Origin: an uncultured Gemmatimonadales bacterium
GTDB taxonomy: Bacteria; Gemmatimonadota; Gemmatimonadetes; Gemmatimonadales; GWC2-71-9
NCBI GenBank assembly: GCA_963695555.1
Contig: CAVOGR010000007.1
Location: 767,080-831,079 of the forward strand
DNA length: 64,000 nt
Reading direction: 5' to 3'
This document shows positions 1-64,000 of the stretch, one piece after another. The notes under the pieces were generated by a model. That model was not told the origin of the DNA, made no database searches, and saw only the letters and a list, made by a program, of their open reading frames with translations. The position numbers were made by a program, and so were the translations under genes. Positions within the stretch are counted from its first letter, which is position 1. The number at the start of each line of letters is the position of its first letter.

Positions 1-1095
<1,095 letters not shown>

Positions 1096-1277
1096 CGGGG
1101 TCCGAGGCTCGAAAATGTGACGGCTGAGAGGCAGGCAAAACGAACCGTTAAATATACCCGCACCGAGGCCACCGGGGCAACCACCGGGCCGGTGAGTAAC
1201 TCCATATTGGTCAACGGGTTATACCGGCGGTTTCCGGCCTCGCACGGCCGACGGTTTCGCCCCGATCGCGGGGTGCC

Positions 1278-4200
1278 TCAGGGCCGTGGTCGGACGCGCC
1301 TGAAACCGGGAAGCAGGGCCGGCAAGACCACGAGGGCCGCCAGGGTGCCGGCAGCCACGCCGCCGGTCGTAGCCAGCGCAATCGACCCAAAGAGGCTGTC
1401 CGACTCGGTCCCGATGGCGAGCGGGAGCAGGCTGGCCAAGGTGGTCAGGGTGACCAACACGATCATGCCGGCACGATCGCGGCAGGCGGACACGACTTCC
1501 TGCTTGGTGAGCCCAGCCCTTCCGGTTTGCGCGAGCCGCCGACGGCGCTTTTCGAGCGCCGCGTCGATCAACAGGATCGCCTGGTTGACCGCGAGGCCCA
1601 CCACCAGAATCACCCCGACGGCGGCCTCACGCGTGAAGGCAGCCTTGGCAATCCAAAAGGCCGCCCCGACTCCACCCAACGCCAACGGCAGGCTCAGGAA
1701 CACTACGCCCGCCGCCCACACCGAATCGAACACCATCGCCACCACGAGAATCACCAGCGTCACGCCCACGCCGAAGACCAGCCACAGCCCCTTACCGCTC
1801 TCGTCTTCTTCCCACGCGAACACCTCGTCATCGACCTGGTAGCCGGCAGGCACGCCGATCGATGCCATGAACGCGTCGTGGGTTCTCCGGGCAAGCTTGC
1901 TTGGCCCCCGGAAATCGTAGCTCAAAATCCTGACGTACTGCTGATCTTCCCGGCTGATGTTGCTGAGGGTTTCGCGCTCACCCACGCGCGCCAGGTCGCC
2001 GATCCGCACCGGGGCGCTTACCGCATTGGGGACCACGGCGGAGCGCAGTTCGTCGAGCGTACGCTCGACAGCGCCCGCGGTCTTGAGTGTGACCGGCAAC
2101 TCTTCTCCGTCGATCTCGATTCGTTGACTGCCCGCAGGTCCGCGGACCTCGCGGGCTACCGCCGCGGCCAGTTCGGCGCCGGTGATGCCGTGCCGGGCCA
2201 GGGCGTCGCGGTCGGGCTCCAACGTCACCGTAAAGGCCTTCTCGCGGAACCAGAAGCTGCCCGCATTGACATCGACGTCCCGTACCCGGCGAATGCGCTC
2301 CAAGCGTGCCTTGAGATCATAGGCCAGGCGCTCGACGCCTGAGAACGAATAGCCGAGAATCTTGATTCGAAAGGACACGCTGCCGCCGCCACCGAATCCC
2401 GAGCTGAAGCCGGGTCCCTGACCACGAACCGCGACCCGTGCCCCACCGATGAAGACCGCCCGCTGGGTCAGCGCCTCTTCGAGTTGGCGCGGCAAGGCGG
2501 TGAGTCCCGCATCCTTCTCGAACAGGACCTGCATGCTGGCGCCCCCGCCAAACCCGCGTCGCGTTCCGCCACCGGCGGTGACGACCTGCTCGACGCCCGG
2601 CACTCCCACTACGAGGGTTTCGAATTCCCGCATCCCGCGATCGAGGCTCTCCGGATCCGATCCGCGGGGGAAGCTCAAGAAGACGGACAGCGTGGTCCGT
2701 TGTCCAAACCAATCGCCCCACGAGGTGCGCGGAACCTTGGTGATGAACCCCCAGGTCACGAGCCCGAGCGCTCCGACAGCTAAACCGAGCGTGACCCAGC
2801 GCCACCGAAGCAGTCGAATCACCACCCGCCGGTAGAACCGGCTCATCCGTGGCCAGTGCGCCTTCGACGCCCCGTGCCCGGCGCTCAAGGCGGGAATCAT
2901 GATCACGGCCGAAACAACCGAACATCCGAGGGCCAGGGCGAACGCGGCGGCAAAGGGCATGAAGGCAGCGCGGGCATTGCCTTGCAAATAGAGGAACGGG
3001 AAGAGCACCACGGCGGTGGTCATGGTCGCACCGAGGAGCGCCGGCAGAATCCGGACCCCGACTTCCGTCCGGCCCTCGGTCGTGTCCGGCGCCCGCCGGA
3101 GCCGCTCCACCACGACGAGGCCGTTCTGAACCAGAATCCCAACACCCATCCCCAGCCCGGCGAGGGTAAGGAGGTTGGCGGGGATACCCAGGAGATACAA
3201 ACCGAGCGCCGTACCGAAGATGGCCACCGCCGCGCTGCCGAGCACCAGCAGCACCGACTTGGCATTGCGCAGCGTGACGGCAAGTACCAACGCGACCAGC
3301 ACAAAGGCGATCGCACCGCGTCGGCCGAGATCGCGCAGTTGCTTGGCCAGGTCGACGCTTTCGTCCGTGGCGACGGAGAGGCGGAGCCCTTCGGGCAGGG
3401 CGGGTTCGAGCTCGTTCATCAGACGTCGAACCCCCGCCGCGGTCTTGATCGCGTCCGCCCCGGGCAACCGCGAAATGCGCATCGAGACGGCGGGGCGACC
3501 GTTGATTCGATAGAAGCTGCCTCTGGCATCTTCCTCCTGCCGAATCGACGTGATGTCGGACAATTGATAGACCAACCCGCCCGCTCCGCGCACGGGCAAT
3601 CGGCCGAGATCGTCGAGCGCTCCGGGCTGATCGCGGAGCACGACGCGTCGTTCCGTCGCGCCGGCCTGGTCCTCACCCAGCGAGCGGACCACCCGCGACT
3701 GCCCCAGTACCCGCAAGAGTTCCGCGGGGCTGATGTCGAGCTGCCGCAGCTGGACCGGGTTGTACGACACCGATACGCCCAAGTCGGCCCCGCCCGATGG
3801 CTCGCCGACGGCCACGCCGGGAATTGCGCTCACCCGGGGAAGGATGCGTTCGCGCGCAATGCGCTCGAGGGCGCCGGGAGTGTAGGGACCGGACAGGGTG
3901 TACTCGAGCAGCGGGACTTCGTCCAGTTCCTCGGGCACGAAGTTGGTGACCGAGGCTGGCGTCGTCCCCGGCGGGAACTCCGGACGCAGCAGCTCGAGGC
4001 GCTCGAGAATTCCCAACCGTGCCATCTGCACGTTTGCGTCGGGCTCGAGCTCGACCTCGAGCGACGCGAAGCCCTCGCGCGATTCGCTCGACGTCTTCTT
4101 GACGCCCCGGACTGCTTGGGTAGCCGCCTCGACGGGGGCGGTGAGATACATTTCGACCAGTTCGGCCGCCGAGCCGGGCCAACCGATGGTAATCTGCAGG

Positions 4201-4325
4201 CGCGGCAGCTCGACCGTCGTCTTGGTGGCAAGCGGTAGCCGCGTGAACGCTACCGCTCCCGCGAGAATAATGGCGACCGCAACGGCCCAGATCACCGCCG
4301 GCCGTCGGACAGCCCACCCGATCAC
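1278..4325 (-). CDS. RND efflux permease (AcrB/MdtC-like HAE family), 1015 aa
   Basis: Long ORF with N-terminal TM helix, large periplasmic loops and 12-TM RND architecture. Its start overlaps the stop of the upstream RND gene by 4 nt. Confidence 0.9.
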   Translation of the reverse strand: MIGWAVRRPAVIWAVAVAIILAGAVAFTRLPLATKTTVELPRLQITIGWPGSAAELVEMYLTAPVEAATQAVRGVKKTSSESREGFASLEVELEPDANVQMARLGILERLELLRPEFPPGTTPASVTNFVPEELDEVPLLEYTLSGPYTPGALERIARERILPRVSAIPGVAVGEPSGGADLGVSVSYNPVQLRQLDISPAELLRVLGQSRVVRSLGEDQAGATERRVVLRDQPGALDDLGRLPVRGAGGLVYQLSDITSIRQEEDARGSFYRINGRPAVSMRISRLPGADAIKTAAGVRRLMNELEPALPEGLRLSVATDESVDLAKQLRDLGRRGAIAFVLVALVLAVTLRNAKSVLLVLGSAAVAIFGTALGLYLLGIPANLLTLAGLGMGVGILVQNGLVVVERLRRAPDTTEGRTEVGVRILPALLGATMTTAVVLFPFLYLQGNARAAFMPFAAAFALALGCSVVSAVIMIPALSAGHGASKAHWPRMSRFYRRVVIRLLRWRWVTLGLAVGALGLVTWGFITKVPRTSWGDWFGQRTTLSVFLSFPRGSDPESLDRGMREFETLVVGVPGVEQVVTAGGGTRRGFGGGASMQVLFEKDAGLTALPRQLEEALTQRAVFIGGARVAVRGQGPGFSSGFGGGGSVSFRIKILGYSFSGVERLAYDLKARLERIRRVRDVDVNAGSFWFREKAFTVTLEPDRDALARHGITGAELAAAVAREVRGPAGSQRIEIDGEELPVTLKTAGAVERTLDELRSAVVPNAVSAPVRIGDLARVGERETLSNISREDQQYVRILSYDFRGPSKLARRTHDAFMASIGVPAGYQVDDEVFAWEEDESGKGLWLVFGVGVTLVILVVAMVFDSVWAAGVVFLSLPLALGGVGAAFWIAKAAFTREAAVGVILVVGLAVNQAILLIDAALEKRRRRLAQTGRAGLTKQEVVSACRDRAGMIVLVTLTTLASLLPLAIGTESDSLFGSIALATTGGVAAGTLAALVVLPALLPGFRRVRPRP

Positions 4326-7300
4326 TCCGCCCCTCCGACACCGGCCGGCACCGTCGCGGTTTCTTCACCGGACCGACGCCGACTCGCGGCACCGCCTTTC
4401 CACCGCTCCACGACGACGTACCCGGCGGGCATTAGAAAGAAGGTCACCACCAGCGCGCTCGCGGCACCGCCGATCACGCTCGCCGCCAGCGGCTGATAGA
4501 GCGCGCCACCGCTGCCGAACCCGAACACCAGCGGGAACACACCCGCGATGGTAGTCAACGAGGTCATGACCACCGGTCGGAGCCGCTGACGCCCACCCAA
4601 CGCAATGGCCTCTTCCAACGGGTGCCCCGCTTGGCGGAACCGCTCGATGGCCGCGAGCTTCACCACCGCATCGTTGTCTGCGATGCCGATCATGACGATC
4701 AAGCCGATGAGCGACACGGCATTGAGGCTTTGTCCGGTGAGCCACAGGGCGATGATGCCGCCGCCTGCGGCAAGCGGAACGGTGAGCATGACGACGAGCG
4801 GTGTCGTGAAGGACGCAAACTCACCGGCTAGCACCAGGAACACCAAGGCCACCGAGAGCACCGCCACCAAGCCGAATTCCGAAATGGTCCGGCGTTGTTC
4901 GATGTCGGCGCCGGTGAGTTCCCACGTGACACCGGGCGGTGCGCCGGCCGCCGTGAGGCGCTTGGCGACCTCCGCCGCGGCGCGAGCCGTGCCGCCGCGC
5001 TCGACCCCGGCTTCGACGATCGACACCGGCCGCTGGTTGACCCGCACCACCTCGATCGGAGCCCGCGTCTCCTTTACCGAAACGAGTTGCCCCACCGGAA
5101 TGCCGCCCACCTGTGTTGTGAGCGCCGTGGCCAGATCCTCGTTGGCCGCCCCAGCAAGCCGCACGCGAATCGGCGTCCGCCGGTCGGTTTCCCTGAGTTC
5201 CGTGGCCTCGACACCGCCGAGTCCACCTGCCAACGCATCCGCCACGGTCTCGACGTCGAGGCCGTGCTCCGCAATGCGATCCCGGCGGAATTCGATCTCG
5301 ACCACCGCTTGGGTTCCGCCGTAGGCATCGCGCACATCGACGAGAGTGGGAATGCTGTCGAGCACGGCCTCTGCCACGGCGGCCCACGCCTCCGCTTCAT
5401 CCGGTCTGGCGGCTCCGACTTCGACCCGCACGATGCGCCCTTCACGACCGATGAGGCTGCCGAATTCCGATTGCCCTGCAAGGTCGATGGCCAACGACCC
5501 GTGCGCCAGGTCGGGAACGCGAGCGCGCAGGCGATCCGCGAAGCGCGCGGCGTCGGTCCCGGCTCGGACGGGAGCGAGGAGTTGGGCCGTGCTCGACGAG
5601 CCCGGCAGAGCCCCGGACAACACCTCCTCGTCGGTGGCCTTTCCAATTCGGCTGTAGATCCCGGTCGACCCCGACTCCAGCGCGGCCGTTTCGATGCGCG
5701 CCACTTGGCGGGCGGTTTCTTCGATGGTGGTCCCATCGGGCAGGGTCAGCTCCACCACCAGGACCCCTTCGTCCACCTGAGGCAGGATTTCCCTGGGCAA
5801 CTGGAGGGCCAACACCACCATGAGGAGAAGGCCGGCCCCACTCAACGCGAAGACCCGCCCAGGATGAGCCAGGCTCCAGCGCAGGCCGCGTTCGTACCAG
5901 TCGCCAAACCGCCGACCGAAGGCGTCGAGCGCTTCGCGCCGAGCGCTGGGGCCGGCGGCTTCGGCCCGCGTCCGGGAGGGTGCCTGCCGTGTCCCGCGGC
6001 GGCGGCCGGCGAGGATGACAGGCAGCAATGTCAGGGCGAGCACCAAGGACGCGCCGAGCGCGGTCACGACGCTCAAGGATAAATCCCGGAACAAAGCCGC
6101 CGCGAGTCCGCGCACAAACACGATGGGACCAAAGACCAGCAGCGTCGTGAGGGTGCCGGCGATCAGTGGACCAGCCACTTCTTCGGTTGCGCGCACGGTG
6201 GCGTCGGCCGGCGACAGGCCCGTGTGCTCGAGTCGGCCGGTAGCCTCGGACACAACGATCGCGTTGTCGACCAGGAGACCGACGCCCAAGGCGAGGCCGC
6301 CGAGCGACAAAATATTGATCGACACGTTGAGCAGCTGGAGCAGGACCAACGCAACCAACACTGACAGCGGAACCACCAGGCCGATGGCGAGCGAGCTCCG
6401 AAGGTGACCCAGGAAGACCAGGATAACGATCAACGCGAGGGCGCCGCCGAGAAAGATCTCGCGGCCCAGGTTGGCCAGCGCAGCGGTGACGAACTCCGCT
6501 TGCGCCGCGACCACCGACATGGTGATGGCAGGAAATTCTTCCGAGAGCGTCTCGATCGTCCGGTAGATGCCCTTGGTCACGGTTACCGTGTTGGCGCCCG
6601 CGTCCTTATACACCACCAGCCCGACGGCCGGCGACCCGTCGAGCCGCGTCATGGTTTCCGGGTCGCCGCTCGCGAGCGTGATCGTGGCCAGATCGCGCAA
6701 TCGGGTGCTTCCGCCGGGCGGACCGACCGGCGTCTGGCCCACCTCGTCAACATCTTGCAGCTCCGTCAGCGCCCGGACCGAGAACCGGAACTGACCGCGG
6801 CGGATGGTCCCGCCCTGGGCCGTCGCGTTGGCATTCCGAACGGCGGTGGCAATATCGGAAGGCGAGAGGCCCAGTGCGCGCATCCGATTCGGATCAACAT
6901 CGATCCGGATCTCGTCCTTGGGCGCGCCGACCACGGCCACGCTGGCCACACCCTGCAGCTGCTCGAGTCGCCGGGCGTGGACTTCTTCGCTGGTGCGCGC
7001 GATGGCGCGGAGGGTACCCGGTCCCGTAAGTCCGATGACGGCGATGGGCCGCTCACCAGGGTCGCTGGTCAGGAGCGTGGGGCGCGTGGCCCGCTCCGGC
7101 AGCTGCGACCTGACATTGTCGAGGCGCTCGCGCACGTTGAGCACGGTCGTCGCCATGTCCGTGCCCCACGCGAACCGTGCCGTCGTCGTCAACTGCCCGT
7201 TCCGGCTCACCGAACGCAGCTCGACCAGCCCCGGCGTTGCCGCGATGGCCTCTTCGATCGGCTCGGCGACGAACCGCGAGACCTCGGTGGCCGCCGCGCT

Positions 7301-7456
7301 TTCGTAATCGGTTCGAATGGTGAGAAGCGGGAGGGTCACGTCCGGCAAGAGCGACACGGGAAGCCGGCTGAGCGAAACGCTCCCGACCAAGACGAGGGCC
7401 AGCACGGCCGCGACCGTCGTGACAGGCCGCCGGACCGCCGCGTGTGTCAGCGACAT
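4322..7456 (-). CDS. RND efflux permease (AcrB/MdtB-like), 1044 aa
   Basis: Paralogous RND transporter directly upstream of the other RND gene. The tandem pair resembles the MdtB/MdtC arrangement. Confidence 0.9.
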   Translation of the reverse strand: MSLTHAAVRRPVTTVAAVLALVLVGSVSLSRLPVSLLPDVTLPLLTIRTDYESAAATEVSRFVAEPIEEAIAATPGLVELRSVSRNGQLTTTARFAWGTDMATTVLNVRERLDNVRSQLPERATRPTLLTSDPGERPIAVIGLTGPGTLRAIARTSEEVHARRLEQLQGVASVAVVGAPKDEIRIDVDPNRMRALGLSPSDIATAVRNANATAQGGTIRRGQFRFSVRALTELQDVDEVGQTPVGPPGGSTRLRDLATITLASGDPETMTRLDGSPAVGLVVYKDAGANTVTVTKGIYRTIETLSEEFPAITMSVVAAQAEFVTAALANLGREIFLGGALALIVILVFLGHLRSSLAIGLVVPLSVLVALVLLQLLNVSINILSLGGLALGVGLLVDNAIVVSEATGRLEHTGLSPADATVRATEEVAGPLIAGTLTTLLVFGPIVFVRGLAAALFRDLSLSVVTALGASLVLALTLLPVILAGRRRGTRQAPSRTRAEAAGPSARREALDAFGRRFGDWYERGLRWSLAHPGRVFALSGAGLLLMVVLALQLPREILPQVDEGVLVVELTLPDGTTIEETARQVARIETAALESGSTGIYSRIGKATDEEVLSGALPGSSSTAQLLAPVRAGTDAARFADRLRARVPDLAHGSLAIDLAGQSEFGSLIGREGRIVRVEVGAARPDEAEAWAAVAEAVLDSIPTLVDVRDAYGGTQAVVEIEFRRDRIAEHGLDVETVADALAGGLGGVEATELRETDRRTPIRVRLAGAANEDLATALTTQVGGIPVGQLVSVKETRAPIEVVRVNQRPVSIVEAGVERGGTARAAAEVAKRLTAAGAPPGVTWELTGADIEQRRTISEFGLVAVLSVALVFLVLAGEFASFTTPLVVMLTVPLAAGGGIIALWLTGQSLNAVSLIGLIVMIGIADNDAVVKLAAIERFRQAGHPLEEAIALGGRQRLRPVVMTSLTTIAGVFPLVFGFGSGGALYQPLAASVIGGAASALVVTFFLMPAGYVVVERWKGGAASRRRSGEETATVPAGVGGAE

Positions 7457-7494
7457 GGCAAACCAGATCTACGGCCGGCCGGCACGGCTCCCGC

Positions 7495-8658
7495 TCATGG
7501 CGTGGTGGGCCGCTCGGCGACCGTCTCGAGCCGGACCGGCGCATCGTGGGTAAGGGTGAGATGACCCTCGATGAGCACGGTGTCGCCAACCGCAACCGGG
7601 ATCAGCCCCGACACCGAGTCGGGTTCCACCGCGGTGTCGACGCCGTTGGTACGGCCCGGGGTGATGTAGACCCACTGGGCGCGCCCGTCCTTCACCACGA
7701 AGACCAACGGGCGGCCGTCCCGCTCGATCACCGCACGGGCCGGCACCAGAATCCGGTCGGCCAGCCGGGTGGCCTCCAAACGCACGTCGGCGTACATGCC
7801 CGGCCGCAGGGTTCCGTCTCCCCGGATCTGGACCAGTGCACGGCCGGTGCGGGTGACGCTGTCGACGACCGGCAGGACGGTCGCGATGCGTCCGACGACC
7901 GGGCGATCCGGTGTGGCCGCGGTGGTGATCACGGCCTGGCCGCCCGGCTTGATCAGCGGAAGATCGTGCTCGAGCACCGACGCCTCGAGCCGGAGGTTCG
8001 TCATGTCCACCACGACGGCGACTTCCTGGCTTACACTGAGCCGCTCACCCACGCTGACCTGCACACGATCCACCACGCCGGCAAACGGGGCGCGGATGGT
8101 AGCCCGTTCACGGTCGAGCTTGGCTTGCTCGTATCGGGCCCGCGCGGCTTTGAGGCCGCTGCGGGTTTCCGCGTTCGCGCGCCGCTCGGGCGTCGGTGCC
8201 TGCCCCGATACGATCGAATCCGGCAGCAGGTTGTCGACGTAGCGGAGCTGCGCCTCGTCGAGTGCGGCCTCGGACTCTTCGAGGGCCAGGTCGAAGGGCC
8301 GCGGATCCAGCTGGACCAGGGCTTGCCCGGCCGCGACACGGCGGCCCGGCCGCACCAGCACTTGCTGGACCGTGCCGGTCGCTTCGGCGCGCAAGGTGGC
8401 TGAGGCCTCCGAGCGCACTTGCCCGGTGGTGGTCACCGACAGGAGCAGGTCGCCTTTCCGGACAGTCTGACCGACCACCGGCAGCGACAGGGTGCTCGAC
8501 GCTTCGGCGCCCTCATTGTCGTTGTCTCCCTCCGCCGCCTTGGCCTTGCATCCTGCCGCAAGCGCCGTCATCGCCATGATCAGCAGGAGGCCGGAGTAGC
8601 TCCTCAGGTTCGCCACGTGCATAGAGTTCTCCAGGCCAGGCGCGTCCACTTCTTTCAT
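7495..8658 (-). CDS. RND periplasmic adaptor / membrane fusion protein (HlyD family) lipoprotein
   Basis: Signal peptide with lipobox (LAAGC) followed by an adaptor-like beta/coiled-coil region. The ATG overlaps the TGA of the upstream outer-membrane-factor gene (ATGA), indicating translational coupling. Confidence 0.85.
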   Translation of the reverse strand: MKEVDAPGLENSMHVANLRSYSGLLLIMAMTALAAGCKAKAAEGDNDNEGAEASSTLSLPVVGQTVRKGDLLLSVTTTGQVRSEASATLRAEATGTVQQVLVRPGRRVAAGQALVQLDPRPFDLALEESEAALDEAQLRYVDNLLPDSIVSGQAPTPERRANAETRSGLKAARARYEQAKLDRERATIRAPFAGVVDRVQVSVGERLSVSQEVAVVVDMTNLRLEASVLEHDLPLIKPGGQAVITTAATPDRPVVGRIATVLPVVDSVTRTGRALVQIRGDGTLRPGMYADVRLEATRLADRILVPARAVIERDGRPLVFVVKDGRAQWVYITPGRTNGVDTAVEPDSVSGLIPVAVGDTVLIEGHLTLTHDAPVRLETVAERPTTP

Positions 8659-9962
8659 GAGAGCGGCCGTCCGATAATGGCTTCGATTTGCGCTTTGGCG
8701 CGCAGGAAGTCGACGCCCGCGCTTACCGCCGCTTCCTCAGCGCGTGTCAGCGATTCTTGTGACGTCAGCACTTCGACGTACGTGATCGAGCCCAAGCGGT
8801 AGCGTTCGAGCTGAACCCGAAGATCCGCCTGTGCCGCTTCGAGACTCAGCTTGGTCACGTCGATCCGGACCCGCGCCGTGGTCAGCGCTGCGAGCTGGGC
8901 CGTGAGGCTGGCCTCGACCTGGCGGCGATCGTCGGCCAGCGTGGCCGCCACGTTATCGAATAGTACCGAGCTTTGATCGAGCTGCCGCTCGCGATTGAAT
9001 CGATCGAACAGAGTCCAGCTGAGGCCCACGTTGATGTTCGAGGTTCGCTGAAGGTCGTAGTCGTCCAACTGGCTGCCGGAAAGCTGCGTATTGGCGCTCA
9101 AGCTCAAGGAAGGCCAATACCCCGACTTGGCGGCGGTGACTTGGGCCCGCGCCGACCGCATGTTCGCATCAGACGCCAGGATCCGGGGCGATCGCTCGAT
9201 GGCTTCCTGCAGCAACACATCAGGGTCCAGGTCCATGTCGGTGGTATACAGCGACGGGTCGTCCACCGCCGAGATGCGCCCCTGTTCGCCTATCAGACGT
9301 GCCAGATTGGCCTCTGCCGTAGCCAGTTGACGCTCGGCTTCGAGCAGCTGCACACGGGCCTCGCCGAGCGTCACCACCGCACGGAGCGAGTCCGACACCG
9401 TCGCGGCCCCGGTGCTGAGTTTGGCCACCGCGATCTTGAATTGCTCTTCGGCTCGCGTGATGCCTGCCTCCCGAGCCCGGACCAACTGCTGCCCCGCGAG
9501 CGCATTGAAGAACTCGAGGCTGGTGGCCAGCGCCACCTGCGCTTCTTGATCGGCGAGCGAGGCCTCGCTCGCCTCGCGATCCGCCTTGGCGGACCGAATG
9601 GTTGCCTCGCGGCGGAAACCATCGAATAGAATCAGGCTCGAATTGATGCCGAAGTTGACGCTCCTATTGGAGTTGAGGCCGGTGAGGAGCTCGCCCGTTT
9701 GGGGGTCGAGCCGCGATTGGGCCTGTGGGAAGAACGACTGGCCGGCGCCCGCGCTCCCGGACAACGACGGGAGGTAGGCGCTGTACGCCGACCGGACATC
9801 AGAGCCGGCTACCGCGAGCGCACCGCGAGCCTGAACCACGGCCGGCTGTACCCGCCGGGCCATGGCAATGGCCTCGGCCAAGGTCACGGCCCGCTGTTGG
9901 GCCCCAAGCGGCGCGACCAGGAGAAGCCAGCACAGCCCTGCCGCGAAATGGATTGGTTTCAC
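8655..9962 (-). CDS. Outer membrane efflux protein (TolC-like OMF)
   Basis: TolC-like coiled-coil/beta-barrel repeats. Likely GTG start near 9962 giving MKPIHFAAGLCWLLLVAPLGAQQ signal peptide with GGAGG 9 nt upstream. The track ORF extends to 10085 but its extra 41 aa lack a signal peptide. Confidence 0.8.
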   Translation of the reverse strand: MKPIHFAAGLCWLLLVAPLGAQQRAVTLAEAIAMARRVQPAVVQARGALAVAGSDVRSAYSAYLPSLSGSAGAGQSFFPQAQSRLDPQTGELLTGLNSNRSVNFGINSSLILFDGFRREATIRSAKADREASEASLADQEAQVALATSLEFFNALAGQQLVRAREAGITRAEEQFKIAVAKLSTGAATVSDSLRAVVTLGEARVQLLEAERQLATAEANLARLIGEQGRISAVDDPSLYTTDMDLDPDVLLQEAIERSPRILASDANMRSARAQVTAAKSGYWPSLSLSANTQLSGSQLDDYDLQRTSNINVGLSWTLFDRFNRERQLDQSSVLFDNVAATLADDRRQVEASLTAQLAALTTARVRIDVTKLSLEAAQADLRVQLERYRLGSITYVEVLTSQESLTRAEEAAVSAGVDFLRAKAQIEAIIGRPLS

Positions 9963-10171
9963 GACGCTCGTCACCTCCGGTCTCCATATCCCATTACCAC
10001 AACGATGCATTGGGACGCCGTGGCGTCGCTCCTGAGCGCAAACGACCTCACCTGTGGCCGATAGACGCCTGCGGCGGCCCAGCAATCGCGTTCAAGTTAC
10101 TGTGATATGAGTGAACCGGATACCGGTCCGAGCGGACGCCGGCAGGGAAACGACCGGGGGTTCAGCACCTG

Positions 10172-10957
10172 CTAAAGCAGCGGCGATTCGCTCGGCTCGA
10201 TCTCGAAGAAGGTCTGTTTCAGTCGATCCCAGGCCGCCGCATCAACGTGGGTGTGCAGCTCACTCACCAGCCTACCCCCGTCGGCCAGCACCGCGATCTC
10301 CTCCTCACCGAGCAAGGTACTGATCAGCCGGTCCACCTCACGCTGGAACCAGGCCTGCGCCCGATCCCCGCGTAACAGGCGCCGGCGCTCGCGACGGAGT
10401 CCCTTCCCCTCGAGCTTCACTACCCACCCCTCACCGTAGGGGTCCTCGTTCAACAACGTCGGCCGCCGGCCGAGGGACGCATTGTGACCCACCACCGTTC
10501 CCGACACCGGGGCACGCAGGTCGACGCTGCGTTCACCTTGACGCAACCGGAAGAGCGACTGACCACGGCTGACCTTGGTGCCCTTGGCGGGCAGAATTAC
10601 CGTGTCGACCGGGCCCAAGGTGGCCTGCACCAAATCGTCCGCGCCCACTACCGCCTCGCCATGTCTGACCCGGGTCCACGTATGGCCGGAAGCGATGGCG
10701 ACATTGGCGCCGAGTCGCAGTCCCTTATGGAACAGCATGGGTTCGAACTGCGCACCGAACCAGGTGCGGAAGGAGGGGCTCACGGCGTAGGACACAATTC
10801 CGCCTATTAACGCGACCCCGAAGACTGCGACCACCCCCGCCCGCACCATCAGCGCCGCAAGGCCCAACAGCGGCAATCCGACGACGAAGAGCGCCATCAC
10901 GACTATGACGGCTCCGATTGTGAGCGCCGTTCGATACCATCGGTTTTCGGTTCGCAT
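10172..10957 (-). CDS. Membrane-anchored glycine-cleavage H-protein-like (GcvH fold) protein lacking the lipoyl lysine
   Basis: Two N-terminal TM helices followed by a GcvH-like domain (SGHTWTRV ... NEDPYGEGWVVKLE). ATG near 10957 with GGAGG 8 nt upstream. The track start at 10984 is a TTG overlapping the predicted promoter. Confidence 0.7.
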   Translation of the reverse strand: MRTENRWYRTALTIGAVIVVMALFVVGLPLLGLAALMVRAGVVAVFGVALIGGIVSYAVSPSFRTWFGAQFEPMLFHKGLRLGANVAIASGHTWTRVRHGEAVVGADDLVQATLGPVDTVILPAKGTKVSRGQSLFRLRQGERSVDLRAPVSGTVVGHNASLGRRPTLLNEDPYGEGWVVKLEGKGLRRERRRLLRGDRAQAWFQREVDRLISTLLGEEEIAVLADGGRLVSELHTHVDAAAWDRLKQTFFEIEPSESPLL

Positions 10958-10999
10958 GGTGCAACCTCCGAGCCTGTGCTCCAATCCCCAGCTCTCTCA

Positions 11000-11016
11000 A
11001 TGCATGCCCCGCACCA
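11000..11016 (-). promoter_or_regulatory. Candidate sigma-54 (-24/-12) promoter for the membrane GcvH-like gene
   Basis: Minus-strand TGGTGCGGGGCATGCAT against consensus TGGCACG-N4-TTGCW. The GG and GC dinucleotides are at the correct 12-nt spacing, and the element sits about 45 nt upstream of the ATG. Confidence 0.45.
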
Positions 11017-11113
11017 CACCGGCCTGGCCTTGGGCGCGCGCTGGAAGTTCATAAATTGCAATAGTTTTCGCCGTTTCATCTGGAGCTGTGTAACCACCGG
11101 ACGTCATGAACCC

Positions 11114-11127
11114 TGACGAATTCGTCA
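11114..11127. promoter_or_regulatory. Perfect 14-bp palindrome TGACGAATTCGTCA, candidate enhancer-binding-protein upstream element (UAS/operator)
   Basis: AT-rich palindrome in a GC-rich genome about 100 bp upstream of the sigma-54 promoter candidate. It shares the 12-mer GAATTC(G/A)TCAAC with a second site at about 12084-12098. Confidence 0.45.
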
Positions 11128-11156
11128 ACATGACTGTTGAGAAGATCAACATGATG

Positions 11157-11906
11157 TCAGGTCGTCATTTCACGAAGGAGTTGCAGGTACCGGTCACCGC
11201 CGAGTAATTGGCGCATGTCGGTCAGGACTTGGCCACCGTCGGGCAGACATGAGCCGACCTCAGCCGTGTCGGCCAGGAGGTGGAGGGCCGCACGGCGTCG
11301 GAACCCGCGGAGGTCGAACTCCGCCTGTTTCCGAGCGTCCTCCGCACTCAGCAGCCCATTGGGAGACGTACCATCAACTGGGTCGAGTTCGGTGATCCAA
11401 CCTTCCCCATAGGGATCGGCGCGCACCGCCCGCGGGTCTCCGGCCAGCACTTCGTTCCATCGCATGACACAACAGCCGAATGGAGCGCCGATTGGCAGCG
11501 TGCCCTGAGCAAGTTCGATCTCGAAGAGGAGATCGCCACCGTTCAAGCGGCGCGGGATGCCTCCGCAGTGGACTGCCGCGCAGTCGCCGATGAGATCGGA
11601 GACAAAGCCGTCGAGGCCTATTCTCAGGGTTGCCCCGTCGGTCGGACTGGCCTGGATCCAGAGGTGGCCGGTAGAGTATCGCCGATCCTCTGGGAACTGA
11701 GCGGCGTGTCGACTGGGAAGGGCGGTCAGGTGGTCGGACCGGGGAGCGAGTGGCGCGTTGCCTCCACGGAGGGCGGCATCGAGCGCGCAGCCATCGCAAT
11801 CGAACTCGCGGTCACAGAGCCGGTAGGCCACCAACCCCGCGCTCATCCACACGCAGGGCAGAGCGCCTGCCGGAAGGATCCGGTGCTGCTCTCGGCTCAT
11901 CACCAT
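11157..11906 (-). CDS. GcvH-like protein (non-lipoylatable) with N-terminal Cys cluster
   Basis: YSTGHLWIQ ... LLFEIELAQGTLP ... ADPYGEGWITELDP aligns to the GcvH fold with Gln at the lipoyl-Lys position. N-terminus has C-x12-C-x5-C-x2-C (CDREFDCDGC). ATG near 11906 with GGGAGAG RBS. The track start 11999 is a TTG overlapping the promoter. Confidence 0.7.
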   Translation of the reverse strand: MVMSREQHRILPAGALPCVWMSAGLVAYRLCDREFDCDGCALDAALRGGNAPLAPRSDHLTALPSRHAAQFPEDRRYSTGHLWIQASPTDGATLRIGLDGFVSDLIGDCAAVHCGGIPRRLNGGDLLFEIELAQGTLPIGAPFGCCVMRWNEVLAGDPRAVRADPYGEGWITELDPVDGTSPNGLLSAEDARKQAEFDLRGFRRRAALHLLADTAEVGSCLPDGGQVLTDMRQLLGGDRYLQLLREMTT

Positions 11907-11995
11907 TGGCCGCTCTCCCTTGCCGAATCGCGGCCGGGAGGCGACCCGACGTCGTTGCGAAGAAGACTCGCCTCCCAACCTCACACCACCGAATA

Positions 11996-12010
11996 GCAAG
12001 TCGGGAGCCA
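11996..12010 (-). promoter_or_regulatory. Candidate sigma-54 (-24/-12) promoter for the Cys-cluster GcvH-like gene
   Basis: Minus-strand CTGGCTCCCGACTTGCT gives TGGC-N7-TTGCT, a good match to TGGCACG-N4-TTGCW. Predicted transcript start about 11985, leader about 80 nt. Confidence 0.5.
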
Positions 12011-12083
12011 GCAGACGGGGGGGCCGAGAAGGCCGCAGATTGGGCCTAACCCCAGAGGCGATGCGACCGCGGCTTCCCGTGTC

Positions 12084-12098
12084 GTTGAATTCATCAAC
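12084..12098. promoter_or_regulatory. Second copy of GAATTC(G/A)TCAAC upstream element (GTTGAATTCATCAAC) followed by TTCATTGAA near-palindrome
   Basis: AT-rich island about 90 bp upstream of the second sigma-54 promoter candidate, in the divergent region between the GcvH-like gene and the histidine kinase. Confidence 0.45.
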
Positions 12099-12179
12099 GG
12101 TTCATTGAAAATTCCTACATCGCTCGATACCGTTCAGATGCCTGCATATCCGCGTCCATGACGGTACGCGGGAGCACTC

Positions 12180-13886
12180 ATGACCCCGACGCTCAGGGCG
12201 CGTCGATCGCTCGGGATACGCCTTCTCCTTCCGCTGGCCCTCACGGTCGGCGTCGTCTTCGCCGTTCATTCGCTGGTCAACTATCGCTCCACGCGGGCGG
12301 ACCTCGTGGGGTTCCTCCGGTCGGCGGCGGACAACGACAGCGACCTCATTCGTCGCGCTACCCATGACGGCATGCTGCTCAACCGGCTCGATGATGTCCA
12401 AGAGCTCGTCACTCGCTTGGCCGAGGGTCCCGGTGTGGCGGCAATTCGGGTCTACGACAAACACGGTGTGATCGTGCTTAGCGCCCATCGCGAGGAGATC
12501 GGCCGCTACATCGCGCTCGATTCAGAGACCTGTGTGAGCTGTCACCAGCAAGAGCATACCTCGGACGTGGGCGAACTCGAGCGCAGCGGGCTGGCGCGTA
12601 TGCCTGAAGGGGTCGAAGTGCTCCGCCACTTGTCGGTGATCCCCAATGAGCCGGCCTGTGCGACAGCCGGCTGTCACGATCCCCCGGGCCAGAAGCGGAT
12701 CCTGGGGGTCCTCGACGTGGAGATGTCGATGCTGCCGGTCGAGTCCACTCTTCGGGCGGCCCAGCAACGCATCATCGCCACGACCTTGGCGCTGATTCTC
12801 ATCATCGGCGTCGTCTCGGTGGTGTTCTTCAATCAAGTGATCCACCGACCGGTGGCGGCGCTGCACGAGGGCACACGGCGCATTGCGGCGGGCGACTTGG
12901 AAACCCGGATTTCCGTACGCGGCCAACATGAGCTATCCGAGCTGGCCCACGCCTTCAACCGCATGTCGGAGGATCTGAGTACGGCGCGGCAGGAGCTCAA
13001 GGGATGGTCGCAGAAACTCGAAGCCAAGGTCCAGGAGAAGACCAGTGAGCTCCAACGGGCTCAGCGCCAGGTACTGCACATGGAGAAGATGGCGTCGCTC
13101 GGCAAGCTCTCGGCCACGGTCGCCCACGAGCTCAACAATCCCATCAGCGGGATGCTCAACTACAGCCGCTTGGTGGAGCGCGGCCTCGAGGAGCAGCCGC
13201 TCGATCCGGACGCGCGCGAGGAACTCGGACGGTACCTCCATTTTCTCCAGAAGGAGTGCAGCCGGTGCGGCAAGATCGTCACCAACCTGTTGCTCTTCGC
13301 GCGGCGGACAGGAGCCGACATGGAGCCGATCGATCTCAACGAGATCGTGGAGCGGAGCCTGATGTTGGTGCAACACCATCTCAAGGTCAGCAACATCGAG
13401 CTCAGCACCCGGCCCCTCACGGGCAATGCCATGGTCGTCGCCGACGGCGGGCAGCTCCAGCAGGCCTTGGTGGCCCTGATGGTCAACGCGGTCGAGGCCA
13501 TGGGCGGGGCGAGGAGCGGCGGCGGCGACGTCTTGAGCGTGCGGCTGGACGCCTCTGACGGTGAGGTCACACTCGAGATCGCCGATACCGGCCCCGGTAT
13601 TTCGTCGGAGGTCCTGCCCCACATCTTCGAGCCGTTCTTCTCAACCAAGGATCAGGAGAGCGGTGTCGGCCTGGGCCTCGCGGTAGTCTACGGCATCGTC
13701 CAGCGCCACGGTGGAACCATCGATGTGGATTCCGAGCCGGGCATGGGAACCAAATTCACCCTGCGGTTACCGCGCCAGCGGCCACCGGAGGCAAGCGGCT
13801 TCTCTGCCGCCAACCCGGAATTCGAACTGCACCCGGCCGGTGGCGCAACGCGGCCCGAAGGAGACGACCCCCATGAGCACGCATGA
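12180..13886 (+). CDS. Sensor histidine kinase with periplasmic domain carrying CxxCH and Cx4CH motifs
   Basis: TM1 (LLLPLALTVGVVFAV), periplasmic region of about 165 aa containing CVSCH and CATAGCH, TM2, HAMP, and HisKA H-box (ATVAHELNNPISG) plus HATPase_c motifs. Confidence 0.9.
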   Translation: MTPTLRARRSLGIRLLLPLALTVGVVFAVHSLVNYRSTRADLVGFLRSAADNDSDLIRRATHDGMLLNRLDDVQELVTRLAEGPGVAAIRVYDKHGVIVLSAHREEIGRYIALDSETCVSCHQQEHTSDVGELERSGLARMPEGVEVLRHLSVIPNEPACATAGCHDPPGQKRILGVLDVEMSMLPVESTLRAAQQRIIATTLALILIIGVVSVVFFNQVIHRPVAALHEGTRRIAAGDLETRISVRGQHELSELAHAFNRMSEDLSTARQELKGWSQKLEAKVQEKTSELQRAQRQVLHMEKMASLGKLSATVAHELNNPISGMLNYSRLVERGLEEQPLDPDAREELGRYLHFLQKECSRCGKIVTNLLLFARRTGADMEPIDLNEIVERSLMLVQHHLKVSNIELSTRPLTGNAMVVADGGQLQQALVALMVNAVEAMGGARSGGGDVLSVRLDASDGEVTLEIADTGPGISSEVLPHIFEPFFSTKDQESGVGLGLAVVYGIVQRHGGTIDVDSEPGMGTKFTLRLPRQRPPEASGFSAANPEFELHPAGGATRPEGDDPHEHA

Positions 13887-15240
13887 GGCCAACATCCTGG
13901 TGGTGGACGACGAATTCGCCGTCCGGGACTCGCTTTACAATTGGTTCCGCAAAGACGGTTACCATGTCCACGCGGCCGAGAATGCCACCGAGGCGCTGCG
14001 CGCCCTCCAAGACCAGGCGTTCGACGTCATTCTGCTCGACATCAAGATGCCCGGCATGGACGGGATGGAGCTCCAGTCACGGATCCATACGATCGATCCG
14101 GAGATCGCCGTCATCATGATCACCGCGTTCGGATCGGTCGAGACCGCCGTACAGGCCCTCAAACAAGGCGCCTTCGACTACGTCACGAAACCGATCGACC
14201 CCGACGAGTTGAGTCACTTGGTCCACCGAGCACTCGAGCAGCGGCGACTCCAAAAGGAGAACGTGCAGCTGCGGGAGACCATCGACGAGATCGGGGCCGC
14301 CGACACGATCGTGGGCGAGAGTCCTGCCATCCTCAAGGTGCTCGAGTTGATCCGCCACGTCGCCAAGACCGAAGCGACGGTCCTCATTCGAGGTGAGAGC
14401 GGTACGGGGAAGGAATTGATCGCCCGGGCCATCCACGCGAACAGCGCCCGGCGCTATTTCCCGATCGTGCCGGTCAACTGCGGCGCCGTGCCTAACGAGC
14501 TGCTCGAGAGCGAGTTGTTCGGGCACGAGAAGGGAGCCTTTACCGGGGCGCAGCATCGGCGCAAAGGCCGTATCGAAATGGCGGACGGCGGGACGCTGTT
14601 CCTGGACGAGGTCGGAGCCATCAACCCGAAGATGCAGGTCGATCTCCTCCGGACGCTGGAGACCAAGGAATTCACCCGGCTCGGCGGCTCGAAATCCATC
14701 AAGGTGGACTTCCGGATCATTTGCGCCACCAACGAAGACTTGGAGGTGGCGGTCGAGGAGGGGCGGTTCCGCGAGGACTTTTACTATCGCATCAACGTCT
14801 TCACTATCGAGGCTCCGCCGCTTCGGAGCCGGCCCTCCGACATACCCCTATTGGCCGAGCACATCGTGAAACGGCTCGCGAGGCAGATGGACAAGCGAAT
14901 CACCGAGATCCACCCCGACGCGATGCAGCTCCTGATGGACTATGCGTGGCCCGGGAATGTGCGGGAACTCATTAACGCAATCGAGCGCGCCATGGTCGTG
15001 GGGACCCCGCCGACCATCCAACCAGAGGATCTCCCGGTCTGGGGAAGGCGATCGGTGAATGCATTCTCCGGCGAATCGCTCGCTGACGTGGAGAAGGATC
15101 ACATCGCGTCCGTGCTCGAGCACACGGGATGGAACATCACGCGTGCCGCAGAAATTCTCCGGGTCGATCGCGTGACCGTCTACAACAAGATCAAGAAATA
15201 CGACCTCCGGCAGCCGGCGACCCGGGGCGGTAAGAAATGA
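13873..15240 (+). CDS. Sigma-54-dependent response regulator (NtrC family: REC + AAA+ with GAFTGA + HTH)
   Basis: MSTHEANILVVDDEFAVRD receiver domain, GESGTGKE Walker [17 protein letters not shown]-terminal HTH. The ATG overlaps the end of the kinase gene by 14 nt. The track ORF from 13711 is an upstream extension. Confidence 0.9.
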   Translation: MSTHEANILVVDDEFAVRDSLYNWFRKDGYHVHAAENATEALRALQDQAFDVILLDIKMPGMDGMELQSRIHTIDPEIAVIMITAFGSVETAVQALKQGAFDYVTKPIDPDELSHLVHRALEQRRLQKENVQLRETIDEIGAADTIVGESPAILKVLELIRHVAKTEATVLIRGESGTGKELIARAIHANSARRYFPIVPVNCGAVPNELLESELFGHEKGAFTGAQHRRKGRIEMADGGTLFLDEVGAINPKMQVDLLRTLETKEFTRLGGSKSIKVDFRIICATNEDLEVAVEEGRFREDFYYRINVFTIEAPPLRSRPSDIPLLAEHIVKRLARQMDKRITEIHPDAMQLLMDYAWPGNVRELINAIERAMVVGTPPTIQPEDLPVWGRRSVNAFSGESLADVEKDHIASVLEHTGWNITRAAEILRVDRVTVYNKIKKYDLRQPATRGGKK

Positions 15241-15314
15241 CTGCGCGTTCCGTAGGAAGAGCGGGCCGGGCCGATCCCGGTGGCACCGCCGACATGGCTT
15301 CATAGGGCACCGCG

Positions 15315-15854
15315 GTGCCGGTGCTCCACGTCGTCCCGTTCTATTGCGGCACGGCCACCGACTTGATCGATGGGTTGGAGGCGCGTCTGGCGCGGGTGTT
15401 CGGCGTCCGGGTGGAGCACCATCCGCCGTCGTTCGAGCCGGAAGTGGCCTACGATGCCTCACGGGGCCAATACAACTCGCGGATCCTGCTTGCCCAGCTG
15501 CTCCGTCAGGTACCCGCCGACGACTCACGGATCCTCGGCGTGACCGCGCTGGATCTGTTCATCCCGGTGCTGACCTATGTCTTCGGCGAGGCCCAGGTGA
15601 ACGGCAAGGCGGCCGTCGTCTCATCACATCGACTCGACAATGCCCTATACGGCTTGCCCGCGTCCCAGGAGCTCCTATTCGAGCGGCTCTGCAAAGAAGC
15701 GATCCACGAGTTGGGCCACACTTTCAACCTGGTGCATTGCCACAATAGCGAGTGCGTGATGACGAGCTCGATGCAGATCGACGGCGTCGACCTCAAGTCC
15801 GACCGGTTCTGCGGTCGTTGCAAAGCCGCGCTGCGGCACAACGGGGTGTGCTGA
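15315..15854 (+). CDS. Archaemetzincin-like zinc metallopeptidase (peptidase M54)
   Basis: HELGHTFNLVHCHNSECVMTSS ... CGRC gives HExxHxxGxxH plus a Cys4 zinc site typical of AmzA. Confidence 0.75.
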   Translation: MPVLHVVPFYCGTATDLIDGLEARLARVFGVRVEHHPPSFEPEVAYDASRGQYNSRILLAQLLRQVPADDSRILGVTALDLFIPVLTYVFGEAQVNGKAAVVSSHRLDNALYGLPASQELLFERLCKEAIHELGHTFNLVHCHNSECVMTSSMQIDGVDLKSDRFCGRCKAALRHNGVC

Positions 15855-15857
15855 GCG

Positions 15858-17048
15858 TTACAATCGATAGCGCTCGAGCCACTGCAAGTCGTCTTCGTCG
15901 ATCCGCACCAGATACACCGATTGCTTCCCGAAGCCGACGACCTCGGTCTCGGGCGGCAGCTGGACCCGCCGCACCAACTTGCCGGATCCGTCGAACACAT
16001 CATAGACCGGCGTCGGATCATCCGCCGGCCGTGTTCGCAAGAGCCACAATTCGCCGCTTGGCGCCACCGCGACCGCTCCGGCCAGGAAGGGAGGCTTGTA
16101 TTCCGGCCATTCGCGCTCGTCGATCTCCGGGGGCGGTACGCGCACCAGGCGCGACCGACCGTTCTCCATCTCTCGACCCATACTACTGCCCATCCGCTTC
16201 TGCCAGGCGCGATAGTCGGCCTTGGAGACCTTGATCGGCTTGTACGCGAAGGCGGCACCGGCCGCACGCGTACCGTCGGGCGCGAGCCACTCCACCCTGA
16301 GGCCTCCGACTCGGGCAATCCCGATCCGCCCATCCAGGGTCACCCCCCATTCATCTTGCGTGGGCATCGGAGCCGGGCGAATGCGAAGCTCACGGCGGTT
16401 CTGATCGCCGCTGGCCTGGATGTTCATCGCCGGCGCCTTGACCAGACCCAGCGTATCGACCTTCCGCGACGTGCGGTTATATCGGATGATGGCAGACGAG
16501 TCGATGGATTCGGGCATGCCGCTGGGCCCGGCCCGCATGGGTCGACCAGCGAAGTAGATCCCTCCCTGATTATCGATGCCCCGCGGCGGGCTCAGAAAGC
16601 GTGCACCGGGACCGCCGCCGGTCTCCAGGGTGGGCATGAACGTGTCTCCCGGCTTGCCCTCGGGTGTGAGCACCAGGAACCGATTGTTGCCCATGTCGAA
16701 CACCAGGGTGGAGTCGTTGGGCAAGGCGTAGAGTCCCATCGGGGTGTCGTACTCGCCCGGCCCGGCCCCCTTCTGGCCCACTTGCGTGGCCGTTCCGCTC
16801 GCCAGGTTGATATGCTGGATGGTCTGGTCGATGCGATCGCCCACCAGCAGGGTGCCGTCGCTCAATTCGCGAAGACCGCTGAGGGCACTGAACGGCTCAT
16901 CATATGTCGCGTTCGGTTGGGCTAGTCTGACCGTGGGGGTGTTCTCTTGGGCGGTTGCGGCGGCTCCGAACGCCACGGTCACGAGCACGCTTGGGAACAC
17001 GCGAAGCCAGGACGTCCTACCGAGGGCACGAAATGATACCTGGGTCAT
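15858..17048 (-). CDS. Secreted hypothetical protein, probable beta-propeller fold
   Basis: N-terminal signal peptide and repeated blade-like segments. Paralogous to the ORF at 17563..18642. Confidence 0.6.
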   Translation of the reverse strand: MTQVSFRALGRTSWLRVFPSVLVTVAFGAAATAQENTPTVRLAQPNATYDEPFSALSGLRELSDGTLLVGDRIDQTIQHINLASGTATQVGQKGAGPGEYDTPMGLYALPNDSTLVFDMGNNRFLVLTPEGKPGDTFMPTLETGGGPGARFLSPPRGIDNQGGIYFAGRPMRAGPSGMPESIDSSAIIRYNRTSRKVDTLGLVKAPAMNIQASGDQNRRELRIRPAPMPTQDEWGVTLDGRIGIARVGGLRVEWLAPDGTRAAGAAFAYKPIKVSKADYRAWQKRMGSSMGREMENGRSRLVRVPPPEIDEREWPEYKPPFLAGAVAVAPSGELWLLRTRPADDPTPVYDVFDGSGKLVRRVQLPPETEVVGFGKQSVYLVRIDEDDLQWLERYRL

Positions 17049-17562
17049 ACGGAAGTCTCCTTGTCACCACTCCAATGCGTTGCACTGACGCGGAAGCCTA
17101 GAGGTGTTAAACCGAAGAAGGCAAGTGGACACCGTCGGGCGCCGGCGTGATACGACCGGTGCTCAACTCACGATGGGAGATGCAGCAGAGGGAGATTTGG
17201 TCGCGACTCAGACCCGACTTGGTTGCCAGTGAGGCCGGAGCCGGGAGCGACGGGAGTGCGAGCGCGTTCGAGCGACGGATCGCTCCAGATACACGGTGCC
17301 TTCACCGGGGCCAAGCACCCGACGCCCCACCGGATGACGAACCTTGCCGAGGCGTACACCCTTCGTGTCGTATACGACAACGCTCTGTGAGTCGTCAGAA
17401 GAAAGCTGAACCATGGGTAATCTCGACTGAGGTCCATGCAATCAGAGCCATCGCTGCCTAAGTCTTAGATGCGATCCATCGGCGAAAGGTTGCGTCCGAG
17501 CCACCGGACGCACCCAATCCCGACCCCAGCCCTCGGACCTCTCCGCGCTTAGATTTGTCGGC

Positions 17563-18642
17563 ATGCGATCCCTTGGACGTGTGACCACTCTTCTCGCCTT
17601 GGCCGCAACCACCGGCGCATGCGGCGAGGGTCAGCCCGATCTCCCGATCGCGGCCTTGGCACAGCCTCGCGACACCATCGAGGTGCCGTTCACCCTCGTT
17701 ACGGCCGCAACGTGGCTCGGCGGCGGGCGGTGGGCGGTCTTGGCCCCCAATGAGGACGTGGTTGCGCTGATCGACTTCACCGATGGATCGGTGGACACGC
17801 TCGGCGGCCGCCACCACCCGGCCTATCACAACCCCCTGAGTATTTTTGCCGCACACGACACGCTCTACGTCAGTGATTGGGGCCTTCGACGCGTTACGGC
17901 TTGGGATCGTACCGGCCGCCTGCTCGATTCGTTTCCGGCCTTCGCCGCCCTGCGTGGAGCCCTCCCGCAGGCGGCCGATGGTGCCGGCCGATTCTACAGC
18001 AAGCTCCCGCCTCGCGGGGGGGCCGGCGGCGGCGACTCGGCCGCCGTAGTGCGAACGGCGCCCGGCCAGCAGTCGGCCGATACCATTGCGACCTTGGCGC
18101 CGCTCGACATGGTCGAGGTCCAAAGCGAGCGCGGTGTGCGCCTCGAACGGCGCATCCTGAGTGGCGAGGACGTGTGGGGAGTCCGGAGCGACGGCGCGGT
18201 ATGGGTCGCGCGGGTCGGGCAAAATCGCGTGACCTGGTATGCGCCGGACGGGCAGCAGCGCGATGGGCCGCTCCTGCCGGATCGAGTCCTCCCGGTGACC
18301 CAAGTCGATCGCGATCAGTTCCTCGAAGGGTTCCCGCCGGCGCTGCGAAGCACCGCGCAGAAGCTTCCGTTCGCCGCGATCAAGCCCGCGTTTGTTGCTG
18401 GGAACACCACTGCCGACGGCGACGTTTGGCTGGAGCGGAGCCGCGCCCCGGCCGACACCATGCAGCAATACCAGGTCATCGATTCGGCGGGGCAGCTGGT
18501 GGCGGTGGTTCACATTCCCGGTTGGGGGCGCGTGCGCGCGTTGGCAACGGGCGCGGCTCTCGTGGCCGAGCCATTCGATGAGAGGGTACTCTTGTTGCAG
18601 TTCGAGTTGCCCGCGCCCCGACAGGAACGCGCCGCGAACTAG
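17563..18642 (+). CDS. Lipoprotein, paralog of 15858..17048 (probable beta-propeller)
   Basis: Signal peptide with lipobox (TGAC). Shares blocks with the divergent paralog. The minus-strand track ORF 17458..18513 is its mirror. Confidence 0.6.
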   Translation: MRSLGRVTTLLALAATTGACGEGQPDLPIAALAQPRDTIEVPFTLVTAATWLGGGRWAVLAPNEDVVALIDFTDGSVDTLGGRHHPAYHNPLSIFAAHDTLYVSDWGLRRVTAWDRTGRLLDSFPAFAALRGALPQAADGAGRFYSKLPPRGGAGGGDSAAVVRTAPGQQSADTIATLAPLDMVEVQSERGVRLERRILSGEDVWGVRSDGAVWVARVGQNRVTWYAPDGQQRDGPLLPDRVLPVTQVDRDQFLEGFPPALRSTAQKLPFAAIKPAFVAGNTTADGDVWLERSRAPADTMQQYQVIDSAGQLVAVVHIPGWGRVRALATGAALVAEPFDERVLLLQFELPAPRQERAAN

Positions 18643-19676
18643 TTCGGAATTTCGATCACGATCTTGCCGAACTGCGTGCCCTTTGCCAAGCGGTCAAAGG
18701 CCCGGCGCGCGTCCGCCAGCGGCACCACGGAATCGATGACGGGCCACAGCTTGCCCTGGCCGGCCAGCCGGGCAATGGCCTGATACTCCGCGTGGCTCCC
18801 CATGGTGGAGCCGTAGATCTCCCACTGATACCAGAACAACTTCCGCACGTCCGTCGTCACCATGGGTCCGCTGGTCGCTCCACAGCTCACCAGCCTGCCT
18901 TGGGGACGGAGCGACCTGAGCGACTCCATCCACGTGGCCTCGCCGACGTTGTCCACCACCACGTCGACACCCCGGCCGCCGGTGAGTCGCCGGACCTCCT
19001 TGCGAACATCAGCCGTCACGTGGTTCAGGCCATGATCCGCACCCAACTCCATGGCGCGGGCGAGCTTCGCATCGGATGAACTAGTCACGATCGCGGTCGC
19101 GCCAACCAGTTTGGCGATCTGCAGCGACGCCTGGGCGACCCCGCCGCCGATACCCCAGATCAGCACCGTCTCGCCGGCGTGGAGCCTGACCCGGGTCGTG
19201 AGCATGCGCCACGCAGTCAGGTTGGCCAGCGAGAATGCAGCGGCGCGATCCCACGGCATGCTTTCCGGAATCACCGCCAAGTTGTGGGCCGGGAGCACGA
19301 TGTACTCCGCGGCGGTGCCGGGACGGTGCTCCCCGAGCAACTGATAGGTGTCGCACAGCGAGTGCTCTCCGGCTTCGCATGCTTCGCACTGCATACAGGA
19401 CAGCCCTGGGTTGAACATCACGCGATCGCCGACGTGGACATTGTCGACCGCATCGCCTGCGGCCTCGACAACCCCGGCACCGTCCCCGACCATCACGTGG
19501 GGCCATGCATGCGTGATTCCCGGTAACCCATTCAACACGAACAGGTCCAGATGGTTGAGCCCCGCCGCACGGACACGCACCAAGACGTCGTCCGGCTTGG
19601 TGATGACGGGGGTCGGGACCTGGGCCACGGCGAGCTGCTCCGCGCCGCCTGGGCCCGTGAGGACGAGAGCTTTCAT
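18639..19676 (-). CDS. Zinc-binding alcohol dehydrogenase / quinone oxidoreductase (MDR superfamily)
   Basis: MKALVLTGPG ... C-x2-C-x2-C structural zinc motif (CMQCEACEAGEHSLC) and Rossmann motif GIGGGVAQA. ATG at M35 of the track ORF. Confidence 0.85.
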   Translation of the reverse strand: MKALVLTGPGGAEQLAVAQVPTPVITKPDDVLVRVRAAGLNHLDLFVLNGLPGITHAWPHVMVGDGAGVVEAAGDAVDNVHVGDRVMFNPGLSCMQCEACEAGEHSLCDTYQLLGEHRPGTAAEYIVLPAHNLAVIPESMPWDRAAAFSLANLTAWRMLTTRVRLHAGETVLIWGIGGGVAQASLQIAKLVGATAIVTSSSDAKLARAMELGADHGLNHVTADVRKEVRRLTGGRGVDVVVDNVGEATWMESLRSLRPQGRLVSCGATSGPMVTTDVRKLFWYQWEIYGSTMGSHAEYQAIARLAGQGKLWPVIDSVVPLADARRAFDRLAKGTQFGKIVIEIPN

Positions 19677-19693
19677 GGCACCCCGCGGTGGTG

Positions 19694-21913
19694 TCAGAAG
19701 GAAGGGTCGGTCACGCGCTCGAATGTCGGCAAGGATAGTCGTATCACGGGGTCCATCGTCGCAAGAGACGCCCGCCACAGCCGGGAATCGGAGACGAAGA
19801 CGAGCGTCTCCCCGTCGCGCGAGACGGCCATGGTACTGACGGGACGGTCCGTCGAGTAGACCGCCGTGCTCGTGCCCGAGCGGAGATCGAGGCGAAAGAT
19901 CTCGCTGCCCCGTCCGTCCGTGTCTCTGGCATACAGGATCCGCCCGTCTCGCAAATGAGCGGGCCGAACTTCGGGGGCAATGTCATGGGCCACGCGCCGG
20001 ATGCCCCGCGACGCCCCAGTCAGGTTCAAGACCGCGAGATCGCTGCCGTCGGAGCCTGACACGATGAACGAGAGCGTTCCGCCATCGGGCGAGATCGCGG
20101 GCCGGCTGTAGGTCTCGCCTTCGGGTGCGGTTGCCAGTGCGCGAACGTTCTGCACGGTTATGCCCGTGATGAGAATCTGTGACCGGTCGCTCTGTTGGCT
20201 CGCAAACACGATGGACTGCCCGTCGGGCATCCAGGCCGGATGGGTCTGGTCACCGGCATCTTCCGTGAGGCGAACGAGCGACTCGCCGTCGGAATCCATG
20301 AGATAGATGTCGAAATCGCCGGACCGATCGGAAGCCAACGCGATCTTGGTCCGGTCTGGGGAATAGACCGGACTTCGGATCGCCGTCCCGTCCCGCAACA
20401 CCTCGGTTACCCGCGACGGATCGCGCGACCGAACCTGCGCGATCGCCGACCCCGCCCGGGCTCGATCGATGACCAGCAGGAGGTCGGCCACGACGTGGAC
20501 CGTCGATACCGCGACATCGCCCCATGGAGTCGCGGCGGTCACCGTAGCCCGACCCTCCTTGAGCCCGAGAATCACGCCAGCGGAATCGACACTGACGACG
20601 TCTGGCGGTCGCGCACTCCAGGCCGTTCCTGAGGCCCGCCCCATAGACATTCCTGAGGGATCCGTAAACCGCGCGACCAGGGTGTCCCTGGTCATCGGCT
20701 CGATCACACGGTCAGCCTGCTCTACCGCGATGGCCATGGGTTCAACGCGAACGGCCCAGGCGATCGGGTCGAACCCTCGCACGCGAAGGGTGAGGCTGGT
20801 CGTCCCGCTGCGCTTCCCGTACAAGTCTCGAGCGACGGGATCGAATTCGGCAATGCCAGAGTCTGCGACTTCCCACTCGAGCAGCGCTTCAGGCACCGCC
20901 AGCGAGTCCGCGCTCGCAGGATTCACCGTGAAGCTGCGCGCTCCGAGCAGGGGCACCGGCAAAGGGTCGGGACCGGGCGACGGCATGAGCGTGAGCCGGC
21001 TCACCGGACGGTGAACCACCAACGGCAGGCGGCGTTCCTGCTGGAACCCTTGGAGCACCAGCTCAGTCGACCCGAGACCGAGCGCTTGGACGATGCCGGT
21101 CGGACCAACCCGGGCAATGGATGGGTTGACCACCCACCATTTGAGCCCAGCGGTGAGCCGACGATACCCCTGACTCGGCACGACCACCGTGACCGTGTCG
21201 AAATCTTCCGGTCGCATCACGAGCCGCGAGCGGTCCGCCCGGAATTCCCCATCGGACACCAGCACTGGCACCGTGTCCGCCACGGCCCCTGCCTCGAGCC
21301 GGGCGATGAGCTCTGCCCGACCAGGGTTCCGGGCACGGAGAGCGCCGGATGGGTCCACCTGCGCGATGGCGGTGTCGGTCGACACCCAATCGGGTGTCAC
21401 GTCTCCGACTCGCGAGCCGTCGGGCCACTCGACATAGGCGCTCGGGCGTTGCAGTTCACCGGGGAGCAGCTGCACCGGGTTGGGCTCGATCACCACGCGT
21501 CCACCGCGACCGAGCGCGGTGTCGAGGCCCGCCGGTTCTCGCGGCGGGGGTCGCCCGGGGGCGGGTGATTCGGGTGAGAACACCGCGACGTGGACCTTGG
21601 CGACAGCAGACCCGGCTCGAATGACAATTGTGGCGGAACCCGCGCGTATGCCGGCCACGGTGCCGTCGGGCTCGACACGGGCAATCGCGGTATCCGTAGT
21701 GGCGAAAATGAAGCCGGGATGCGGAACGAGCCGACCACGTGCGTCGAAGGCGGAGACGAATACGCGTTCCTCCTGCCCGACTTCCAGCGCGAGCGCGCTT
21801 GGTCTGGCGCGCACTTCCACCGGGGCCTGCCCCTCGCCGACCGATGGCACCATGGTCGCGAGAGCAGCCAGGAGGAGAGCGCCTGCTCGCGCCCGCAGGA
21901 GTGTCATCCACAT
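19694..21913 (-). CDS. Secreted multidomain protein: Big_2-like Ig domains plus C-terminal TolB-like beta-propeller
   Basis: Signal peptide (MWMTLLRARAGALLLAALA), Ig-like repeats, and C-terminal PD40/TolB-type repeats (SPDRTKIALASDRSGDFDIY ... HPAWMPDGQSIVF ... SPDGGTLSF). Confidence 0.75.
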   Translation of the reverse strand: MWMTLLRARAGALLLAALATMVPSVGEGQAPVEVRARPSALALEVGQEERVFVSAFDARGRLVPHPGFIFATTDTAIARVEPDGTVAGIRAGSATIVIRAGSAVAKVHVAVFSPESPAPGRPPPREPAGLDTALGRGGRVVIEPNPVQLLPGELQRPSAYVEWPDGSRVGDVTPDWVSTDTAIAQVDPSGALRARNPGRAELIARLEAGAVADTVPVLVSDGEFRADRSRLVMRPEDFDTVTVVVPSQGYRRLTAGLKWWVVNPSIARVGPTGIVQALGLGSTELVLQGFQQERRLPLVVHRPVSRLTLMPSPGPDPLPVPLLGARSFTVNPASADSLAVPEALLEWEVADSGIAEFDPVARDLYGKRSGTTSLTLRVRGFDPIAWAVRVEPMAIAVEQADRVIEPMTRDTLVARFTDPSGMSMGRASGTAWSARPPDVVSVDSAGVILGLKEGRATVTAATPWGDVAVSTVHVVADLLLVIDRARAGSAIAQVRSRDPSRVTEVLRDGTAIRSPVYSPDRTKIALASDRSGDFDIYLMDSDGESLVRLTEDAGDQTHPAWMPDGQSIVFASQQSDRSQILITGITVQNVRALATAPEGETYSRPAISPDGGTLSFIVSGSDGSDLAVLNLTGASRGIRRVAHDIAPEVRPAHLRDGRILYARDTDGRGSEIFRLDLRSGTSTAVYSTDRPVSTMAVSRDGETLVFVSDSRLWRASLATMDPVIRLSLPTFERVTDPSF

Positions 21914-22191
21914 AATCGGCCTAGGGCCGCAAGTCACAGGCCACCTCTTGACCCAGCGTAATGACTTATGAGACAACGACTTTGAGGAATCGACCGAAGG
22001 CCAAATCGCCGCATTCTGCAGGGACACCATCCGCGGAGACTCTTCGCGTCGTGTGGCCTCGCATCGGAGCGGCACGGTGGGCAGAACACCTTGCGTGAAA
22101 GTGTATTATCCTGAGATTGTGAGATGGCCGGGGATCGACACGCTCCGGCACCTGCGGCGGGTCGCGCCGCCACAGCATGCGAGGAGTGACC

Positions 22192-22572
22192 ATGGCCGAG
22201 ATGATCGACAGGGAAGTCGGATGGTCCGGCGCGGGATGGATGGAGCCGATGCCACTGGCCAGTGAGCCACCCCCGCCTCCGCCTCCACCCCCGGCGCCAG
22301 CCAAGCCGGCAATGGTGGCTAAGCCGAAGCCAAAACCCAAGGCCAAACCAAAGCCGAAGGCCAAGGCGAAGAAGAAGGTCAAGAAGGCCAAGAAGGCCAC
22401 GAAGCGTGCTGCGAAGAAGAAGGTCAAGAAGGCCAAGAAGGCCACTAAGCGCGCTGCGAAGAAGAAGGCCAAGAAGCGGCCCGCGAAGAAGGCCGCCAAG
22501 CGCCCCGCGAAGAGGAAGGCCGCCAAGCGCAAGAAGACGGCTCGGAAGCGGGCGGCGAAGAAGAAGAAGTAG
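22192..22572 (+). CDS. Histone H1-like / lysine-alanine-rich basic nucleoid protein
   Basis: MAEMIDREVG followed by PPPPPPPPP and KPKPKAK, then AKKKVKKAKKATKRA repeats. AGGAG sits 5 nt upstream. The minus-strand track ORF 21966..22607 is a low-complexity mirror. Confidence 0.7.
   Translation: MAEMIDREVGWSGAGWMEPMPLASEPPPPPPPPPAPAKPAMVAKPKPKPKAKPKPKAKAKKKVKKAKKATKRAAKKKVKKAKKATKRAAKKKAKKRPAKKAAKRPAKRKAAKRKKTARKRAAKKKK
22366..22470 (+). repeat. 45-bp tandem direct repeat (2.3 copies) inside the lysine-rich protein gene
   Basis: gcgaagaagaaggtcaagaaggccaagaaggccacgaagcgtgct repeated with 2 mismatches and followed by a partial third copy. Confidence 0.8.
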
Positions 22573-22590
22573 GAGTCTTGGCTCCGCCGG

Positions 22591-22615
22591 GGCGCTTCGC
22601 GACGCACGAAGCGCC
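22591..22615 (+). terminator. Possible stem-loop terminator after the lysine-rich protein gene
   Basis: GGCGCTTCG ... CGAAGCGCC 9-bp stem. No T-tract, as is common in high-GC genomes. Confidence 0.3.
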
Positions 22616-22693
22616 TCGTGACGTCGGGCGGCCGTCGATTAGGCGACCGCCGCGATGTCGGTCGTCCTCCTCACCGACCCTCGTCTGGACCTC

Positions 22694-23152
22694 ATGCGAA
22701 CCACGCTCATCGGCTGCATTCTCTTCCTTGCTGCGTGCGCCCCTTCCGAGTCACCGCCGACTGAGGAAGCAAACGTCGCAGCGATAACCGTCACGCTGGC
22801 CAGGCAGTTTCAACACGCTGCCGCCGCATGGAATCGGGGCGACCTGGATGCGTTCATGTCCGACTATCTCGCGGACAGCACCACCACCTTTGTGGGCAGC
22901 GGCGGATTGCTCCACGGGGTTGACGCCATCCGCGCCCGGTATGCGCCACTCTTCGGCCAGGGGGCAAGCCGCGACAGCCTCCGGTTCGAGCAATTCGAGG
23001 TCCGCGTGCTCGGGAATGGCCTCGTGCTCGTGACGGCTCGCTACATCCTGCATCGCGGGCCGGAAACAACGGCAAGCGGTCCATTTACCCTGATCATGCG
23101 CCAGGGTCCTGACGGTTGGAAGATCATCCATGACCACTCAAGCAGCGACTAG
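22694..23152 (+). CDS. SnoaL/NTF2-like (DUF4440-type) lipoprotein
   Basis: MRTTLIGCILFLAACAPS lipobox. NTF2-like length and hydrophobic pattern. Confidence 0.6.
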   Translation: MRTTLIGCILFLAACAPSESPPTEEANVAAITVTLARQFQHAAAAWNRGDLDAFMSDYLADSTTTFVGSGGLLHGVDAIRARYAPLFGQGASRDSLRFEQFEVRVLGNGLVLVTARYILHRGPETTASGPFTLIMRQGPDGWKIIHDHSSSD

Positions 23153-24506
23153 AAGCAGGGTCCTCCTCCTTTCGCTGTTGCTGCTGCTCGGATTGGCGGC
23201 ATGCGGCGACCGGTCCCAAGAGGCACACTTTGCCGTAGTGGGCGGAACGCTCATCGACGGCACCGGCGGCCCGCCACTGGTCAACGCGACGGTGGTGGTG
23301 CGCGGCCGATACATCGAAGCCATTGGGCCGGGTGACGAGGTCGTGCTCGAGGATGGCATCACCAGGGTGGACGCGACAGGAAAATGGATCTTGCCGGGGC
23401 TGATCGACGCCCACGCCCACATCCAGCGGTGGATGCTGCCGCGGTATCTGGCGGCCGGTGTTACCACCGTGCGAGGCCTGCACGGGGAGCAGGAGTCGAT
23501 TCTCGCCCTGGCCGAGCAGGCCAACCTCAACGCGTTTCCAAGTCCGCAGCTGTTCGTCGCCGGTGCCATGATCGACGGGGTGCCGCCGACGCTGACAGAC
23601 GCGACGGGCGTGGGCGACGACACGGAGGGGCGGCAAGCGGTCGATCAGCGCTCCCTTGCCGGAGTCGACCAGATCATGACCTACACGCGGATTACGCCGT
23701 CGATCCTTGGCGCGATCGTCGATGAGGCGCGATCGTTCAATCTCCCGGTGGCGGCGCAGCTTGGGCTGACCGATGCCCTGACCGCGGCACGGCACGGCGT
23801 GCGCTCGATTGAACAACTCAGCGGAGTGGCGGAAGCCGCGTCGGGGAACGCGAATGGACTGTATGCCGCCCATCGGCAGGGATATTGGCAAGGGTGGACG
23901 GCGGCCGAGCAAAGCTGGGCACGGCTTCGCCCGTTGGCGTTGAAAGACGTCGCGGAGCGGCTAGCCGCGACCGGCGTCGTTCTCGTCCCGATGTTGGCCA
24001 CCCACGACGTCTATAGCCGGCTGGACGATCCTACCGTCGTGGAATCGGCCGGCTCCCTCAGCACCCCCGATTCGATTCGGGCGCGCTGGGATCCGGCGGC
24101 ACTGACTGCCGCCGCCGGGTGGTCGCTCGAGTTCTTTCGAACGGCTCGACTCGCGCGTGAGTCGCAGAACCGCTTTCTCCGAGACTTTGCCGCGGCGGGC
24201 GGTATCATCGCTGCGGGGTCCAACGCAGGAGAAGATTTTTTCGCTGCGGGTGACGGTCTCCACGCCGAGATCGAGCTCCTGGCGACCGCCGGCCTCTCGC
24301 CCTCCGAGGCCATCGTGGCCGCAACGGGCAACGGTGCCCGCCTACTGGGCGCCGACTCCATCGGCACCCTCGCCGCTGGCAAGGTGGCCAATCTCGTGAT
24401 TCTCGCGCGCGATCCGCTGAGCGACATACGAAACACCCGCTCGGTGGAACGCATCATCCTTCGCGGCGCCATCATGCCCACGGACTCGATCCGGGCGTCG
24501 TGGTAA
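23130..24506 (+). CDS. Amidohydrolase-family lipoprotein
   Basis: Lipobox LAACG. LIDAHAHIQ HxH metal motif of the amidohydrolase superfamily. Confidence 0.8.
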   Translation: MTTQAATRSRVLLLSLLLLLGLAACGDRSQEAHFAVVGGTLIDGTGGPPLVNATVVVRGRYIEAIGPGDEVVLEDGITRVDATGKWILPGLIDAHAHIQRWMLPRYLAAGVTTVRGLHGEQESILALAEQANLNAFPSPQLFVAGAMIDGVPPTLTDATGVGDDTEGRQAVDQRSLAGVDQIMTYTRITPSILGAIVDEARSFNLPVAAQLGLTDALTAARHGVRSIEQLSGVAEAASGNANGLYAAHRQGYWQGWTAAEQSWARLRPLALKDVAERLAATGVVLVPMLATHDVYSRLDDPTVVESAGSLSTPDSIRARWDPAALTAAAGWSLEFFRTARLARESQNRFLRDFAAAGGIIAAGSNAGEDFFAAGDGLHAEIELLATAGLSPSEAIVAATGNGARLLGADSIGTLAAGKVANLVILARDPLSDIRNTRSVERIILRGAIMPTDSIRASW

Positions 24507-24636
24507 GCCCTGCGTAGCGCACCGGTCTCTCGCGAGCTATATATCCGTTAATCCGCGCCACCAGAAGGCCGGGTGCCCACTGCACCAGGATTTCTCGACC
24601 CCCGAGCCGTGGGGCGCGGGGCGCCGACCGGCGCCG

Positions 24637-25632
24637 TTGTTGGTATTGCCTCGCCCCGTCGGGCCGGGGTCCGCTGGTGGAGGTTCCGCAATGCAGCCGT
24701 CTCCCATGCTCCAACCCGATGCTCTCGCCGCCGCGGTGGACCGGCTCGAGCGCTATTTCGCCAAGCCCGGCAATCGCCCGGCGATCCTGGCACGGCAGGC
24801 GCTGGGCCGGGCCCGCCCGACGGACCTCGGCCTCCGGGACCGCCTCGTCAGAGAAATGCGCGCGGAGACCAAGTTCGATGGCAGCATCAGCGGCGCCGTA
24901 ATTCCGACCATTTGGCGGGCCCATGAACTCATGCAACTCGACCACCGCGGCGACCAGGTGGGCACGATCCGGGTTGTCGGCTGGATCCTCAATCTCCAAG
25001 GAAAGCCCGGCGCCTTCGGTGAAGGCTGCACGCCGGCCCGCCACGAGCATCGGGCGTGCAACCATCATGTGGGAGGGTTCTTTTCCCCGGGCCCGAGCGC
25101 CCAGCGGATGTCGCCGGTGACCCTGCCGAACGGAGCCGTCTATCACACGGAAGAGGCGGCCCGATTCGCCATCAGCTGTTTCGCGCTGCGAGCCGTCCTT
25201 CGCGCCGGTCAGGAGAAAAGGCCGCTGGTGGGTCAGCATCTCCAGAGCCTCGTGGATCTCCAGGAGTTGTGGACGGAGTGGGGCGGATACTTTGCTCCCG
25301 ACATGGCGACCGCCGCGCTACATGCCCTCGCGATCGGACCCCCGCCTTACCGGGCCGCCCTGCCCAAGGCCGCCGCCTTCGTCTCGGCCCAGCAGGCGCC
25401 CGACGGCTCGTGGCCGGGAGCGGACCTGTTCCAGGCGGTCGACGCCCTGGCGGCTGCCGGAACGGCCGAGGCTCGCGCGGCCATCAGCCGGGCAGTCCCG
25501 GCACTCTTGGCACAGCAGCAACCCGACGGAACGTTCGGTCCCGTGGCCAGCGATGAGCGCGCCCTGATTGCGTTGCAGGGAATTCTGCTGGCGCAGCGGG
25601 AACTCGACCTCCGCACCACAAGCCCGCTCTGA
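24637..25632 (+). CDS. Hypothetical protein with squalene-cyclase-type QxxDGxW/F repeats (alpha/alpha-toroid-like)
   Basis: QQAPDGSWPG and QQQPDGTFGP repeats. Confidence 0.5.
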   Translation: MLVLPRPVGPGSAGGGSAMQPSPMLQPDALAAAVDRLERYFAKPGNRPAILARQALGRARPTDLGLRDRLVREMRAETKFDGSISGAVIPTIWRAHELMQLDHRGDQVGTIRVVGWILNLQGKPGAFGEGCTPARHEHRACNHHVGGFFSPGPSAQRMSPVTLPNGAVYHTEEAARFAISCFALRAVLRAGQEKRPLVGQHLQSLVDLQELWTEWGGYFAPDMATAALHALAIGPPPYRAALPKAAAFVSAQQAPDGSWPGADLFQAVDALAAAGTAEARAAISRAVPALLAQQQPDGTFGPVASDERALIALQGILLAQRELDLRTTSPL

Positions 25633-25644
25633 GGCGGACCCGCG

Positions 25645-26367
25645 CTACGCGGTCAGCACGCCCAGAGCCCGGATCAACCACCACAATCCCACCACCACAC
25701 CGGTAGCACCGAGCACTATTCCGGCGCTCCGGCTCAAGTCGATCGAGCGCGATGTGGCGCGCGTGATGGCGAATGCCGCAGCGCCAGCGAAGGCCATCAT
25801 GGACCCGATCACTCCGAGCCCGAACGCGGCCAGGTAGGCGAGACCGACACCAACGTTATCGATCAATGTGACCGGGACCAGCGCGACGGCGGCGCTGCTG
25901 CCAGCGAGGCCGTGCAGCAGGCCGACGAGCACCAGTGCCTTCCCATGACGATGGCGCGTGGTGCCGGTCGCGGGGTGCGCGTGCGCGTGGGCGTGATGAT
26001 GCGGGTGAAGCCCTTCTGGGTGGGCATGCAGGTGAAGGTGGTCGCCGTGTTCCTCGGGCGGGTGGAGGTGTAGTTTCTTTGCACGGCGGATGGCCCAGAC
26101 CCCGATGCCGATGAGCATCAGACCGACCAGCAGCTCACCCATGCCGTCATAGCGCGCGGGCCACCGGACGCCCGACAGGAGCAGAAGTCCGCCGACGACA
26201 AACACGGCAATGGCATGGCCCAGACCCCAGCGTGCGCCGAATTGGACTGCTGCTCGGAGCCCGGGCCGCTCGGTGAGAAACGATGACACCGCGATCATGT
26301 GGTCCACATCGAGCGCGTGGATCGAGCCCAGCATGATTGCCGTGAGGAGACTAAGCCACCCGGTCAA
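25645..26367 (-). CDS. Nickel/cobalt transporter, NicO/RcnA-like with His-rich loop
   Basis: HALDVDHMIAV signature (HxxxxDH) and His-rich segment HLHPPEEHGDHLHLHAHPEGLHPHHHAHAHAH between TM helices. Confidence 0.8.
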   Translation of the reverse strand: MTGWLSLLTAIMLGSIHALDVDHMIAVSSFLTERPGLRAAVQFGARWGLGHAIAVFVVGGLLLLSGVRWPARYDGMGELLVGLMLIGIGVWAIRRAKKLHLHPPEEHGDHLHLHAHPEGLHPHHHAHAHAHPATGTTRHRHGKALVLVGLLHGLAGSSAAVALVPVTLIDNVGVGLAYLAAFGLGVIGSMMAFAGAAAFAITRATSRSIDLSRSAGIVLGATGVVVGLWWLIRALGVLTA

Positions 26368-26468
26368 GGCGACTCCTGAATCGTCACCAAGTTCTCGGAA
26401 GAGAGGGAACCCCGGCTCGACAGCTGCCGATCAGTCACCTGTTTGATTTCTCGAAGCAGTGAGGCCCC

Positions 26469-27542
26469 ATGAATGAGACCCCGCAAGATAAGCGCCCCAG
26501 GATCCGCCTGACCACGCTTTCCCACGGCGCCGGTTGAGCATGTAAGCTCGGCGAAGCCGATCTGGCGCAGGTCCTGCGCTTTCTACCTGCCGTGGCCGAT
26601 CCACGCGTGTTGGTAGACGCCGCCTCCCATGACGACGCGGCGGTGTTTCGGCTGTCCGCAGACCGGGCGCTCGTGGCCAGCACTGATTTCTTCACGCCCA
26701 TCGTCGACGATCCGGCGACGTGGGGCGCGATCGCCGCCGCCAACGCCCTGAGCGACCTGTACGCCATGGGCGCAACGCCGCTCTTCGCGCTCAATCTGGT
26801 GGCCTGGCCACGTGACACGTTGCCGTTCGAGCTGCTGGGCGACGTGATCGCGGGAGCGGCGGCCATCGCCACCGCGGCGGGCTGCCCCGTCCTCGGTGGC
26901 CACTCGATCGACGACCCCGAACCGAAGTTCGGCATGGTAGTCCTCGGAGAGGTCCACCCCGACCGCATCCTGACCAACGCGGGGGCCAAACCGGACGACG
27001 CGCTCGTGCTCACCAAGCCGCTGGGTACCGGCATCATCACTACCGCGCTCAAATACGGGGTCATTGATGACGGTGATACTGCCCAAGCCGTCCGCTCGAT
27101 GACGACGCTCAACGCCGGGGCCGCGCGGGTTGCCGTGGACCAGGGGCTCAGGACCGTGACCGATGTGACCGGCTTTGGCCTGCTTGGCCACCTCCGCAAC
27201 GTCCTCCTCTCCAGCGGGGTGAGCGCCACTCTCGAGTTCGCGGCGCTGCCGCTCCTCGATCGCGCGCTCGAGCTCGCCGGCCGCGGCCTGGTCCCGGCCG
27301 GGACCAAACGGAACCTTAGCGCGGCACAGGATGTGACCTGGGATGCCTCGTTCACCGAGCCGGAGCGATGGCTCTGCGTGGATGCGCAGACCTCGGGCGG
27401 TTTGCTGTTGGCCGTCCCGAAGGCCCAATTGGCCAAGGTCCTCGAGGGCCTCCGGTTGGAGGGGACCCTGTGCGCTGCTGTCATCGGCCGCGTCACGGAG
27501 GGACGACGACCGGGCGCAATCACCATGAGGCGGGGAGCGTGA
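26469..27542 (+). CDS. selD: Selenide, water dikinase (selenophosphate synthetase) with in-frame UGA selenocysteine codon at about 26535-26537
   Basis: Translation from ATG 26469 gives MNETPQDKRPRIRLTTLSHGAG-[TGA]-ACKLGEADLAQV ... continuing in frame into track ORF 26592..27542. This matches the SelD N-terminus IRLTQYSHGAGCGCK with Sec at the Cys17 position. The rest aligns along SelD (TDFFTPIVDDP, GGHSIDDPEPKFG, TDVTGFGLLGHL). Confidence 0.8.
26546..26582 (+). promoter_or_regulatory. Candidate SECIS hairpins immediately downstream of the selD UGA
   Basis: UCGGC-GAA-GCCGA hairpin about 9-11 nt after UGA and GCGCAG-GUC-CUGCGC about 30 nt after. Bacterial SECIS elements lie just 3' of the Sec codon. 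Confidence 0.3.
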
Positions 27543-27559
27543 CCTCCCGCCGGCGCGGA

Positions 27560-27775
27560 ATGCGCCTATCCCCGGCGCTCTATAACGAGCTCGAGGCAGC
27601 GGCCGCCGGTCACCGCAGAGTGGCGCTCACGCGCCGGGGAAGCGAGTTCGTGGTCATCGCACGGCGTATCATTACTACTCCACGGGAGGCCCTCGTAGGC
27701 TTGCTTCCGATGACCGGGGAAGAGATGGTCTTTCCATTGGAGGAGATCGACACATTCAATATCGTCGATCGGTAG
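27560..27775 (+). CDS. Small hypothetical protein (71 aa)
   Basis: ATG 18 nt after the selD stop. No recognisable domain. Confidence 0.3.
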   Translation: MRLSPALYNELEAAAAGHRRVALTRRGSEFVVIARRIITTPREALVGLLPMTGEEMVFPLEEIDTFNIVDR

Positions 27776-27827
27776 CGCTTGATATTTCTCGCCGACGGGC
27801 ACACCCTCACGGCATGAGGCTATACGA

Positions 27828-28466
27828 TTGATGCCAGGTCCATCGCTCCCAATTGCGGTCATCCATCTCGACGAGAGCTGTTTGGGAAACGGGCGAGAGG
27901 GGCAGACGCCGGGCGGTGCCGCGGGCCTCATCGAGGTGCGGCTGCGGCACGGCATCGAACGGCGCGACTTCTATCTCCACGCGGCCGACACAACCAACAA
28001 CCGCATGGCCCTCGCGGGCGCGATTGCCGCACTCCAGCTCTTGGCGCGGAAGGGGCGGCGCTTACGTGTGCTGGTAGTGTCCGATTCCGAGTACCTGGTC
28101 AAGGGAATGCGCCAATGGGTCCCCTCGTGGATCCAGCGCAATTGGCGGCGAAAGAGCGGGGCGATCGAGAACTTGGCGCTGTGGCGCGCGCTGGTCGAAA
28201 CCGCTCAGTCGCATGAGGTCCAATGGACCTGGGTCCGAGGCCACACGGGACACGTCAAGAACGAGTATGCCAACGATCTGGCGGTTGCGGCGGCGACGGA
28301 GCAGAAGACGTCGGATGGAGCGATGCCGTCCGGGCTTTCGGCCTGGCTCGCTGCCAAACAGGCACGCGGCCTCTATCCCGACTCCGACCCGGATGCGTCG
28401 TTCGCCGCAGCAGAACGGTTGATGGCAAGCGATGAGCCGCTACCCATAGCCGAGGCAGTCGAGTGA
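27828..28466 (+). CDS. rnhA: Ribonuclease HI-like protein with C-terminal extension
   Basis: LDESCLGN, TTNNRMAL, VVSDSEYLV, RGHTGH, NEYANDLA match the RNase HI motif order. Confidence 0.75.
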   Translation: MMPGPSLPIAVIHLDESCLGNGREGQTPGGAAGLIEVRLRHGIERRDFYLHAADTTNNRMALAGAIAALQLLARKGRRLRVLVVSDSEYLVKGMRQWVPSWIQRNWRRKSGAIENLALWRALVETAQSHEVQWTWVRGHTGHVKNEYANDLAVAAATEQKTSDGAMPSGLSAWLAAKQARGLYPDSDPDASFAAAERLMASDEPLPIAEAVE

Positions 28467-28469
28467 ACC

Positions 28470-29153
28470 ATGAGTGACGTGGAACGCATGTTTCGTCTCC
28501 TGGTACGCACGCTGGCGGACGTGGACCCCTCGTGGCTTCATCGTCCGATCCCGCTCGGGGCGATGACCCGCGAGGTGATTCCGTATCGTGATGTCCGCAA
28601 TCGCCTGAACCTGGCGTGCAACGAAGATTATGAGTCGCTTCTGATTCGACTATGTGCCGGACAGGGAGGTCTGGCGGAACTCACGGACACAGATGCCCGG
28701 GAGCACTTCGCCCTGGCCGCAGCGAGTCCGCATCCCGACTTGGACTTACTCCGCCGCTGGTCGGAGACCACCGTCAGTCTCGACGCTCGAGCCGTGGCAC
28801 GGGCGCTCGGCGGAGAACCAGAGGACGAGTATGCACCGACACCCGAACCGGCCACGCCAGTCGACCAAGCTTCTCCGCCACCCGAGACGCTTCCGTCCGA
28901 GTCGGCGGCCTCGGGCCGCGACCGTCGCGTGCTCGACTTTCCGTTACCGCCCGCGTCATCCGCCCCAACCCCGGCCAGTCCGGCCGACCAATGCCTTTTC
29001 TGCGGTGGTGAGCTGCCGGCCGACCGTGAGACCAAGTATTGCCCACATTGCGGCCAGAGCCAGGTCATACTCCGCTGTCCCAATTGCGACGCGGAGGTGG
29101 AGATCGGCTGGCGGCATTGCATCACGTGCGGGCAACCGCTGCCGCATCTCTAG
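28470..29153 (+). CDS. Hypothetical protein with C-terminal double zinc-ribbon (4x CxxC)
   Basis: CLFCGG ... CPHCGQ ... CPNCD ... CITCGQ. Confidence 0.55.
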   Translation: MSDVERMFRLLVRTLADVDPSWLHRPIPLGAMTREVIPYRDVRNRLNLACNEDYESLLIRLCAGQGGLAELTDTDAREHFALAAASPHPDLDLLRRWSETTVSLDARAVARALGGEPEDEYAPTPEPATPVDQASPPPETLPSESAASGRDRRVLDFPLPPASSAPTPASPADQCLFCGGELPADRETKYCPHCGQSQVILRCPNCDAEVEIGWRHCITCGQPLPHL

Positions 29154-30200
29154 GTGACCCGCCACAACATCGCCGTCATTCCAGGCGACGGAATCGGACC
29201 GGAAGTCGTGGAGGCGGCCCTGCCCGTACTTGCCCGAGCCGCTCGCCTGGACGGCGTCGAGCTTGGCTTCGAGCGATTCCCCTACGGGGCCGAGCACTTT
29301 CTCGCAACCGGCGAAACCCTGCCCGAAGCGGCGTTTCAGCGTCTCGAGCGCGAGTTCGACGCAATCCTGGTCGGCGCGCTGGGCGACCCTCGCGTGCCCC
29401 AAAACGAGCACGCACGCGACATCCTACTTGGCCTCAGGTTCCGCCTCGACCTCTACATCAACTTCCGACCCGTCCGATTGCTGCATCCGCGGCTCACACC
29501 CCTCAAGAACTCACGGCCCATCGATTTCGTGGTCTTTCGTGAGAACACGGAGGGACCGTATGGCGGGCGGGGACGCGCGCTCATGGTCGGCACGCCGAAC
29601 GAGGAACAGATTTCCGAGGAAGTGCACACCTGGCGGGGAGTGACGCGCATTCTGGAAGCCGCCTTCGCGTGGGCCGAGGCACACGGACGGACGCGAATCA
29701 CCCTGTGCGACAAGGCAAATGCCATCCCGTTCCACCGGATCTGGGCCGAGCGCTTTCAGGACATCGGCGCCAACCATCCCGGAATCGAGCGCGAACACCG
29801 TTACATCGACGCGCTCGCGCTCGACCTGGTACGCTCGCCTGGGCATTTTCAGCTCATCGTGACCAACAACCTCTACGGCGATATCGTGTCAGACCTGGGC
29901 GCAGGCCTGGTCGGCGGGCTCGGGCTCGCACCGAGTGCCAACCTGCACCCTGGGCGGCCCGGCCTGTTCGAGCCGGTCCACGGGTCCGCGCCTCCCTTGG
30001 CCGGTACGGGAACTGCCAACCCCATGGCCGCCATCCTCACGGGCGCTCTCATGCTCGAATCACTCGGCTATCCCGGCACTCGGGCCAGGCTCGAGGCCGC
30101 CGTTCAGCGCGTCATAGCGAACGGGCCAACGACGCCGGACCTGGGCGGCGGGGCATCGACCGACCAGGTGGCGGAGGCCACCAAAACGGCCCTCGGCTAG
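29154..30200 (+). CDS. Isocitrate/isopropylmalate/tartrate dehydrogenase family (beta-decarboxylating dehydrogenase)
   Basis: IAVIPGDGIGPEV and NLYGDIVSDLGAGLVGGLGLAPSAN motifs. Likely GTG start directly after the previous stop. Confidence 0.8.
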   Translation: MTRHNIAVIPGDGIGPEVVEAALPVLARAARLDGVELGFERFPYGAEHFLATGETLPEAAFQRLEREFDAILVGALGDPRVPQNEHARDILLGLRFRLDLYINFRPVRLLHPRLTPLKNSRPIDFVVFRENTEGPYGGRGRALMVGTPNEEQISEEVHTWRGVTRILEAAFAWAEAHGRTRITLCDKANAIPFHRIWAERFQDIGANHPGIEREHRYIDALALDLVRSPGHFQLIVTNNLYGDIVSDLGAGLVGGLGLAPSANLHPGRPGLFEPVHGSAPPLAGTGTANPMAAILTGALMLESLGYPGTRARLEAAVQRVIANGPTTPDLGGGASTDQVAEATKTALG

Positions 30201-30333
30201 GACTCGTCAGATAGGTCCAGCGCAGGACCTGATGCGGGGTTCGCCGGAGGTCTTCGCTTGAGAGAGTCTCTCGGTACGGGCATATTTCACCGCTCACCGA
30301 CGATCATCCGCGAAGATTTGGAGCCAGTCTCTC

Positions 30334-31545
30334 ATGAAGACTCAAGGCCATGGTACCGACGTCGTCTTCCTCTCAGGCGTCCGGACGGGCTTCGGCGCCT
30401 TTGGCGGCGCCCTCAAGTCCTACAGCGCAATCCAACTGGGCGCGATTGCCGCCAAATACGCCGTCGAGCGGTCCGGCACGGACCCTTCGGCCATCGATCA
30501 CGTGGTGTTCGGCAACGCGCTTCAGACTTCGGCTGATGCCATCTATCTGGCCCGGCATATCGGACTACAAGCCGGGCTGCCACTGGAGACGCCGGCCGTC
30601 ACCGTAAATCGACTCTGCGGGTCGGGATTCGAGTCGATCATTCAAGGCGCCCAGCAGATCCTGCTTGGCGAGTCCCAGGTCGTCCTGGCGGGGGGCACCG
30701 AGTCAATGAGCCAGGCCCCCCATATCGTCCGCGGCGCCAGGTGGGGCCTCAGGCTCGGCCCGGCTCCCCCGTTCGAGGACCTCCTGTGGGAGTCGCTGCA
30801 GGATCCACAGTGCGGCTTTTCCATGGCGGAAACGGCCGAGAACCTGGCCGACAAGCACGGGATCGCGCGGGAGGATGTCGATGCGTATGCCCTCAGGAGC
30901 CAGCAGGCGGCGGCGGCCGGGTGGAGCGAGGGGCACTTCGCCGAAGAGGTCATCCCCGTGCCGGTCAAGAACCCGAAGACCCGCCAAATGGAAGACTGGG
31001 CCGCGGACGAACACATGCGCCCATCCACCACCGCCGAAGCGTTGGCAAAGTTGCCGCCCTACTTCAAGAAGGACGGCGTGGTTACCGCGGGGAACGCATC
31101 CGGTATCTGTGATGGTGGCGCCGCGGTCGTGATCGCGAACGAGAGCTACGCGTCGAAGAGCGGGCTCCGCCCCATTGGTCGGCTGGTGGCCTGGGGGGTG
31201 GCGGGCGTCGAGCCGAAGTACATGGGGATCGGGCCGGTGCCGGCGGCCCGCAAGGCGCTGGCGAAGGCGGGGATGACCTTGGATCAGATGGATCTCGTCG
31301 AGGTCAACGAAGCGTTTTCGGCCCAGTACCTCGCCGTTGAGCGCGAGCTCGGGCTCGACCGCGAACGAACCAACGTCGACGGAGGCGCCATCGCCATCGG
31401 CCATCCGTTGGCCGCGTCCGGCACCAGGATCACCCTGCATTTGCTGCACGCGCTACGTCGACGGGGCAAGCGAATCGGCCTCGGAAGCGCATGTATCGGC
31501 GGCGGGCAGGGCGCAGCCGTCATCGTCGAGGCGTTTCCAGCCTAA
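30334..31545 (+). CDS. Acetyl-CoA C-acetyltransferase (thiolase II)
   Basis: NRLCGSG active-site Cys, [14 protein letters not shown], and C-terminal CIGGGQGAA. Confidence 0.9.
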
Positions 31546-31562
31546 ATCATCAAGAGGACATC

Positions 31563-32438
31563 ATGGAACTCATTATCGCCGCCGCCATTGGATTGACCTA
31601 CGTCGCGGCCAGCCTCCGGGTGCTAAAGCAGTACGAGCGAGGGGTCGTCTTCTTCTTGGGGAAATACATCGCCACCAAGGGACCCGGACTCATTTTCTTG
31701 CCTGCCGGCTTCGCGGCCCAGAAACGGGTCTCCCTCAGGATCATGGCGCTCGATATTCCGCCGCAGGACGTGATCACGCGGGACAACGTCTCCGTCAGGG
31801 TAAACGCCGTCCTGTACATGCGCGTCATCGATCCCGCGCGAGCCATCATCGACATCGAGGACTATCTCTATGCCTGTAGCCAGCTCGCGCAGACGACGCT
31901 CCGCGCGGTGCTGGGTGAGACGGAACTCGACGAACTCTTGGCCGACCGGGAAAAAATCAACGCCATCTTGAAGAAGATCATCGACGAGCGGACCGATCCC
32001 TGGGGCATCGAGGTGTCGGCGGTCGAGGTCAAGGACGTGGACCTGCCGGAGACGATGAAGCGCGCAATGGCGCGGCAGGCCGAGGCGGAGCGCGAGCGGC
32101 GAGCCAAGGTGATCGCGGCACAGGGCGAGCTCCAGGCATCGCACACTCTCGCGCAGGCGGCGAATACAATGGCGAAGGAACCCATGTCGCTCCAGCTTCG
32201 CTACCTGCAGACCGTGATCGAGGTCGCCGCAGAGAACAACTCGACGACGATCTTCCCGATCCCGATCGACATGATCACGCCATTCATGAAGCAGGGACTC
32301 TTCGGCGGGAGCACGGCGGCGGCCGCCATCGGCGAAGGAGAGAGTGCACCGGCCCTGTCCGAGCCCAATCCGCTTACCATGCTCCCCCAGATCAAGGTGG
32401 AGGAGTCCAAAGTGCCGAAGAAGGAGCAGAAGGACTAG
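31563..32438 (+). CDS. SPFH/band-7 (stomatin-like) membrane protein
   Basis: N-terminal TM helix then [12 protein letters not shown] ... SPFH core, and Ala/Glu-rich coiled coil ([17 protein letters not shown]). Confidence 0.85.
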
Positions 32439-32440
32439 GG

Positions 32441-33277
32441 ATGTCCAACCTAGTACCGGCGCGACGGATCGATCGCGAAGCGCTCGAACGCATCATCCAG
32501 CGCGCCACCGAACTGCAGACCGGCGAACGGGAGATCGCGTCGGACTTGACGCCGACGGAGGTGTTGGCGCTCGGGAAGGACGTCGGCATTCCCGAACGCT
32601 ACCTGCAGCAGGCGATTCTGGAGGAGCAGACGCGCCGCCCCGTTCCGGCAGCGGCCGGGCTCTGGAATCGGCTGGCCGGCCCCCAGACGATAGCCGCCGA
32701 GCGGGTGGTGCGCGGTGAGATCGAGGAGCTGGAGGCGGCGCTCGCGCGGTGGATGGAACAGAACGAGCTATTGACGGTGCAGCGGCAGCAGCGAGGGTGG
32801 ATTACCTGGGAGCCGGTCACCGGATTCCAGGCGGCCATTCGCCGGTCGTCGGCGGCCTTGGGCGGCGGCAAGCGCCCGTTCATGCTCTCGAGGGCCACGG
32901 TCGTCTCCGCCACCGTGACCCCGCTCGAAGAGGGCTACTGCCTGGTCAGCCTCGAGGCGAGCCTCCGGCGGGAACGTGGCTCGCGCGTTGCCTTCGGATC
33001 GATCCTCTCCACGACCGGGCTGGCCGGCACTCTCATTTTGGGTGCGCTCGGCGCCGTCTGGGCCGTGACCCCGCTGCCCCTCGTGCTCGGCTTGGCGGCG
33101 AGTTACGCCACGTTCCGTAGCTACCGGCCGGTCGCCGACCGGACCAAGCTCGGGCTCGAACGGGTCTTGGACCAGCTCGAGCGGGGCGAAGTCAAACCGG
33201 CACATCGAGTACCGGAAGGCGGGCATCGTGTGTGGGAAGTCTTGGCACACGAAGTCCGCAAGGCTCTCAAACCTTAA
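32441..33277 (+). CDS. Hypothetical membrane-associated protein downstream of the stomatin gene
   Basis: Starts 3 nt after the stomatin stop. C-terminal TM segment. Confidence 0.5.
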   Translation: MSNLVPARRIDREALERIIQRATELQTGEREIASDLTPTEVLALGKDVGIPERYLQQAILEEQTRRPVPAAAGLWNRLAGPQTIAAERVVRGEIEELEAALARWMEQNELLTVQRQQRGWITWEPVTGFQAAIRRSSAALGGGKRPFMLSRATVVSATVTPLEEGYCLVSLEASLRRERGSRVAFGSILSTTGLAGTLILGALGAVWAVTPLPLVLGLAASYATFRSYRPVADRTKLGLERVLDQLERGEVKPAHRVPEGGHRVWEVLAHEVRKALKP

Positions 33278-33295
33278 ATCTCGACGAGTGCCCTC

Positions 33296-34186
33296 ATGTC
33301 AGATATCAAGAAAGTCGGAGTGCTGGGCTGTGGGTTGATGGGGAGCGGTATCGCGCAGGTCGCGGCCACCGCCGGCTACTCCACGATGGTCCGGGAAATT
33401 GCCGACCCGATCCTCGAGCGCGGCAAGGCCGGGATTACCAAATCGCTCGACAAGTTCGTCGAAAAGGAGAAACTGTCCGCGGCCGATCGCGATGCGACAC
33501 TCGGCCGGCTGTCCTTTGTGACCGATCTCGCGCGCCTGCGCGACTGCGATATCATCATCGAAGCGGTCACCGAGGACCTGGAGCTCAAGAACAACCTGTG
33601 GAAGGAACTCGACGCGCTCTGCCCGGACCACACCATCTTCGCGTCGAACACGTCCAGCCTCACCATCGCCGCGATGGCCGCGGCTACCAGGCGGCGCGAG
33701 CTGTTCGTCGGCCTCCACTTCTTCAATCCGGTCCCGCTGATGAAGTTGGTTGAGGTGGTCCGAACCGTCACCACGTCGCCGGAGACGTTCGACCGGGCGT
33801 TTGCCTTCGCCAAGCAACTCGGCAAGGAGCCGGTGGCGGCGAAGGACAGCTCCGGCTTCATCGTCAATCTACTGCTGGTGCCGTATCTGCTCGACGCCAT
33901 CCGCGCCCTGGAGCATGGCGTGGCGACGACGGTCGATATCGACACCGGCATGAAGCTGGGCTGTGGTCACCCGATGGGGCCCCTGACGCTGTTGGATTTT
34001 GTGGGCATCGATACGACGTACAAGATCGCGGAGATCATGTTCGACGAGTATCGCGAAGCCCGCTATGCGCCACCGCCATTGCTCAAGCGGATGATGCTTG
34101 CCGGCATGTACGGCCGGAAGAGCGGCATGGGGTTCTACGATTACTCGAATTCACCGCCAACGCCGGTTGACCTGGGAATCGGCTGA
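33296..34186 (+). CDS. 3-hydroxybutyryl-CoA / 3-hydroxyacyl-CoA dehydrogenase
   Basis: VGVLGCGLMGSGIAQV Rossmann motif, SNTSSL, and 3HCDH C-terminal domain. Confidence 0.9.
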   Translation: MSDIKKVGVLGCGLMGSGIAQVAATAGYSTMVREIADPILERGKAGITKSLDKFVEKEKLSAADRDATLGRLSFVTDLARLRDCDIIIEAVTEDLELKNNLWKELDALCPDHTIFASNTSSLTIAAMAAATRRRELFVGLHFFNPVPLMKLVEVVRTVTTSPETFDRAFAFAKQLGKEPVAAKDSSGFIVNLLLVPYLLDAIRALEHGVATTVDIDTGMKLGCGHPMGPLTLLDFVGIDTTYKIAEIMFDEYREARYAPPPLLKRMMLAGMYGRKSGMGFYDYSNSPPTPVDLGIG

Positions 34187-34227
34187 CCCGACACTAGCTA
34201 CCGACCACTTACGACACGAGGCACCCT

Positions 34228-34869
34228 ATGCTACTGCTGAACGGCGACGCCGCCGCCACGTTCCTGGGCTTCGAGCTGGTCCGGCTCCACGCCATGTTGA
34301 ATGACCTGCCAGCTGCCCTTCTGATCGTGGCCGTCGTCTTCGAGGCCCTTCATGTCTTCACCAAGCGTGAAGGATTCCGGTATGCCTCGTTCTGGACTCT
34401 GATGGCCGGGGCCATCGGGGCCGCCGTCGCCGTCCTCTCCGGCCTGCAGGCCGAAGCGTCGATCGAACACGGAACCGCCATCCACGAGTTGATGGAACGC
34501 CACGAAACCCTGGCGTTCATCACGCTCGGCGTCTTTGCCGTCTTGGCCGGATGGCGGCTCCTGCGGGAGCGGAAGATGGGCATGCTCGAGCGGCGGGTAG
34601 CCCTGATCGTGGCTCTCGTGGGAGCCGGCGTGCTCTACACCACCGGGAAGCTCGGCGGCGAGATGGTCTTTCAGCATGCGGCCGGCATTTCCACCGACGT
34701 GATGGAGCACGAAATCCAGAACCGTGGGGCCGGGCACGAGCATGAAGGCGCCGAAGCGGGCGTCGCTCCTGCGGCTATGCCAGACTCGACCGTCGATGCA
34801 CCCGCAGCGGAACCAGATACGGTATCCGACCACGTCGATCCGCCGGGCGCGCCGCCGCACACGCACTGA
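34228..34869 (+). CDS. DUF2231-like integral membrane protein
   Basis: Four predicted TM helices and a His/Glu-rich C-terminus. Confidence 0.6.
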   Translation: MLLLNGDAAATFLGFELVRLHAMLNDLPAALLIVAVVFEALHVFTKREGFRYASFWTLMAGAIGAAVAVLSGLQAEASIEHGTAIHELMERHETLAFITLGVFAVLAGWRLLRERKMGMLERRVALIVALVGAGVLYTTGKLGGEMVFQHAAGISTDVMEHEIQNRGAGHEHEGAEAGVAPAAMPDSTVDAPAAEPDTVSDHVDPPGAPPHTH

Positions 34870-35342
34870 TGTATCGTCTTTTCGCCTTGGGTCTCTGCTG
34901 CGCGGCTGCGCTGTCCTGCAACCCCAACACCAGCCGGCCGCCGATCCATCCCATGCTCGGCGCCCTGACCGTCGACGTCGACCTGGACGTTCCCGCCGCC
35001 ACCGTCACGGTGGCGAACGCGTTGCGCACTGACTCGATTCCGGTGACCATCGAGGAGCCGCGTGACGGTTACCTCGAGACTCCATGGTTCGAAAGCGCCA
35101 CGGGGGCGGCAACGTCCCGGCGCCCGCTGGGGCCGGAGGTTGTGCGCGCGAGAGCATGGATCGATCCGCTCCACCCCGGGCGTTCACGTATCCAGGTCGA
35201 GATCGCCTATCGACCCTGGGCGGATCCTTCACTCCCCGAGCGCGAATTGGAACGGCTGGTCCCGCTCAGCCATCCCGTGGTTGCTCGGGTCCAAGCCGCG
35301 CTCACCCGGATCGGCGGGCCCGAGGCAACAGAGCAGCAGTGA
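34869..35342 (+). CDS. Hypothetical lipoprotein
   Basis: LGLCCAAALSC lipobox-like signal. Stop overlaps the next gene's GTG (GTGA). Confidence 0.5.
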   Translation: MYRLFALGLCCAAALSCNPNTSRPPIHPMLGALTVDVDLDVPAATVTVANALRTDSIPVTIEEPRDGYLETPWFESATGAATSRRPLGPEVVRARAWIDPLHPGRSRIQVEIAYRPWADPSLPERELERLVPLSHPVVARVQAALTRIGGPEATEQQ

Positions 35343-36586
35343 ACGCTGACCAAGCAGTCTCGGACCCCGTAGGAACGGCATCGCCTCCGGTTCAGTATCC
35401 GGTCGCGGAACTGGCCCAACGCCTCTTCGATGTGGTGATCGTCGGAGCGGGGCCGGCCGGTGTGACGGCAGCCATCCGACTCGCATCCGCCGGCCACCAG
35501 GTGGCCCTGGTGGACAAGCGCGTGTTTCCTCGAAGCAAGGCATGTGGCGATGGCTTGCTCGGTGACAGTCTCCGGATGCTGCGGCGGCTCGAGCTGTATG
35601 ACCTCGTCAGGTCGCACGGACACCTGCTGGACGCGGTCAGGATCTTCAGCCCGTCGCAACACGCCACCGATATTCCCGGTGAGTTCATGACCATACGCCG
35701 GGACGTATTGGACTTCCTATTGGCGCAGGCCGCCGTGGAGCGAGGTGCCACCTTTGTCGCAGCCGAGGTCACGAACTTAGAAGAGCAACCCGATCGTGTC
35801 GTCGCCCGGTGCCGCAGCACCAGCGTTAGCATGGCTGGCAGACTAGCCGTCGTTGCGACCGGCGCGGACATCCGGCTCGTCCCGAGCCGCGCAAGGGCGA
35901 GGGGCGATGCACGCAGCGCCATGGCGCTGCGGTGCTATGCGCGCTCGTCGATGTCGCTCGACCGGTTGATTGTCACATTCGATCGGTCCATTCTGCCGGG
36001 ATACGGCTGGATCTTCCCGCTGGGCAACCAGGAGTTCAACCTCGGCTGCGGCGTATTTGATCGGGGTACGGGAAGTCCCAACCCGAACCTGCGCGACATG
36101 TTCCACACTCTCGTTGACCGTTTCCCTCCCGCACGGGAGTTGATCGCGCACGGGGCTCTTACTTCCCCGCTCAAGGGCGCCCCGCTCCGGTGCGGGCTCA
36201 CGGGTGTACCCGCCTACGCGGGCGGGCGCATCGTGGTGGTGGGCGAAGCCACCGGCACCACGTTCCCGTTCACCGGCGAGGGCATCGGCAAGGCCATGGA
36301 GACGGGCGCACTCGCCGCCGATCACGTGAGCCAGGCGCTCACGGCGGGCTCGCTCGAGCCACTCTCCCACTTGCCGCACGTGCTCCAGACCACCCTCGAG
36401 CCCCGCTACCGTGGGTATCGTGTCGCCGAACGCTGGTTATCCCATGCCTGGATGAGCGATTTCTTGATCAAGCGGGCCGGCCGGAGCCCCTATCTGCAGC
36501 GCGCGGCCGCCGGGGTGTTAAATGAATCGATCGACCCCGAAGAGATCTTTTCATGGCGGGGCCTCGTGACATCGTTAGCCAATTAG
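35339..36586 (+). CDS. Geranylgeranyl reductase family FAD-dependent oxidoreductase
   Basis: FDVVIVGAGPAGVTAAIRLA FAD-binding motif, GDG, and GEATG. The track ORF from 35084 is an upstream extension overlapping the lipoprotein gene. Confidence 0.75.
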   Translation: MNADQAVSDPVGTASPPVQYPVAELAQRLFDVVIVGAGPAGVTAAIRLASAGHQVALVDKRVFPRSKACGDGLLGDSLRMLRRLELYDLVRSHGHLLDAVRIFSPSQHATDIPGEFMTIRRDVLDFLLAQAAVERGATFVAAEVTNLEEQPDRVVARCRSTSVSMAGRLAVVATGADIRLVPSRARARGDARSAMALRCYARSSMSLDRLIVTFDRSILPGYGWIFPLGNQEFNLGCGVFDRGTGSPNPNLRDMFHTLVDRFPPARELIAHGALTSPLKGAPLRCGLTGVPAYAGGRIVVVGEATGTTFPFTGEGIGKAMETGALAADHVSQALTAGSLEPLSHLPHVLQTTLEPRYRGYRVAERWLSHAWMSDFLIKRAGRSPYLQRAAAGVLNESIDPEEIFSWRGLVTSLAN

Positions 36587-36590
36587 CGCG

Positions 36591-37676
36591 ATGGCCGAGA
36601 ACGGAGCCGGAACGGCGGCGAGCATCATGAGCCCCAACGCAACCGGTCGCGGGCAAGGGGGTCGGGCGTCGTCGAGTGAAGGGCGTGCGTTCTGCGCCGC
36701 CATGCTGCCCAAGGTCTCTCGGACCTTTGCGCTCTGCATCCGGCTCTTGCCCCGATCGCTGTCCCACTCGGTCACGGTCGCGTACCTGCTCTGTCGTATC
36801 GCCGACACCATCGAAGATGCGACTGACCTGTCCGTGGCCGACAAGCAAGGACTCCTGCGGCACTTCGGTGGTTGCCTGGACGACAACGGCCCTGCCGCCG
36901 ACTCGATTCGAACGGCCTTCCGAAGGCGGAGGAACGACGAAGAGCGCTTGGCCGCCGACGCAGACATGATACTCGGCGAATTCTACGCGCTCTCGGCCCG
37001 CGAACGCGATGCTATACGGCCATGGGTGCAGGAGATGTGCGCCGGAATGGCGGAGTTTGCCAGGGCGGGACGGCTGGTTGCCGGGCGTGAACTCGAAACG
37101 CTGGCCGATCTCCAGGCGCTGGACCGCTACTGTTACTTCGTGGCAGGCACGGTGGGACATCTACTCACGGGGTTGTTCCGTCTCTCCGATTCCCGAGCCG
37201 ATGCTGCGCGCTATGAGGCGCTCGACCGCCTCGCGGCGAGTTTCGGACTCGGACTCCAACTCACCAACATCATCAAGGACGTAGCCGACGATCACCGTCG
37301 AGGCTGGAGTTTCGTTCCCCGTGATTTGTGCCGCCAGGCAGGCGTGCCGCCGGAAAAGTTGTTCGATCCAGCATTCCGCACCGAGTCACTCCAAGTCATG
37401 GACGCGCTCATCGCCGAGGCGCGACGACATCTGGTCGATTCACTGCGCTATTGCACCATGCTGCCGCGGTACCAATATCGTATCCGGCTCTTCTGCCTGA
37501 CCTCGTTCTACTTTGCCGTCCGGACGTTACGCCGCGCGGCATCCGACCAGCGCCTGCTGGAGCCCACTCACAAACTCAAGATCACCCGGGGCGAAGTGTA
37601 CCGGACCGTGGCGGCGACGCACGTCGTCGCGCCCAGCAACTACCTCGTGCGTGCATATTATCGGCGCCTTGCATGA
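36591..37676 (+). CDS. Squalene/phytoene synthase family (HpnD/CrtB-like)
   Basis: SRTFALCIRLLP, YLLCRIADTIED (DxxxD), and LQLTNIIKDVADD second Asp-rich motif. Confidence 0.8.
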   Translation: MAENGAGTAASIMSPNATGRGQGGRASSSEGRAFCAAMLPKVSRTFALCIRLLPRSLSHSVTVAYLLCRIADTIEDATDLSVADKQGLLRHFGGCLDDNGPAADSIRTAFRRRRNDEERLAADADMILGEFYALSARERDAIRPWVQEMCAGMAEFARAGRLVAGRELETLADLQALDRYCYFVAGTVGHLLTGLFRLSDSRADAARYEALDRLAASFGLGLQLTNIIKDVADDHRRGWSFVPRDLCRQAGVPPEKLFDPAFRTESLQVMDALIAEARRHLVDSLRYCTMLPRYQYRIRLFCLTSFYFAVRTLRRAASDQRLLEPTHKLKITRGEVYRTVAATHVVAPSNYLVRAYYRRLA

Positions 37677-37706
37677 CCACGACCTGCTCCGCGCAGCCCT
37701 AGCAGC

Positions 37707-39383
37707 ATGGTTCTTCCGCAGGTTCCAACACCTCCACCCGGCTTCCGCGGGGTGTTTCGAACGGACCCGAGGGCCCGGGCGGCGTACGCCGAAGGCGCCG
37801 GCATCTATCGCATCATCCCCGCTGCCGTCGCGATCCCGGCCAACGACAAAGACCTCCGCCATCTGCTGACCTGGGCGGCGCGGTTGGGCATGCCGATCGT
37901 CCCTCGCGGAGCCGGCAGCGCCATGGGAGGCGGCAATGTGGGCTCCGGAACGGTCATCGACCTCACCGGCTTCGGGGCCGACCGGCTGGAGGTGATGCCC
38001 GACCGGCGCATGGCCCTGACCGGCGCCGGTGTAGCCTATAGCGGCCTCAACGCCGCGGCCGCCCGGCATTCGCTCAGGCTTCCGCCGGACCCGTCGAGCG
38101 GACGCTGGGCCACCCTCGGTGGCATGGTCGCGACCAACGCGGCCGGCGCTCGCTCGGTGCGCTTCGGCAGTGTGCGGGCATGGGTGCGGGGCGTCGAACT
38201 CATGACCGCCGACGGGTCGCACGGCTGGATCCGGCGCGGCGCGGCTGGCAAGGCGGAATCGGGGCTACCCGCCGTGGACCGATTCCACCAGCACGTCGCC
38301 CCAGCTATCCACGCGGCCGCACCCCTCGTTCGTCAACGGTTTCCCCACACGCGGAAGAACTCGGCCGGATACGCGCTCGACGCGTACCTGGAGTCGGGCG
38401 ACCTCGTCGAGCTCATCATCGGCTCGGAAGGCACCCTCGGCATTATCACCGGCATCGAGTGGCGGTTGGATGGAATTCCCGCATGTCGGGCCGGTGCCGG
38501 GATCGTACTCCACGATCTCGCGAGCTTGGCCGACATCGTCCCGGCCATTCAGCAATACCAGCCCTCGGCGCTCGAACTGCTCGACCAGACCTTTCTCGAT
38601 CTGGTGCGCTCGGGGTCCGAGCGCGGCACGGCCGCCGATTGGGTCCCGACGTCGGCAGCGGGGCTGCTCCTGGTCGAATTCGAGCGCGATACGCCGGCAT
38701 CGCTCCGCGGCGTCTTGGGCGACGCGATACGCGCGGTGGATCACCTCGCAGCCGACGTGCGTACCGCCTTGGCCGAGGGCGAGACGGCTGAACTCTGGGC
38801 GTTACGCCATGCCGCGAGCCCTATTCTGGCTCGGCTGCCGGATCACCGACGCTCCCTTCAAGTAATCGAGGATGGGTGCGTGCCGGTGGCCGAACTTGGC
38901 AGGTACGTGAGTGCGGTGCGCCGCGCCGCAGCCGCTCGCGGACTGGAAGTGGTACTTTTCGGCCACGCCGGTGACGGCCACCTTCACGCGAATCTTCTGG
39001 TCGATGTGAGTCGTGAGGGGTGGGAAGGAGTGGTCGGCTCGTTGCTCGAAGAGGTGACCGCGGAGGTCATTCGGCTAGGTGGCACACCCGCGGGCGAACA
39101 CGGCGCCGGTCGACTTCGCGCCGGATTTCTCGGTCAGCTCTACGGACCGGACATCCTGACCTTGTTCAGATCGGTCAAGCAGGCCTTCGATCCGGATGGG
39201 CTCTTGAACCCTGGCGTGCTCTTGCCGACATCGGCCGATGCGACGCCCATGAACCATCTCAAGATGGGCACACGAGCGGTCGCTCTCCCCGATGATATCG
39301 CCCAGGCCTTGCGCTCCATCGAACGGGAGGCAACGTACCAACAGTTGCGGCTGGCCCTCGCGGACCGGAGTCCCACGCCATGA
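37707..39383 (+). CDS. FAD-linked oxidase (GlcD / D-lactate dehydrogenase-like, PCMH-type FAD binding)
   Basis: [11 protein letters not shown] and [16 protein letters not shown] motifs. C-terminal FAD-oxidase_C region. Confidence 0.8.
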
Positions 39384-40174
39384 AGCAGTACCTCGATCTC
39401 TTGCGACATGTTCGCGATCACGGCCACTCTAAGAGCGACCGTACCGGAACCGGGACGTTGAGCATCTTCGGGTACCAGATGCGATTCGACCTGGCCCGGG
39501 GGTTCCCGTTGGTCACCACCAAACGGGTTCACTTCAAGTCCGTGGTGTATGAGCTCCTGTGGTTCCTCAGGGGTGATACCAACGTGCGGTATTTGCAGGA
39601 ACATGGAATCCGAATCTGGAACGAGTGGGCCGATGCGGAAGGCAATCTGGGCCCGATCTACGGTCGGCAGTGGCGTTCCTGGCCGGCGCCCGATGGTAGG
39701 CATATCGACCAGCTCGGCCGCGTCATCGAGCAGATTCGACGGGATCCCGATTCCCGCCGTCACATGGTGTGCTCGTGGAACGTGGCGGAGCTTCCTGCCA
39801 TGGCGCTCGCGCCGTGTCACGTCCTGTTTCAGTTCTACGTGAGCGAAGGACGGCTGTCCTGTCAGCTGTATCAGCGGAGCGCCGATCTCTTTCTGGGCGT
39901 GCCATTCAACATTGCGTCCTATGCACTTCTCACCGCCATGGTGGCGCAGGTCACAGGCCTCGCTCCCGGCGAGTTCATCCATACGTTTGGGGATGCGCAC
40001 GTTTATCGGAACCATCTTGCGGCCGTCGACCTGCAGCTGAGCCGCGAGCCACGCCGCCTCCCGACGCTCCGGCTGTCGCCGAACGTCGCGTCGATCGACG
40101 ACTTCGCCTATGACGAGGTGACGCTCGAGGGGTACGAGCCGCACCCCCCGATCCGAGCGGAGGTGGCCGTATAA
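39380..40174 (+). CDS. thyA: Thymidylate synthase
   Basis: [11 protein letters not shown] ... DRTGTGT ... [12 protein letters not shown] ... full-length ThyA signature. Confidence 0.95.
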
Positions 40175-40194
40175 TTCTGTCGCTGCTCGTCGCC

Positions 40195-40683
40195 ATGGCC
40201 GAGAACGGCGTGATTGGAAAGAACAACGCCCTACCCTGGCATCTACCCAACGATCTCAAGCGCTTCAAGGCGCTGACGTCTGGCCACTCCATCGTGATGG
40301 GCCGGCGGACGTTCGACTCGATCGGTCGGGTGCTCCCGGACCGGCGCACAATCGTGATCACCCGCAACACGGATTTTCAGGCAGCCGGAGCCGAGGTGGC
40401 GCACACCCTCGACCGGGCATTGGAACTGACCGCAGGCGAGGACGAGGTCTTCGTGGTGGGCGGCGCCGAGCTCTACCGTGCGGCGTTGCCGCGCGCCGAC
40501 CGAATCTACCTCACGATGGTGCATGCCGCTGTAGAGGGTGACGTCCGTTTTCCGGCATGGGAGCCCCCGGCGTGGCACCTGGTGGAGTTCGTCAGGTTCG
40601 CGCCGAACGATCGGCATGCGTATCCCTATAGCTTTCGCCGCTACGAGCGACTGAAACCTGCTGCTCCGGCTCGAGAGGGGTAG
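40195..40683 (+). CDS. folA: Dihydrofolate reductase
   Basis: MAENGVIGKNNALPWHLPNDLKRF ... VMGRRTFDSIG. Directly follows thyA. The conserved N-terminal beta-strand (ILSLLVA) lies upstream in frame without an ATG, so a non-canonical start is possible. Confidence 0.9.
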   Translation: MAENGVIGKNNALPWHLPNDLKRFKALTSGHSIVMGRRTFDSIGRVLPDRRTIVITRNTDFQAAGAEVAHTLDRALELTAGEDEVFVVGGAELYRAALPRADRIYLTMVHAAVEGDVRFPAWEPPAWHLVEFVRFAPNDRHAYPYSFRRYERLKPAAPAREG

Positions 40684-40810
40684 CGCACGGACGGCCCATC
40701 TTGCATCTCGGGACCGGGGTCATAAGACTTGAATCAGAATCATTGATCCAGAGGCGTTCGCAGGCGGAGCGAAGCGGTGTGAAGGACATGCCTGTCGAGC
40801 GTGCTGGCAA

Positions 40811-40842
40811 CCGCCCGGTCGCTGCCGGGCGGTCGTTCTTTG
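40811..40842 (+). terminator. Rho-independent terminator candidate downstream of folA
   Basis: CCGCCCGG-tcgctg-CCGGGCGG stem-loop followed by TCGTTCTTT. Confidence 0.5.
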
Positions 40843-40856
40843 AGTGTCCGGACCCG

Positions 40857-42524
40857 TTACCGCCCGATCGCAGAAGCCTGCGAATCCCGGGCAAGCGCCT
40901 GCCGGGGATCGATCGACCACTCGCTCAGGTGCGCCAGCCACGAATACGGATCGAGCCGCACCCCGCGGAGGCGGTGGTGGACCGCCGCCACGTTGGTGGG
41001 GCTATAGAGGAAAATGGCCGGCGCATCCGCATTCAGCAGACGCATCGCATCGCGCCACAGCGTCCTGGCTGCTTCGACCTCTGGTTCCTGGCCGGCCTGC
41101 CGGACGAGCGAATCGAACACCGGGTTGGCGTAGCGGCCGTAATTGAGCACCCCCCACCCGGCCCGGGTCCACTGATCGGAAAGGCCGCGCGGGCTCGGCT
41201 CGTCGAGCCAGGCACCGATGTAACTGTCGAACCGGCCGCTCCCCAAGCGCTCTTGGAAGACGGGGAAATCGACGGCCGCAATAGTGACCTCGACTCCGGC
41301 CCCGCGCCACATGGCCTGGGCCGCCTCGGCCAATTGCCGCCGGGTTCGACTGGTCGATGGCACCAAGATCTCGAACGCCAGCTTCCGACCGTTGCGCCTC
41401 CGGACGCCATCGGAGCTCCTGACCCAGCCACGTGCGTCCAACATCAGGCCTGCCGCCGACGTGTCATGGGGTAGCACAGCCATGCTATCGTCCCAGATCC
41501 ACAAGAGTCGCGACATGGGCCCCGGTGGCACCGAGGTTTCCGGGCCGAACACCGATCGCGCGATGCTCGCCCGATCAAGTCCCATGGTGAGCGCGCGCCG
41601 AACGTCCCGGTCGCCCAAGACCGGATGCGGCAGGCCCGAGGGGTCGAGCATTCGGAACCCCAGGAACCCGTACACCGCGGACGGATAGGACTCGAGCCGA
41701 AACACCGGATCCCCGGCGAGTTGGGCTACCTGCGCGGGTCCGCCTGCGGCCTCCAGTAGGTCGGCCTCGTGACTCAAGAGGAGATTCACGGCCGCGAGCG
41801 GATCCTCGCCGAAGCGCCACACCACGCGAGGAATACCCGGTGCATGCGAGGCGTTGGGCCAGGACTCGATGATGAGGAACTCGGGCCGGCGCCACTCGGC
41901 CAGGCGGTAGGGACCCGACCCGACGATCCGCGCCAGCACCGTATCGGTGGGCCATGCTTCGACAGGGACGTCCTGCCATACGTGACGGGGAATGATCCGC
42001 ACATGGTAGGTGGCATCGTACAATTGCTCGGGAGATGGTTCGACGAACCGGATGTCGACCGTGGCGGAGTCGACCACGAACGCCTCGAGCCTCCCCTCGA
42101 TGGCGGTGCGTGCCAAGGCGTCGATGACGGGGTCGGCAAAGGCGGCAAAGCTGAACCGGACGTCCTCCGCCGTCACCGGGACGCCATCCTGCCAGAGAGC
42201 CCCCGGCCTCAAGTGAAAGCGCCACGTCAGCGAGTCGCGCCGCTCCCACCGCACGGCGAGTCCGGGTCGGTAGGCTGCAGTATCGATCGGTGCATGGCCC
42301 GACTCGAGATACGCCAGACGTTCGTAGATCTGGTCCGTGATGTCGCGGCCCACAGTCTCGAAGACCAGCGGCGGGAAGAGGCTCGATGGTTCGCCGGTGG
42401 CGGCGATTACCAGCGTGCCGCAGCCGTCGCAGCTCAGGTCGCGGCCCCGGCAGCCCACGGCGGCCCAGCACAGGCCAGCCAGCGCGGCTACCCGGACCCA
42501 ATGTCCCCACCTGACTTGTAACAT
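40857..42524 (-). CDS. ABC transporter substrate-binding protein, family 5 (peptide/nickel type), lipoprotein
   Basis: Lipobox AAVGC. SBP_bac_5 length and motifs. No permease or ATPase genes adjacent. Confidence 0.8.
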   Translation of the reverse strand: MLQVRWGHWVRVAALAGLCWAAVGCRGRDLSCDGCGTLVIAATGEPSSLFPPLVFETVGRDITDQIYERLAYLESGHAPIDTAAYRPGLAVRWERRDSLTWRFHLRPGALWQDGVPVTAEDVRFSFAAFADPVIDALARTAIEGRLEAFVVDSATVDIRFVEPSPEQLYDATYHVRIIPRHVWQDVPVEAWPTDTVLARIVGSGPYRLAEWRRPEFLIIESWPNASHAPGIPRVVWRFGEDPLAAVNLLLSHEADLLEAAGGPAQVAQLAGDPVFRLESYPSAVYGFLGFRMLDPSGLPHPVLGDRDVRRALTMGLDRASIARSVFGPETSVPPGPMSRLLWIWDDSMAVLPHDTSAAGLMLDARGWVRSSDGVRRRNGRKLAFEILVPSTSRTRRQLAEAAQAMWRGAGVEVTIAAVDFPVFQERLGSGRFDSYIGAWLDEPSPRGLSDQWTRAGWGVLNYGRYANPVFDSLVRQAGQEPEVEAARTLWRDAMRLLNADAPAIFLYSPTNVAAVHHRLRGVRLDPYSWLAHLSEWSIDPRQALARDSQASAIGR

Positions 42525-42848
42525 AGCGTTACACCATGCTCTATTTCGTTGCATCAGACCGCGGTCACTGGCGTAGGTTCATGGACTTAAGATAACTATT
42601 CACAATGGTTTACACTATTTCAGCCCACCGGCCTCACCCTTGCAAGAACCATCCTCATGCGAAGATACGACCAGGGGCCGGGGTGGGGCGGTGCCGCCCA
42701 GCCTGGGGGCTCTCAAAGGTCGTGCTTTTTGGGACGAGGTCAACGACTTCCGCGTGCGCGCCGACAAGGACCGCGATTGCGACAGCCACGATCACTAAAC
42801 ACGATGCAGCGCTCGGCGCGAGTAAGCCCGAACCCTGCCGGAGCCACC

Positions 42849-44186
42849 ATGGCCGATCCTAAGCCATGGATCACGGTGGTGCGGCTGTCGGACAGCTTCT
42901 GGACCACGATCCGGGAGCTGACCGGTGAACTCGGAGCGACCTCGCTGGAATGGGAACCTAGCGGCAGCGATGCGCCGCCGAGCGGCGGGGCGGCCATGGT
43001 GGTCCTGGCAGGCGGAATGGAGGCGGACGCGTTGGAGTTGCTCGATCGGCTGGGGCAAACGGATGGTGGTCCATTCGTCGTCGGGGCGACTGAGGATCAC
43101 CGCCTGGCGAGCGGTCTCCTTCGCAAGGGCGCGCGGGATTATTTCGCGCTGCCGGCCGATCTCGATTTGCTCCGCCGATCGCTCGAGCGCGAGCTTCGCA
43201 GCGCAAAGGGGCGGGTGGAGGCGGAGCGGTACGCCTCAGATGAACGGCGAACGCGCGGTTTCGAGTCGATCATCGGCCGGAGCAAGGCGGTACGCCAAGT
43301 CATCGATCAGGCGGCTCGCGTAGCGGTCCACGGTGAGGTGACGGTGCTGATCGGCGGCGAGACTGGAACCGGCAAGGAGTTGTTGGCGCAGGCCATTCAC
43401 TACCATAGCCCTCGCGCCGCGGCTCCGTTTGTCCCGGTCAACTGTGCCGCGATTCCGGCCAACCTACTGGAGAGCGAGCTGTTCGGCCACGAGCGCGGCG
43501 CGTTCACCGGTGCGGTTGCCGCTAAGCAGGGACTGTTCGAGGCCGCGCACGGCGGCACGCTGTTCCTCGACGAGATCGGACACATGCCGCTCGAGCTTCA
43601 AACCAAGTTGTTGCGGGCGCTCGAAAACGGCGAAGTGCGCCGCGTCGGCGGGCAGGCCAGCCGGCAGGTGAACGTGCGGGTGCTGGCAGCCACACATGTG
43701 AACCTGACCAAGGCCATCGCGGCAGGCATGTTTCGCGAGGACTTGTACTATCGATTGAACGTGGTGGCGTTGGAGCTGCCCGCCCTTCGCCATCGTGATG
43801 GCGACATCGAGCGACTGGCAGAGGCCTTCTTGAGCCAGCTCGCAACGCGCTACCGTGTCCCCGTGCCGCCACTCACGCCGGAAGTCCGGCAGCGATTGGC
43901 GGACCATTCCTGGCCAGGGAACGTTCGGGAGCTACGCAATGCGATGGAGCGCGCCCTGGTGCTGTCGCCGCCGGGGACGCTTTCGATCGACGAACTCCGG
44001 TTGGAGGCGGACGCGGGTGACCCGCCAGCAATGGGGCCGCTGCCCTTTCCCGCCGACCTCGAGACCATCACCCGCGCCGCCGCCCGGGCCATGCTCGAGT
44101 TGACCGGGAGCAATAAAAGTGAAGCGGCCCGGCGGCTTGGCATTTCACGCCCGCGGCTCAACCGCCTCTTGGACGATGACTCGTAA
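42849..44186 (+). CDS. Sigma-54-dependent transcriptional activator with degenerate receiver-like N-domain
   Basis: [24 protein letters not shown]-terminal HTH. The receiver-like N-terminus lacks the phosphoacceptor Asp ([10 protein letters not shown]). The track ORF from 42657 is an upstream extension. Confidence 0.85.
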
Positions 44187-44214
44187 ACGCCCCACGGGGC
44201 CTCGTGTGAAGGAT

Positions 44215-44853
44215 ATGGTTATGCGCACCTGGAATACGCGATTCCTCCTGCCCCTGGGCGTCGTCGTTGCGTTTGCCGTCGGCTGCGGCGACTCGAACGG
44301 CTCGGGACCCAACCCGCCGCCCGAGCAGCGGCCGCCCGCTGCGCTCAATATCCTGAAATTGGCGCAGGCGAGCCCGCCGGTCTTCAATCCGGTCGAGACG
44401 TTCTGGGCCAAGAAAGGCGAGCAGGCCGAAGCGCGCATCTATTTCCAAGACGCCGTGGGAGGCCAGGGTGAGGAGTACCTCCGGCTCCGAATCGATGACA
44501 TCTCGCTCGAGACGCTGCCCAACGGCACCCCGATCGCCATCGGGGATTCGGTGCTCATCACCATCCGCTCGGTGGATCCGACCCGGATCCTGTTCGAGCT
44601 CGAGCCCACCGGCCTCCAGTTCAACCCACTCAAGCCGGCCGAACTGGACATCAAATACCAGGAGGCGGACGACGACTTCAATGAAGACGGCGTGGTCGAC
44701 CTGGAAGACGAGGCGATCGAAGACATTCTGGCCATCTGGCGGCAGGAGAACCCGGGGGATGACTTCGTCAAGATCGGCTCGTTCCTGATCGAGTCGCTCG
44801 AGGAGATCGAGGCCGAACTCACGGGCTTCAGCCGCTACGCCATCGCCTACTGA
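44215..44853 (+). CDS. Hypothetical acidic lipoprotein
   Basis: LGVVVAFAVGCG lipobox. Asp/Glu-rich C-terminus. Confidence 0.55.
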   Translation: MVMRTWNTRFLLPLGVVVAFAVGCGDSNGSGPNPPPEQRPPAALNILKLAQASPPVFNPVETFWAKKGEQAEARIYFQDAVGGQGEEYLRLRIDDISLETLPNGTPIAIGDSVLITIRSVDPTRILFELEPTGLQFNPLKPAELDIKYQEADDDFNEDGVVDLEDEAIEDILAIWRQENPGDDFVKIGSFLIESLEEIEAELTGFSRYAIAY

Positions 44854-44870
44854 CCAAGGACTACTGACCC

Positions 44871-45866
44871 GTGACTGTACACCCCTCCGCCAACGATCCC
44901 AGCCGCGCCCTGCGGGATCTCGTGGCGGCCGGGCGCTTCCAGGAAGCCCTCGAGGCATTCGGAACCGGGAGCGGCGCGTCGCTCGATCGCGAACCGGGCA
45001 TGCTCCTGCTCGCGGCCAAGGCGGCCACGCGGGTCGGACGGCTCGATCTCGCAGCCACCCTGGCCGCGCGGGCCCTCGAGGAATTCACGTCCAAGGCCGA
45101 TGCCGACGGGCGGTTGCAGACGACCAACCTGCTCGGCGCCATCGCGTTCGAGCGCGGCTTCATTGCCGACGCGGAACATCACTTCGGGCAGGCGCTGCTC
45201 TTGGCCCAAGAATTGGACGACAGCCTGGTGGCGGCGCGCGCCAGTAACAATCTGGCTTCGGTGGCCCACTTGCGGGGTCGGCCGGATCTGGCCTTGAGCC
45301 TCTATCGCAGCGCGATGCTGTCGTATCAACGATTGGGCGACCGCCGCGGCACGGCGGAGACCTACCACAATCTGGGTCTCACGTTCCGTGACATGGCCGC
45401 GTTGGGCGACGCGGACGATGCCGCAACGGAGGCGGTGCGGCACGCGTCGATGGTCGGGGAGAAGGCGCTGATGGCGCTCACGCTCATGGGCCGGGCCGAA
45501 GTGCACCTGGCCAAGGACGACGTGCGCCTGGCCGGGTCGGAACTGGAGCAGGCCTGGAAGTTTGCCACGGAGGCCGGCGACGAACTGGGCACGGCGGAGG
45601 TTGGCAGGCTTCGCGCCCTCGTCGCGCTCGAAGAGGGCAAGTTTGCCGAGGCGCATCGGGCGGCGGAGGCCGCCCGAACCATCGCGGCCGGCTATGGCAG
45701 CACCTTACTCCAGGCCGAATCCGCGATGGCATCCGCCCGTGCGCTCCACGCCCTCGGCGACGTGCCGGCCATGGCGGAGCGGCGCGACGAGGCCAAGCGT
45801 CTCTTCGAATCGCTGGGTGCCAAGGCGCTGCTCGACGAGCTCGAGCGCGTGCTTCCCTCGTCATAA
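44871..45866 (+). CDS. TPR-repeat protein
   Basis: Repeated 34-residue helical motifs (... AETYHNLGLTFRDMAALGDADDA ...). Confidence 0.6.
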   Translation: MTVHPSANDPSRALRDLVAAGRFQEALEAFGTGSGASLDREPGMLLLAAKAATRVGRLDLAATLAARALEEFTSKADADGRLQTTNLLGAIAFERGFIADAEHHFGQALLLAQELDDSLVAARASNNLASVAHLRGRPDLALSLYRSAMLSYQRLGDRRGTAETYHNLGLTFRDMAALGDADDAATEAVRHASMVGEKALMALTLMGRAEVHLAKDDVRLAGSELEQAWKFATEAGDELGTAEVGRLRALVALEEGKFAEAHRAAEAARTIAAGYGSTLLQAESAMASARALHALGDVPAMAERRDEAKRLFESLGAKALLDELERVLPSS

Positions 45867-45874
45867 AGAGGGCG

Positions 45875-45905
45875 TCCCGCGCCGTGGGGGGCGCGGGACG
45901 TCCTG
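45875..45905. terminator. GC-rich hairpin between convergent genes (candidate bidirectional terminator)
   Basis: GCGTCCCGCGCC-gtgggg-GGCGCGGGACG, 11-bp stem. Confidence 0.45.
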
Positions 45906-45928
45906 CGTCGCAAGGTGATTCGCTCGGG

Positions 45929-47974
45929 CTAGGTGTTGACCAGCTCGGGCTTCTTTGATTCCGTCGCGACCTTGGCAGCCACGTCAGGCGGCGCCTCGAC
46001 GTAGCCGTGGAACGATTTCCGGAACGTGCCACGGCCGTGCGTAATGGAGTGGAGGTCGGTAGAGTACTTGTACAGCTCCGCCTCCGGCACGATGGCCTTC
46101 ACCTTGACCAACCGGCCGTCGGGCTCCGTACCGAGGATCTGTCCCCGCCTGCCACTCAGATCGCCCAGGACATCGCCCAGGACTTCATCGGGCGCCCAGA
46201 TCTCCAGATCCTGCAGTGGCTCGAGCAGCACTGGTCGACACATCGCGGACACATTCCGAAACGCCAGGATACCGGCCATCTTGAAAGACATCTCGTTGGA
46301 ATCCACGTCGTGGTACGATCCGTCGTAACATTCGGCTCGAAAATCAACCAACGGAAACCCGGCGATCGGGCCACGCTGCGCGGCCTCTTGGATGCCTCGG
46401 TCCACGGCTGGGATGAACTTCTTGGGGATCACGCCGCCGACAATCTTGTCGGCGAACTCGTAGCCCGACCCGTGGGCCAAGGGTGCCAGCCGGATCCAGC
46501 ACTCGCCGTATTGGCCACGGCCGCCGCTCTGCTTCTTGTGTTTGCCTTGGCCTTCGGCCTTCCCCTTGATCGTCTCCCGATAGGCCACTTTGGGGGGAAT
46601 CAATTCCGCGTGGACACCGAATTTCCGTTCGAGCCGTTTGAGCAGGATCTCGAAGTGCCGCTCCCCCATGCCATGCATCAAGGTTTGGCTCAATTCGGAA
46701 TTGTACTCGAAGTGGAAGGTCGGGTCTTCTTCATGCAGCTTGTGTAGCCCGCTCGCGAGCTTGTCCTCCTCGCCACGCTGCTTCACCACCACGGCGGACG
46801 TGGCCACCGCGTCGGGAAACGGGATGGGGTCGAGGTGGACCGGGTGCTCCACCAAGCAGAAGGTGTCGTTGGTGTGCGTGTCCCGCAGCTTGGCGACGGA
46901 CCCGATGTCGCCCGCCTGTAGCTCCGGAACCTCGAAGCGCTCCTTGCCTTGTTGGATGGACAGGTGGTTGAGCTTCTCGGTGACCTCGTGCTCGGCGTTG
47001 AACACCTCGTCGCCGTTGCGGATCGTGCCCCGGTAAATGCGAAAAAACGATACGTCCCCCACATGGGGCTCGGACATCGTCTTGAACACGCGGCCAACCA
47101 GGGGCGCCTCGGCCGGAGCGGCCACTTCGGCCGGCGACGGCAGGAGCTCGACGATCTTGGTCAACAGGGCCTGGGTCCCGTAGGTCAGCTCGCCGCTGCC
47201 CACGAAGAGCGGCACGATCTCGCCTTCCGCGATCGCTTTCTTCACCACCGCAATGACTTCGTCCCGGCCAATCGTCTTCCCTTCTAGGTAGCGTTCGATC
47301 AGCCGATCGTCGGTGGCCGCCACCGTCTCGGTCAGCAGCTCGCTGTACTGTTCGTAGAGGGCCTGATACTCGTCCGGGATGGCCACCTCGTCGTATTCCC
47401 CCGACTTGGTGCCCGCCTTGAACATGTGGGCCTTGCCCGAGAACAGGTTGATGATGCCGTGGAAGGTCGGCCCGTTACCCACCGGGATCTCTACCGGGAG
47501 GACCTTGGGTGACAGATGCTCCTTCACGTCGGCAAACACCCGCTCGAAATCCGCGTGCTCCTTGTCCATGAGCGACACGAAGAGCAGTCGGGGTAGGTGG
47601 AGGTCGTCGCATACGTCCCAGACCTTCTCGGTCCCGACTTCGACGCCGCCGGTCCCGCTCAACACGACCACCGCCGCGTCGGCCGCATAGAGTCCGGTAA
47701 TGGCTTCGCCGAAGAAATCGGAAAAGCCCGGCGTGTCGATCATGTTGATCTTGGTGTTCGCCCACTCGGCGTAGCCGAGGCCGAGGCCGATGGAGTATTG
47801 ACGTTCGATTTCGTCGGGGGAGTAGTCGGTGAGGGTAGTGCCTTCTTTAATCGATCCGTGGCGACGGCTGGACCCGGAAACGAACGCCAGGGCATCCACC
47901 AAAGTCGTCTTGCCGCTGGCGCCGTGACCGACGAAGGCCACATTCCGGATATGTTTAGGGTCATAGACCTTCAT
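45929..47974 (-). CDS. Elongation factor G paralog (EF-G2-like translational GTPase)
   Basis: MKVYDPKHIRNVAFVGHGASGKTTL G1 motif, DTPGFSDF, and EF-G domains II-V. The track ORF extends 61 codons upstream without homology. Confidence 0.9.
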   Translation of the reverse strand: MKVYDPKHIRNVAFVGHGASGKTTLVDALAFVSGSSRRHGSIKEGTTLTDYSPDEIERQYSIGLGLGYAEWANTKINMIDTPGFSDFFGEAITGLYAADAAVVVLSGTGGVEVGTEKVWDVCDDLHLPRLLFVSLMDKEHADFERVFADVKEHLSPKVLPVEIPVGNGPTFHGIINLFSGKAHMFKAGTKSGEYDEVAIPDEYQALYEQYSELLTETVAATDDRLIERYLEGKTIGRDEVIAVVKKAIAEGEIVPLFVGSGELTYGTQALLTKIVELLPSPAEVAAPAEAPLVGRVFKTMSEPHVGDVSFFRIYRGTIRNGDEVFNAEHEVTEKLNHLSIQQGKERFEVPELQAGDIGSVAKLRDTHTNDTFCLVEHPVHLDPIPFPDAVATSAVVVKQRGEEDKLASGLHKLHEEDPTFHFEYNSELSQTLMHGMGERHFEILLKRLERKFGVHAELIPPKVAYRETIKGKAEGQGKHKKQSGGRGQYGECWIRLAPLAHGSGYEFADKIVGGVIPKKFIPAVDRGIQEAAQRGPIAGFPLVDFRAECYDGSYHDVDSNEMSFKMAGILAFRNVSAMCRPVLLEPLQDLEIWAPDEVLGDVLGDLSGRRGQILGTEPDGRLVKVKAIVPEAELYKYSTDLHSITHGRGTFRKSFHGYVEAPPDVAAKVATESKKPELVNT

Positions 47975-48119
47975 GGTCTTCACCTCCAGGGCAGTAGGAA
48001 TGTGGAGTTTGCATGCGGGACGGAGGGTTGTCAAATGCCCAGGGGAGGACGCGTGCAAACCGCCCCTGAAGGCCGCCGTTTGGTACGCCGAACGCCCGGC
48101 GGTGGCCCAAGTTTGCACC

Positions 48120-48416
48120 ATGCGATTCGTCACCGACTGGGTGCTGCCCCGCCACACCGCGGATCTCGAGGCACGGCTCGAGGCCGTGCTGCCAAAGCTC
48201 CCGATCCAGCGGCGGCGGGGTCTTCAGCGCCTGCTCCGCCAGCCACTCGAGTCGCGCGGCCTGAGCGCACTCCACGCCTTCGCCACCCTGGCGGAGGCCG
48301 AGGGGTGGCTCGACGCCGCGGAGGTCATCACCATCCGGAAGTTGGCGTACCGCGTATCGTTCTACCTCCGGCGGGCCGAGTCGCACGGCAAGCCGCGATC
48401 CCCCAACATGCCGTAA
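48120..48416 (+). CDS. Small hypothetical ORF
   Basis: ATG-initiated ORF in the gap between the EF-G paralog and the SDR gene. No domain recognised. Confidence 0.25.
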   Translation: MRFVTDWVLPRHTADLEARLEAVLPKLPIQRRRGLQRLLRQPLESRGLSALHAFATLAEAEGWLDAAEVITIRKLAYRVSFYLRRAESHGKPRSPNMP

Positions 48417-48460
48417 CCGGCGGCGTCCATCTTTCGTGCCCAGCCTGTTAGTATTCCGGC

Positions 48461-49171
48461 ATGGCAGCCACATCCACCGCATTCGTCACCGGGGCCACCG
48501 AGGGCATCGGCCGCGCCATTGCGTTTGCGCTGGCTCGGGCCGGGTATAACGTCGGGGTATGCGCCCGAAACGAGCCGCGAGTCGAGTTACTGGTCACGGA
48601 ACTGCGTTCGCTCGGCGTAGCTGCGGCCGGTGCAGGCGCGGACGTGAGTTCCGAACGCGATGTCGCCCGGGTCATCGGGCAGGTCGTCGAGACCCTGGGC
48701 CCTATTGAAGTCCTGATCAACAATGCGGGCATCGGCATCGTCAAACGGATCGAGGATCTCGAGCTCGACGAGTGGGATGCGACAATGGCCACCAACGTAC
48801 GTTCCTTGTTTCTCACCACCCGCCAGGTGCTCCCCGGCATGCGGCAGCGGCGCGCGGGGACCATTGTGAACATCGCAAGCCTCGCCGGCCGCAACGGATT
48901 TGTGGGGGGAACGGCCTATGCCGCCTCGAAACATGCCGTGCTGGGGTTCAGCCGGTCGTTAATGCTCGAGACGCGACAAGACAATATTCGCGTCATCGCC
49001 TTGTGTCCGGGTTCGGTCGACACCGCCATGCTCATGAACCAACCCTTGCTCGCGCGAGACGCCAGTAGCATTCTCCAGCCGGAGGACGTCGCCCATTTGG
49101 TGTTACAGAGCTTGGCGCTGCCGGTTCGGGCGCTCGTCAGCGAACTCGACCTCCGGCCGACCAATCCGTAA
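48461..49171 (+). CDS. Short-chain dehydrogenase/reductase (SDR)
   Basis: TGATEGIGRA glycine motif, NNAG, and YAASKHAV catalytic YxxxK. Confidence 0.85.
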   Translation: MAATSTAFVTGATEGIGRAIAFALARAGYNVGVCARNEPRVELLVTELRSLGVAAAGAGADVSSERDVARVIGQVVETLGPIEVLINNAGIGIVKRIEDLELDEWDATMATNVRSLFLTTRQVLPGMRQRRAGTIVNIASLAGRNGFVGGTAYAASKHAVLGFSRSLMLETRQDNIRVIALCPGSVDTAMLMNQPLLARDASSILQPEDVAHLVLQSLALPVRALVSELDLRPTNP

Positions 49172-49192
49172 TCACGTGTCCGTCGCCACGAG

Positions 49193-49411
49193 GTGCCCCT
49201 GAGCGGTGTCCGCATTTCTCGGTGCGTCTGCCTCCGAGCACCCTTTGCGGGGCTGCTGACCCGCGCCCGGGCGTCGGCTTGGAACTTGCAATCGCTCATG
49301 CGTGAAACGGGGTGCGGCGCCCAGTGCGGGCTCTGCCGGCCGTATCTCCGCAGAATGCTCGAGACGGGAGAGACGGTGTTCGCGGAAATCCTGACCGAGG
49401 ACGCACCCTGA
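49193..49411 (+). CDS. BFD-like [2Fe-2S]-binding domain protein
   Basis: CVC ... CGAQCGLC cysteine pattern typical of bacterioferritin-associated ferredoxin-like domains. Confidence 0.5.
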   Translation: MPLSGVRISRCVCLRAPFAGLLTRARASAWNLQSLMRETGCGAQCGLCRPYLRRMLETGETVFAEILTEDAP

Positions 49412-49476
49412 GTCTGCCAACCAGCCCACCCACCACGACCGAGGGCCGTCCCACCGGCTCCTGGCGCATCGAGGCG

Positions 49477-51018
49477 GTGCCCCAGTCCGCTCGCGAGTGG
49501 TGGAAACGGCTATACTCGACCACGGGGCTCACCTTTTGGACCGTCGTCCTGGGCTGGGCAGCCATCGTTCTCATCCGACGGGAACGGTTGGAGGGGTACG
49601 CATTGGCAGTCGCGGCCACGGGCTTGGGCGTCTTCGCGCTCCAACGCAATTTGCTCCTCAGGAGACGCTACGAATCCCGGGTCCGCACCGCGCTCGGCAC
49701 GGCCGCCGCACGGAACCGGGAGCTCGAGACCCTCCGTCGCCTCGCCTCGAGCCTCTTGGCCGGAAGAGAGTTGCCGGAACTCTTCAGGGAAATCGCGGTT
49801 GCCGCCACCGAACTCATCCAGGCCAAGGTGGGCCTCGTGTGCATGCTGGTCGAGGAAGGGCGATTCCTCAAGGTGGTGGCGGCCGCGGGTGGGCCGCCCG
49901 ACATCGTCGGACAGCTGGTGCCGACGGATCATTCGCTCGTCGGGTGGGTGGCCACCACAGAAGAGCCCCTGGTGTCCGAGAACATCGAGGAGGACCCCCG
50001 GAATTATCACATCACCGCCCAGGGCGTCACCCTCCAAACATGTGCAATCGTCCCGCTTCGGTCCGCAGGGGTCGTGATCGGGACCGTCAGCGTGTACGAC
50101 CGCGCTGACGGTCAGTCATTCGATCCCTCCGACGTCAATCTCCTGAATACGCTTGGCCACCAAGTTGTGGTGGGGCTCGATCGCACCAACATGCTGAACG
50201 AGTCTCGGCAGTACGCCAAGGCCCTCGCCGCCAAGAACGTGGAGCTCCTCCGCACCACCCAGCTCAAGGACCAGTTCCTCGCCAACATGTCCCACGAGCT
50301 CCGGACCCCGCTGAACGCAATCATCGGCTTTTCCGACCTCCTCCTCACAGAGGAACTCGGCTCGGTGAACTCGCAGCAACGGGACTTCCTCGATTCGGTG
50401 TCGCGCAATGGACAACACCTCCTCGAACTGATCAATGAGGTTCTCGATCTCTCGAAGATCGAAGCCGGACGCATGAAGCTCGACTTCGCCCGCACCGAGC
50501 TGGCCGACGCCATCCGGGGTGCCGTTGCCGACACGGAGAGCCTGCGAGCCTCCAGGCAGCAGACCTGCGCTCTCCACCTGGAGGATGCCCCTTTCGCCGT
50601 CGTCGCGGATGGGACCCGGGTGCGGCAGATCCTCTACAACCTGCTGTCCAATGCGTCCAAGTACACCACCACCGGCGGGCACATCAACATCTCGGCGGTG
50701 AAGACCCGGGCCCCGCTTCCCTACTCGATCGACGGGGCCGTGGGCGATACCCGCCTGGTCACCCGCGACGCCATCTGGGTATCGGTCATGGACAACGGCA
50801 TCGGAATCCGGCCGGACGACCTTGGGACGCTCTTTAGCGAATTCACGCAGGTAGATAGCTCAGCCAGCCGAGATCAACAGGGCACCGGCCTTGGCCTCGC
50901 CTTGTGCAAGCGGCTCGTGGAGCTTCACGGAGGCGCGATCGGGGTGGAGTCGATTTACGGGACGGGCAGCGCGTTCTGGTTCATCCTGCCGGTCGAGGGG
51001 CCGCGCACCACCGCCTGA
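49477..51018 (+). CDS. GAF-domain sensor histidine kinase (membrane anchored)
   Basis: Probable GTG start with GAGG upstream, TM segment, GAF domain, H-box NMSHELRTPLNAI, N/G1/G2 boxes. The track start at 49312 overlaps the BFD-like gene. Confidence 0.85.
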   Translation: MPQSAREWWKRLYSTTGLTFWTVVLGWAAIVLIRRERLEGYALAVAATGLGVFALQRNLLLRRRYESRVRTALGTAAARNRELETLRRLASSLLAGRELPELFREIAVAATELIQAKVGLVCMLVEEGRFLKVVAAAGGPPDIVGQLVPTDHSLVGWVATTEEPLVSENIEEDPRNYHITAQGVTLQTCAIVPLRSAGVVIGTVSVYDRADGQSFDPSDVNLLNTLGHQVVVGLDRTNMLNESRQYAKALAAKNVELLRTTQLKDQFLANMSHELRTPLNAIIGFSDLLLTEELGSVNSQQRDFLDSVSRNGQHLLELINEVLDLSKIEAGRMKLDFARTELADAIRGAVADTESLRASRQQTCALHLEDAPFAVVADGTRVRQILYNLLSNASKYTTTGGHINISAVKTRAPLPYSIDGAVGDTRLVTRDAIWVSVMDNGIGIRPDDLGTLFSEFTQVDSSASRDQQGTGLGLALCKRLVELHGGAIGVESIYGTGSAFWFILPVEGPRTTA

Positions 51019-51021
51019 CGC

Positions 51022-51750
51022 TCAGCCGCGCGCGGCCGCCCGCCGCACCGCCAGTTCCTTCTCGACGCGGGCGCGGATCATCTCAATCCCAATCTGGTTT
51101 TGGCCGCCCTCCGGCAGGATCACGTCGGCATAGCGCTTCGAGGGCTCGACGAACTCCAGGTGCATGGGCCGGACCGTCGACAAGTACTGCTCGATCACGC
51201 TGTCGAGCGAACGTCCCCGCTCTTGGATATCACGTCGCAATCGGCGAATGAACCGGATATCCTCGGCCACATCCACAAACACCTTGATGTCGAACAAGGA
51301 CCTGAGCCGGGCGTCGGCAAAGAGCAGGATGCCGTCGACCAGAATGACCTCGCGCGGCTCGACATGCATCCGCGTCTGGGCGCGGGTATGCAGCGCGTAG
51401 TCGTACGTCGGCTTTTGAACCGCATGGCCGCGCGCCAGCTGATCGAGTTGCTCCACCAGCAGTGGGACGTCGAAGGCATCGGGATGGTCGTAGTTGACCG
51501 CCTTCCGCTCGTCGAACCCGAGATCGGAAAGGTCGCAGTAATAGGAATCGGCATCCAACAGCACGGCATCCACGCCGAGGGGCTCGTGGATCGCCCGGGC
51601 CACGGTGGTTTTGCCGGAGCCGCTCCCGCCCGCCACTCCGACGATCAGGGAGCGCGCGACCGGGGTCAACGAGGCTCCCGGGTCCGTGGAGGCCTGCCGG
51701 CCGGTACGGGGCACATAGCGTGAAACTGCCCGGTGCGGGGGCGCTCGCAA
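51022..51750 (-). CDS. udk: Uridine kinase
   Basis: VGVAGGSGSGKTT P-loop and udk-like core. N-terminal 30 aa of the track ORF are probably an over-extension. Confidence 0.85.
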   Translation of the reverse strand: MRAPPHRAVSRYVPRTGRQASTDPGASLTPVARSLIVGVAGGSGSGKTTVARAIHEPLGVDAVLLDADSYYCDLSDLGFDERKAVNYDHPDAFDVPLLVEQLDQLARGHAVQKPTYDYALHTRAQTRMHVEPREVILVDGILLFADARLRSLFDIKVFVDVAEDIRFIRRLRRDIQERGRSLDSVIEQYLSTVRPMHLEFVEPSKRYADVILPEGGQNQIGIEMIRARVEKELAVRRAAARG

Positions 51751-51780
51751 GGGCCACCGGCTGCGGAGTGCGGAGTGGGC

Positions 51781-52173
51781 CTACGCATCATCAAGAAGAG
51801 CCTCGGCCTCGATCTCGACTAGGATGTCCGGTGCGATGAGCCGCTGTACCTCCACCATGCTGGTGGCCGGCCGGATATCGCCGAAGAAGGCGCGATGCGC
51901 ATCACCGACGGCCTCCCACGCGGTGATATCGACGACGTAGATGCGCGTTCGGACGACATCGGCAAGCGTGGCACCGAGGCCGCGCAGGGCGGTTTCGATG
52001 TTCTTGATGGCTTGAATGGTCTGGGCGTACGGGTCATCCAGCCCGACGATGTTGCCATCGGCTCCGGTAGCTGTTGTACCGGACACATAGACATGGGGTC
52101 CCATCCGTACCGCCCGGGAGTAGCCGACGAGCGGCTCCCACGTCGTCCCGCTCGATAGGTTCCTGCGTTCCAT
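51781..52173 (-). CDS. RidA/YjgF family deaminase
   Basis: Typical about 130-aa RidA sequence ([16 protein letters not shown] ... [11 protein letters not shown]). Confidence 0.85.
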
Positions 52174-52194
52174 CTGGTACCTCCAAGCGCTGCC

Positions 52195-52677
52195 TCATAC
52201 CTCCTGAGCGGAATGCACCACCACGGGGTCGAGCGGCACGTCGTCGTGTCCCGCACGCGCACCGCAGGAAACGGCAGCGATCGTGTCCACCACGTCCATT
52301 CCTTCCACCACCTCACCGAAGACGGCGTACCCAAAGTCCCGCGCTCCATGATCGAGAAAGGCATTATCCGCCAGATTCACGAAGAACTGCGAGGTGGCGC
52401 TGTTCACGTCCGCCGTCCGGGCCATCGAGAGCGTGCCGCGCGTATTCTTCACTCCATTGTCCGCCTCGTTCTTGATCCCGCCGCGAGCCGGCTTTTGCGA
52501 CATCGCCGGGGTGAAGCCTCCGCCTTGAATCATGAAGCCCGGCAACACGCGATGGAAGATGGTGCCGTCGTAGAAGCCCTCGCGCACATAGGTCAGGAAG
52601 TTCTCCGTCGTGATCGGAGCCCGGTCGGTATAGAGCTCGACCGTGAAGGTGCCACGCGACGTGCGGAATTCAACCAT
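52195..52677 (-). CDS. Peptidyl-prolyl cis-trans isomerase, cyclophilin type
   Basis: [15 protein letters not shown] ... FFVNL ... [14 protein letters not shown]. Confidence 0.9.
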
Positions 52678-52704
52678 CGGAAGCCTCCAGGGGTGACGAT
52701 CCGA

Positions 52705-53373
52705 TCAGCGAAAGGAGACGATCTCTTCGAGCGACTTCCGCCGAATGTCCGGGACCCTCGCATCTGCCGCGGGATATCCCACCACCAACAGAAGAAAGGG
52801 GCGTTCGTGCGCCGGTCGCTCGAGGATGTCGTTCAGGAATTTCATGGGACTCGGGGTATGGGTCAGGGTGGCCAACCCCGCATGATGGAGCGCCGTGATC
52901 AAGATGCCCGTGGCGATGCCAACCGATTCCGTCACATAATAATGCTGCAGCGAATGTCCATCGGGGTCCAGGCCGTGGCGCTCGGCGAAGATGGCGATGA
53001 GCGCGGGTGCCTCTTCCAAGAATGGCTTCCGCTCATCGGTGCCGAGCGGTTCCAGCGCCTCCAACCACTCGGGCGGGGCGCGCCTGGTGTAGAACGCGTG
53101 CTCCTCCCGCTCCGCCGCTTCGCGAATCCGGCGCTTGACGGCCGGATCTTCGACTACCACGAAGTGCCAGGGCTGATGATTGGCTCCGCTCGGTGCGGTG
53201 CCCGCCGCTCGCAGGCACTCCTCGAGAACGGGCCGCGGCACCGGACGGGTCGAGAAGTGCCGCACGCTGCGCCGTCGGCCCATGGCCGCGGCGAAGGACG
53301 CGGCGCGGCGCTCCATTTCCTCAGGTGGGTGCTCCTCGTATCCGGCCAGGGGAACAAAGGATGGTCGCGTCAT
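52705..53373 (-). CDS. Nitroreductase-family protein
   Basis: RRSVRHFS ... [10 protein letters not shown] nitroreductase motifs. ATG at M46 of the track ORF. Confidence 0.75.
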
Positions 53374-53525
53374 AGCTGCCGTTCTTTCCGGATGACGGAT
53401 TGGTGGCGTCGCTGGCCCAAACGAGGCGGTCCCGCCGATATTCCATCGACTCCAAGGACAGTCATTCCCTGACGGGGGGCGCGAGCCGCCACGCCCCGGC
53501 AGCGACATTCAACCGGAGACCCCTG

Positions 53526-54416
53526 ATGCAAGATCTCCTCGCGTACTTCAATCTATCCAACGTGCTGGGCGTGGCCATTACCTTCGCGCCAAAGGTGATT
53601 GCCGCCATCCTGGTCATCGCCGTCTTCTGGATGCTGACGCGGGTGACCACGCCCGGTATTCGGCGACTGCTCGTCCGGGCGCGGTTCGCCGAGCCGCTGA
53701 TCCACCTTCTGGTCGACAACGTGTACCGCTGGACGCTCTTCACCGTCGCCTTGGTGATGGCGGCGAGCCAGCTCGGTATCGATGTCGCCGCCGCCCTGGC
53801 CGGCATCGGCGTGGTGGGCATCGCGGTCGGGTTCGCAGCCCAGGAGACGATCGCCAACATGATTGCCGGCTTCCTGATCTTCTGGGACCGGCCATTCGAA
53901 GTCGGAGACTACGTCACCACCTTGGGCAAGTACGGTCAAGTGCGGGACATCACGATGCGCACCACGCGTATCCGGACGCCGGAGAATACCTTTGTCGTCC
54001 TCCCCAATAAACAAATCATCGGCGAATTGCTGGTGAACCATTCCATGCTCGGTCACATGCGCGTGAACATCCCGCTGGGAATCGCGTACAAGGAGGACAT
54101 CCGCCGCGCCAGGCCGATACTGCTGGAAGCAGCCCGCGCCACGCCGGGCGTGCTGGCCGATCCCGCTCCTGACGTGGTCACCAGCGAGCTGGGCGGATCG
54201 AGCGTCAACCTGCAGGTCCGGGTGTGGATCCATGACGCCAAGGAGGAGTTGTCGGTGTTCTTCAATACCCTCGAGGCCTGCAAGATCGCGCTCGACACCG
54301 CGGGCATCGAAATCCCCTACCCGCACCTCCAGCTGTTCATCGACGACGTGCGCCCACAGGTATGGGACAAGCTCGCGGCGTGGAGCGCCGGATCGCCTGG
54401 CCCGGGCGGCACGTAG
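53526..54416 (+). CDS. Small-conductance mechanosensitive channel (MscS family)
   Basis: Three TM helices and MscS beta domain (FEVGDYVTTLGKYGQVRDITMRTTRIRTPENTFVVLPN). Confidence 0.85.
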   Translation: MQDLLAYFNLSNVLGVAITFAPKVIAAILVIAVFWMLTRVTTPGIRRLLVRARFAEPLIHLLVDNVYRWTLFTVALVMAASQLGIDVAAALAGIGVVGIAVGFAAQETIANMIAGFLIFWDRPFEVGDYVTTLGKYGQVRDITMRTTRIRTPENTFVVLPNKQIIGELLVNHSMLGHMRVNIPLGIAYKEDIRRARPILLEAARATPGVLADPAPDVVTSELGGSSVNLQVRVWIHDAKEELSVFFNTLEACKIALDTAGIEIPYPHLQLFIDDVRPQVWDKLAAWSAGSPGPGGT

Positions 54417-54443
54417 CCGCGCGCGCGCCATCGGCCGCCACGG

Positions 54444-55712
54444 TCACCCGGAGATGGGCAGCCGCACCGGCATTTCCGCCACGGGCCGGTGCTCGGTCTC
54501 GACGGAGGCCCGCACGGCGATGTGGTCGTGATACCACTTCGCGGCCGGAAACGCCGTGATGCCATGAGCGAAGATGCTGAAGAGCACGGTGATCACGGCG
54601 GCCGCCAGGATCGTCTGCTCCCCCACGAGGTCGAACTCTTCGACCAGGATGAGCGCGAAGAGAAGCGAGGCGATGCCGCGGGGCCCGAACCAGCCGATGA
54701 ACAGGGTCGTGGCCGGGCGCAGTCTCAGGCCAGCCAGACTCAGGGCTACCGGCACCATGCGAACGACGGTCAAGCTGAGAAATGCGTAGCTCGCCAGCTG
54801 CCAGGTCATGTGCGCGAAGGCAAGCGGCACCATGACCAGGCCGAAGATCAAGAACATGAGGAGGGTCAGGAGTTGCCCTTCGGCCTCGGCGAATTCGTAG
54901 AGGCAGGTGCAGATTGATCGGCAACAGTTGCCGACGGTGATGCCGGCGGTGAATGCCGCGATGAATCCGTTCCCGCCAACGAGCTCCGCGAGACCGAAGG
55001 CCATGAGTGACAGCCCCAGGGCCGAGAGATCCTGGAAGCTGTGCGTCATCCAGCCGGTTCGACCGCACCACTCGACCAGACGGCCGCCGAAATATCCGAC
55101 GCCCAGACCGATCAGCGGTCCGAGCGTGAGTTGGAGCACCACGAAGCGCCCCCAGTACCCTGCCCCGCCTCCTTGCTCGGACATACCGGCGAAGGACAAG
55201 GCCAGGAGGAGGACGGGCAGGACGATTCCGTCGTTCAGGCCGCTTTCCACATTCAGCGCCTGACGGATCCGCACCGGCACCAGGCTGCTGGACACGACGG
55301 CCTGTCCCAGAGCCGCATCGGTCGGCGCGAGCAGGACCGCCAGGGCTGCCGCTTCCCAGAACTCGAGCCGTGCGCCGAAGATGCCAAGCGCCAGGACGGC
55401 GCCGAGCAGAATCGTCAGTGGCAATCCGACAGCCAGGAGACGGACCGGGATGTCGTGCTCACGTCGGAGCACCCCTAGGTCGATACGCGCCGCATCGGTG
55501 AACAAGACCAGGATGAGCGTCAACTCAGCCAATCCATGGATCCACGGCGCATCGATGCTGAAGCTCTGCAAGCCGAGCAGCGAGGGTCCGATGACAAACC
55601 CATACGCCGCAAACACCATCGGCGGGGTGATGATACTCCGCTGGGCCCGTCCGGACACGGCCCCAAAGCCGATGATCCCGGCCGCGAGAAGGACGAACCC
55701 TACAATCTGCAT
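54444..55712 (-). CDS. Cation:proton antiporter (CPA1 / Na+/H+ exchanger family)
   Basis: Polytopic membrane protein with APTDAAL, GLNDGIVLP and FGPRGIASL motifs. ATG at M44 of the track ORF. Confidence 0.8.
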   Translation of the reverse strand: MQIVGFVLLAAGIIGFGAVSGRAQRSIITPPMVFAAYGFVIGPSLLGLQSFSIDAPWIHGLAELTLILVLFTDAARIDLGVLRREHDIPVRLLAVGLPLTILLGAVLALGIFGARLEFWEAAALAVLLAPTDAALGQAVVSSSLVPVRIRQALNVESGLNDGIVLPVLLLALSFAGMSEQGGGAGYWGRFVVLQLTLGPLIGLGVGYFGGRLVEWCGRTGWMTHSFQDLSALGLSLMAFGLAELVGGNGFIAAFTAGITVGNCCRSICTCLYEFAEAEGQLLTLLMFLIFGLVMVPLAFAHMTWQLASYAFLSLTVVRMVPVALSLAGLRLRPATTLFIGWFGPRGIASLLFALILVEEFDLVGEQTILAAAVITVLFSIFAHGITAFPAAKWYHDHIAVRASVETEHRPVAEMPVRLPISG

Positions 55713-55743
55713 GCGCCCGAGGAGTGTGAGGCTCACCGCCCGG

Positions 55744-56157
55744 TCATCGGGCGTGCGCCAGTGCCGCGGCGACCCGTTCCAGCCGGGCGTGTGCCTCGCC
55801 GGCGATTTCGCGCACGACGGGATCCGCATCGAGATTCCCAACCTTCATGAGCACGGTGGGGTCGCCGATGCGGACGATACTTCCGCCCTCCGGCAGTGCC
55901 TCGACGGTCACGTTACACGGCAGCATGAGCCCCACTTCCGCCGAGTGGTTGAGCGCCCGGTGCGCCAGCACCGGGTTGCAGGCACCGAGGATGACGTACG
56001 GGCGGAACTCTTCGTTGAGCTTCTCCTTGAGCGTCGCCTTGACGTCAATAGTCGTGAGCACACCGAACCCCTCGGCCTTGAGCGCCGCCCGGGCCCGGTC
56101 GATCGCGGTTTGATACGGGGCATCGAGCTGGACTTCGAATCCGAGTCTTTCGGGCAT
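55744..56157 (-). CDS. DUF302 domain protein
   Basis: About 135-aa DUF302-like sequence (FGVLTTIDVKATLKEKL ...). Confidence 0.7.
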   Translation of the reverse strand: MPERLGFEVQLDAPYQTAIDRARAALKAEGFGVLTTIDVKATLKEKLNEEFRPYVILGACNPVLAHRALNHSAEVGLMLPCNVTVEALPEGGSIVRIGDPTVLMKVGNLDADPVVREIAGEAHARLERVAAALAHAR

Positions 56158-56169
56158 GGCGAGTTGTCC

Positions 56170-57414
56170 TTATGAAACTGGTGACTGGTCTCCCTGCCCC
56201 ATGGTTGACACCACCTTCACTTCCGAGTGCAGGGTCCGGTGGACGGGGCAGCGGTCGGCGATCTCCAGGAGCCTTGCCCGCTGGGCGTCATCCAGGGGAC
56301 CGGCGACCTCGATGTTGCGCGTGATCCGATCGATCCGGCCTTCCTTGGTTTCACAATCGCCGCAATCCTTCGCGTGGACCTTGCCGTGGGCAAGTTGCAC
56401 CCGGATCCCCTCGAGAGGCCAGCCTTTCCGGTCGGCATACATGCGAAGCGTCATCGACGTGCACGCCCCGAGCGCAGCCAGCAAGAATTCGTAGGGGTTG
56501 GGGCCGGTGTCGGTGCCCCCCAGATTGACCGGCTCGTCCGCCAGCAGATGGTGCGCGCCAGCCCACACTGAATTGGCAAAACCGGACGGACCACCCTCCA
56601 CCAGGACCTCGCCGTGGGGCAGCCCTGCCAGCGGCCGGACCGCTGGCTCCGTGGGGCGGACATACCGGGTCATCCACGCGGCCAGGGTCCGGCCGATGAA
56701 CGCGGCATCATCCGGATTTTGAAGCAGGAGATGATCGGCACCATCGAGCGAGATGAAGCTCTTGGGGTGCTTGGCTGCGTCGTAGATCTGCCGCGCATGC
56801 TCGATGCCGACTATGGCATCGGTCGGCGAATGGAAGATGAGCAACGGGCGGCCGAGGGTTGTAATGGCAGCGTGGAGGCGCTGCGCGCGCAGGTCCTCGA
56901 GGAGTTGCCGACGGATTCGGAAGGGACGCCCGCCAAGCGAGACCTGGGCAACCGCCTCGCTTTCCAGCTGCGGCGCGGCCCGCTCCAACTTTTCGGCGAG
57001 GTGCGCCGGGTCGCTCGGCGCCCCGATCGTGGCCACCGCCTTCACCGCGGGAAGCCGCTGTGCCACCGCGAGAACCGCGGAGCCGCCGAGGCTGTGGCCC
57101 AAGAGAAGTGACGGGGCCTCCAGGATCGTGCCGAGGTGACGGCACGCGGCTTCCAGATCCGCGAGATTGGACGAGAAATTCGTGTCGGCAAAGTCGCCTT
57201 CGCTCTCGCCCAGTCCGGTAAAGTCGAACGAGAAGACGGCCACGCCTTCATCGACCAGGGCGCGGCTGATCCGGCGGACGGCCTTCAGGTCCTTGGAGCA
57301 GGTGAAGCAGTGCGCGAACAGTGCGGTAGCCCAGTGCCCGTCGTCGGGCCGCTCCAAGCGGGCCACCAGCTGATCGCCGGACGTGCCGGGAAAGCTGAGC
57401 GTTTCGCTGATCAT
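56170..57414 (-). CDS. Bifunctional alpha/beta-hydrolase + OsmC/Ohr-like peroxiredoxin fusion
   Basis: GHSLGG nucleophile elbow in the N-terminal half. C-terminal GPNPYEFLLAALGACTSMT OsmC motif. Confidence 0.75.
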   Translation of the reverse strand: MISETLSFPGTSGDQLVARLERPDDGHWATALFAHCFTCSKDLKAVRRISRALVDEGVAVFSFDFTGLGESEGDFADTNFSSNLADLEAACRHLGTILEAPSLLLGHSLGGSAVLAVAQRLPAVKAVATIGAPSDPAHLAEKLERAAPQLESEAVAQVSLGGRPFRIRRQLLEDLRAQRLHAAITTLGRPLLIFHSPTDAIVGIEHARQIYDAAKHPKSFISLDGADHLLLQNPDDAAFIGRTLAAWMTRYVRPTEPAVRPLAGLPHGEVLVEGGPSGFANSVWAGAHHLLADEPVNLGGTDTGPNPYEFLLAALGACTSMTLRMYADRKGWPLEGIRVQLAHGKVHAKDCGDCETKEGRIDRITRNIEVAGPLDDAQRARLLEIADRCPVHRTLHSEVKVVSTMGQGDQSPVS

Positions 57415-57591
57415 CCTCGACCTCGTGGTGGGGCGGACCGCATCGCTGCGGCTCCGGGGAAGCTAACCGGCTTCGACGGGTGCGGCGAGACGGGAGCCCT
57501 TGACCCGTGCACAACTTGGGGATAACTCCGACGCTTGCCGATTTGTCGGCGGCGAAACACCATGAACGTTCGCCATTGAGGCCTGCGCACG

Positions 57592-58764
57592 ATGTTACAA
57601 CCCCGTAATCGAAGCCTGCACCGTGCAATCCACTTTGGCATCACGGCGCTCGTGGTGGCCGCCGCGGCCTGCGCCACCCGCGCACGCCCGGTCGCCGCAC
57701 CGGCCCCGGTTCCTGCCCTCGAGGAGATCTCCTCGAGCCTGATTCTCATCGGCGATGCTGGGGCACCTGACCCCCGCGGCGAACCGGTATTCCAGGCGCT
57801 CAGGTCCAACATCGCCGATCGGGACGTCGAAACGCTCGTGGTGTTCCTGGGGGATCTGCTGTACCCCCGAGGCCTCCCCGAGGCCGGAGCCGTCGACCGC
57901 GCGGAAGGGGAACGCCGGCTCGCCGCCCAAGCCGATGTCGTGACGGGCACCGACGCGCGCGCGATCCTGATCCCGGGCAATCACGATTGGGCCAAGGGCG
58001 GCGACGGCGGCTGGCAATCGGTGCTCCGCGAGCAGGCCTTCATCGGCAACCGCGGCAACCCTCGGGTCGAATATCTCCCGGGTGACGGCTGTCCGGGCCC
58101 GGCCGTTCGCGACGTCGGGGCCCACCTGCGCGTCATCGTGCTGGACACCCAGTGGTTGCTCCACGGCGGTCCGAAGCCCATGGACTCGGCTCCGCCCTGT
58201 GCCACCGACGCTCCCGGAGGCTGGGTGGCTCTGCTTCGATCGGCCCTCGCGGCGGCGGGCGAACGGCACGTGGCCGTCGTGTCGCACCACCCGCTCCGCT
58301 CCACCGGGCCGCATGGCGGGCATTTCCCGTGGACCGATCACATCTTTCCGCTTCGGGCGTGGAAGAAGTGGCTCTGGGTGCCATTGCCCGTGATCGGCTC
58401 GATCTATCCCCTGTCGCGCAAGTGGGGCATCTCGTCCCAGGACGAATCCAGCGGCGAGTATCGGGCGCTCATCGACACGTTGGAGCAGGCATTCGCCGAG
58501 CACCGCCCGCTCATCTATGCCGCGGGCCACGAGCATGTGCTGGAGATCCTGGACGGAGAGGCGGCGCGTTTTCTCTTGGTGAGCGGAGCCGGATACTACG
58601 GCCATACGAGCCCGGTCGGCTGGCGCGATGAGACGCGCTTCGCCGCGTCGAAGTCTGGTTTCATGCGGGTCGATGTGCTGACATCCAACCGGGTGCGCCT
58701 CGGCGTCTGGATCGCCGACGAAACCGGCCGGGCGGAAGAAGCATTCTCGATGTGGCTCGAATGA
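57592..58764 (+). CDS. Secreted calcineurin-like metallophosphoesterase
   Basis: Signal peptide, then GDAG ... GDLLY ... GNHDW ... SHHPL ... GHEH phosphoesterase motifs. Confidence 0.75.
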   Translation: MLQPRNRSLHRAIHFGITALVVAAAACATRARPVAAPAPVPALEEISSSLILIGDAGAPDPRGEPVFQALRSNIADRDVETLVVFLGDLLYPRGLPEAGAVDRAEGERRLAAQADVVTGTDARAILIPGNHDWAKGGDGGWQSVLREQAFIGNRGNPRVEYLPGDGCPGPAVRDVGAHLRVIVLDTQWLLHGGPKPMDSAPPCATDAPGGWVALLRSALAAAGERHVAVVSHHPLRSTGPHGGHFPWTDHIFPLRAWKKWLWVPLPVIGSIYPLSRKWGISSQDESSGEYRALIDTLEQAFAEHRPLIYAAGHEHVLEILDGEAARFLLVSGAGYYGHTSPVGWRDETRFAASKSGFMRVDVLTSNRVRLGVWIADETGRAEEAFSMWLE

Positions 58765-58780
58765 GCGGGAGGACAACGCG

Positions 58781-61351
58781 ATGAAACAGGAGCCGAGAGA
58801 CCTGCGGGCCACGGCGCGCGCCGGGCTGGTGCTGGTGTCGAGCATGATCGCTGCCGCCGCCGGGCCCGCCGCGGCCCAGGATGTCGCGGCTCCCGAGGTT
58901 CAGCGTGTGACGCCGTCGAGCCGCTATGCCGCGAGCGGCGCCCATCGGTTCTTCTTCGGCACCGACTACCGGCAGCTCTGGACGATGCCGATAGCGGTGG
59001 ACGTGCTCGACCTCCGCACCTACGCCGGCGGACTCACACCGGTTGGGACCGGCGGTGGGCAGCAGACAGAGGCCCTTCGTTTCGTCTCGACCGATGGCCG
59101 GCCCTTCACGTTCCGCTCGCTCGACAAGGACCCATCCGCGGTCCTCCCGCCCGATCTCCAGGACACCTTCGCGGCGCGCCTGGTGCAAGACCAGGTGAGC
59201 TCGGCCTATCCGACCGCGCCGCTCGTGGTGGACCGGATCCTGGATGCGGCCGCCGTGCTGCACTCGAAACCCCGCATCGTGGTGCTGCCCGACGACGATC
59301 GCTTGGGTGAGTATCGCGCGCAATTTGCCGGGCGGCTGGGGACGCTCGAGCAATGGCCCAACGCGCCGGGCGACGCGCCGGCATTTGCCGGTGCGGCGGA
59401 GATCGTGAGCACCGATGACCTGTTCGAGCGACTGGAGACGGACCCCGCCAACCGGGTCGATGTCCGAGCGTACCTGACGGCGCGGCTGGTGGATGTCCTC
59501 ATCGGCGACTGGGACCGCCACCGCGGGCAATGGCGGTGGGCCCGGTTCCCGGGGGAGCCCAACGTGTGGGTCCCGATTCCCGAGGATCGCGATCAGGCGT
59601 TCGCCCGCTTCGACGGCCTGTTCCTTCACCTGGCGCGGGTGCACGCACCGCAACTCGTCAAGTTCGGGAAAACGATCCCGGGAATGCTGGGTATGGCATG
59701 GAACGGCCGTGATGTCGACCGCCGCCTCCTGGCCGGACTCGAGCACCCGGCGTGGGATTCCGTGACTGCCGCGTTGGTGGCCCGCATCACCGACAGCGCG
59801 ATCGACTCGGCGGTGCGCATGCTGCCCGATGCGCACTATGAACTCAATGGGGCCTGGCTCGCGGCAACACTCAAACAGCGGCGCGACGCGCTGCCGGCTG
59901 CCGCGGTGGCTTTCTTCCGCCACCTCGCGGGCGAAGTGGATGTCCTGGCCAGCACCCAGGACGATTCAGTCCACGTGATCCGGCGGCGCGACACGCTGGA
60001 GCTGTCCATCGTGCCCCGCGGAACTGGTGCCGTGCCGTATTATCGACGGCGATTCACTTCTTCCGCCACCAGTGAAGTGCGCCTGTACCTCATGGGGGGC
60101 GACGATCGTGTCGCGGTCGACGGAGATGGCAATGCGGGTGTCCTCTTCCGGGTCGTGAGCGGCACAGGCGATGACCGTGTCACCGACGATTCGCGCACTG
60201 GCGGCACTCGCGCGTACGACTCGCGTGCGGCCGGCGGCGTTCCGGACAGCCGGGGCGTGTCGGTCGACCGGCGACCGTACACCCCACCCGAGGTGCCGGA
60301 GGGCATGGTCCCGCCCCGGGATTGGGGCACACGGTGGTATCCGCTCACCACGGTCAGCTTCGCGCGCGACGTGGGTATGCTCGTGGGAGGCGGGTTCATC
60401 TTCCAGCGCCACGGCTTTCGTACGTATCCGTACAAGCGCCAACACACCTTCCGCGCGGGCTACGCCACGGAAGCACAGACGTTTCGCGCCGAGTACGTCG
60501 CCGACTTTCGGCGAATGAATTCCGGGGTCAGCGCAACGTTTCGTACGCTCGCGTCGGGAATCGAGATTCTCCAGTTCCACGGTTTCGGCAACGAAACCTC
60601 TATCATCGACGACGATGATTTTTACCGGGTGAAGCAAGAGCAGTACATCATCGAGCCCACCCTGCACGTGCCGCTGGCACACAACCTGGTGTTCTCGGTC
60701 GGTCCGACGCTCAAGTACCTCTCCAGCGACCTCGACCCCACACGACTGATCGGCCAGGCGCGCCCGTACGGATCGGACAATTTCGGCCAGGTGGGCGGCC
60801 ATGCAGATCTGACGCTCGATTTGCGCGACCAACCCAGAGCACCGCGGAGCGGCATCTTCATGCAGGCCGGGGGGAGTTACTACCCATCGGCCTGGGACGT
60901 CGACAGCGGGGCCTTCGGCGAAGTGCACGGCGAAGTAGCGACCTACCTCACGGCGCCCATGCCGCTCCAGCCGACGCTGGCGCTCCGGGTCGGCGGGAAG
61001 AAGGTTTGGGGCACCTTCCCGTTCCATGAGGCGGCCTTCATCGGCGGCGAGTCGACCGTGCGCGGCTTTCATGAGCAGCGCTTTGCCGGCGACGCATCGC
61101 TCTACGGCAACGCCGAGCTCCGGCTCTTCCTCTCCAAGTTCTTCGTGCTGTTGCCGGGGGAATTCGGCGTCTTCGGCCTGGGGGATGTCGGGCGGGTGTA
61201 CCTCGACGGCGAGACGTCCGACAAGTGGCATCGCGCCTTTGGTGGTGGGATCTGGTTCGCCTACCTCAACCGGCGGAACACCCTCAGCGTGGCCATTGCC
61301 GACAGTGACGAGCGTACCGGAGTGTACGTCCGGGCAGGGTTCATGTTCTGA
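58781..61351 (+). CDS. Omp85/BamA-TamA-like outer membrane protein with large non-POTRA-like N-terminal region
   Basis: Signal peptide. C-terminal about 350 aa beta-barrel with surface-antigen (D15) features and terminal GFMF. Confidence 0.7.
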   Translation: MKQEPRDLRATARAGLVLVSSMIAAAAGPAAAQDVAAPEVQRVTPSSRYAASGAHRFFFGTDYRQLWTMPIAVDVLDLRTYAGGLTPVGTGGGQQTEALRFVSTDGRPFTFRSLDKDPSAVLPPDLQDTFAARLVQDQVSSAYPTAPLVVDRILDAAAVLHSKPRIVVLPDDDRLGEYRAQFAGRLGTLEQWPNAPGDAPAFAGAAEIVSTDDLFERLETDPANRVDVRAYLTARLVDVLIGDWDRHRGQWRWARFPGEPNVWVPIPEDRDQAFARFDGLFLHLARVHAPQLVKFGKTIPGMLGMAWNGRDVDRRLLAGLEHPAWDSVTAALVARITDSAIDSAVRMLPDAHYELNGAWLAATLKQRRDALPAAAVAFFRHLAGEVDVLASTQDDSVHVIRRRDTLELSIVPRGTGAVPYYRRRFTSSATSEVRLYLMGGDDRVAVDGDGNAGVLFRVVSGTGDDRVTDDSRTGGTRAYDSRAAGGVPDSRGVSVDRRPYTPPEVPEGMVPPRDWGTRWYPLTTVSFARDVGMLVGGGFIFQRHGFRTYPYKRQHTFRAGYATEAQTFRAEYVADFRRMNSGVSATFRTLASGIEILQFHGFGNETSIIDDDDFYRVKQEQYIIEPTLHVPLAHNLVFSVGPTLKYLSSDLDPTRLIGQARPYGSDNFGQVGGHADLTLDLRDQPRAPRSGIFMQAGGSYYPSAWDVDSGAFGEVHGEVATYLTAPMPLQPTLALRVGGKKVWGTFPFHEAAFIGGESTVRGFHEQRFAGDASLYGNAELRLFLSKFFVLLPGEFGVFGLGDVGRVYLDGETSDKWHRAFGGGIWFAYLNRRNTLSVAIADSDERTGVYVRAGFMF

Positions 61352-61363
61352 GCGCAGAGGAGG

Positions 61364-61645
61364 CTACGGGACGACGCGGATGCCCTTCCAGAACGCGACG
61401 TGGTCCTTGATTTCCGCCGCTGCTGGTTTTGGATCGGGGTAGTACCACGCGGCGCCGGCATTCACCTGGTCGTCGGTTGCCACGTCGTAGTAGCTCGCCT
61501 GCCCCTTCCACGGGCAGGTCGACTGCTTCGCGCTCGGCCGCAGATACTCGCGCTTGACCGAGTCGGGCGGAAAGTAGTGGTTCCCTTCGACGACCACGGT
61601 GGCATCGCTCTCCGCGATGACCACGTCGTTCCACAGAGCCTTCAT
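61364..61645 (-). CDS. DUF427 domain protein
   Basis: CPWKGQASYYDV ... AWYYP motif typical of DUF427. Confidence 0.7.
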   Translation of the reverse strand: MKALWNDVVIAESDATVVVEGNHYFPPDSVKREYLRPSAKQSTCPWKGQASYYDVATDDQVNAGAAWYYPDPKPAAAEIKDHVAFWKGIRVVP

Positions 61646-61676
61646 CGCGTTACCCCTTCAGGTGTAGTTGAAGCAA

Positions 61677-61718
61677 CCCAGCGCGATCGCAGATCGCGAG
61701 ATGCACGATCGCGCTGGG
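61677..61718. repeat. 13-bp-stem inverted repeat rich in CGATCG/GCGATCGC
   Basis: CCCAGCGCGATCG-cagatcgcgagatgca-CGATCGCGCTGGG, just 3' of the outer-membrane channel gene on the minus strand. Confidence 0.6.
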
Positions 61719-61730
61719 CCGCCAAAGACA

Positions 61731-62762
61731 TTAGAAAATCGTGTACTGGATCCCCGCCGTGATGGTCCAGTCCGTTTCGAGTTGCGGGCCGTCCAAGTTC
61801 TGGTAGATGGGCACCATGCCCTCGACCGCGAGCCGGGTGGCCTTGAAGAGGCCGCGCCGGATGTAGACGTTCACGCCGAGGCCTGCATCGACCCGTGATC
61901 CGCCACGCAGATCGGGCCGTGCGGTCGGAACCATGAGCGCGCCCGGTCCCGGCAGGCGCGGATCGGCACCCTCGATATTGCCCCAGGTGGTCCCTTCGAT
62001 TCGCGCCGAGGCGCTCACCCAATTGTTGAACCGCCGGGCGCCCCAGAAGGTTCCCGAGAACCGGTCGCCCAGGCTGTAGTCGTTACCGTTGGTGCCGGTG
62101 CGGATCGTGGCCGAGGCCTGCCCACCCCACGACCACCAGTCGGTCTGACCGAGATAGGTGATCGACGGCAGGAGGTCGAAGGTCCCCGATCCGGTTTGCA
62201 TCGGATAGGGCAGCAGCGTGTAGCTGGGAGCACTCGCGGGCGTCACGCCGGTTTCGTCGGTGGCGCCGATGGGTAGAGCGACCAGGGCACCAGCATGCAC
62301 GCTCTGGTTGCCGAACTTGGCCAATTGAATGAGCCCGCCGAGCCGCAGGTCGCCCACATTTGCCGACGTGGTGGTGAACGCGACTCCGGTGCGTGTGACA
62401 TGGTCCATGGATAGGTCCACCACCGGCAGCGTGGCAACCAAGGTCACCTGGTCGATCGGTGCGTACATGGCCCCGAACATGTGCATCTGCATGGACATTT
62501 GGGTCGGTGCAATCATGAATCGATAGGGTCCGGCCGCATCGAAGATCTCGGCAATCGAGAGTCGGTCGGTCCCGTCCCGATTCCCCACCATGTCCATGTA
62601 CATATACCGGTACGACAACATGATCTCGCCCTTTTCGTGGCCATGGTCGCCCATGACCCCGATCGGGGCATGCCCGTCGGGTCGGCTCGACGTCCACTGT
62701 GCCAGAAGACCGGCCGGCGCCAACATGGCGAGGCCGAGCACGAGTCCCAAGAATCTGCGCAT
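61731..62762 (-). CDS. Outer membrane beta-barrel channel (MetA-pathway/phenol-degradation-like transporter family)
   Basis: Signal peptide MRRFLGLVLGLAMLAPAGLLA, alternating beta-strand pattern, C-terminal aromatic (YTIF). Confidence 0.7.
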   Translation of the reverse strand: MRRFLGLVLGLAMLAPAGLLAQWTSSRPDGHAPIGVMGDHGHEKGEIMLSYRYMYMDMVGNRDGTDRLSIAEIFDAAGPYRFMIAPTQMSMQMHMFGAMYAPIDQVTLVATLPVVDLSMDHVTRTGVAFTTTSANVGDLRLGGLIQLAKFGNQSVHAGALVALPIGATDETGVTPASAPSYTLLPYPMQTGSGTFDLLPSITYLGQTDWWSWGGQASATIRTGTNGNDYSLGDRFSGTFWGARRFNNWVSASARIEGTTWGNIEGADPRLPGPGALMVPTARPDLRGGSRVDAGLGVNVYIRRGLFKATRLAVEGMVPIYQNLDGPQLETDWTITAGIQYTIF

Positions 62763-62829
62763 TGTAGAACCTCCACTTCACCGTGTCGAAGTTGGCTGAT
62801 ACCCGCGCAGCGTGCGCGGGCACGATCTG

Positions 62830-63210
62830 TCACATCAACGCGGGACGAGCGGGAGGAGCAGTGGCAAAGGGAAGGAGAAACGGCGATGGCCCCGCGGCTG
62901 GGCGGTCGGGAACGAGGAGGGTAACGCCGAGGCCAGCCTGGGGTGGTGGCGCGGAGTCGGGGCCGTCGCTTACCAGCCCCGCGTCGAGCACACTGCAGCA
63001 GCTCATGCCGATGCACCGGCACTCGTCCTGGGGTTGACTCGACGGCCCATGGCCGGCATGGTGACCCGGCGACGACACGGACTCCTGCGACCGGCTCGCA
63101 CGCGCCAGGCAGCCGTGCCTTCCTTGCGGGACGAGCACTCCCACGAGAAGGCACAACGCGAGGGCTGCGGACTTGACAGTCCGGCCGGCGGAGAATGGCA
63201 TGCGAGTCAT
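62830..63210 (-). CDS. Small secreted Cys/His-rich hypothetical protein
   Basis: Signal peptide, then HHAGHG ... ECRCIGMSCCS. Confidence 0.3.
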   Translation of the reverse strand: MTRMPFSAGRTVKSAALALCLLVGVLVPQGRHGCLARASRSQESVSSPGHHAGHGPSSQPQDECRCIGMSCCSVLDAGLVSDGPDSAPPPQAGLGVTLLVPDRPAAGPSPFLLPFATAPPARPALM

Positions 63211-63304
63211 GTGGTTTCCGGGCGTCGAATTCTAACCGGCCTCCCACAAGACGCAATCATCTGTCCCGCGGTTTCGAAACGAGGGTGAATCGAGGGGCAT
63301 TTCG

Positions 63305-64000
63305 TTACTCGGGAAAGCGCGTGCGGTCGATGCCCGGGATGATCCGGAGGGCGTTCTGGTAGTAGAGTTTCTTTAGCACCTCGTCCGGCAGATCCAGACC
63401 ATACAACTTCCAAAATGCATGTCGCTTGCGATAGTAGTCGAAGTACTCGTCCGCCGTCTCGAGCGTACGGAAGTAGACGTGATACTCGTCGGGCGCCCAC
63501 GCATCTTTGCCAAACAGCACCCGGTCTTGGTATCGGATGAACCACTCGCGCGCAAAGCGGGGCTGCCGGCCCAGCTCGGCCAGGACGGCGCCGATCTCGG
63601 TATAGACGTTCGGCAACGAATCCATGACGCGCCCCAACCGCGCCAGATCGCCACCGAGCCAGCCGAGATGCGCGGCGATGAAGATGGTGTTGCCATGTTT
63701 GGCGAACAGCCGGTGCTGCTCGGCGATGAGGCTCTCCCACAAGGGATAGCGATCGGGCGGGCGGGCCCGATCGGGAAATTGCTCGAGCTCGAGCCACCGC
63801 TCGTTCCACCGATCCTTCGGCTCGAAGAACGACCTGGGCTCGGCCGTATGAATCAGCACCGGAATGCCGAGCGCCGCACACGCCTCCCAAATCGGATCGA
63901 AGCGCGGGTCGTCGACCGCAATACGCCTGCCCTGCCTGTCTTTGAGCGTCATCCCAAAGTTCTTGAAGATCTTGAGCCCCTGGGCCCCGGCCTCGACGTC
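63305..64000 (-). CDS. Amidohydrolase-2 (TIM-barrel metal-dependent hydrolase) family protein, N-terminus beyond window end
   Basis: ORF stays open past 64000 on the minus strand (... DVEAGAQGLKIFKNFGMTLKDRQGRR ...). HTAEP and AAHLGW motifs of PF04909-type hydrolases. Confidence 0.75.
   Translation of the reverse strand, partial: DVEAGAQGLKIFKNFGMTLKDRQGRRIAVDDPRFDPIWEACAALGIPVLIHTAEPRSFFEPKDRWNERWLELEQFPDRARPPDRYPLWESLIAEQHRLFAKHGNTIFIAAHLGWLGGDLARLGRVMDSLPNVYTEIGAVLAELGRQPRFAREWFIRYQDRVLFGKDAWAPDEYHVYFRTLETADEYFDYYRKRHAFWKLYGLDLPDEVLKKLYYQNALRIIPGIDRTRFPE

What the first reader, a model, noticed from the sequence alone, without database searches (positions are those of the whole stretch)
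10172..15240. Self-contained sigma-54 enhancer module: heme-motif sensor kinase + NtrC-type regulator divergent from two GcvH-like genes upstream of an RND efflux operon
The gene order is unusual and internally consistent. On the plus strand a membrane histidine kinase (12180..13886) and a sigma-54-dependent response regulator (13873..15240) are translationally coupled. On the minus strand, read divergently, sit two paralogous glycine-cleavage-H-like genes. Each is preceded by a -24/-12 sigma-54 promoter candidate. Each promoter has a shared AT-rich GAATTC(G/A)TCAAC element about 90-100 bp upstream, which is classic enhancer-binding-protein spacing. Further downstream on the same strand lie an OMF-MFP-RND-RND efflux operon and gyrA. 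GcvH-like proteins without the lipoyl lysine, under sigma-54 control and next to a drug/metal-type efflux pump, are not a described system. They may be a redox- or heme-signal-responsive envelope module.
Basis: partly seen in the sequence, partly recalled or inferred. Interest (0 to 1): 0.8.

Follow-up and report, generated by a model that had tools for sequence, protein, structure and literature searches.

The report
Heme-sensor sigma-54 module, GcvH-like targets
An uncultured soil bacterium (Gemmatimonadales) carries a self-contained switch, a heme-type membrane sensor kinase plus a sigma-54 activator, that most likely turns on two lysine-less, non-standard copies of the glycine-cleavage H protein; the same undescribed module recurs in about eight phyla, where it usually also includes a quinone-linked membrane redox pair rather than the drug-efflux pump that lies next to it here.

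Summary
All four genes, both -24/-12 elements and the shared upstream element are at the stated coordinates.

Comparison with 81 non-redundant related loci, all from uncultured genomes, shows a conserved module:
- a sensor kinase with invariant periplasmic CxxCH and Cx4CH motifs, related to solved Geobacter heme-c sensor domains
- an NtrC-type sigma-54 activator
- two paralogous GcvH-fold proteins without the lipoyl lysine: B is soluble with a new Cys4 motif, and A is membrane-anchored. Both share a C-terminal extension.

Sigma-54 promoters sit upstream of B and A across phyla. So does a 15-bp inverted repeat, GTTGA-N5-TCAAC, often as a pair about 21 bp apart.

The RND pump is not part of the module. 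Orthologous pumps follow it in only 3 of 81 loci, and no sigma-54 site or repeat precedes the pump. In 65 of 81 loci the conserved partner is a HybA/HmcB-like plus HybB/HmcC-like (NrfCD-type) pair, which is absent from this window.

The regulatory circuit is well supported. The role of the GcvH-like proteins is inferred only. I found no published description.

The parts
12180..13886 (+). Sensor histidine kinase. Order of parts: TM1, a periplasmic domain of about 165 aa with CVSCH (residue 118) and CATAGCH (residue 160), TM2, HAMP, HisKA, HATPase_c.
   Evidence: Pfam. CxxCH and Cx4CH are present in 66/66 orthologues (the second motif is CxxCH in one, L046). A profile of the sensor domain hits the Geobacter heme-c sensor domains 3B42 and 3B47 at E 1.9e-5 and 1.7e-4, and their CxxCH aligns with NEPxCx4CH here.
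13873..15240 (+). NtrC-type sigma-54 enhancer-binding response regulator (REC, AAA+ with GAFTGA, HTH_8). Its start overlaps the kinase stop by 14 nt.
   Evidence: Pfam Sigma54_activat 240 bits, Response_reg 119 bits, HTH_8 55 bits. Below every NCBIfam equivalog cut-off (AtoC 487 vs 714).
15315..15854 (+). Archaemetzincin-like zinc peptidase (M54), 179 aa, with HELGHTFNLVHC...C...CxxC. It is the third gene of the kinase-regulator unit.
   Evidence: PF07998 80 bits vs cut-off 24.4. It follows the regulator in 56/81 related loci. Sequence.
11157..11906 (-). Gene B: a soluble GcvH-fold protein. It has an N-terminal Cys4 motif (C-x12-C-x5-C-x2-C; PCVWMSAGLVAYRLCDREFDCDGC), no lipoyl lysine, and a C-terminal helical extension of about 60 aa with a DGG motif.
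   Evidence: GcvH core pLDDT above 90. Cys4 is present in 73/76 B-class proteins. The Cys4 motif has no Pfam or PDB match.
10172..10957 (-). Gene A: a membrane-anchored GcvH-fold protein (N-terminal hydrophobic hairpin). It has E at the lipoyl-lysine position followed by an invariant Arg, and the same C-terminal DGG extension as B.
11995..12010 (-). Sigma-54 -24/-12 promoter of B: TGGCTCCCGACTTGCT, ending 88 nt before the ATG.
   Evidence: Top PWM hit of the whole window (12.9 bits). Identical or near-identical in L004, L007 and L009; equivalent sites lie upstream of B across phyla.
11001..11016 (-). Sigma-54 -24/-12 promoter of A: TGGTGCGGGGCATGCA, ending 43 nt before the ATG.
   Evidence: PWM 11.0 bits. 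Orthologous A promoters share TGGTGCG...TTGCA at the same distance (L010, L014, L015).
12084..12098 (.). Upstream activator site for B, shared with the divergent kinase operon: inverted repeat GTTGAtgaatTCAAC. Its centre is about 95 nt upstream of the -12 element. A degenerate second copy, GTAGGaatttTCAAT, lies at 12104-12118, 20 bp away.
   Evidence: The repeat is 38-fold enriched upstream of A/B genes in 81 loci. The degenerate copy was read from the sequence and is conserved in L009.
11115..11150 (.). Tandem upstream activator sites for A: GTTGAtcttcTCAAC (11136-11150) and GTTGAcgaatTCGTC (11115-11129). Their centres are 21 bp apart and lie about 120 and 141 nt upstream of the -12 element. 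The first begins 7 nt after the stop codon of B.
   Evidence: The same 20-22 bp pairing is seen in L010, L026, L030, L031, L035, L037, L077 and L079.

Best explanation
**Supported by sequence and comparison**
1. Genes 10172-15854 form one conserved unit of five genes. The kinase, regulator and M54 peptidase lie on the plus strand. The GcvH-fold genes B and A are read divergently, each from its own sigma-54 promoter.
2. The kinase has a periplasmic PAS/Cache-like domain with two invariant c-type heme attachment motifs.

**Inferred**
3. The heme domain reports the periplasmic redox state or a small heme ligand such as NO.
4. The kinase then phosphorylates the NtrC-type regulator.
5. The regulator oligomerises on GTTGA-N5-TCAAC inverted repeats about 95-140 nt upstream of the -12 elements. 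Where the repeats are paired they lie two helical turns apart.
6. ATP hydrolysis by the regulator opens the sigma-54 complexes at the B and A promoters. The B site lies between B and the kinase gene, so it may also feed back on the kinase operon.

**Weaker inference (about 0.3)**
7. B (soluble, Cys4 metal site) and A (membrane-anchored, GcvH domain on the cytoplasmic side) associate through their shared C-terminal helical extension.
8. Together they act as lipoate-free accessory or adaptor proteins at the cytoplasmic face of the membrane.
9. In most genomes they are co-expressed with, and probably serve, a HybAB/HmcBC-type (NrfCD) quinone-linked electron-transfer pair.
10. This lineage keeps the switch and the two GcvH-like proteins but has no such pair within the 64 kb. 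The neighbouring RND operon is a lineage-specific neighbour.
For: - **Domains:**
- **Linkage:** 81 non-redundant loci from Gemmatimonadota, Planctomycetota, Acidobacteriota, 'delta proteobacteria', Eisenbacteria, Bacteroidota/Ignavibacteria, Chlorobiaceae, Wallbacteria and others. The two-component system is present in 72, M54 in 56, A-class genes in 66 and the HmcB/C-like pair in 65. Two layouts occur, 27 divergent and 44 collinear.
- **Sigma-54 sites:** 39/76 B genes and 26/79 A-type genes have a PWM site of at least 10 bits within 210 nt upstream, against 0.027 expected. The B promoter is the best hit in the window.
- **Activator site:** 56 of 99 exact GTYGA-N5-TCRAC matches fall in the 3.3% of sequence that lies -330 to -60 of A/B starts. 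The distance to the -12 element peaks at 80-140 nt. Pairs are spaced 20-22 bp.
- **Sensor:** heme motifs in 66/66 orthologues, and homology to 3B42/3B47.
- **No lipoyl lysine; A and B paralogous, including the extension:**
- **Topology:** a cluster of positive residues follows the TM segment in A-class proteins.
- **Link to the redox pair:** tight operon spacing of A, hmcB-like, hmcC-like and B in other phyla. One locus has a second GcvH-like + NrfC + NrfD-cytochrome c7 set under a different regulator.
Against: - Nothing here is experimental, and every related locus comes from a metagenome-assembled genome.
- The sigma-54 PWM was built from the published consensus as I remember it, not from a curated matrix.
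- The A promoter has ATGCA rather than TTGCA at -12 (11.0 bits). A higher-scoring match, AGGCTCGGAGGTTGCA at 10960-10975, overlaps the ribosome-binding site.
- rpoN and cytochrome c maturation genes were not looked for. They cannot be asserted for this genome from 64 kb.
- Heme attachment is inferred from motifs and from a weak profile match. Pfam Tll0287-like scores only E 0.26.
- The proposed partner, the HmcBC-like pair, is absent from the window. The role of A and B here is therefore the least secure step.
- No terminator-like site was found between A and the OMF gene, so read-through into the pump operon is not excluded.
Confidence: 0.7

Rival explanations
1. First reader's version. The two-component system is an envelope or efflux regulator (in the manner of BaeSR, CusRS or ZraSR). 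Its real output is the OMF-MFP-RND-RND pump, with A and B as leader genes of a single sigma-54-driven operon.
For: - A is followed on the same strand by the pump, with no terminator-like site between them.
- The order B-A-OMF-MFP-RND is kept in relatives down to 64% identity (L009).
- A different RND operon abuts the regulator gene in four other Gemmatimonadales loci: L018, L021, L023 and L078.
Against: - Orthologous pumps occur in only 3/81 loci and any RND genes in 7/81.
- In the other four loci the pump is a distant paralogue and is convergent with the regulator gene.
- The 209-bp spacer between A and the OMF gene has no sigma-54 site and no GTTGA-N5-TCAAC. It does have its own conserved sequence, including the palindrome ACCGGTATCCGGT, which suggests separate control.
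- Outside this clade the position after A is taken by hmcB/hmcC-like genes.
Confidence: 0.12
2. A and B are primarily feedback regulators or signal adaptors of the switch itself, in the manner of PspA acting on PspF, rather than partners of a respiratory complex. The M54 peptidase would process one of them.
For: - In this window and in about 15 other loci (for example L002, L013, L024, L027, L039, L047, L063, L084), A and/or B (both in all eight loci named here), the kinase, the regulator and M54 occur without hmcBC-like genes. The minimal conserved core is therefore the switch plus B, usually with A.
- B is the component most constantly linked to the kinase.
- The M54 gene is co-transcribed with the regulator.
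Against: - GcvH-like genes also sit with NrfC and NrfD genes under a different regulator type in L087.
- In 65/81 loci they are interleaved with hmcB/hmcC-like genes at operon spacing.
- No known regulator uses a GcvH fold (my own knowledge).
Confidence: 0.15
3. A and B are ordinary lipoate-carrying H proteins of the glycine cleavage system, or LbpA-type carriers of sulfur oxidation, placed under nitrogen-type sigma-54 control.
For: - PF01597 matches above threshold.
- Public sources label the homologues 'glycine cleavage system H protein'.
Against: - The lipoyl lysine is replaced by E or Q here, and mostly by G/E/D/N across the family.
- Scores are far below the NCBIfam GcvH cut-offs: 65 and 47 bits against 115.85.
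- They carry an extra TM or Cys4 N-terminus and a 60-aa C-terminal extension.
- No gcvT, gcvP, hdr, lipoate ligase or macrodomain/sirtuin genes occur in any of the neighbourhoods inspected.
Confidence: 0.02
4. The -24/-12 matches and the shared upstream element are chance similarities in GC-rich intergenic DNA.
For: - TGG-N9-TGCW occurs 24 times in the window against 12.5 expected, so single matches are common.
- A third match at 12143-12158 is not conserved in L009.
Against: Both elements recur at the same positions in loci whose proteins share only 30-50% identity, with 20- to 40-fold enrichment.
Confidence: 0.02

Closest known systems
NtrB/NtrC-, AtoS/AtoC- and ZraS/ZraR-type two-component systems with sigma-54 enhancer-binding regulators
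   Same: - A membrane or soluble kinase paired with a REC-AAA+(GAFTGA)-HTH_8 regulator.
- Inverted-repeat activator sites about 100-150 nt upstream of -24/-12 promoters, often paired on the same face of the helix.
- Best NCBIfam similarities are AtoS/AtoC and ZraS/ZraR.
   Different: - Below every equivalog cut-off.
- The sensor is a di-heme-motif periplasmic domain.
- The operator is GTTGA-N5-TCAAC.
- The targets are GcvH-fold proteins and, elsewhere, an NrfCD-type pair, not nitrogen, acetoacetate or zinc-stress genes.
Periplasmic heme-c PAS-like sensor domains of the Geobacter sulfurreducens chemoreceptors GSU0582 and GSU0935 (PDB 3B42, 3B47), and the sCache_heme (DUF3365/Tll0287) family (PMC12889525)
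   Same: - A periplasmic sensor between two TM helices with a covalent-heme CxxCH motif.
- Profile match at E 1.9e-5 and 1.7e-4, with the heme motif aligned.
- Proposed redox or NO sensing (PMC12889525, abstract).
   Different: - Two motifs, an extra CxxCH plus Cx4CH in place of the aligned CxxCH.
- The output is a HAMP-histidine kinase, not a chemoreceptor.
- Does not reach the Pfam Tll0287-like or sCache thresholds.
Glycine cleavage H protein and its lipoylated relatives (GcvH-L of Staphylococcus/Streptococcus; LbpA of sHdr sulfur oxidation, PMC6067878)
   Different: - No lipoyl lysine.
- An added TM anchor or Cys4 motif, and a shared C-terminal helical extension with DGG.
- A different gene neighbourhood.
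HybA-HybB / HmcB-HmcC / NrfC-NrfD quinone-interacting membrane modules (PMC8076601)
   Same: In 65/81 related loci the module includes two genes of this type. One encodes a protein with a twin-arginine (RRxFLK-type) signal motif at its N-terminus (read from the translations) and a 4Fe-4S dicluster (Fer4_11) domain. The other encodes an NrfD-family membrane protein, sometimes fused to a cytochrome c7 domain.
   Different: - Absent from this window.
- No catalytic subunit (hydrogenase, multiheme HmcA or molybdoenzyme) accompanies the pair.
- Below the HmcB and HmcC equivalog cut-offs: 340 vs 420 and 381 vs 550.
- Association with GcvH-fold proteins is not mentioned in the review consulted.
Archaemetzincins (peptidase family M54)
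   Same: PF07998 at 80 bits; HExxHxxGxxH plus a four-Cys signature.
   Different: Here it is a fixed third gene of a bacterial sigma-54 two-component operon. Its substrate is unknown.

Membership tests
Glycine cleavage H protein (GcvH; PF01597, TIGR00527, NF002270) | H-protein barrel-sandwich fold / Pfam GCV_H match | tested here: met
Glycine cleavage H protein (GcvH; PF01597, TIGR00527, NF002270) | Lipoyl-lysine at the hairpin tip (E-S-V-K motif) | tested here: not met
   The aligned residue is E in A and Q in B. Across A-class proteins it is mostly G/E/D/N followed by R; across B-class proteins it is mostly G.
Glycine cleavage H protein (GcvH; PF01597, TIGR00527, NF002270) | Reaches the curated equivalog score | tested here: not met
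   TIGR00527: 65.1 (A) and 47.0 (B) against 115.85. NF002270: 69.5 and 56.5 against 117.
Glycine cleavage H protein (GcvH; PF01597, TIGR00527, NF002270) | Single-domain protein of about 130 aa, linked to gcvT/gcvP | tested here: not met
   249-261 aa, with an added N-terminal TM or Cys4 region and a C-terminal extension of about 60 aa. No T or P protein genes in the window region or in the annotated related loci.
Lipoate-binding GcvH relatives (LbpA of sHdr; GcvH-L) | Lipoyl lysine, plus hdr/dsrE/lipoate-ligase or macrodomain-sirtuin neighbours | tested here: not met
   No lysine. None of these genes occur in the neighbourhoods.
NtrC-family sigma-54 enhancer-binding response regulator | REC + AAA+ sigma-54 interaction domain with GAFTGA + Fis-type HTH | tested here: met
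   PF00072 119 bits, PF00158 240 bits, PF02954 55 bits. GAFTGA is read in the translation.
NtrC-family sigma-54 enhancer-binding response regulator | Membership of a named equivalog (AtoC, ZraR, NtrC and others) | tested here: not met
   Best is AtoC at 487 against 714, then ZraR at 436 against 760.
Sigma-54 (-24/-12) promoter | GG and GC elements spaced as in TGGCAC-N5-TTGCW, upstream of the gene | tested here: met
   12010-11995 at 12.9 bits (top of the window) and 11016-11001 at 11.0 bits.
Sigma-54 (-24/-12) promoter | Conserved at the orthologous position in related genomes | tested here: met
   39/76 B genes and 26/79 A-type genes against 0.027 expected per window.
Sigma-54 (-24/-12) promoter | RpoN-dependent transcript start | not testable with these tools
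   Needs 5'-RACE or RNA-seq, or a reporter in rpoN+ and rpoN- hosts. rpoN itself was not searched for in the window.
Periplasmic heme-c PAS/Cache sensor (GSU0582/GSU0935 type; sCache_heme) | Conserved CxxCH in a periplasmic domain between two TM helices | tested here: met
   CxxCH and Cx4CH in 66/66 orthologues, with one carrying CxxCH at the second site. TM-flanked position read from the sequence.
Periplasmic heme-c PAS/Cache sensor (GSU0582/GSU0935 type; sCache_heme) | Sequence homology to a solved heme-c sensor domain | tested here: met
   Profile A3 against PDB: 3B42 at E 1.9e-5 and 3B47 at E 1.7e-4, with the heme motif aligned. The match is weak but specific.
Periplasmic heme-c PAS/Cache sensor (GSU0582/GSU0935 type; sCache_heme) | Pfam Tll0287-like / sCache model reached | tested here: not met
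   Tll0287-like E 0.26; sCache_3_2 E 0.0044 (17.5 bits against 28.4).
Periplasmic heme-c PAS/Cache sensor (GSU0582/GSU0935 type; sCache_heme) | Covalently bound heme | not testable with these tools
   Needs expression with a Ccm system, heme staining and spectroscopy.
Archaemetzincin (peptidase M54) | PF07998 match and HExxHxxGxxH plus a Cys4 zinc signature | tested here: met
   80.2 bits against 24.4. HELGHTFNLVHCHNSECVM...CGRC in the translation.
HybAB / HmcBC (NrfCD-type) module as part of the unit | FeS subunit and NrfD-family subunit genes present next to the GcvH-like genes | tested here: not met
   No hit anywhere in the 64-kb window. Present in 65/81 related loci, where the proteins stay below the HmcB and HmcC equivalog cut-offs.
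RND tripartite efflux operon as a member of the regulon | Conserved co-localisation with the module, and a sigma-54 promoter or activator site of its own | tested here: not met
   Orthologous pump in 3/81 loci, any RND genes in 7/81. No PWM site or repeat in 9962-10172. Read-through from A is not excluded.

The most novel reading that the evidence does not exclude
The window holds a reduced copy of an undescribed, widely distributed membrane redox system. The B family alone has 584 clusters at 50% identity. In this reading, lysine-less GcvH-fold proteins (one membrane-anchored, one with a new Cys4 metal site) are true subunits or obligate partners on the cytoplasmic side of an orphan NrfCD-type quinone module. 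The whole system, including a bacterial archaemetzincin, is switched on by a di-heme periplasmic sensor through sigma-54. That would give the H-protein fold a lipoate-independent role in respiration or redox homeostasis.
Probability: 0.4. Interest if true: 0.75.

Novelty: new variant of a known kind. Interest (0 to 1): 0.6.

Why it matters
The regulatory logic is classical: a two-component system acting through a sigma-54 enhancer-binding protein. What it controls is not.

- **A clean predicted regulon for uncultured phyla.** The sensor, operator sequence, promoters and targets are defined across about eight phyla. That is rare for Gemmatimonadota, Acidobacteriota, Eisenbacteria and Ignavibacteria, and it can be tested directly by EMSA, DAP-seq or reporter assays.
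- **A misannotated protein family.** Hundreds of proteins are labelled 'glycine cleavage system H protein' in public sources, yet they cannot carry lipoate. This affects metabolic reconstructions of glycine and one-carbon metabolism in these MAGs.
- **New links between poorly understood parts.** An orphan NrfCD-type quinone module, a bacterial archaemetzincin of unknown role and a new Cys4 motif all fall into one co-regulated unit.
- **A correction for this window.** The link between the pump and the GcvH-like genes, which made the locus look unusual, is an accident of local gene order.

Tried and rejected
- **Pfam at E up to 10.** No family matched the Cys4 N-terminus or the C-terminal extension of B, and only chance-level hits came up for the extension of A. 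A PDB profile search with the Cys4 motif gave only a chance hit to ZnT8 at E 1.3.
- **Literature.** Five full-text searches combined GcvH-like, sigma-54, NrfD, archaemetzincin and CXXCH kinase terms. I also read the NrfD-family review. None describes the module.
- **Operator-like matches inside M54 genes.** Exact GTCGA-N5-TCGAC occurs in 17 of 55 M54 genes of other loci. All are in frame 0 and encode the conserved peptide V-E-(E/D)-I-D, so I treat them as a by-product of coding, not as operators.
- **Third TGG-N9-TGCA at 12143-12158(-).** It lies upstream of the activator site, and in L009 its spacing is shifted by one base. I treat it as chance.
- **AGGCTCGGAGGTTGCA at 10960-10975(-), 12.3 bits.** It overlaps the GGAGG ribosome-binding site and abuts the ATG. 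The orthologous promoter position is 11016-11001.
- **Consensus sigma-70 promoter and terminator scan of 9700-12300.** It found nothing, which is uninformative in a genome with 65% GC.
- **NCBIfam GcvH_rel_desulf (NF045810).** 25 bits against a cut-off of 150, so A is not a member.

Full report
**1. What is in the sequence**

The region has about 64% GC.
- Gene A, 10172-10957(-), 261 aa, matches Pfam GCV_H (PF01597) at 73 bits.
- Gene B, 11157-11906(-), 249 aa, matches GCV_H at 42 bits.
- The plus-strand gene 12180-13886 is a membrane histidine kinase with HAMP, HisKA and HATPase_c domains.
- Gene 13873-15240 is a REC, sigma-54 AAA+ (240 bits, GAFTGA present), HTH_8 regulator. Its start overlaps the kinase stop by 14 nt.

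Downstream of A on the minus strand lie four further genes and then gyrA.
- An outer-membrane factor. Its true start is a conserved GTG at 9962 preceded by GGAGG, not the upstream TTG.
- A membrane-fusion protein and two RND permeases.
- gyrA, which runs off the window end.

It is an archaemetzincin-type zinc peptidase: PF07998 at 80 bits, with HELGHTFNLVHC...C...CxxC.

**2. The GcvH-like proteins**

Both have the H-protein fold.
- AlphaFold2 gives core pLDDT above 90 for both.

Neither has the lipoyl lysine. The aligned residue is E in A, followed by an Arg that is invariant in the family, and Q in B.

Both fall far below the NCBIfam GcvH cut-offs: 65 and 47 bits against 115.85.

Each carries extra parts.
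- A has an N-terminal hydrophobic anchor. In single-TM relatives the residues after the TM segment are strongly positive, which places the GcvH domain in the cytoplasm.
- B has a strictly conserved N-terminal motif, PC(V/I)WMSAGLxxY(K/R)LCDRxFDCxxCPLDAALRG, that is C-x12-C-x5-C-x2-C. It has no Pfam or PDB match.
- Both share a C-terminal helical extension of about 60 aa with an invariant DGG.

The two families are paralogous over 184 columns, including that extension (hhalign probability 99.8%, E 1.4e-29).

A profile of the B family finds 584 cluster representatives (50% identity) at E up to 1e-30 in 1.84 billion proteins. The family is therefore sizeable. Where public sources name these proteins, they call them 'glycine cleavage system H protein'.

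**3.

I searched one genome per GTDB species with the B alignment. This returned 80 loci, all from MAGs. They come from Gemmatimonadota, Planctomycetota, Acidobacteriota, 'delta proteobacteria', Eisenbacteria, Bacteroidota/Ignavibacteria, Chlorobiaceae, Wallbacteria and a Chromatiales bin. Nine more loci came from protein look-ups; the first six of these are in the counts below and the last three (L087-L089) were inspected separately.

I then scored six-frame ORFs of all loci against the window proteins. Of 81 non-redundant loci:

| Component | Loci |
|---|---|
| Orthologous kinase and/or regulator next to B | 72 |
| M54 peptidase directly after the regulator | 56 |
| A-class gene | 66 |
| HmcB/C-like pair | 65 |
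| Any RND component | 7 |
| Pump orthologous to the one here | 3 |

Most loci that lack the kinase or regulator are short contigs.

Two layouts occur: divergent, as in this window (27 loci), and collinear (44 loci). Linkage that survives rearrangement and 30-50% protein identity is strong evidence for a functional unit.

The three loci with an orthologous pump are the closest Gemmatimonadales relatives. Four other Gemmatimonadales loci have an unrelated RND operon convergent with the regulator gene.

**4. The conserved partner that is missing here**

In most loci a stretch of 2-3 kb that matches none of the window's proteins lies among the module genes, usually directly after an A-class gene. 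It holds two genes.
- A protein of about 290 aa with a twin-arginine signal motif at its N-terminus (read from the translations) and a 4Fe-4S dicluster (Fer4_11) domain. Its best NCBIfam similarities are HmcB (340 bits against cut-off 420) and HybA.
- An NrfD-family membrane protein of about 410 aa. Its best similarities are HmcC and HybB. In some loci it is fused to a triheme cytochrome c7 domain.

Typical orders are:
- A, hmcB-like, hmcC-like, B, kinase, regulator, M54 (Bacteroidota, L062), with gaps of 1-17 nt.
- M54, regulator, kinase, then divergently B, A, hmcB-like, hmcC-like, A' (L010).

One locus, L087, has a second GcvH-like + FeS + NrfD-c7 set under a GAF-kinase/LuxR-type regulator. 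So the link between the GcvH-like genes and the NrfCD-type pair does not depend on the sigma-54 switch.

No catalytic subunit accompanies the pair. Flanking genes beyond the module are unrelated from locus to locus. The 64-kb window contains no hmcB- or hmcC-like gene.

**5. Promoters and operator**

I scanned with a sigma-54 weight matrix built from the published consensus (my own knowledge of TGGCACG-N4-TTGCW).
- In the window, the best hit on either strand is TGGCTCCCGACTTGCT at 12010-11995(-), 88 nt before the ATG of B (12.9 bits).
- TGGTGCGGGGCATGCA at 11016-11001(-), 43 nt before the ATG of A, scores 11.0 bits.
- Across the loci, 39 of 76 B genes and 26 of 79 A-type genes have a site of at least 10 bits within 210 nt upstream. 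The expectation is 0.027 per such window.
- B genes that are internal to collinear operons are not expected to have a promoter of their own.
- Sites also precede the hmcB-like gene where it starts an operon, in L018, L075, L077 and L085.
- The A promoters of distant loci share the TGGTGCG -24 region.

Reading the upstream DNA of these sites shows a common inverted repeat, GTTGA-N5-TCAAC, with variants such as GTCGA-N5-TCGAC.
- Of 99 exact matches to GTYGA-N5-TCRAC in 1.37 Mb, 56 fall in the 46 kb lying -330 to -60 of A/B starts. That is 1.22 per kb against 0.032 per kb elsewhere.
- The distance from the repeat centre to the -12 element peaks at 80-140 nt.
- Pairs are spaced 20-22 bp, two helical turns.

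In the window, the strict consensus GTTGA-N5-TCAAC (up to one mismatch) matches only at 12084-12098, upstream of B, and 11136-11150, upstream of A. An imperfect partner lies at 11115-11129, and a degenerate one at 12104-12118. The degenerate pattern has one further exact match, GTCGAACTCTTCGAC at 54630, which looks unrelated.

**6. The sensor**

All 66 full-length orthologous kinases keep CxxCH at about residue 120. All keep NEPxC-x4-CH at about residue 165, except one that has CxxCH there. Both motifs lie in the domain between the two TM helices.

A profile of this domain matches the periplasmic heme-c PAS-like sensor domains of Geobacter GSU0582 and GSU0935 (3B42, 3B47) at E 1.9e-5 and 1.7e-4. 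Their heme-binding CxxCH aligns with the Cx4CH here.

The single sequence gives only sub-threshold Pfam hits to sCache_3_2 and Tll0287-like. A 2026 preprint shows that heme-c Cache domains fused to signalling modules behave as NO sensors rather than oxygen sensors, while stand-alone ones look redox-related (PMC12889525). This is the closest analogy for the input signal. The present domain is not a demonstrated member of that family.

**7. How it most likely works**

Supported by comparison:
- A five-gene unit with two sigma-54 promoters and a conserved operator.

Inferred:
- A heme-based periplasmic signal (redox state or a diatomic ligand) controls kinase activity.
- The phosphorylated regulator assembles on the paired repeats and activates B and A.
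- The B operator lies 89 nt from the kinase start codon, so it may also affect the divergent kinase operon.
- In collinear loci the kinase, regulator and peptidase genes lie downstream of the same sigma-54 promoter, which implies positive autoregulation there.

Weakly inferred, about 0.3:
- A and B pair through their common extension at the inner face of the membrane.
- They act as lipoate-free accessory proteins of the NrfCD-type quinone module.

The conserved basic residue at the former lipoyl hairpin tip of A, and the Cys4 site of B, are the obvious functional surfaces. In this Gemmatimonadales lineage the quinone module is not adjacent. It may be elsewhere in the genome or lost, and 64 kb cannot tell which.

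**8. The RND pump**

The pump follows A with a 209-bp spacer. That spacer lacks both regulatory elements. It carries its own conserved sequence, including the palindrome ACCGGTATCCGGT at 10115-10127.

No terminator-like hairpin was detected, so some read-through cannot be excluded. Given the phylogenetic distribution, I treat the pump as a neighbour. I give 0.12 to the alternative that it is a lineage-specific output.

**9. Comparison with known systems, and novelty**

- The switch works like NtrBC, AtoSC or ZraSR but is not a member of any named equivalog.
- The sensor works like the Geobacter heme-c PAS sensors.
- The targets have the H-protein fold but fail its defining features: no lipoyl lysine, scores below the curated cut-offs, a different architecture and a different genomic context.
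- The partner pair elsewhere works like HybAB or HmcBC but lacks their catalytic companions.
- Five literature searches and the NrfD-family review gave no description of the combination.

I rate it a new variant of a known kind. The regulatory principle is classical, while the regulon and protein families are undescribed.

**10. Verdict**

The sigma-54 module and the heme sensor hold. The efflux link does not.
- The peptidase and the NrfCD-type partner are the main additions.
- Interest is moderate to high (0.6). The module is widespread, cleanly delimited and experimentally tractable. However, its biochemical function remains unknown, and this window holds a reduced copy of it.

Noticed in passing
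window 10115-10127: The palindrome ACCGGTATCCGGT lies in the 209-bp spacer between gene A and the OMF gene. It is conserved in L004 and L007, within a conserved block that also contains TTGAAC. It may be the pump operon's own operator or promoter region.
   Followed up: partly
window 42591-44183 (+): A second sigma-54 enhancer-binding-type gene (257 bits against the module's regulator), so this organism has more than one sigma-54 activator. Its targets were not examined.
   Followed up: no
L002, L014, L015, L017, L020, L024, L026, L027, L030, L035, L037-L039, L041, L045, L064, L066 (3' ends of M54 genes): Exact GTCGA-N5-TCGAC matches sit 51-99 nt before the stop codon of 17 of 55 M54 genes. 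All are in frame 0 and encode V-E-(E/D)-I-D. They look like operators but are best explained by the conserved peptide and GC-rich codon use. The window's M54 gene has VDLKSD and no match.
   Followed up: yes
L087 2697-5950 and 6245-8697: A second GcvH-like + Fer4_11 + NrfD-cytochrome c7 gene set lies next to a GAF histidine kinase and a LuxR-type response regulator, on the same contig as a sigma-54-type copy of the module. The GcvH-like/NrfCD trio therefore exists under a different regulator.
   Followed up: partly
L018, L021, L023, L078 (about 170-6100): In a second Gemmatimonadales group, a distantly related RND operon (RND 120-178 bits against the window pump) ends convergent with the regulator gene. 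These loci lack both the M54 gene and an A-class gene. RND pumps thus abut the module twice, independently, in this order. This may be chance, given how common RND pumps are, or a weak functional hint.
   Followed up: partly
window 12143-12158 (-) and 10960-10975 (-): Two further sigma-54-like matches. TGGACGCGGATATGCA lies upstream of the B operator and is not conserved in L009. AGGCTCGGAGGTTGCA (12.3 bits) overlaps A's ribosome-binding site. I judge both to be chance.
   Followed up: yes
window 54630-54644: The only other exact GTYGA-N5-TCRAC match in the window, GTCGAACTCTTCGAC. No sigma-54 PWM site lies at a suitable distance. Its context was not examined.
   Followed up: no
L001 5667-8162 and L073 6400-9800: In these two ENA long contigs the kinase, regulator and M54 genes are split into several short ORFs. 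These look like frameshifts from assembly errors rather than real pseudogenes.
   Followed up: no
P0066, P0068, P0071-P0074: Distant hits to gene A combine GCV_H with a DGC domain (PF08859) in proteins of 272-289 aa. This is another non-canonical H-protein architecture and was not examined further.
   Followed up: no

What the first reader, a model, noticed from the sequence alone, without database searches (positions are those of the whole stretch)
10172..11906. Tandem GcvH-fold paralogs lacking the lipoyl-lysine: one membrane-anchored, one with an N-terminal Cys4 cluster
Both proteins carry the hallmark GcvH C-terminal motif (NEDPYGEGWVVKLE / ADPYGEGWITELDP) and the conserved early strand (HTWTRV / HLWIQ). 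At the position of the lipoylated Lys (E. coli ESVKA) the second paralog reads ELAQG, with Gln in place of Lys. The first paralog also has no Lys there. The first paralog is anchored by two TM helices, so its GcvH domain would be periplasmic or membrane-proximal. The second has C-x12-C-x5-C-x2-C (CVWMSAGLVAYRLCDREFDCDGC), resembling a metal- or redox-sensing knuckle. Non-lipoylatable H-protein domains used as protein-interaction modules are poorly characterised. Co-transcription with an efflux pump suggests a role in envelope stress or export rather than glycine cleavage.
Basis: partly seen in the sequence, partly recalled or inferred. Interest (0 to 1): 0.65.

Follow-up and report, generated by a model that had tools for sequence, protein, structure and literature searches.

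The report
Lysine-less GcvH-like pair under σ54 control
Two neighbouring genes encode proteins with the fold of the glycine-cleavage H protein that cannot carry lipoic acid; they belong to a widespread, undescribed gene module switched on by a heme-type redox sensor, and are usually partnered with a membrane quinone-linked electron-transfer unit rather than with the efflux pump next to them here.

Summary

The efflux/envelope reading is only weakly supported. In 80 species-level loci the Cys4-GcvH gene sits beside:
- a sensor kinase and a σ54 response regulator (69-70 of 80);
- an HmcB/HmcC-like (NrfCD-type) iron-sulfur plus quinone-interacting membrane pair (63-65 of 80);
- often an archaemetzincin (38 of 80);
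- an RND pump in only 4 of 80.

Sister Gemmatimonadales lost the pump by two separate deletions. Both kept B and the two-component genes; A stayed intact in one and was truncated in the other.

In the window, each GcvH-like gene has its own -24/-12 element and a GTTGA-N5-TCAAC palindrome. That palindrome occurs nowhere else in the 64 kb. The kinase's periplasmic domain carries invariant CxxCH and Cx4CH motifs.

Most likely these are cytoplasm-facing, non-catalytic partner proteins of a redox-responsive σ54 regulon. Their biochemical role is unknown, and no description was found in the searched literature.

The parts
11157..11906 (-). Gene B: soluble Cys4-GcvH-like protein, 249 aa (stop codon included)
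   Evidence: ORF list. Pfam GCV_H E 1e-10. 105 homologues, of which 77 have E below 1e-20. Model pLDDT is above 90 over residues 65-185. Foldseek match to 1onl, TM 0.92.
11787..11855 (-). Cys4 module of B (residues 18-40): C-x12-C-x5-C-x2-C within PCVWMSAGLVAYRLCDREFDCDGC
   Evidence: C18, W20, M21, S22, A23, G24, Y28, L30, C31, D32, C37, C40 and D43 are invariant in alignment A2. The 48-aa module finds 735 representative proteins at E<=1e-3, some carrying 2-4 tandem copies. No Pfam family matches at E<=10.
11352..11714 (-). GcvH-fold core of B (about residues 65-185), with Gln at the lipoyl-lysine position (ELAQG)
11160..11351 (-). C-terminal extension of B: long helix, LPDGG loop, terminal helices
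   Evidence: Alignments A1 and A2. The model has helix 188-216, a low-confidence loop 216-228, and helices 231-248. The extension is homologous to that of A.
10172..10957 (-). Gene A: membrane-anchored GcvH-like protein, 261 aa (stop codon included)
10784..10924 (-). Hydrophobic hairpin of A (residues 12-58) with invariant Arg39 at the turn
   Evidence: Alignment A3. Hydropathy and flank charges.
10388..10738 (-). GcvH-fold core of A (about residues 74-190). Glu sits at the lipoyl-lysine position and is followed by an invariant Arg (RQGER).
10175..10387 (-). C-terminal extension of A (W-F-x-x-E-V-D-R ... ADGG ... W)
   Evidence: Invariant W203, F204, E207, D209 and W243 in A3. Aligned to the extension of B by hhalign.
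11995..12010 (-). σ54-type -24/-12 element upstream of B: TGGCTCCCGACTTGCT
   Evidence: Pattern search. A match of >=9 of 11 consensus positions lies within 350 nt upstream of the B homologue in 44 of 80 loci, against 3.8% of random 360-nt windows.
12084..12098 (.). Palindrome GTTGAATTCATCAAC, a candidate binding site (UAS) for the σ54 activator, about 80 nt upstream of the -24 element of B
   Evidence: One of only two matches to GTTGA-N5-TCAAC (<=1 mismatch) in the 64 kb window. The same palindrome lies at the same relative position in 32 related loci. The k-mer is enriched in upstream regions.
11001..11016 (-). Weaker σ54-type -24/-12 element upstream of A: TGGTGCGGGGCATGCA
   Evidence: It matches 8 of 11 consensus positions with correct GG/GC spacing.
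11136..11150 (.). Palindrome GTTGAGAAGATCAAC, a second candidate UAS. It lies 7 nt after the stop codon of B and about 125 nt upstream of the -24 element of A.
12180..13886 (+). Sensor histidine kinase (TM, periplasmic domain, TM, HAMP, HisKA, HATPase). The periplasmic domain carries CVSCH (residues 118-122) and CATAGCH (residues 160-166).
   Evidence: Pfam. Both motifs are invariant in 71 orthologues. 52-57% identical to the kinases of L001 and L002.
13873..15240 (+). NtrC-type σ54-dependent response regulator (REC, AAA+, HTH_8)
   Evidence: Pfam Sigma54_activat E 1e-71. 65-79% identical to the regulators next to Cys4-GcvH genes in other phyla.
15315..15854 (+). Archaemetzincin-family (Peptidase_M54) gene, last gene of the kinase-regulator operon
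   Evidence: NCBIfam archmetzin 160 bits, above the cut-off of 145. Present next to the regulator in 38 of 80 loci.
1278..9965 (-). TolC-like outer membrane protein (8655-9965), periplasmic adaptor (7495-8658) and two RND permeases (4322-7456 and 1278-4325). These are lineage-specific neighbours and probably not part of the conserved module.
   Evidence: Pfam and NCBIfam. Synteny. Deletion remnants in L006-L009 and L013.

Best explanation
A and B are non-lipoylatable GcvH-fold proteins. B is soluble and has an N-terminal Cys4 metal or Fe-S site. A is tethered to the inner membrane by a helical hairpin. Both domains most likely face the cytoplasm.

They are the conserved output genes of a redox-responsive σ54 regulon. 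A kinase whose periplasmic domain carries two invariant heme-c motifs phosphorylates an NtrC-type activator. The activator binds GTTGA-N5-TCAAC palindromes and fires a -24/-12 promoter in front of each gene.

In most lineages the same operon also encodes an HmcB/HmcC-like (NrfCD-type) periplasmic iron-sulfur protein plus a quinone-interacting membrane subunit. It often encodes further membrane-anchored GcvH-like paralogues and sometimes a cytochrome c3-like protein.

The GcvH-fold proteins therefore most likely act as non-catalytic, cytoplasm-side partner or adaptor subunits of such quinone-linked membrane complexes. The fold would serve as a protein-binding module and the Cys4 site as a structural or redox-sensitive element.

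In this Gemmatimonadales lineage the HmcBC-like cargo has been replaced by an RND efflux operon, which is a secondary and dispensable neighbour.

What is shown: the fold, the missing lysine, the conserved synteny, the promoter and palindrome motifs, and the conserved heme motifs. What is inferred: the topology, the regulation by this particular two-component system, physical association with the membrane complex, and the nature of the metal site.
For: - Fold and missing lysine.
- The family-wide lysine column is variable and non-lysine.
- Synteny in 80 species loci: RR 70, HK 69, Fer4 65, NrfD 63, M54 38, RND 4. Independent look-ups give the same picture.
- The partners are HmcB-like (321 bits) and HmcC-like (372 bits), with HybA/HybB as the next best matches.
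- In L099 a cytochrome c3-like gene, Fer4_11, NrfD and Cys4-GcvH lie in one operon, and the GcvH start overlaps the NrfD stop by 4 nt.
- A -24/-12 element is found upstream in 44 of 80 loci, against 3.8% of background windows.
- The palindrome occurs only twice in the 64 kb window, both times in front of these genes, and recurs at the same place in 32 loci.
- CxxCH and Cx4CH are invariant in 71 kinase orthologues.
- The pump was lost twice while B and the two-component genes were kept; A stayed intact in one of the two deletions.
- Distant relatives with the same C-terminal extension sit next to other redox enzymes: Pyr_redox_2 in L097 and HdrA-like/FlpD in L095. L097 again has a σ54 regulator and Peptidase_M54.
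Against: - No HmcBC-like gene lies within this 64 kb window. In this genome the proposed partner is therefore absent locally, and its presence elsewhere is untested.
- Several lineages keep only the pair plus the two-component system (L021, L022, L045, L048, L068, L009). That fits a self-contained regulatory or effector role as well as it fits a subunit role.
- NrfD-type subunits carry no cofactor that could pass electrons to a cytoplasmic partner, so any electron-transfer role for the Cys4 site has no obvious route.
- The Cys4 region and the DGG loop are modelled with low confidence.
- No experiment or publication on the family was found.
Confidence: 0.5

Rival explanations
1. Feedback or accessory proteins of the two-component system itself, by analogy with zraP-zraSR, cpxP-cpxAR and pspA-pspF. 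The σ54-induced GcvH-like proteins would act back on the kinase or the activator. A would act at the membrane next to the kinase's TM/HAMP region. B would act as a cytoplasmic redox or metal sensor through its Cys4 site. Both could also serve as stress effectors.
For: - The minimal unit conserved everywhere is the kinase, the regulator and the divergently or tandemly encoded GcvH-like gene(s).
- Some loci have nothing else conserved (L021, L022, L045, L048, L068, L009).
- The layout (a σ54 promoter in front of an accessory gene, divergent from the HK-RR operon) is that of zraP/zraSR, as I recall it from established knowledge.
- The regulator's second-best NCBIfam match is ZraR, and the kinase's second-best match is ZraS.
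Against: - Up to four GcvH-like paralogues occur per cluster.
- Gene spacing with NrfD is tight or overlapping.
- 63-65 of 80 loci carry HmcBC-like genes, which points to a structural partnership rather than pure feedback.
- No known feedback protein has this fold.
Confidence: 0.2
2. One reading: the pair are accessory or interaction modules of the downstream TolC-MFP-RND2 efflux system. They would be co-transcribed with it and act in envelope stress or export.
For: - The genes are on the same strand, 205 nt apart, with no predicted intrinsic terminator or σ70-like promoter in the gap.
- The arrangement is conserved in close relatives down to 64% identity of B (window, L010, L011, L015-L017).
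- RND genes also lie near the module in L001, L040 and L044.
Against: - Only 4 of 80 species loci have an RND gene nearby.
- Two independent deletions removed the pump. Both kept B and the two-component genes, and A stayed intact in one of them.
- The palindromes and -24/-12 elements precede B and A, and none lies in the gap before the pump.
- The GcvH domains are probably cytoplasmic, whereas adaptor lipoyl domains act in the periplasm.
- The window's B and A are most similar to versions followed by Fer4-NrfD-GcvH (47-48% identity), which suggests cargo replacement.
Confidence: 0.12
3. Carrier proteins for a different prosthetic group. The GcvH fold would still work as a swinging-arm or ligand-holding carrier, modified at another residue or binding a small molecule non-covalently in the lipoamide cavity. 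The Cys4 modules would be Fe-S clusters wiring it to redox enzymes.
For: - The GcvH core motifs outside the hairpin are well kept: H-x-W, G-x-D-x-x-A/Q, A-P-V-x-G and P-Y-G-E-G-W.
- A-type proteins have an invariant Arg next to the former lysine position.
- Cys4 modules occur in 2-4 tandem copies, as in polyferredoxins.
- Relatives sit next to HdrA-like and Pyr_redox_2 enzymes.
Against: - No conserved nucleophile (Lys, Cys or Ser) sits at the hairpin tip.
- No ligase or transferase gene is conserved in the clusters.
- Nothing here tests the metal content.
Confidence: 0.1

Closest known systems
Glycine cleavage system H protein (GcvH, PF01597)
   Same: - Same conserved core motifs: H-x-W, the A-P-V-S-G strand and D-P-Y-G-E-G-W.
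   Different: - No lipoyl lysine (Glu in A, Gln in B).
- Twice the size, with a ~60-aa C-terminal extension containing a DGG motif.
- An N-terminal membrane hairpin or a Cys4 module.
- Scores far below the NCBIfam gcvH cut-offs (46-69 bits against 116-117).
- No gcvT or gcvP among the identified neighbours.
- σ54-controlled.
LbpA, the lipoate-binding GcvH-like proteins of the sulfur-oxidising Hdr-like system (PMC6067878)
   Same: GcvH-like proteins recruited away from glycine cleavage into a redox or energy-metabolism gene cluster. Distant relatives of A and B also sit next to HdrA-like genes (L095).
   Different: LbpA is described as lipoate-binding and comes with dedicated lipoate-protein ligases (abstract of PMC6067878). 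A and B have no lysine at the site, no ligase gene nearby, different partners (HmcBC-like or RND) and extra domains.
GcvH-L of Streptococcus pyogenes / Staphylococcus aureus (PDB 5a35; PMC5049849, PMC12440151)
   Different: GcvH-L is a lipoic acid carrier (PMC12440151). A and B cannot be lipoylated at the canonical site and have different domain additions and gene context.
Hmc / Nhc / Tmc-type and HybOABC-type membrane redox complexes with NrfC-like plus NrfD-like subunits (review PMC8076601)
   Same: The usual operon partners of the family score best against HmcB and HmcC, then HybA and HybB. One variant (L099) also has a cytochrome c3-like gene, giving an Hmc/Nhc-like layout.
   Different: - Known complexes have no GcvH-fold subunit; the NrfD review contains no occurrence of 'glycine' or 'lipoyl'.
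- The scores are below the HmcB/HmcC equivalog cut-offs.
- In the window itself these genes are absent.
σ54 two-component regulons with a divergently transcribed accessory gene: zraP-zraSR, and Geobacter bccR-cbcBA (bioRxiv 10.1101/2021.04.15.440034)
   Same: - A divergent layout of accessory genes and a σ54 regulator operon.
- An NtrC-type activator.
- In Geobacter, a σ54 promoter upstream of hypothetical genes that precede a quinone-oxidoreductase-like module induced at low redox potential.
   Different: - Different output proteins.
- The kinase here has a periplasmic domain with two heme-c motifs.
- An archaemetzincin gene is part of the operon.
- No sequence relationship to ZraP was tested.
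- Whether GSU0597 and GSU3489 are related could not be checked.

Membership tests
GcvH (glycine cleavage H protein) | GcvH/barrel-sandwich hybrid fold matching PF01597 | tested here: met
   [not shown]
GcvH (glycine cleavage H protein) | Lipoyl-lysine in the E-[ST]-V-K-[AS] hairpin | tested here: not met
   Glu in A and Gln in B. The column is variable and non-lysine in 163 of 171 family domains.
GcvH (glycine cleavage H protein) | Score above the curated equivalog cut-off (TIGR00527 at 115.85 bits; NF002270 at 117 bits) | tested here: not met
   A scores 65 and 69 bits; B scores 47 and 56 bits.
GcvH (glycine cleavage H protein) | Works with the T, P and L proteins (gcvT/gcvP context) | tested here: inconclusive
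   All genes within about 9 kb on either side were identified, and none is gcvT or gcvP. The rest of the genome is unknown.
LbpA (sHdr lipoate-binding protein) | Conserved lipoylatable lysine and dedicated lipoate-protein ligase genes | tested here: not met
   No lysine at the site. No ligase was seen among the neighbours in the window or in the related loci.
LbpA (sHdr lipoate-binding protein) | Location in an hdrC1B1A-hyp-hdrC2B2 cluster | tested here: not met
   The neighbours are a TCS, archaemetzincin and an RND pump. In other species they are HmcBC-like genes.
σ54-dependent regulon of the adjacent NtrC-type two-component system | -24/-12 promoter element with GG-N10-GC spacing upstream of the gene | tested here: met
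   TGGCTCCCGACTTGCT at 11995-12010, and a weaker TGGTGCGGGGCATGCA at 11001-11016. Conserved upstream of homologues in 44 of 80 loci, against 3.8% of background windows.
σ54-dependent regulon of the adjacent NtrC-type two-component system | Upstream activator-binding inverted repeat conserved with the regulator | tested here: met
   GTTGA-N5-TCAAC occurs only at 12084-12098 and 11136-11150 in the 64 kb window. It is found at the equivalent places in 32 loci. Binding itself was not tested.
σ54-dependent regulon of the adjacent NtrC-type two-component system | Transcription depends on RpoN and on the regulator | not testable with these tools
   Needs RNA-seq or reporter assays in rpoN and regulator mutants.
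Subunit of an Hmc/Hyb-like NrfCD-type membrane complex | Encoded in one operon with NrfC-like and NrfD-like genes | tested here: not met
   The window has no Fer4_11 or NrfD homologue in 64 kb. The feature is met for the family at large (63-65 of 80 loci; overlapping genes in L099).
Subunit of an Hmc/Hyb-like NrfCD-type membrane complex | Physical association with the NrfD-like subunit | not testable with these tools
   No multimer prediction or biochemistry was available.
RND efflux accessory protein | Conserved co-occurrence with RND pump genes | tested here: not met
   RND genes lie nearby in 4 of 80 loci. The pump was deleted twice in sister lineages; B and the TCS genes were retained in both, and A was retained intact in one.

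The most novel reading that the evidence does not exclude
The Cys4-GcvH and membrane-anchored GcvH-like proteins define an undescribed class of cytoplasm-side subunits. These would couple cofactor-less NrfD-type quinone modules, and in this lineage perhaps a proton-driven RND pump, to the cytoplasm. The Cys4 modules, which occur in one to four copies and match no Pfam family, would be Fe-S or redox-switch sites. A dedicated di-heme sensor kinase, σ54 activator and archaemetzincin circuit would control the whole. That would amount to a new, phylum-spanning respiratory or redox-homeostasis system built on a repurposed lipoyl-carrier fold.
Probability: 0.25. Interest if true: 0.8.

Novelty: new variant of a known kind. 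Interest (0 to 1): 0.62.

Why it matters
GcvH is textbook as a lipoyl-arm carrier. Here the fold persists without the lysine and has gained a conserved C-terminal extension plus a membrane anchor or Cys4 module.

The family is large. The Cys4 module alone finds 735 protein clusters at 50% identity, in at least 192 species of Gemmatimonadota, Planctomycetota, Acidobacteriota, Myxococcota and 'Deltaproteobacteria', Eisenbacteria and others. The 80 loci examined are all from metagenome-assembled genomes.

The family is locked into a conserved gene module of a di-heme-motif sensor kinase, a σ54 activator and an archaemetzincin, usually with an HmcBC-like quinone module. These genes are currently annotated as 'glycine cleavage system protein H', which is misleading for metabolic reconstruction of these abundant soil and sediment phyla.

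The module offers four things:
- a testable entry into what two-subunit NrfCD-type units without a catalytic partner do;
- a bacterial context for the functionally obscure archaemetzincins;
- a defined σ54 promoter and enhancer pair for experiments;
- a correction to the efflux-pump reading for this locus.

Tried and rejected
- **Glycine-cleavage role:** rejected. There is no lysine, the scores are sub-threshold, and neither gcvT nor gcvP is nearby.
- **Periplasmic GcvH domain:** judged unlikely from the flank charges. No topology predictor was available.
- **HmcBC-like partner in the window:** searched for by tblastn and not found.
- **σ54 element or palindrome in front of the pump:** none found. 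The 205-nt gap has only a short conserved palindrome, ACCGGTATCCGGT.
- **σ70 promoters and intrinsic terminators in 9800-12300:** none found. This is uninformative for a 65% GC genome of an under-studied phylum.
- **Named domain for the Cys4 module and the kinase sensor:** no Pfam hit for the Cys4 module. The sensor gave only sub-threshold hits to sCache_3_2, Paired_CXXCH_1 and Tll0287-like.
- **Literature searches:** I searched for GcvH-like proteins with NrfD, HmcBC, σ54 or archaemetzincin, and for GcvH-related proteins. These returned only GcvH-L, LbpA and general NrfD or σ54 papers.
- **Geobacter cbcBA/BccR:** the paper gives an analogous σ54 layout, but its two hypothetical proteins could not be compared.
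- **Technical failures:** the first search for related loci attempt, with the broad alignment A1, failed for lack of a conserved stretch. The afdb50 fold library was unavailable.
- **Structure models:** they gave no confident fold for the Cys4 region or the DGG loop, so the nature of the metal site stays open.
Full report
**1. What is in the sequence**

On the minus strand, 10172-11999 holds two ORFs.
- ORF A most likely starts at the ATG at 10957 (MRTENRWY..., 261 aa).
- ORF B most likely starts at the ATG at 11906 (MVMSREQ..., 249 aa).
- Both starts are where the homologues start.

Both match Pfam GCV_H (E 2.3e-20 and 1e-10). They score far below the NCBIfam gcvH equivalog cut-offs.

Models built from family alignments are confident over the GcvH cores (pLDDT above 90).
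- B superposes on Thermus H protein with TM 0.92.

In phmmer alignments to solved GcvH proteins, the lipoyl lysine of E-S-V-K-A aligns with Glu in A (RQGERSV) and Gln in B (ELAQGTL). An alignment anchored on E. coli GcvH agrees. A tblastn search with E. coli GcvH finds only these two loci in the window.

A has a 47-residue hydrophobic stretch (residues 12-58) split by an invariant Arg. B has C-x12-C-x5-C-x2-C with all four Cys and nine other positions invariant.

A and B are true paralogues. They share 23% identity, with hhalign probability 99.5% over 169 columns. The shared region includes a ~60-residue C-terminal extension (long helix, DGG loop, terminal helices) that canonical GcvH lacks.

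**2. The family**

B has 105 homologues in the 5.8-billion-protein collection. Most are 240-260 aa, with Pfam GCV_H as the only annotated domain. A has 53 homologues.

A pattern scan of one genome per species found 192 species that encode a Cys4-GcvH relative. The 80 kept are all metagenome-assembled genomes of Gemmatimonadota, Planctomycetota, Acidobacteriota, Myxococcota/'Deltaproteobacteria', Eisenbacteria, Wallbacteria and others. The best matches, at 92% identity, are Gemmatimonadales, so the window is from that order.

The 48-aa Cys4 module alone finds 735 representative proteins at E<=1e-3. Some carry two to four tandem modules before the GcvH domain. The module matches no Pfam family.

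Over 171 GcvH-like domains from the related loci and the window, the lysine column is G/D/E/A/N/L/S/Q. The 8 lysines lie in an R-G-x-R context where D/E/N dominate. Lipoylation is therefore not a conserved property of the family.

**3. Gene context**

The window reads, left to right:
- on the minus strand: RND2, RND1, MFP, TolC-like OMP, A, B;
- then on the plus strand, divergently: a HAMP histidine kinase, an NtrC-type σ54 response regulator and an archaemetzincin.

I mapped the window's proteins and the partners seen in the first look-ups onto the 80 species loci by tblastn.

| Neighbour of the Cys4-GcvH gene | Loci (of 80) |
|---|---|
| σ54 regulator | 70 |
| Sensor kinase | 69 |
| Fer4_11 iron-sulfur protein | 65 |
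| NrfD-family membrane protein | 63 |
| Peptidase_M54 | 38 |
| RND permease | 4 |

- The regulators are 57-79% identical to the window's even across phyla.
- 63 of the 80 loci hold two to four GcvH-like genes.
- The Fer4_11 and NrfD partners score best against HmcB (321 bits) and HmcC (372 bits), then HybA/HybB. All are below the equivalog cut-offs. Both Fer4_11 queries (L001, L004) begin with twin-arginine motifs.
- In L099 the operon is cytochrome c3-like, Fer4_11, NrfD, Cys4-GcvH (start overlapping the NrfD stop), kinase, regulator, M54. P0077's contig has GcvH, GcvH, Fer4, NrfD, kinase, regulator and M54 in one direction.
- More distant relatives with the same C-terminal signature lie beside other redox enzymes. 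One is a PAS kinase, σ54 regulator, M54, three GcvH-like genes and Pyr_redox_2 (L097). Another is HdrA-like/FlpD genes (L095).

The window has no Fer4_11 or NrfD homologue anywhere in its 64 kb.

**4. The efflux pump is a lineage-specific neighbour**

The B-A-OMP-MFP-RND-RND order is found only in the window's close relatives (L010, L011, L015, L016, L017).

In Gemmatimonadales at about 70% identity (L006-L009), gene A is followed by just the last 62-69 codons of RND2 (84-85% identical) and then gyrA. In L013 and L014 a different deletion is present. In L013, which extends far enough to show the junction, A at about residue 228 is joined to RND2 at about residue 798; L014 ends within A.

The ancestral pump operon was therefore deleted twice. 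B, the kinase, the regulator and the archaemetzincin stayed intact both times, and A stayed intact in one of the two.

The window's B and A are most similar (46-48%) to versions followed by Fer4-NrfD-GcvH (L018, L019). This suggests that the pump replaced that cargo.

**5. Regulation**

A strong σ54 -24/-12 element lies 89 nt upstream of B (TGGCTCCCGACTTGCT, 11995-12010). A weaker one lies upstream of A (TGGTGCGGGGCATGCA, 11001-11016). Comparable elements (>=9 of 11 consensus positions) lie upstream of the B homologue in 44 of 80 loci, against 3.8% of random windows.

K-mer enrichment in the regions upstream of these elements led to the palindrome GTTGA-N5-TCAAC. Allowing one mismatch, it occurs exactly twice in the 64 kb window:
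- at 12084-12098, upstream of B's promoter;
- at 11136-11150, just after B's stop codon and upstream of A's promoter.

It recurs at the equivalent positions in 32 loci. This is the expected signature of the binding site of the conserved adjacent activator. Binding itself was not tested.

No such element precedes the pump genes. The 205-nt A-OMP gap is conserved among close relatives and has no predicted terminator, so read-through into the pump remains possible.

The kinase's periplasmic domain carries C118-x2-C-H and C160-x4-C-H, invariant in 71 orthologues. These are c-type heme attachment motifs, the second in the Cx4CH form that I recall from cytochromes c3. The input is therefore probably periplasmic redox state or a heme ligand. 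Heme-c sensor domains in bacterial signalling proteins have a recent precedent in a different domain family (PMC12889525). The domain here gives only sub-threshold Pfam hits.

**6. Topology**

Across 21 A-type sequences:
- the N-terminal flank averages 2.2 K+R against 1.1 D+E;
- the flank after the hydrophobic stretch averages 3.6 K+R against 2.1 D+E;
- the turn holds one Arg.

By the positive-inside rule this is an N-in/C-in hairpin with a cytoplasmic GcvH domain. B has no signal peptide or membrane segment. The third-type paralogues (L001 and L004 examples) have one N-terminal membrane segment; in L001 it is followed by RRR. I therefore place all the GcvH-like domains at the cytoplasmic face. 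This is an inference, not a measurement.

**7. Most likely mechanism**

- *Shown:* the fold, the loss of the lipoylation site, the conserved extension, the conserved gene module, the promoter and enhancer motifs, and the conserved heme motifs.
- *Inferred:* a periplasmic heme-based kinase activates the NtrC-type regulator. The regulator binds the palindromes and drives σ54 transcription of B and A, and in other species of the HmcBC-like module and further paralogues.

The GcvH-like proteins act at the cytoplasmic face of the membrane as non-catalytic partner or adaptor proteins of quinone-linked membrane complexes. The Cys4 site would serve as a structural or redox-sensitive metal centre. I give this composite about 0.5.

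The main rival (0.2) is that they are feedback or effector proteins of the two-component system itself, in the manner of zraP-zraSR. That fits the loci that hold only the pair plus the regulators. The pump-accessory reading gets about 0.12. A cryptic carrier function with another cofactor gets about 0.1.

**8. Comparison with known systems and novelty**

- The fold is GcvH, but two defining features of membership fail: the lysine and the equivalog score.
- The nearest functional precedents for GcvH paralogues outside glycine cleavage are LbpA of the sHdr system (PMC6067878) and GcvH-L (PMC5049849, PMC12440151; PDB 5a35). Both are lipoate carriers.
- The partner genes resemble Hmc, Nhc and Hyb modules. 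The NrfD-family review contains no occurrence of 'glycine' or 'lipoyl' (PMC8076601).
- The regulatory layout resembles zraP-zraSR and Geobacter bccR-cbcBA (10.1101/2021.04.15.440034).
- Eight literature searches found no description of this family or module.

I rate it a new variant of a known kind: a repurposed, lysine-less GcvH fold with new appended modules inside an undescribed, phylum-spanning σ54 redox module. Interest is 0.62. The anatomy and conservation are solid and would surprise a lipoate or GcvH specialist, but the biochemical function is still open.

Noticed in passing
window 12531-12545 and 12657-12677 (kinase residues 118-122 and 160-166): The periplasmic domain of the histidine kinase has CVSCH and CATAGCH. 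Both the CxxCH and the Cx4CH motif are invariant in 71 orthologues across phyla, which suggests a di-heme c sensor domain. Pfam gives only sub-threshold hits (sCache_3_2, Paired_CXXCH_1, Tll0287-like).
   Followed up: partly
window 15315-15854 (+): An archaemetzincin-family (Peptidase_M54) gene is the last gene of the kinase-regulator operon. It keeps that position in 38 of 80 related loci and in distant relatives (L097, L099). This is a conserved bacterial context for a protease family of obscure function. The motif reads HELGHTFNLVHC, with Asn where I recall Gly in the canonical HExxHxxGxxH.
   Followed up: partly
L006 11741-11944; L009 3017-3229; L013 8831-9483: There are remnants of the 3' end of the second RND permease gene directly after gene A (L006-L009), or fused to a truncated gene A (L013). 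These are two independent deletions of the OMP-MFP-RND-RND operon in related Gemmatimonadales MAGs. Pairs of these contigs come from the same MAG accessions (L008/L013 and L007/L014). They may be two genomic copies or mixed strains in one bin.
   Followed up: partly
proteins P0159, P0160, P0189, P0193, P0228, P0236: The Cys4 module occurs as 2-4 tandem copies in front of GcvH-like domains. It alternates between a C[IV]WM.AG..-type and a KCRYML.G-type variant, in the manner of polyferredoxins. No Pfam family covers it.
   Followed up: partly
window about 10112-10124 (-), in the A-to-OMP gap: A short perfect palindrome, ACCGGTATCCGGT, is conserved in L010, L015 and L016 between gene A and the TolC-like gene. 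It could be a weak hairpin or a regulator-binding site for the pump genes.
   Followed up: no
window 1278-7456 (-): Two consecutive full-length RND permease genes overlap by 4 nt (4322-4325). Among named NCBIfam families, both score best against MdtC and MdtB/MuxB-type models. This suggests a heteromeric MdtBC-like pump.
   Followed up: no
window 43026-44150 and 50182-51009: There is a second σ54-type response regulator paralogue (41-43% identical to the cluster regulators) and a second histidine kinase paralogue elsewhere in the window (tblastn).
   Followed up: no
window 15858-17048 (-) and 17563-18642 (+): Two ORFs of 396 and 359 aa flank the module. The 396-aa counterpart in L010 (330-1520) has no Pfam hit on record. 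Similar unannotated genes sit at the same place in L013 and L014.
   Followed up: no
L002 14928-20372; also L051, L066, L067: In Acidobacteriota the full GcvH-like/HmcBC-like cluster lies directly next to a formate dehydrogenase-N-type operon (Molybdopterin, Fer4, Ni_hydr_CYTB, FdhE) on the opposite strand.
   Followed up: no

What the first reader, a model, noticed from the sequence alone, without database searches (positions are those of the whole stretch)
11114..12098. Two copies of an AT-rich GAATTC(G/A)TCAAC element, one a perfect 14-bp palindrome, each upstream of a GcvH-like gene
In a genome of about 68% GC, the 12-mer GAATTC(G/A)TCAAC occurs twice: as TGACGAATTCGTCA (about 11114-11127, perfect palindrome) and as GTTGAATTCATCAAC (about 12084-12098). 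The second copy is followed by the near-palindrome TTCATTGAA. No other GAATTC occurrence in the window is followed by TCAAC. Both sit about 90-100 bp upstream of sigma-54 promoter candidates, the position expected for the regulator's UAS, with IHF-type bending in between.
Basis: seen in the sequence. Interest (0 to 1): 0.6.

Follow-up and report, generated by a model that had tools for sequence, protein, structure and literature searches.

The report
Enhancer sites for a sigma-54 activator
The two AT-rich elements belong to a set of four conserved 15-bp palindromic sites (GTTGA-N5-TCAAC) that most likely are the docking sites of the neighbouring NtrC-type activator, which switches on two sigma-54 promoters in front of two GcvH-like genes; this is an ordinary kind of bacterial switch, but for a gene cassette nobody has described.

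Summary
In detail: both elements are at the stated coordinates, each upstream (minus strand) of a GcvH-like gene. The conserved unit is a 15-bp palindrome, core GTTGA-N5-TCAAC (cross-phylum consensus GTTGAGAWTCTCAAC). Each pair lies about 105-150 bp upstream of a conserved -24/-12 promoter (11001-11016 and 11995-12010, minus strand). The cassette [archaemetzincin-like <- NtrC-type regulator <- histidine kinase] <-> [GcvH-like 2 -> GcvH-like 1] recurs in Gemmatimonadales, Acidobacteriota and Planctomycetota. Across these loci the motif, its 20-21 bp pairing, its position and the regulator's recognition helix are all conserved, while the flanking DNA is not. A matrix trained only on the distant phyla ranks B1 and A2 first and second in the 64-kb window. 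The best reading is enhancer (UAS) sites of the adjacent activator. No binding experiment exists, and the IHF idea finds no support. It is a new member of a known kind, of moderate interest.

The parts
11136..11150 (.). Site B1: GTTGATCTTCTCAAC (read on the minus strand). It is an exact GTTGA-N5-TCAAC dyad, the strongest site in the window, and its centre is about -152 from the inferred start of the GcvH-like 1 transcript.
   Evidence: 21.0 bits, rank 1 of the window with a matrix trained on other phyla
11115..11129 (.). Site B2: GTTGACGAATTCGTC (minus strand). It has two mismatches in the promoter-proximal half-site, lies 21 bp from B1, and its centre is about -131.
   Evidence: 11.9 bits, rank 8. 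The orthologues have GTTGACGAATTCATC at the same position.
12084..12098 (.). Site A2: GTTGATGAATTCAAC (minus strand). It is an exact dyad, invariant in 8 Gemmatimonadales orthologues, and its centre is about -106 from the inferred start of the GcvH-like 2 transcript.
   Evidence: 19.3 bits, rank 2
12104..12118 (.). Site A1: GTAGGAATTTTCAAT (minus strand). It is conserved in the orthologues and overlaps a candidate -35 of the kinase operon.
   Evidence: 12.5 bits, rank 6. Distant loci have tandem sites at the same 20-bp spacing in region A.
11995..12010 (-). Sigma-54 type -24/-12 promoter PA (TGGCTCCCGACTTGCT) for GcvH-like 2.
   Evidence: the only match with one mismatch in the window. It is conserved as TGGCGCTCGACTTGCT in the orthologues.
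11001..11016 (-). Sigma-54 type -24/-12 promoter PB (TGGTGCGGGGCATGCA) for GcvH-like 1. It is weaker by consensus, but TGGTG...ATGC is conserved.
11157..11906 (-). GcvH-like 2 gene (249 aa). It has an N-terminal C-x12-C-x5-C-x2-C motif, an H-protein-like domain without the lipoyl lysine, and a conserved C-terminal helical tail.
10172..10957 (-). GcvH-like 1 gene (261 aa). It has an N-terminal hydrophobic helical hairpin and an H-protein fold in which the lipoyl lysine is replaced by Glu142, plus a C-terminal helical tail.
12180..13886 (+). Sensor histidine kinase (HAMP, HisKA, HATPase). The segment between its two hydrophobic stretches carries conserved CxxCH (12531-12545) and Cx4CH (12657-12677) motifs.
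13873..15240 (+). NtrC-family response regulator / bacterial enhancer-binding protein. It has a receiver domain, a sigma-54 AAA+ domain with GAFTGA (14533-14550), and an HTH_8 domain with recognition helix VDRVTVYNKIKKY (15163-15201). It is the presumed binder of the sites.
15315..15854 (+). Archaemetzincin-family gene, conserved next to the regulator across phyla. It is part of the cassette; its role is unknown.
12105..12133 (+). Candidate sigma-70-type promoter of the kinase-regulator operon (TTGAAA-N17-TACCGT). Both hexamers are conserved in the orthologues, and its -35 overlaps site A1. This is speculative: it fails the strict consensus scan.
   Evidence: read. Not found.

Best explanation
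The elements are enhancer (upstream activating) sites for the NtrC-family response regulator encoded divergently at 13873-15240.

Proposed mechanism:
- The kinase (12180-13886) phosphorylates the regulator.
- Regulator dimers bind the 15-bp dyads GTTGA-N5-TCAAC through the C-terminal Fis-type helix-turn-helix.
- Two dyads 20-21 bp apart, which puts them on the same face of the helix, nucleate the AAA+ ring.
- The ring loops to sigma-54 RNA polymerase held at the -24/-12 promoters about 105-150 bp downstream and opens them.
- GcvH-like 2 is then transcribed from PA and GcvH-like 1 from PB. By read-through in this genome, the outer-membrane factor, membrane-fusion protein and two RND pump genes downstream may be transcribed as well.
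- Site A1 overlaps the likely -35 of the kinase operon, so the same binding may also autoregulate the regulator's own operon.

What is shown: the sequences, their conservation, their spacing and position, and the co-occurrence with the regulator.

What is inferred: which protein binds, the transcription start points, read-through into the pump genes, and autoregulation.
For: (1) An unbiased count of all 5-mer/gap/reverse-complement dyads over 36 orthologous intergenic regions puts GTTGA-N5-TCAAC first, exact in 17 of 36. Second is TCAAC-N6-GTTGA, which is the junction of tandem sites.

(2) In the alignment of 8 Gemmatimonadales orthologues (target proteins 63-91% identical to the window's), the site blocks and the -24/-12 elements are the islands of invariance in otherwise diverged spacers.

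(3) The same motif lies upstream of sigma-54 promoters in front of both GcvH-like genes in Acidobacteriota and Planctomycetota loci.

(4) A matrix trained only on those distant loci ranks B1 and A2 first and second in the 64-kb window, at 21.0 and 19.3 bits against 14.1 for the next hit. A1 and B2 rank 6th and 8th and sit exactly 20 and 21 bp from the strong sites.

(5) In the distant loci, 14 of the 17 hits with at most one mismatch fall in the 3.5% of bases that make up the two intergenic regions (binomial p = 2e-18).

(6) All 36 regions have a site of at least 14 bits. Spacing between consecutive sites is 20 or 21 bp in 27 of 31 cases. Outside these regions there is 1 such site in 203,685 positions, against 48 in 9,252 inside.

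(7) Position is conserved. B1 and B2 sit at about -152 and -131 in the Gemmatimonadales loci and within roughly 10-25 bp of that in most distant loci. A2 sits at -106 or -117, differing by one helical turn.

(8) The regulator has a receiver domain, a sigma-54 AAA+ domain with GAFTGA, and HTH_8. It is syntenic with the targets in three phyla. Its recognition helix VDRVTVYNKIKKY is essentially invariant (one conservative substitution each in two Planctomycetota loci), while its linker diverges.
Against: - There is no binding or expression data.
- rpoN is not in the window: no RpoN box was found.
- PB matches the -24/-12 consensus poorly, with 3 mismatches outside GG/GC.
- One locus (L010) has the sites and promoters but no kinase or regulator within 16 kb, so adjacency is not universal.
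- The matrix statistics for the distant loci are partly circular, because those loci trained the matrix.
- A whole-genome scan for positional bias could not be done.
- The metagenome scan with a degenerate tandem pattern returned only chance or coding hits.
Confidence: 0.8

Rival explanations
1. The dyads are operators of some other transcription factor, for example a CRP/FNR-type or a TetR/MarR-type regulator of the efflux genes, and not of the adjacent sigma-54 activator.
For: TTGA...TCAA resembles the FNR half-sites. In this genome an RND efflux operon follows the GcvH-like genes. One locus (L010) has the sites without an adjacent kinase or regulator.
Against: - The spacing is wrong for CRP/FNR. 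Here TTGA-N5-TCAA has an odd central base, whereas the FNR box TTGAT-N4-ATCAA is TTGA-N6-TCAA (read).
- The sites are conserved in loci that have no RND genes.
- They always lie 75-210 bp upstream of -24/-12 promoters, in tandem and phased, which is the activator geometry and not an operator overlapping a promoter.
- The regulator's recognition helix is conserved together with the motif.
Confidence: 0.1
2. The similarity between the two regions is a leftover of the tandem duplication that produced the two GcvH-like paralogues, or plain chance, and has no function.
For: The two downstream genes are paralogues.
Against: - No similarity extends beyond the dyads between the two intergenic regions.
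- The dyads are invariant or nearly so across orthologues whose spacers have diverged completely, and they recur in three phyla.
- The exact dyad is expected 0.04 times per window.
Confidence: 0.03
3. The inverted repeats act at the RNA level, as hairpins that terminate or stabilise the GcvH-like 2 transcript or structure the leaders.
For: B1 and B2 lie just after the GcvH-like 2 stop codon, and each can form a 5-6 bp hairpin.
Against: - The folds are no more stable than shuffles (z = -1.0 and -1.2).
- There is no T-tract and no terminator-like site, and no Rfam match.
- Substitutions in the orthologues hit one arm without compensation: GTAGA..TCAAC, GATGA..TCAAC and GTTGA..TCTAC.
- Under the proposed promoter assignments (no start site has been mapped), the same motif in region A lies upstream of both inferred divergent transcription starts and would not be transcribed.
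Confidence: 0.03

Closest known systems
NtrC enhancer at E. coli glnAp2 (from established knowledge of the family)
   Same: There are two dyad-symmetric sites for a response-regulator-type sigma-54 activator, more than 100 bp upstream of a -24/-12 promoter and on the same helical face. The sites also overlap a sigma-70 promoter that the activator represses; the analogue here is A1 over the candidate kinase-operon -35.
   Different: The sequence differs: TGCACC-N5-GGTGCA, a 17-bp dyad, against GTTGA-N5-TCAAC, a 15-bp dyad. The spacing differs: about 32 bp against 20-21 bp. The targets and the signal are unrelated. The regulator scores far below the NtrC equivalog cut-off (424.7 against 558.6 bits).
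ZraS/ZraR with zraP, and AtoS/AtoC with atoDAEB (E. coli)
   Same: A two-component kinase and a sigma-54 activator are encoded divergently from, or next to, the sigma-54-dependent target, with inverted-repeat activator sites in the shared intergenic region. AtoC and ZraR are the best-scoring named families for this regulator, and ZraR is among its nearest solved structures.
   Different: The scores are well below both equivalog cut-offs (487 against 714 bits, and 436 against 760 bits). The sensor domain is different, with CxxCH and Cx4CH motifs. The targets are different: H-protein-fold proteins without a lipoyl lysine. There are two successive sigma-54 promoters, each with its own site pair.
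Aquifex aeolicus NtrC1/NtrC4-type activators (nearest solved structures: 4l4u, 3dzd, 1ny5)
   Same: They have the same three-domain architecture and are the closest sequence relatives with solved structures (E = 8e-108 to 5e-100).
   Different: There is no evidence of shared DNA specificity or shared targets. These are a structural reference only.
Glycine cleavage H-protein (GcvH) and lipoate-binding GcvH-like proteins
   Same: The target proteins have the H-protein fold (TM 0.91 normalised to 1onl, rmsd 1.6 A; Pfam GCV_H).
   Different: The lipoyl-lysine position holds Glu142 in GcvH-like 1 and is never Lys in the family. These proteins also carry an added membrane hairpin or a 4-Cys motif and a C-terminal helical tail. 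They score below the GcvH equivalog cut-offs (65 against 116 bits). They are therefore not glycine-cleavage H proteins, even though several sources name them so.

Membership tests
Enhancer (UAS) of a bacterial enhancer-binding protein | The site lies roughly 70-200 bp upstream of a sigma-54 -24/-12 promoter. | tested here: met
   Site centres are at about -106 (A2), -131 (B2) and -152 (B1) from the inferred starts. The geometry is closely similar across the 18 non-redundant loci.
Enhancer (UAS) of a bacterial enhancer-binding protein | The sites are dyad-symmetric, usually two or more, and phased by whole helical turns. | tested here: met
   The unit is a 15-bp palindrome. Consecutive sites are 20 or 21 bp apart in 27 of 31 cases.
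Enhancer (UAS) of a bacterial enhancer-binding protein | A cognate activator with a sigma-54 AAA+ domain (GAFTGA) and a DNA-binding HTH is present and co-conserved with the motif. | tested here: met
   Pfam Sigma54_activat 1.7e-71, HTH_8 8.4e-15 and GAFTGA. Synteny holds in three phyla. The recognition helix is essentially invariant.
Enhancer (UAS) of a bacterial enhancer-binding protein | The activator binds the sites directly, and transcription depends on the activator and on sigma-54. | not testable with these tools
   This needs EMSA or footprinting, and expression in rpoN and regulator mutants.
Sigma-54 promoter | GG and GC elements are spaced as in TGGCAC-N5-TTGCW and are conserved in orthologues. 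| tested here: met
   PA has 1 mismatch and is the best match in the window. PB has 3 mismatches, but TGGTG..ATGC is conserved.
Sigma-54 promoter | rpoN is present in the genome. | tested here: inconclusive
   No RpoN box is encoded in the 64-kb window. The rest of the genome is not available.
IHF-assisted looping | A match to WATCAANNNNTTR lies between the enhancer and the promoter. | tested here: not met
   There is no match with up to 2 mismatches in 11017-11114 or 12011-12083. Only AA-N4-TTG is conserved in region B.
CRP/FNR-type box | TTGAT-N4-ATCAA: even spacing, a 14-bp dyad. | tested here: not met
   The sites are TTGA-N5-TCAA with a central base pair, one bp shorter than an FNR box.
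Intrinsic terminator or structured RNA | A stable GC-rich hairpin with a T-tract, or covariation that supports pairing. | tested here: not met
   No terminator-like site. Fold z-scores are -1.0 and -1.2. Arm substitutions are uncompensated. No Rfam hit.
Glycine cleavage H-protein (for the target genes) | The lipoyl-lysine is conserved in the E-S-V-K motif. | tested here: not met
   The Lys of 1onl aligns with Glu142. That position is D, E, N, G or A in the nine relatives aligned (majority D in the 24-sequence alignment). Scores are below the equivalog cut-off.

The most novel reading that the evidence does not exclude
The sites mark the regulon of an undescribed signalling cassette that spans several phyla.

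- The cassette comprises a kinase with CxxCH and Cx4CH motifs, probably haem-binding, in its presumed periplasmic sensor segment; an archaemetzincin-like protein; and an NtrC-type activator.
- It drives, through sigma-54, a pair of H-protein-fold proteins that cannot be lipoylated. One has a membrane hairpin and the other a 4-Cys motif.
- In Vicinamibacterales and a deltaproteobacterial genome, the same sites and promoters head operons that add NrfC-like and NrfD-like subunits and c-type cytochromes.
- In Gemmatimonadales an RND efflux system follows instead.

On this reading the cassette would be a new envelope redox-sensing response, and the 'GcvH' proteins would be structural or regulatory partners of membrane redox or efflux machinery rather than glycine-cleavage components.
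Probability: 0.4. Interest if true: 0.55.

Novelty: new member of a known kind. Interest (0 to 1): 0.4.

Why it matters
The finding gives a precise, testable operator for an orphan two-component system: a 15-bp dyad, paired at 20-21 bp, about 105-150 bp from two -24/-12 promoters in this window. That system is conserved in Gemmatimonadota, Acidobacteriota and Planctomycetota, phyla where almost no transcriptional regulation has been worked out.

It also corrects an annotation. The target genes are named 'glycine cleavage system H protein' in several sources, yet they lack the lipoyl lysine and are controlled by a signal-responsive sigma-54 switch.

The link to NrfCD-type and cytochrome genes in relatives, and the Cys/His motifs in the kinase, suggest a redox signal that can now be sought with reporter fusions.

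Tried and rejected
(1) Metagenome scan with the degenerate tandem pattern GTTGA-N5-TCAAC-N6-GTTGA-N5-TC (17 specified bases). None carried the GcvH-like genes; a few weak HK/RR tblastn matches most likely reflect generic kinase and regulator domains. Only 7 of 135 matches had a sigma-54-like site nearby. Many were one recurrent coding sequence. The scan was uninformative because the pattern is too degenerate for that collection.

(2) IHF consensus between sites and promoters: no match.

(3) Consensus scan for sigma-70 promoters and intrinsic terminators in 10900-12250: none found. The candidate kinase promoter therefore rests only on conservation.

(4) RNA-level reading: folds are not better than shuffles, and there is no Rfam family.

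(5) AGGCTCGGAGGTTGCA at 10960-10975 scores as a sigma-54 match with 2 mismatches. It overlaps the ribosome-binding site 2 nt from the ATG and is not conserved in orthologues. It was rejected as a promoter.

(6) Literature searches on archaemetzincin, GcvH, sigma-54 and Gemmatimonadetes, and on the motif letters, found nothing relevant.

(7) Duplication-remnant idea: no similarity between the two regions beyond the dyads.

(8) rpoN is not in the window.
Full report
**1. What is in the sequence.**

The window is 65.6% GC, and both elements lie in local troughs of 0.44-0.52 GC.

Gene content (Pfam; NCBIfam), minus strand:
- GcvH-like 2, 11157-11906
- GcvH-like 1, 10172-10957
- an outer-membrane efflux protein, 8655-10085
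- a membrane-fusion protein, 7495-8658
- two RND permeases, 4322-7456 and 1278-4325 (the second confirmed)

Gene content, plus strand (divergent):
- a HAMP/HisKA histidine kinase, 12180-13886
- an NtrC-family response regulator, 13873-15240, with a receiver domain, a sigma-54 AAA+ domain containing GAFTGA, and HTH_8
- an archaemetzincin-family gene, 15315-15854

**2. Is it more than chance, and what is the real unit?**

That is only weakly unusual: 0.41 expected with up to one mismatch, and 8 of 100 shuffles reach 2.

Reading the flanks shows a better unit, the 15-bp dyad GTTGA-N5-TCAAC. It occurs exactly twice in 64 kb, against 0.04 expected and 0 of 100 shuffles.

I call the sites B1 (11136-11150), B2 (11115-11129), A2 (12084-12098) and A1 (12104-12118).

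**3. Promoters.**

The best match in the window to TGGCAC-N5-TTGCW is TGGCTCCCGACTTGCT at 11995-12010 on the minus strand. It lies 92 bp upstream of the GcvH-like 2 start.

In front of GcvH-like 1 the conserved candidate is TGGTGCGGGGCATGCA at 11001-11016, minus strand.

A nominally better match at 10960-10975 overlaps the ribosome-binding site and is not conserved, so I reject it.

If the start is taken as 12 nt after the -12 GC (an inference), the site centres are at about -106 (A2), -131 (B2) and -152 (B1).

**4. Related loci.**

Homologues of GcvH-like 1 are few. There are 46 clusters below 1e-47. The closest named hit is Gemmatimonadales, and others come from Planctomycetota.

A scan of one genome per species returned 18 loci. 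Exact-protein look-ups returned 12 more.

Mapping the window's proteins onto them shows a conserved cassette: [archaemetzincin-like <- regulator <- kinase] divergent from [GcvH-like 2 -> GcvH-like 1]. It is present in Gemmatimonadales, in Acidobacteriota (L003) and in Planctomycetota including Phycisphaerae (L005-L009, L011-L013).

The regulator is 70-78% identical across phyla, while the targets are 35-49% identical. The RND genes follow only in some Gemmatimonadales.

**5. Phylogenetic footprint.**

I aligned the two intergenic regions of 8 non-redundant Gemmatimonadales loci. The invariant islands are:
- the block GGAAnTTTCAATGAACyGTTGATGAATTCAACG (A1 plus A2)
- the pair GTTGAyCTTCTCAAC-N6-GTTGAcgaATTCrTC (B1 plus B2)
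- the two -24/-12 elements
- a hairpin next to the kinase start

The DNA between these islands has diverged beyond recognition.

The 14-bp 'perfect palindrome' is not conserved. L019, the closest divergent orthologue compared (GcvH-like proteins 87-91% identical), has GTTGACTAAATCGTC there. It is therefore an accident inside B2.

A2 sits at -106 or at -117/-118 in different orthologues. The difference is a 10-11 bp indel, one helical turn.

**6. Unbiased motif test.**

I counted every 5-mer/gap(0-12)/reverse-complement dyad over 36 regions from 18 loci. GTTGA-N5-TCAAC comes first, exact in 17 regions. TCAAC-N6-GTTGA, the junction of tandem sites, comes second.

The consensus from the distant phyla is the full palindrome GTTGAGAATCTCAAC.

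A matrix built only from those distant loci ranks B1 (21.0 bits) and A2 (19.3 bits) first and second among all positions of the window; the next hit scores 14.1. A1 and B2 rank 6th and 8th.

In the distant loci, 14 of 17 hits with at most one mismatch fall in the two intergenic regions, which make up 3.5% of the bases (p = 2e-18).

All 36 regions hold a site of at least 14 bits. Consecutive sites are 20 or 21 bp apart in 27 of 31 cases. Outside the regions there is one such site in 203,685 positions, against 48 in 9,252 inside. This last comparison is partly circular for the loci that trained the matrix.

More distant cassettes, whose regulators are about 48% identical (L014-L016), and locus L010 show the same tandem sites. 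In L010, L015 and L016 a sigma-54 promoter with at most 2 mismatches follows them; none was found within range in L014. L010 has three successive units, and L004 has one such unit in front of its GcvH-like gene.

**7. Who binds?**

The regulator's C-terminal helix VDRVTVYNKIKKY is essentially invariant from Gemmatimonadales to Planctomycetota (single conservative substitutions in L006 and L011). The preceding linker is not conserved. This matches the conservation of the DNA motif.

The regulator is closest to AtoC, ZraR and NtrC but scores below every equivalog cut-off. Its nearest solved structures are the Aquifex NtrC-type proteins and ZraR.

Together with the geometry, this makes the adjacent regulator the most likely binder. 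That remains an inference: no experiment exists, and I found no paper on this cassette or motif in the held library.

**8. Rivals.**

- FNR/CRP-type box: the spacing is one base short and odd (TTGA-N5-TCAA against TTGA-N6-TCAA).
- Efflux-specific repressor: the sites are conserved where no efflux genes follow.
- Duplication remnant: there is no similarity beyond the dyads.
- RNA hairpin or terminator: there is no T-tract, the folds are not better than shuffles, arm changes are uncompensated, and there is no Rfam match.
- IHF: there is no consensus match with up to two mismatches between sites and promoters.

**9. What the regulon encodes.**

The model of GcvH-like 1 (pLDDT 82) has a long N-terminal helical hairpin, a central domain and C-terminal helices. 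The central domain superposes on H-protein (TM 0.91 normalised to 1onl, rmsd 1.6 A). The lipoyl lysine aligns with Glu142 and is never Lys in the family.

GcvH-like 2 carries a conserved C-x12-C-x5-C-x2-C motif.

The kinase's sensor segment has conserved CxxCH and Cx4CH motifs.

In L014-L016 the operon headed by the same sites adds a TAT-signal 4Fe-4S protein, an NrfD-like membrane protein and c-type cytochromes. In L028 a 4Fe-4S gene follows GcvH-like 1.

These points suggest a redox-related envelope function, but that is conjecture.

**10. Verdict.**

It is wrong in register and site count, and unsupported on IHF.

The finding is a new member of a well-known kind of element, attached to an undescribed but widely conserved cassette. 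Interest is moderate, at 0.4.

Noticed in passing
window 12149-12172 (+ strand), just upstream of the kinase ATG at 12180: A conserved hairpin, CCGCGT-loop-ACGCGG(GAG), lies in the presumed 5' leader of the kinase-regulator operon. Its 3' arm runs into the GGGAG ribosome-binding site. The arms are invariant in 8 orthologues while the loop varies (-15.6 kcal/mol, z = -1.7). It could be an mRNA-stabilising or translation-controlling stem, or another protein site.
   Followed up: partly
window 12105-12133 (+ strand): TTGAAA-N17-TACCGT is conserved in the orthologues as TTGA(A/G)A-N17-TA(C/G)CGT. It is a candidate sigma-70-type promoter for the kinase operon, and its -35 overlaps site A1, which hints at autoregulation as at glnAp1. 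The strict consensus scan did not call it.
   Followed up: partly
window 12531-12545 and 12657-12677 (kinase residues 118-122 and 160-166): CxxCH and Cx4CH motifs lie in the segment between the kinase's two hydrophobic stretches. They are conserved in all relatives down to 36% identity, which suggests a covalently haem-binding or metal-binding sensor.
   Followed up: partly
window 15315-15854 (+); L014 2254-2637; L015 1949-2407: An archaemetzincin-family gene always travels with the kinase and regulator. It sits after the regulator in most loci, and between the kinase and the regulator in L014 and L015. Its role in signalling is unknown.
   Followed up: no
window 10172-10957 and 11157-11906 (-): Both 'GcvH' genes encode H-protein folds that cannot be lipoylated: Glu or Gln stands at the lysine position. 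Several public sources nevertheless name the relatives 'glycine cleavage system H protein'. GcvH-like 2 has a conserved N-terminal 4-Cys motif (window 11787-11855).
   Followed up: partly
L016 2445-6406; L015 5182-9652; L014 4166-9800; L028 3403-4317: In distant relatives the operon behind the same enhancer sites (with sigma-54 promoters identified in L015 and L016) also encodes a small MSCPYL... protein, a TAT-signal 4Fe-4S dicluster protein, an NrfD-like membrane protein and c7/c3-type or multihaem cytochromes. These are interleaved with two GcvH-like genes.
   Followed up: partly
window 1278-4325 and 4322-7456 (-): Two consecutive, overlapping RND permease genes follow one membrane-fusion protein and one outer-membrane factor. 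This arrangement recalls heteromeric pumps of the MdtBC type. There is no terminator-like signal or motif between GcvH-like 1 and the efflux genes, but read-through was not tested.
   Followed up: no
window 10960-10975 (-): AGGCTCGGAGGTTGCA matches the sigma-54 consensus with two mismatches, but it is the ribosome-binding site region 2 nt from the ATG and is not conserved. It is a decoy for consensus scans.
   Followed up: yes
L034, L038-L040, L042, L049, L050, L082, L083, L098 and others (metagenome scan): The sequence GTTGAGCTGGTCAACCATCGTGTTGATGGTGTC recurs in many unrelated soil contigs of 55-66% GC, sometimes near kinase-like genes. It is most likely a conserved coding segment, unrelated to the sites studied here.
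   Followed up: no
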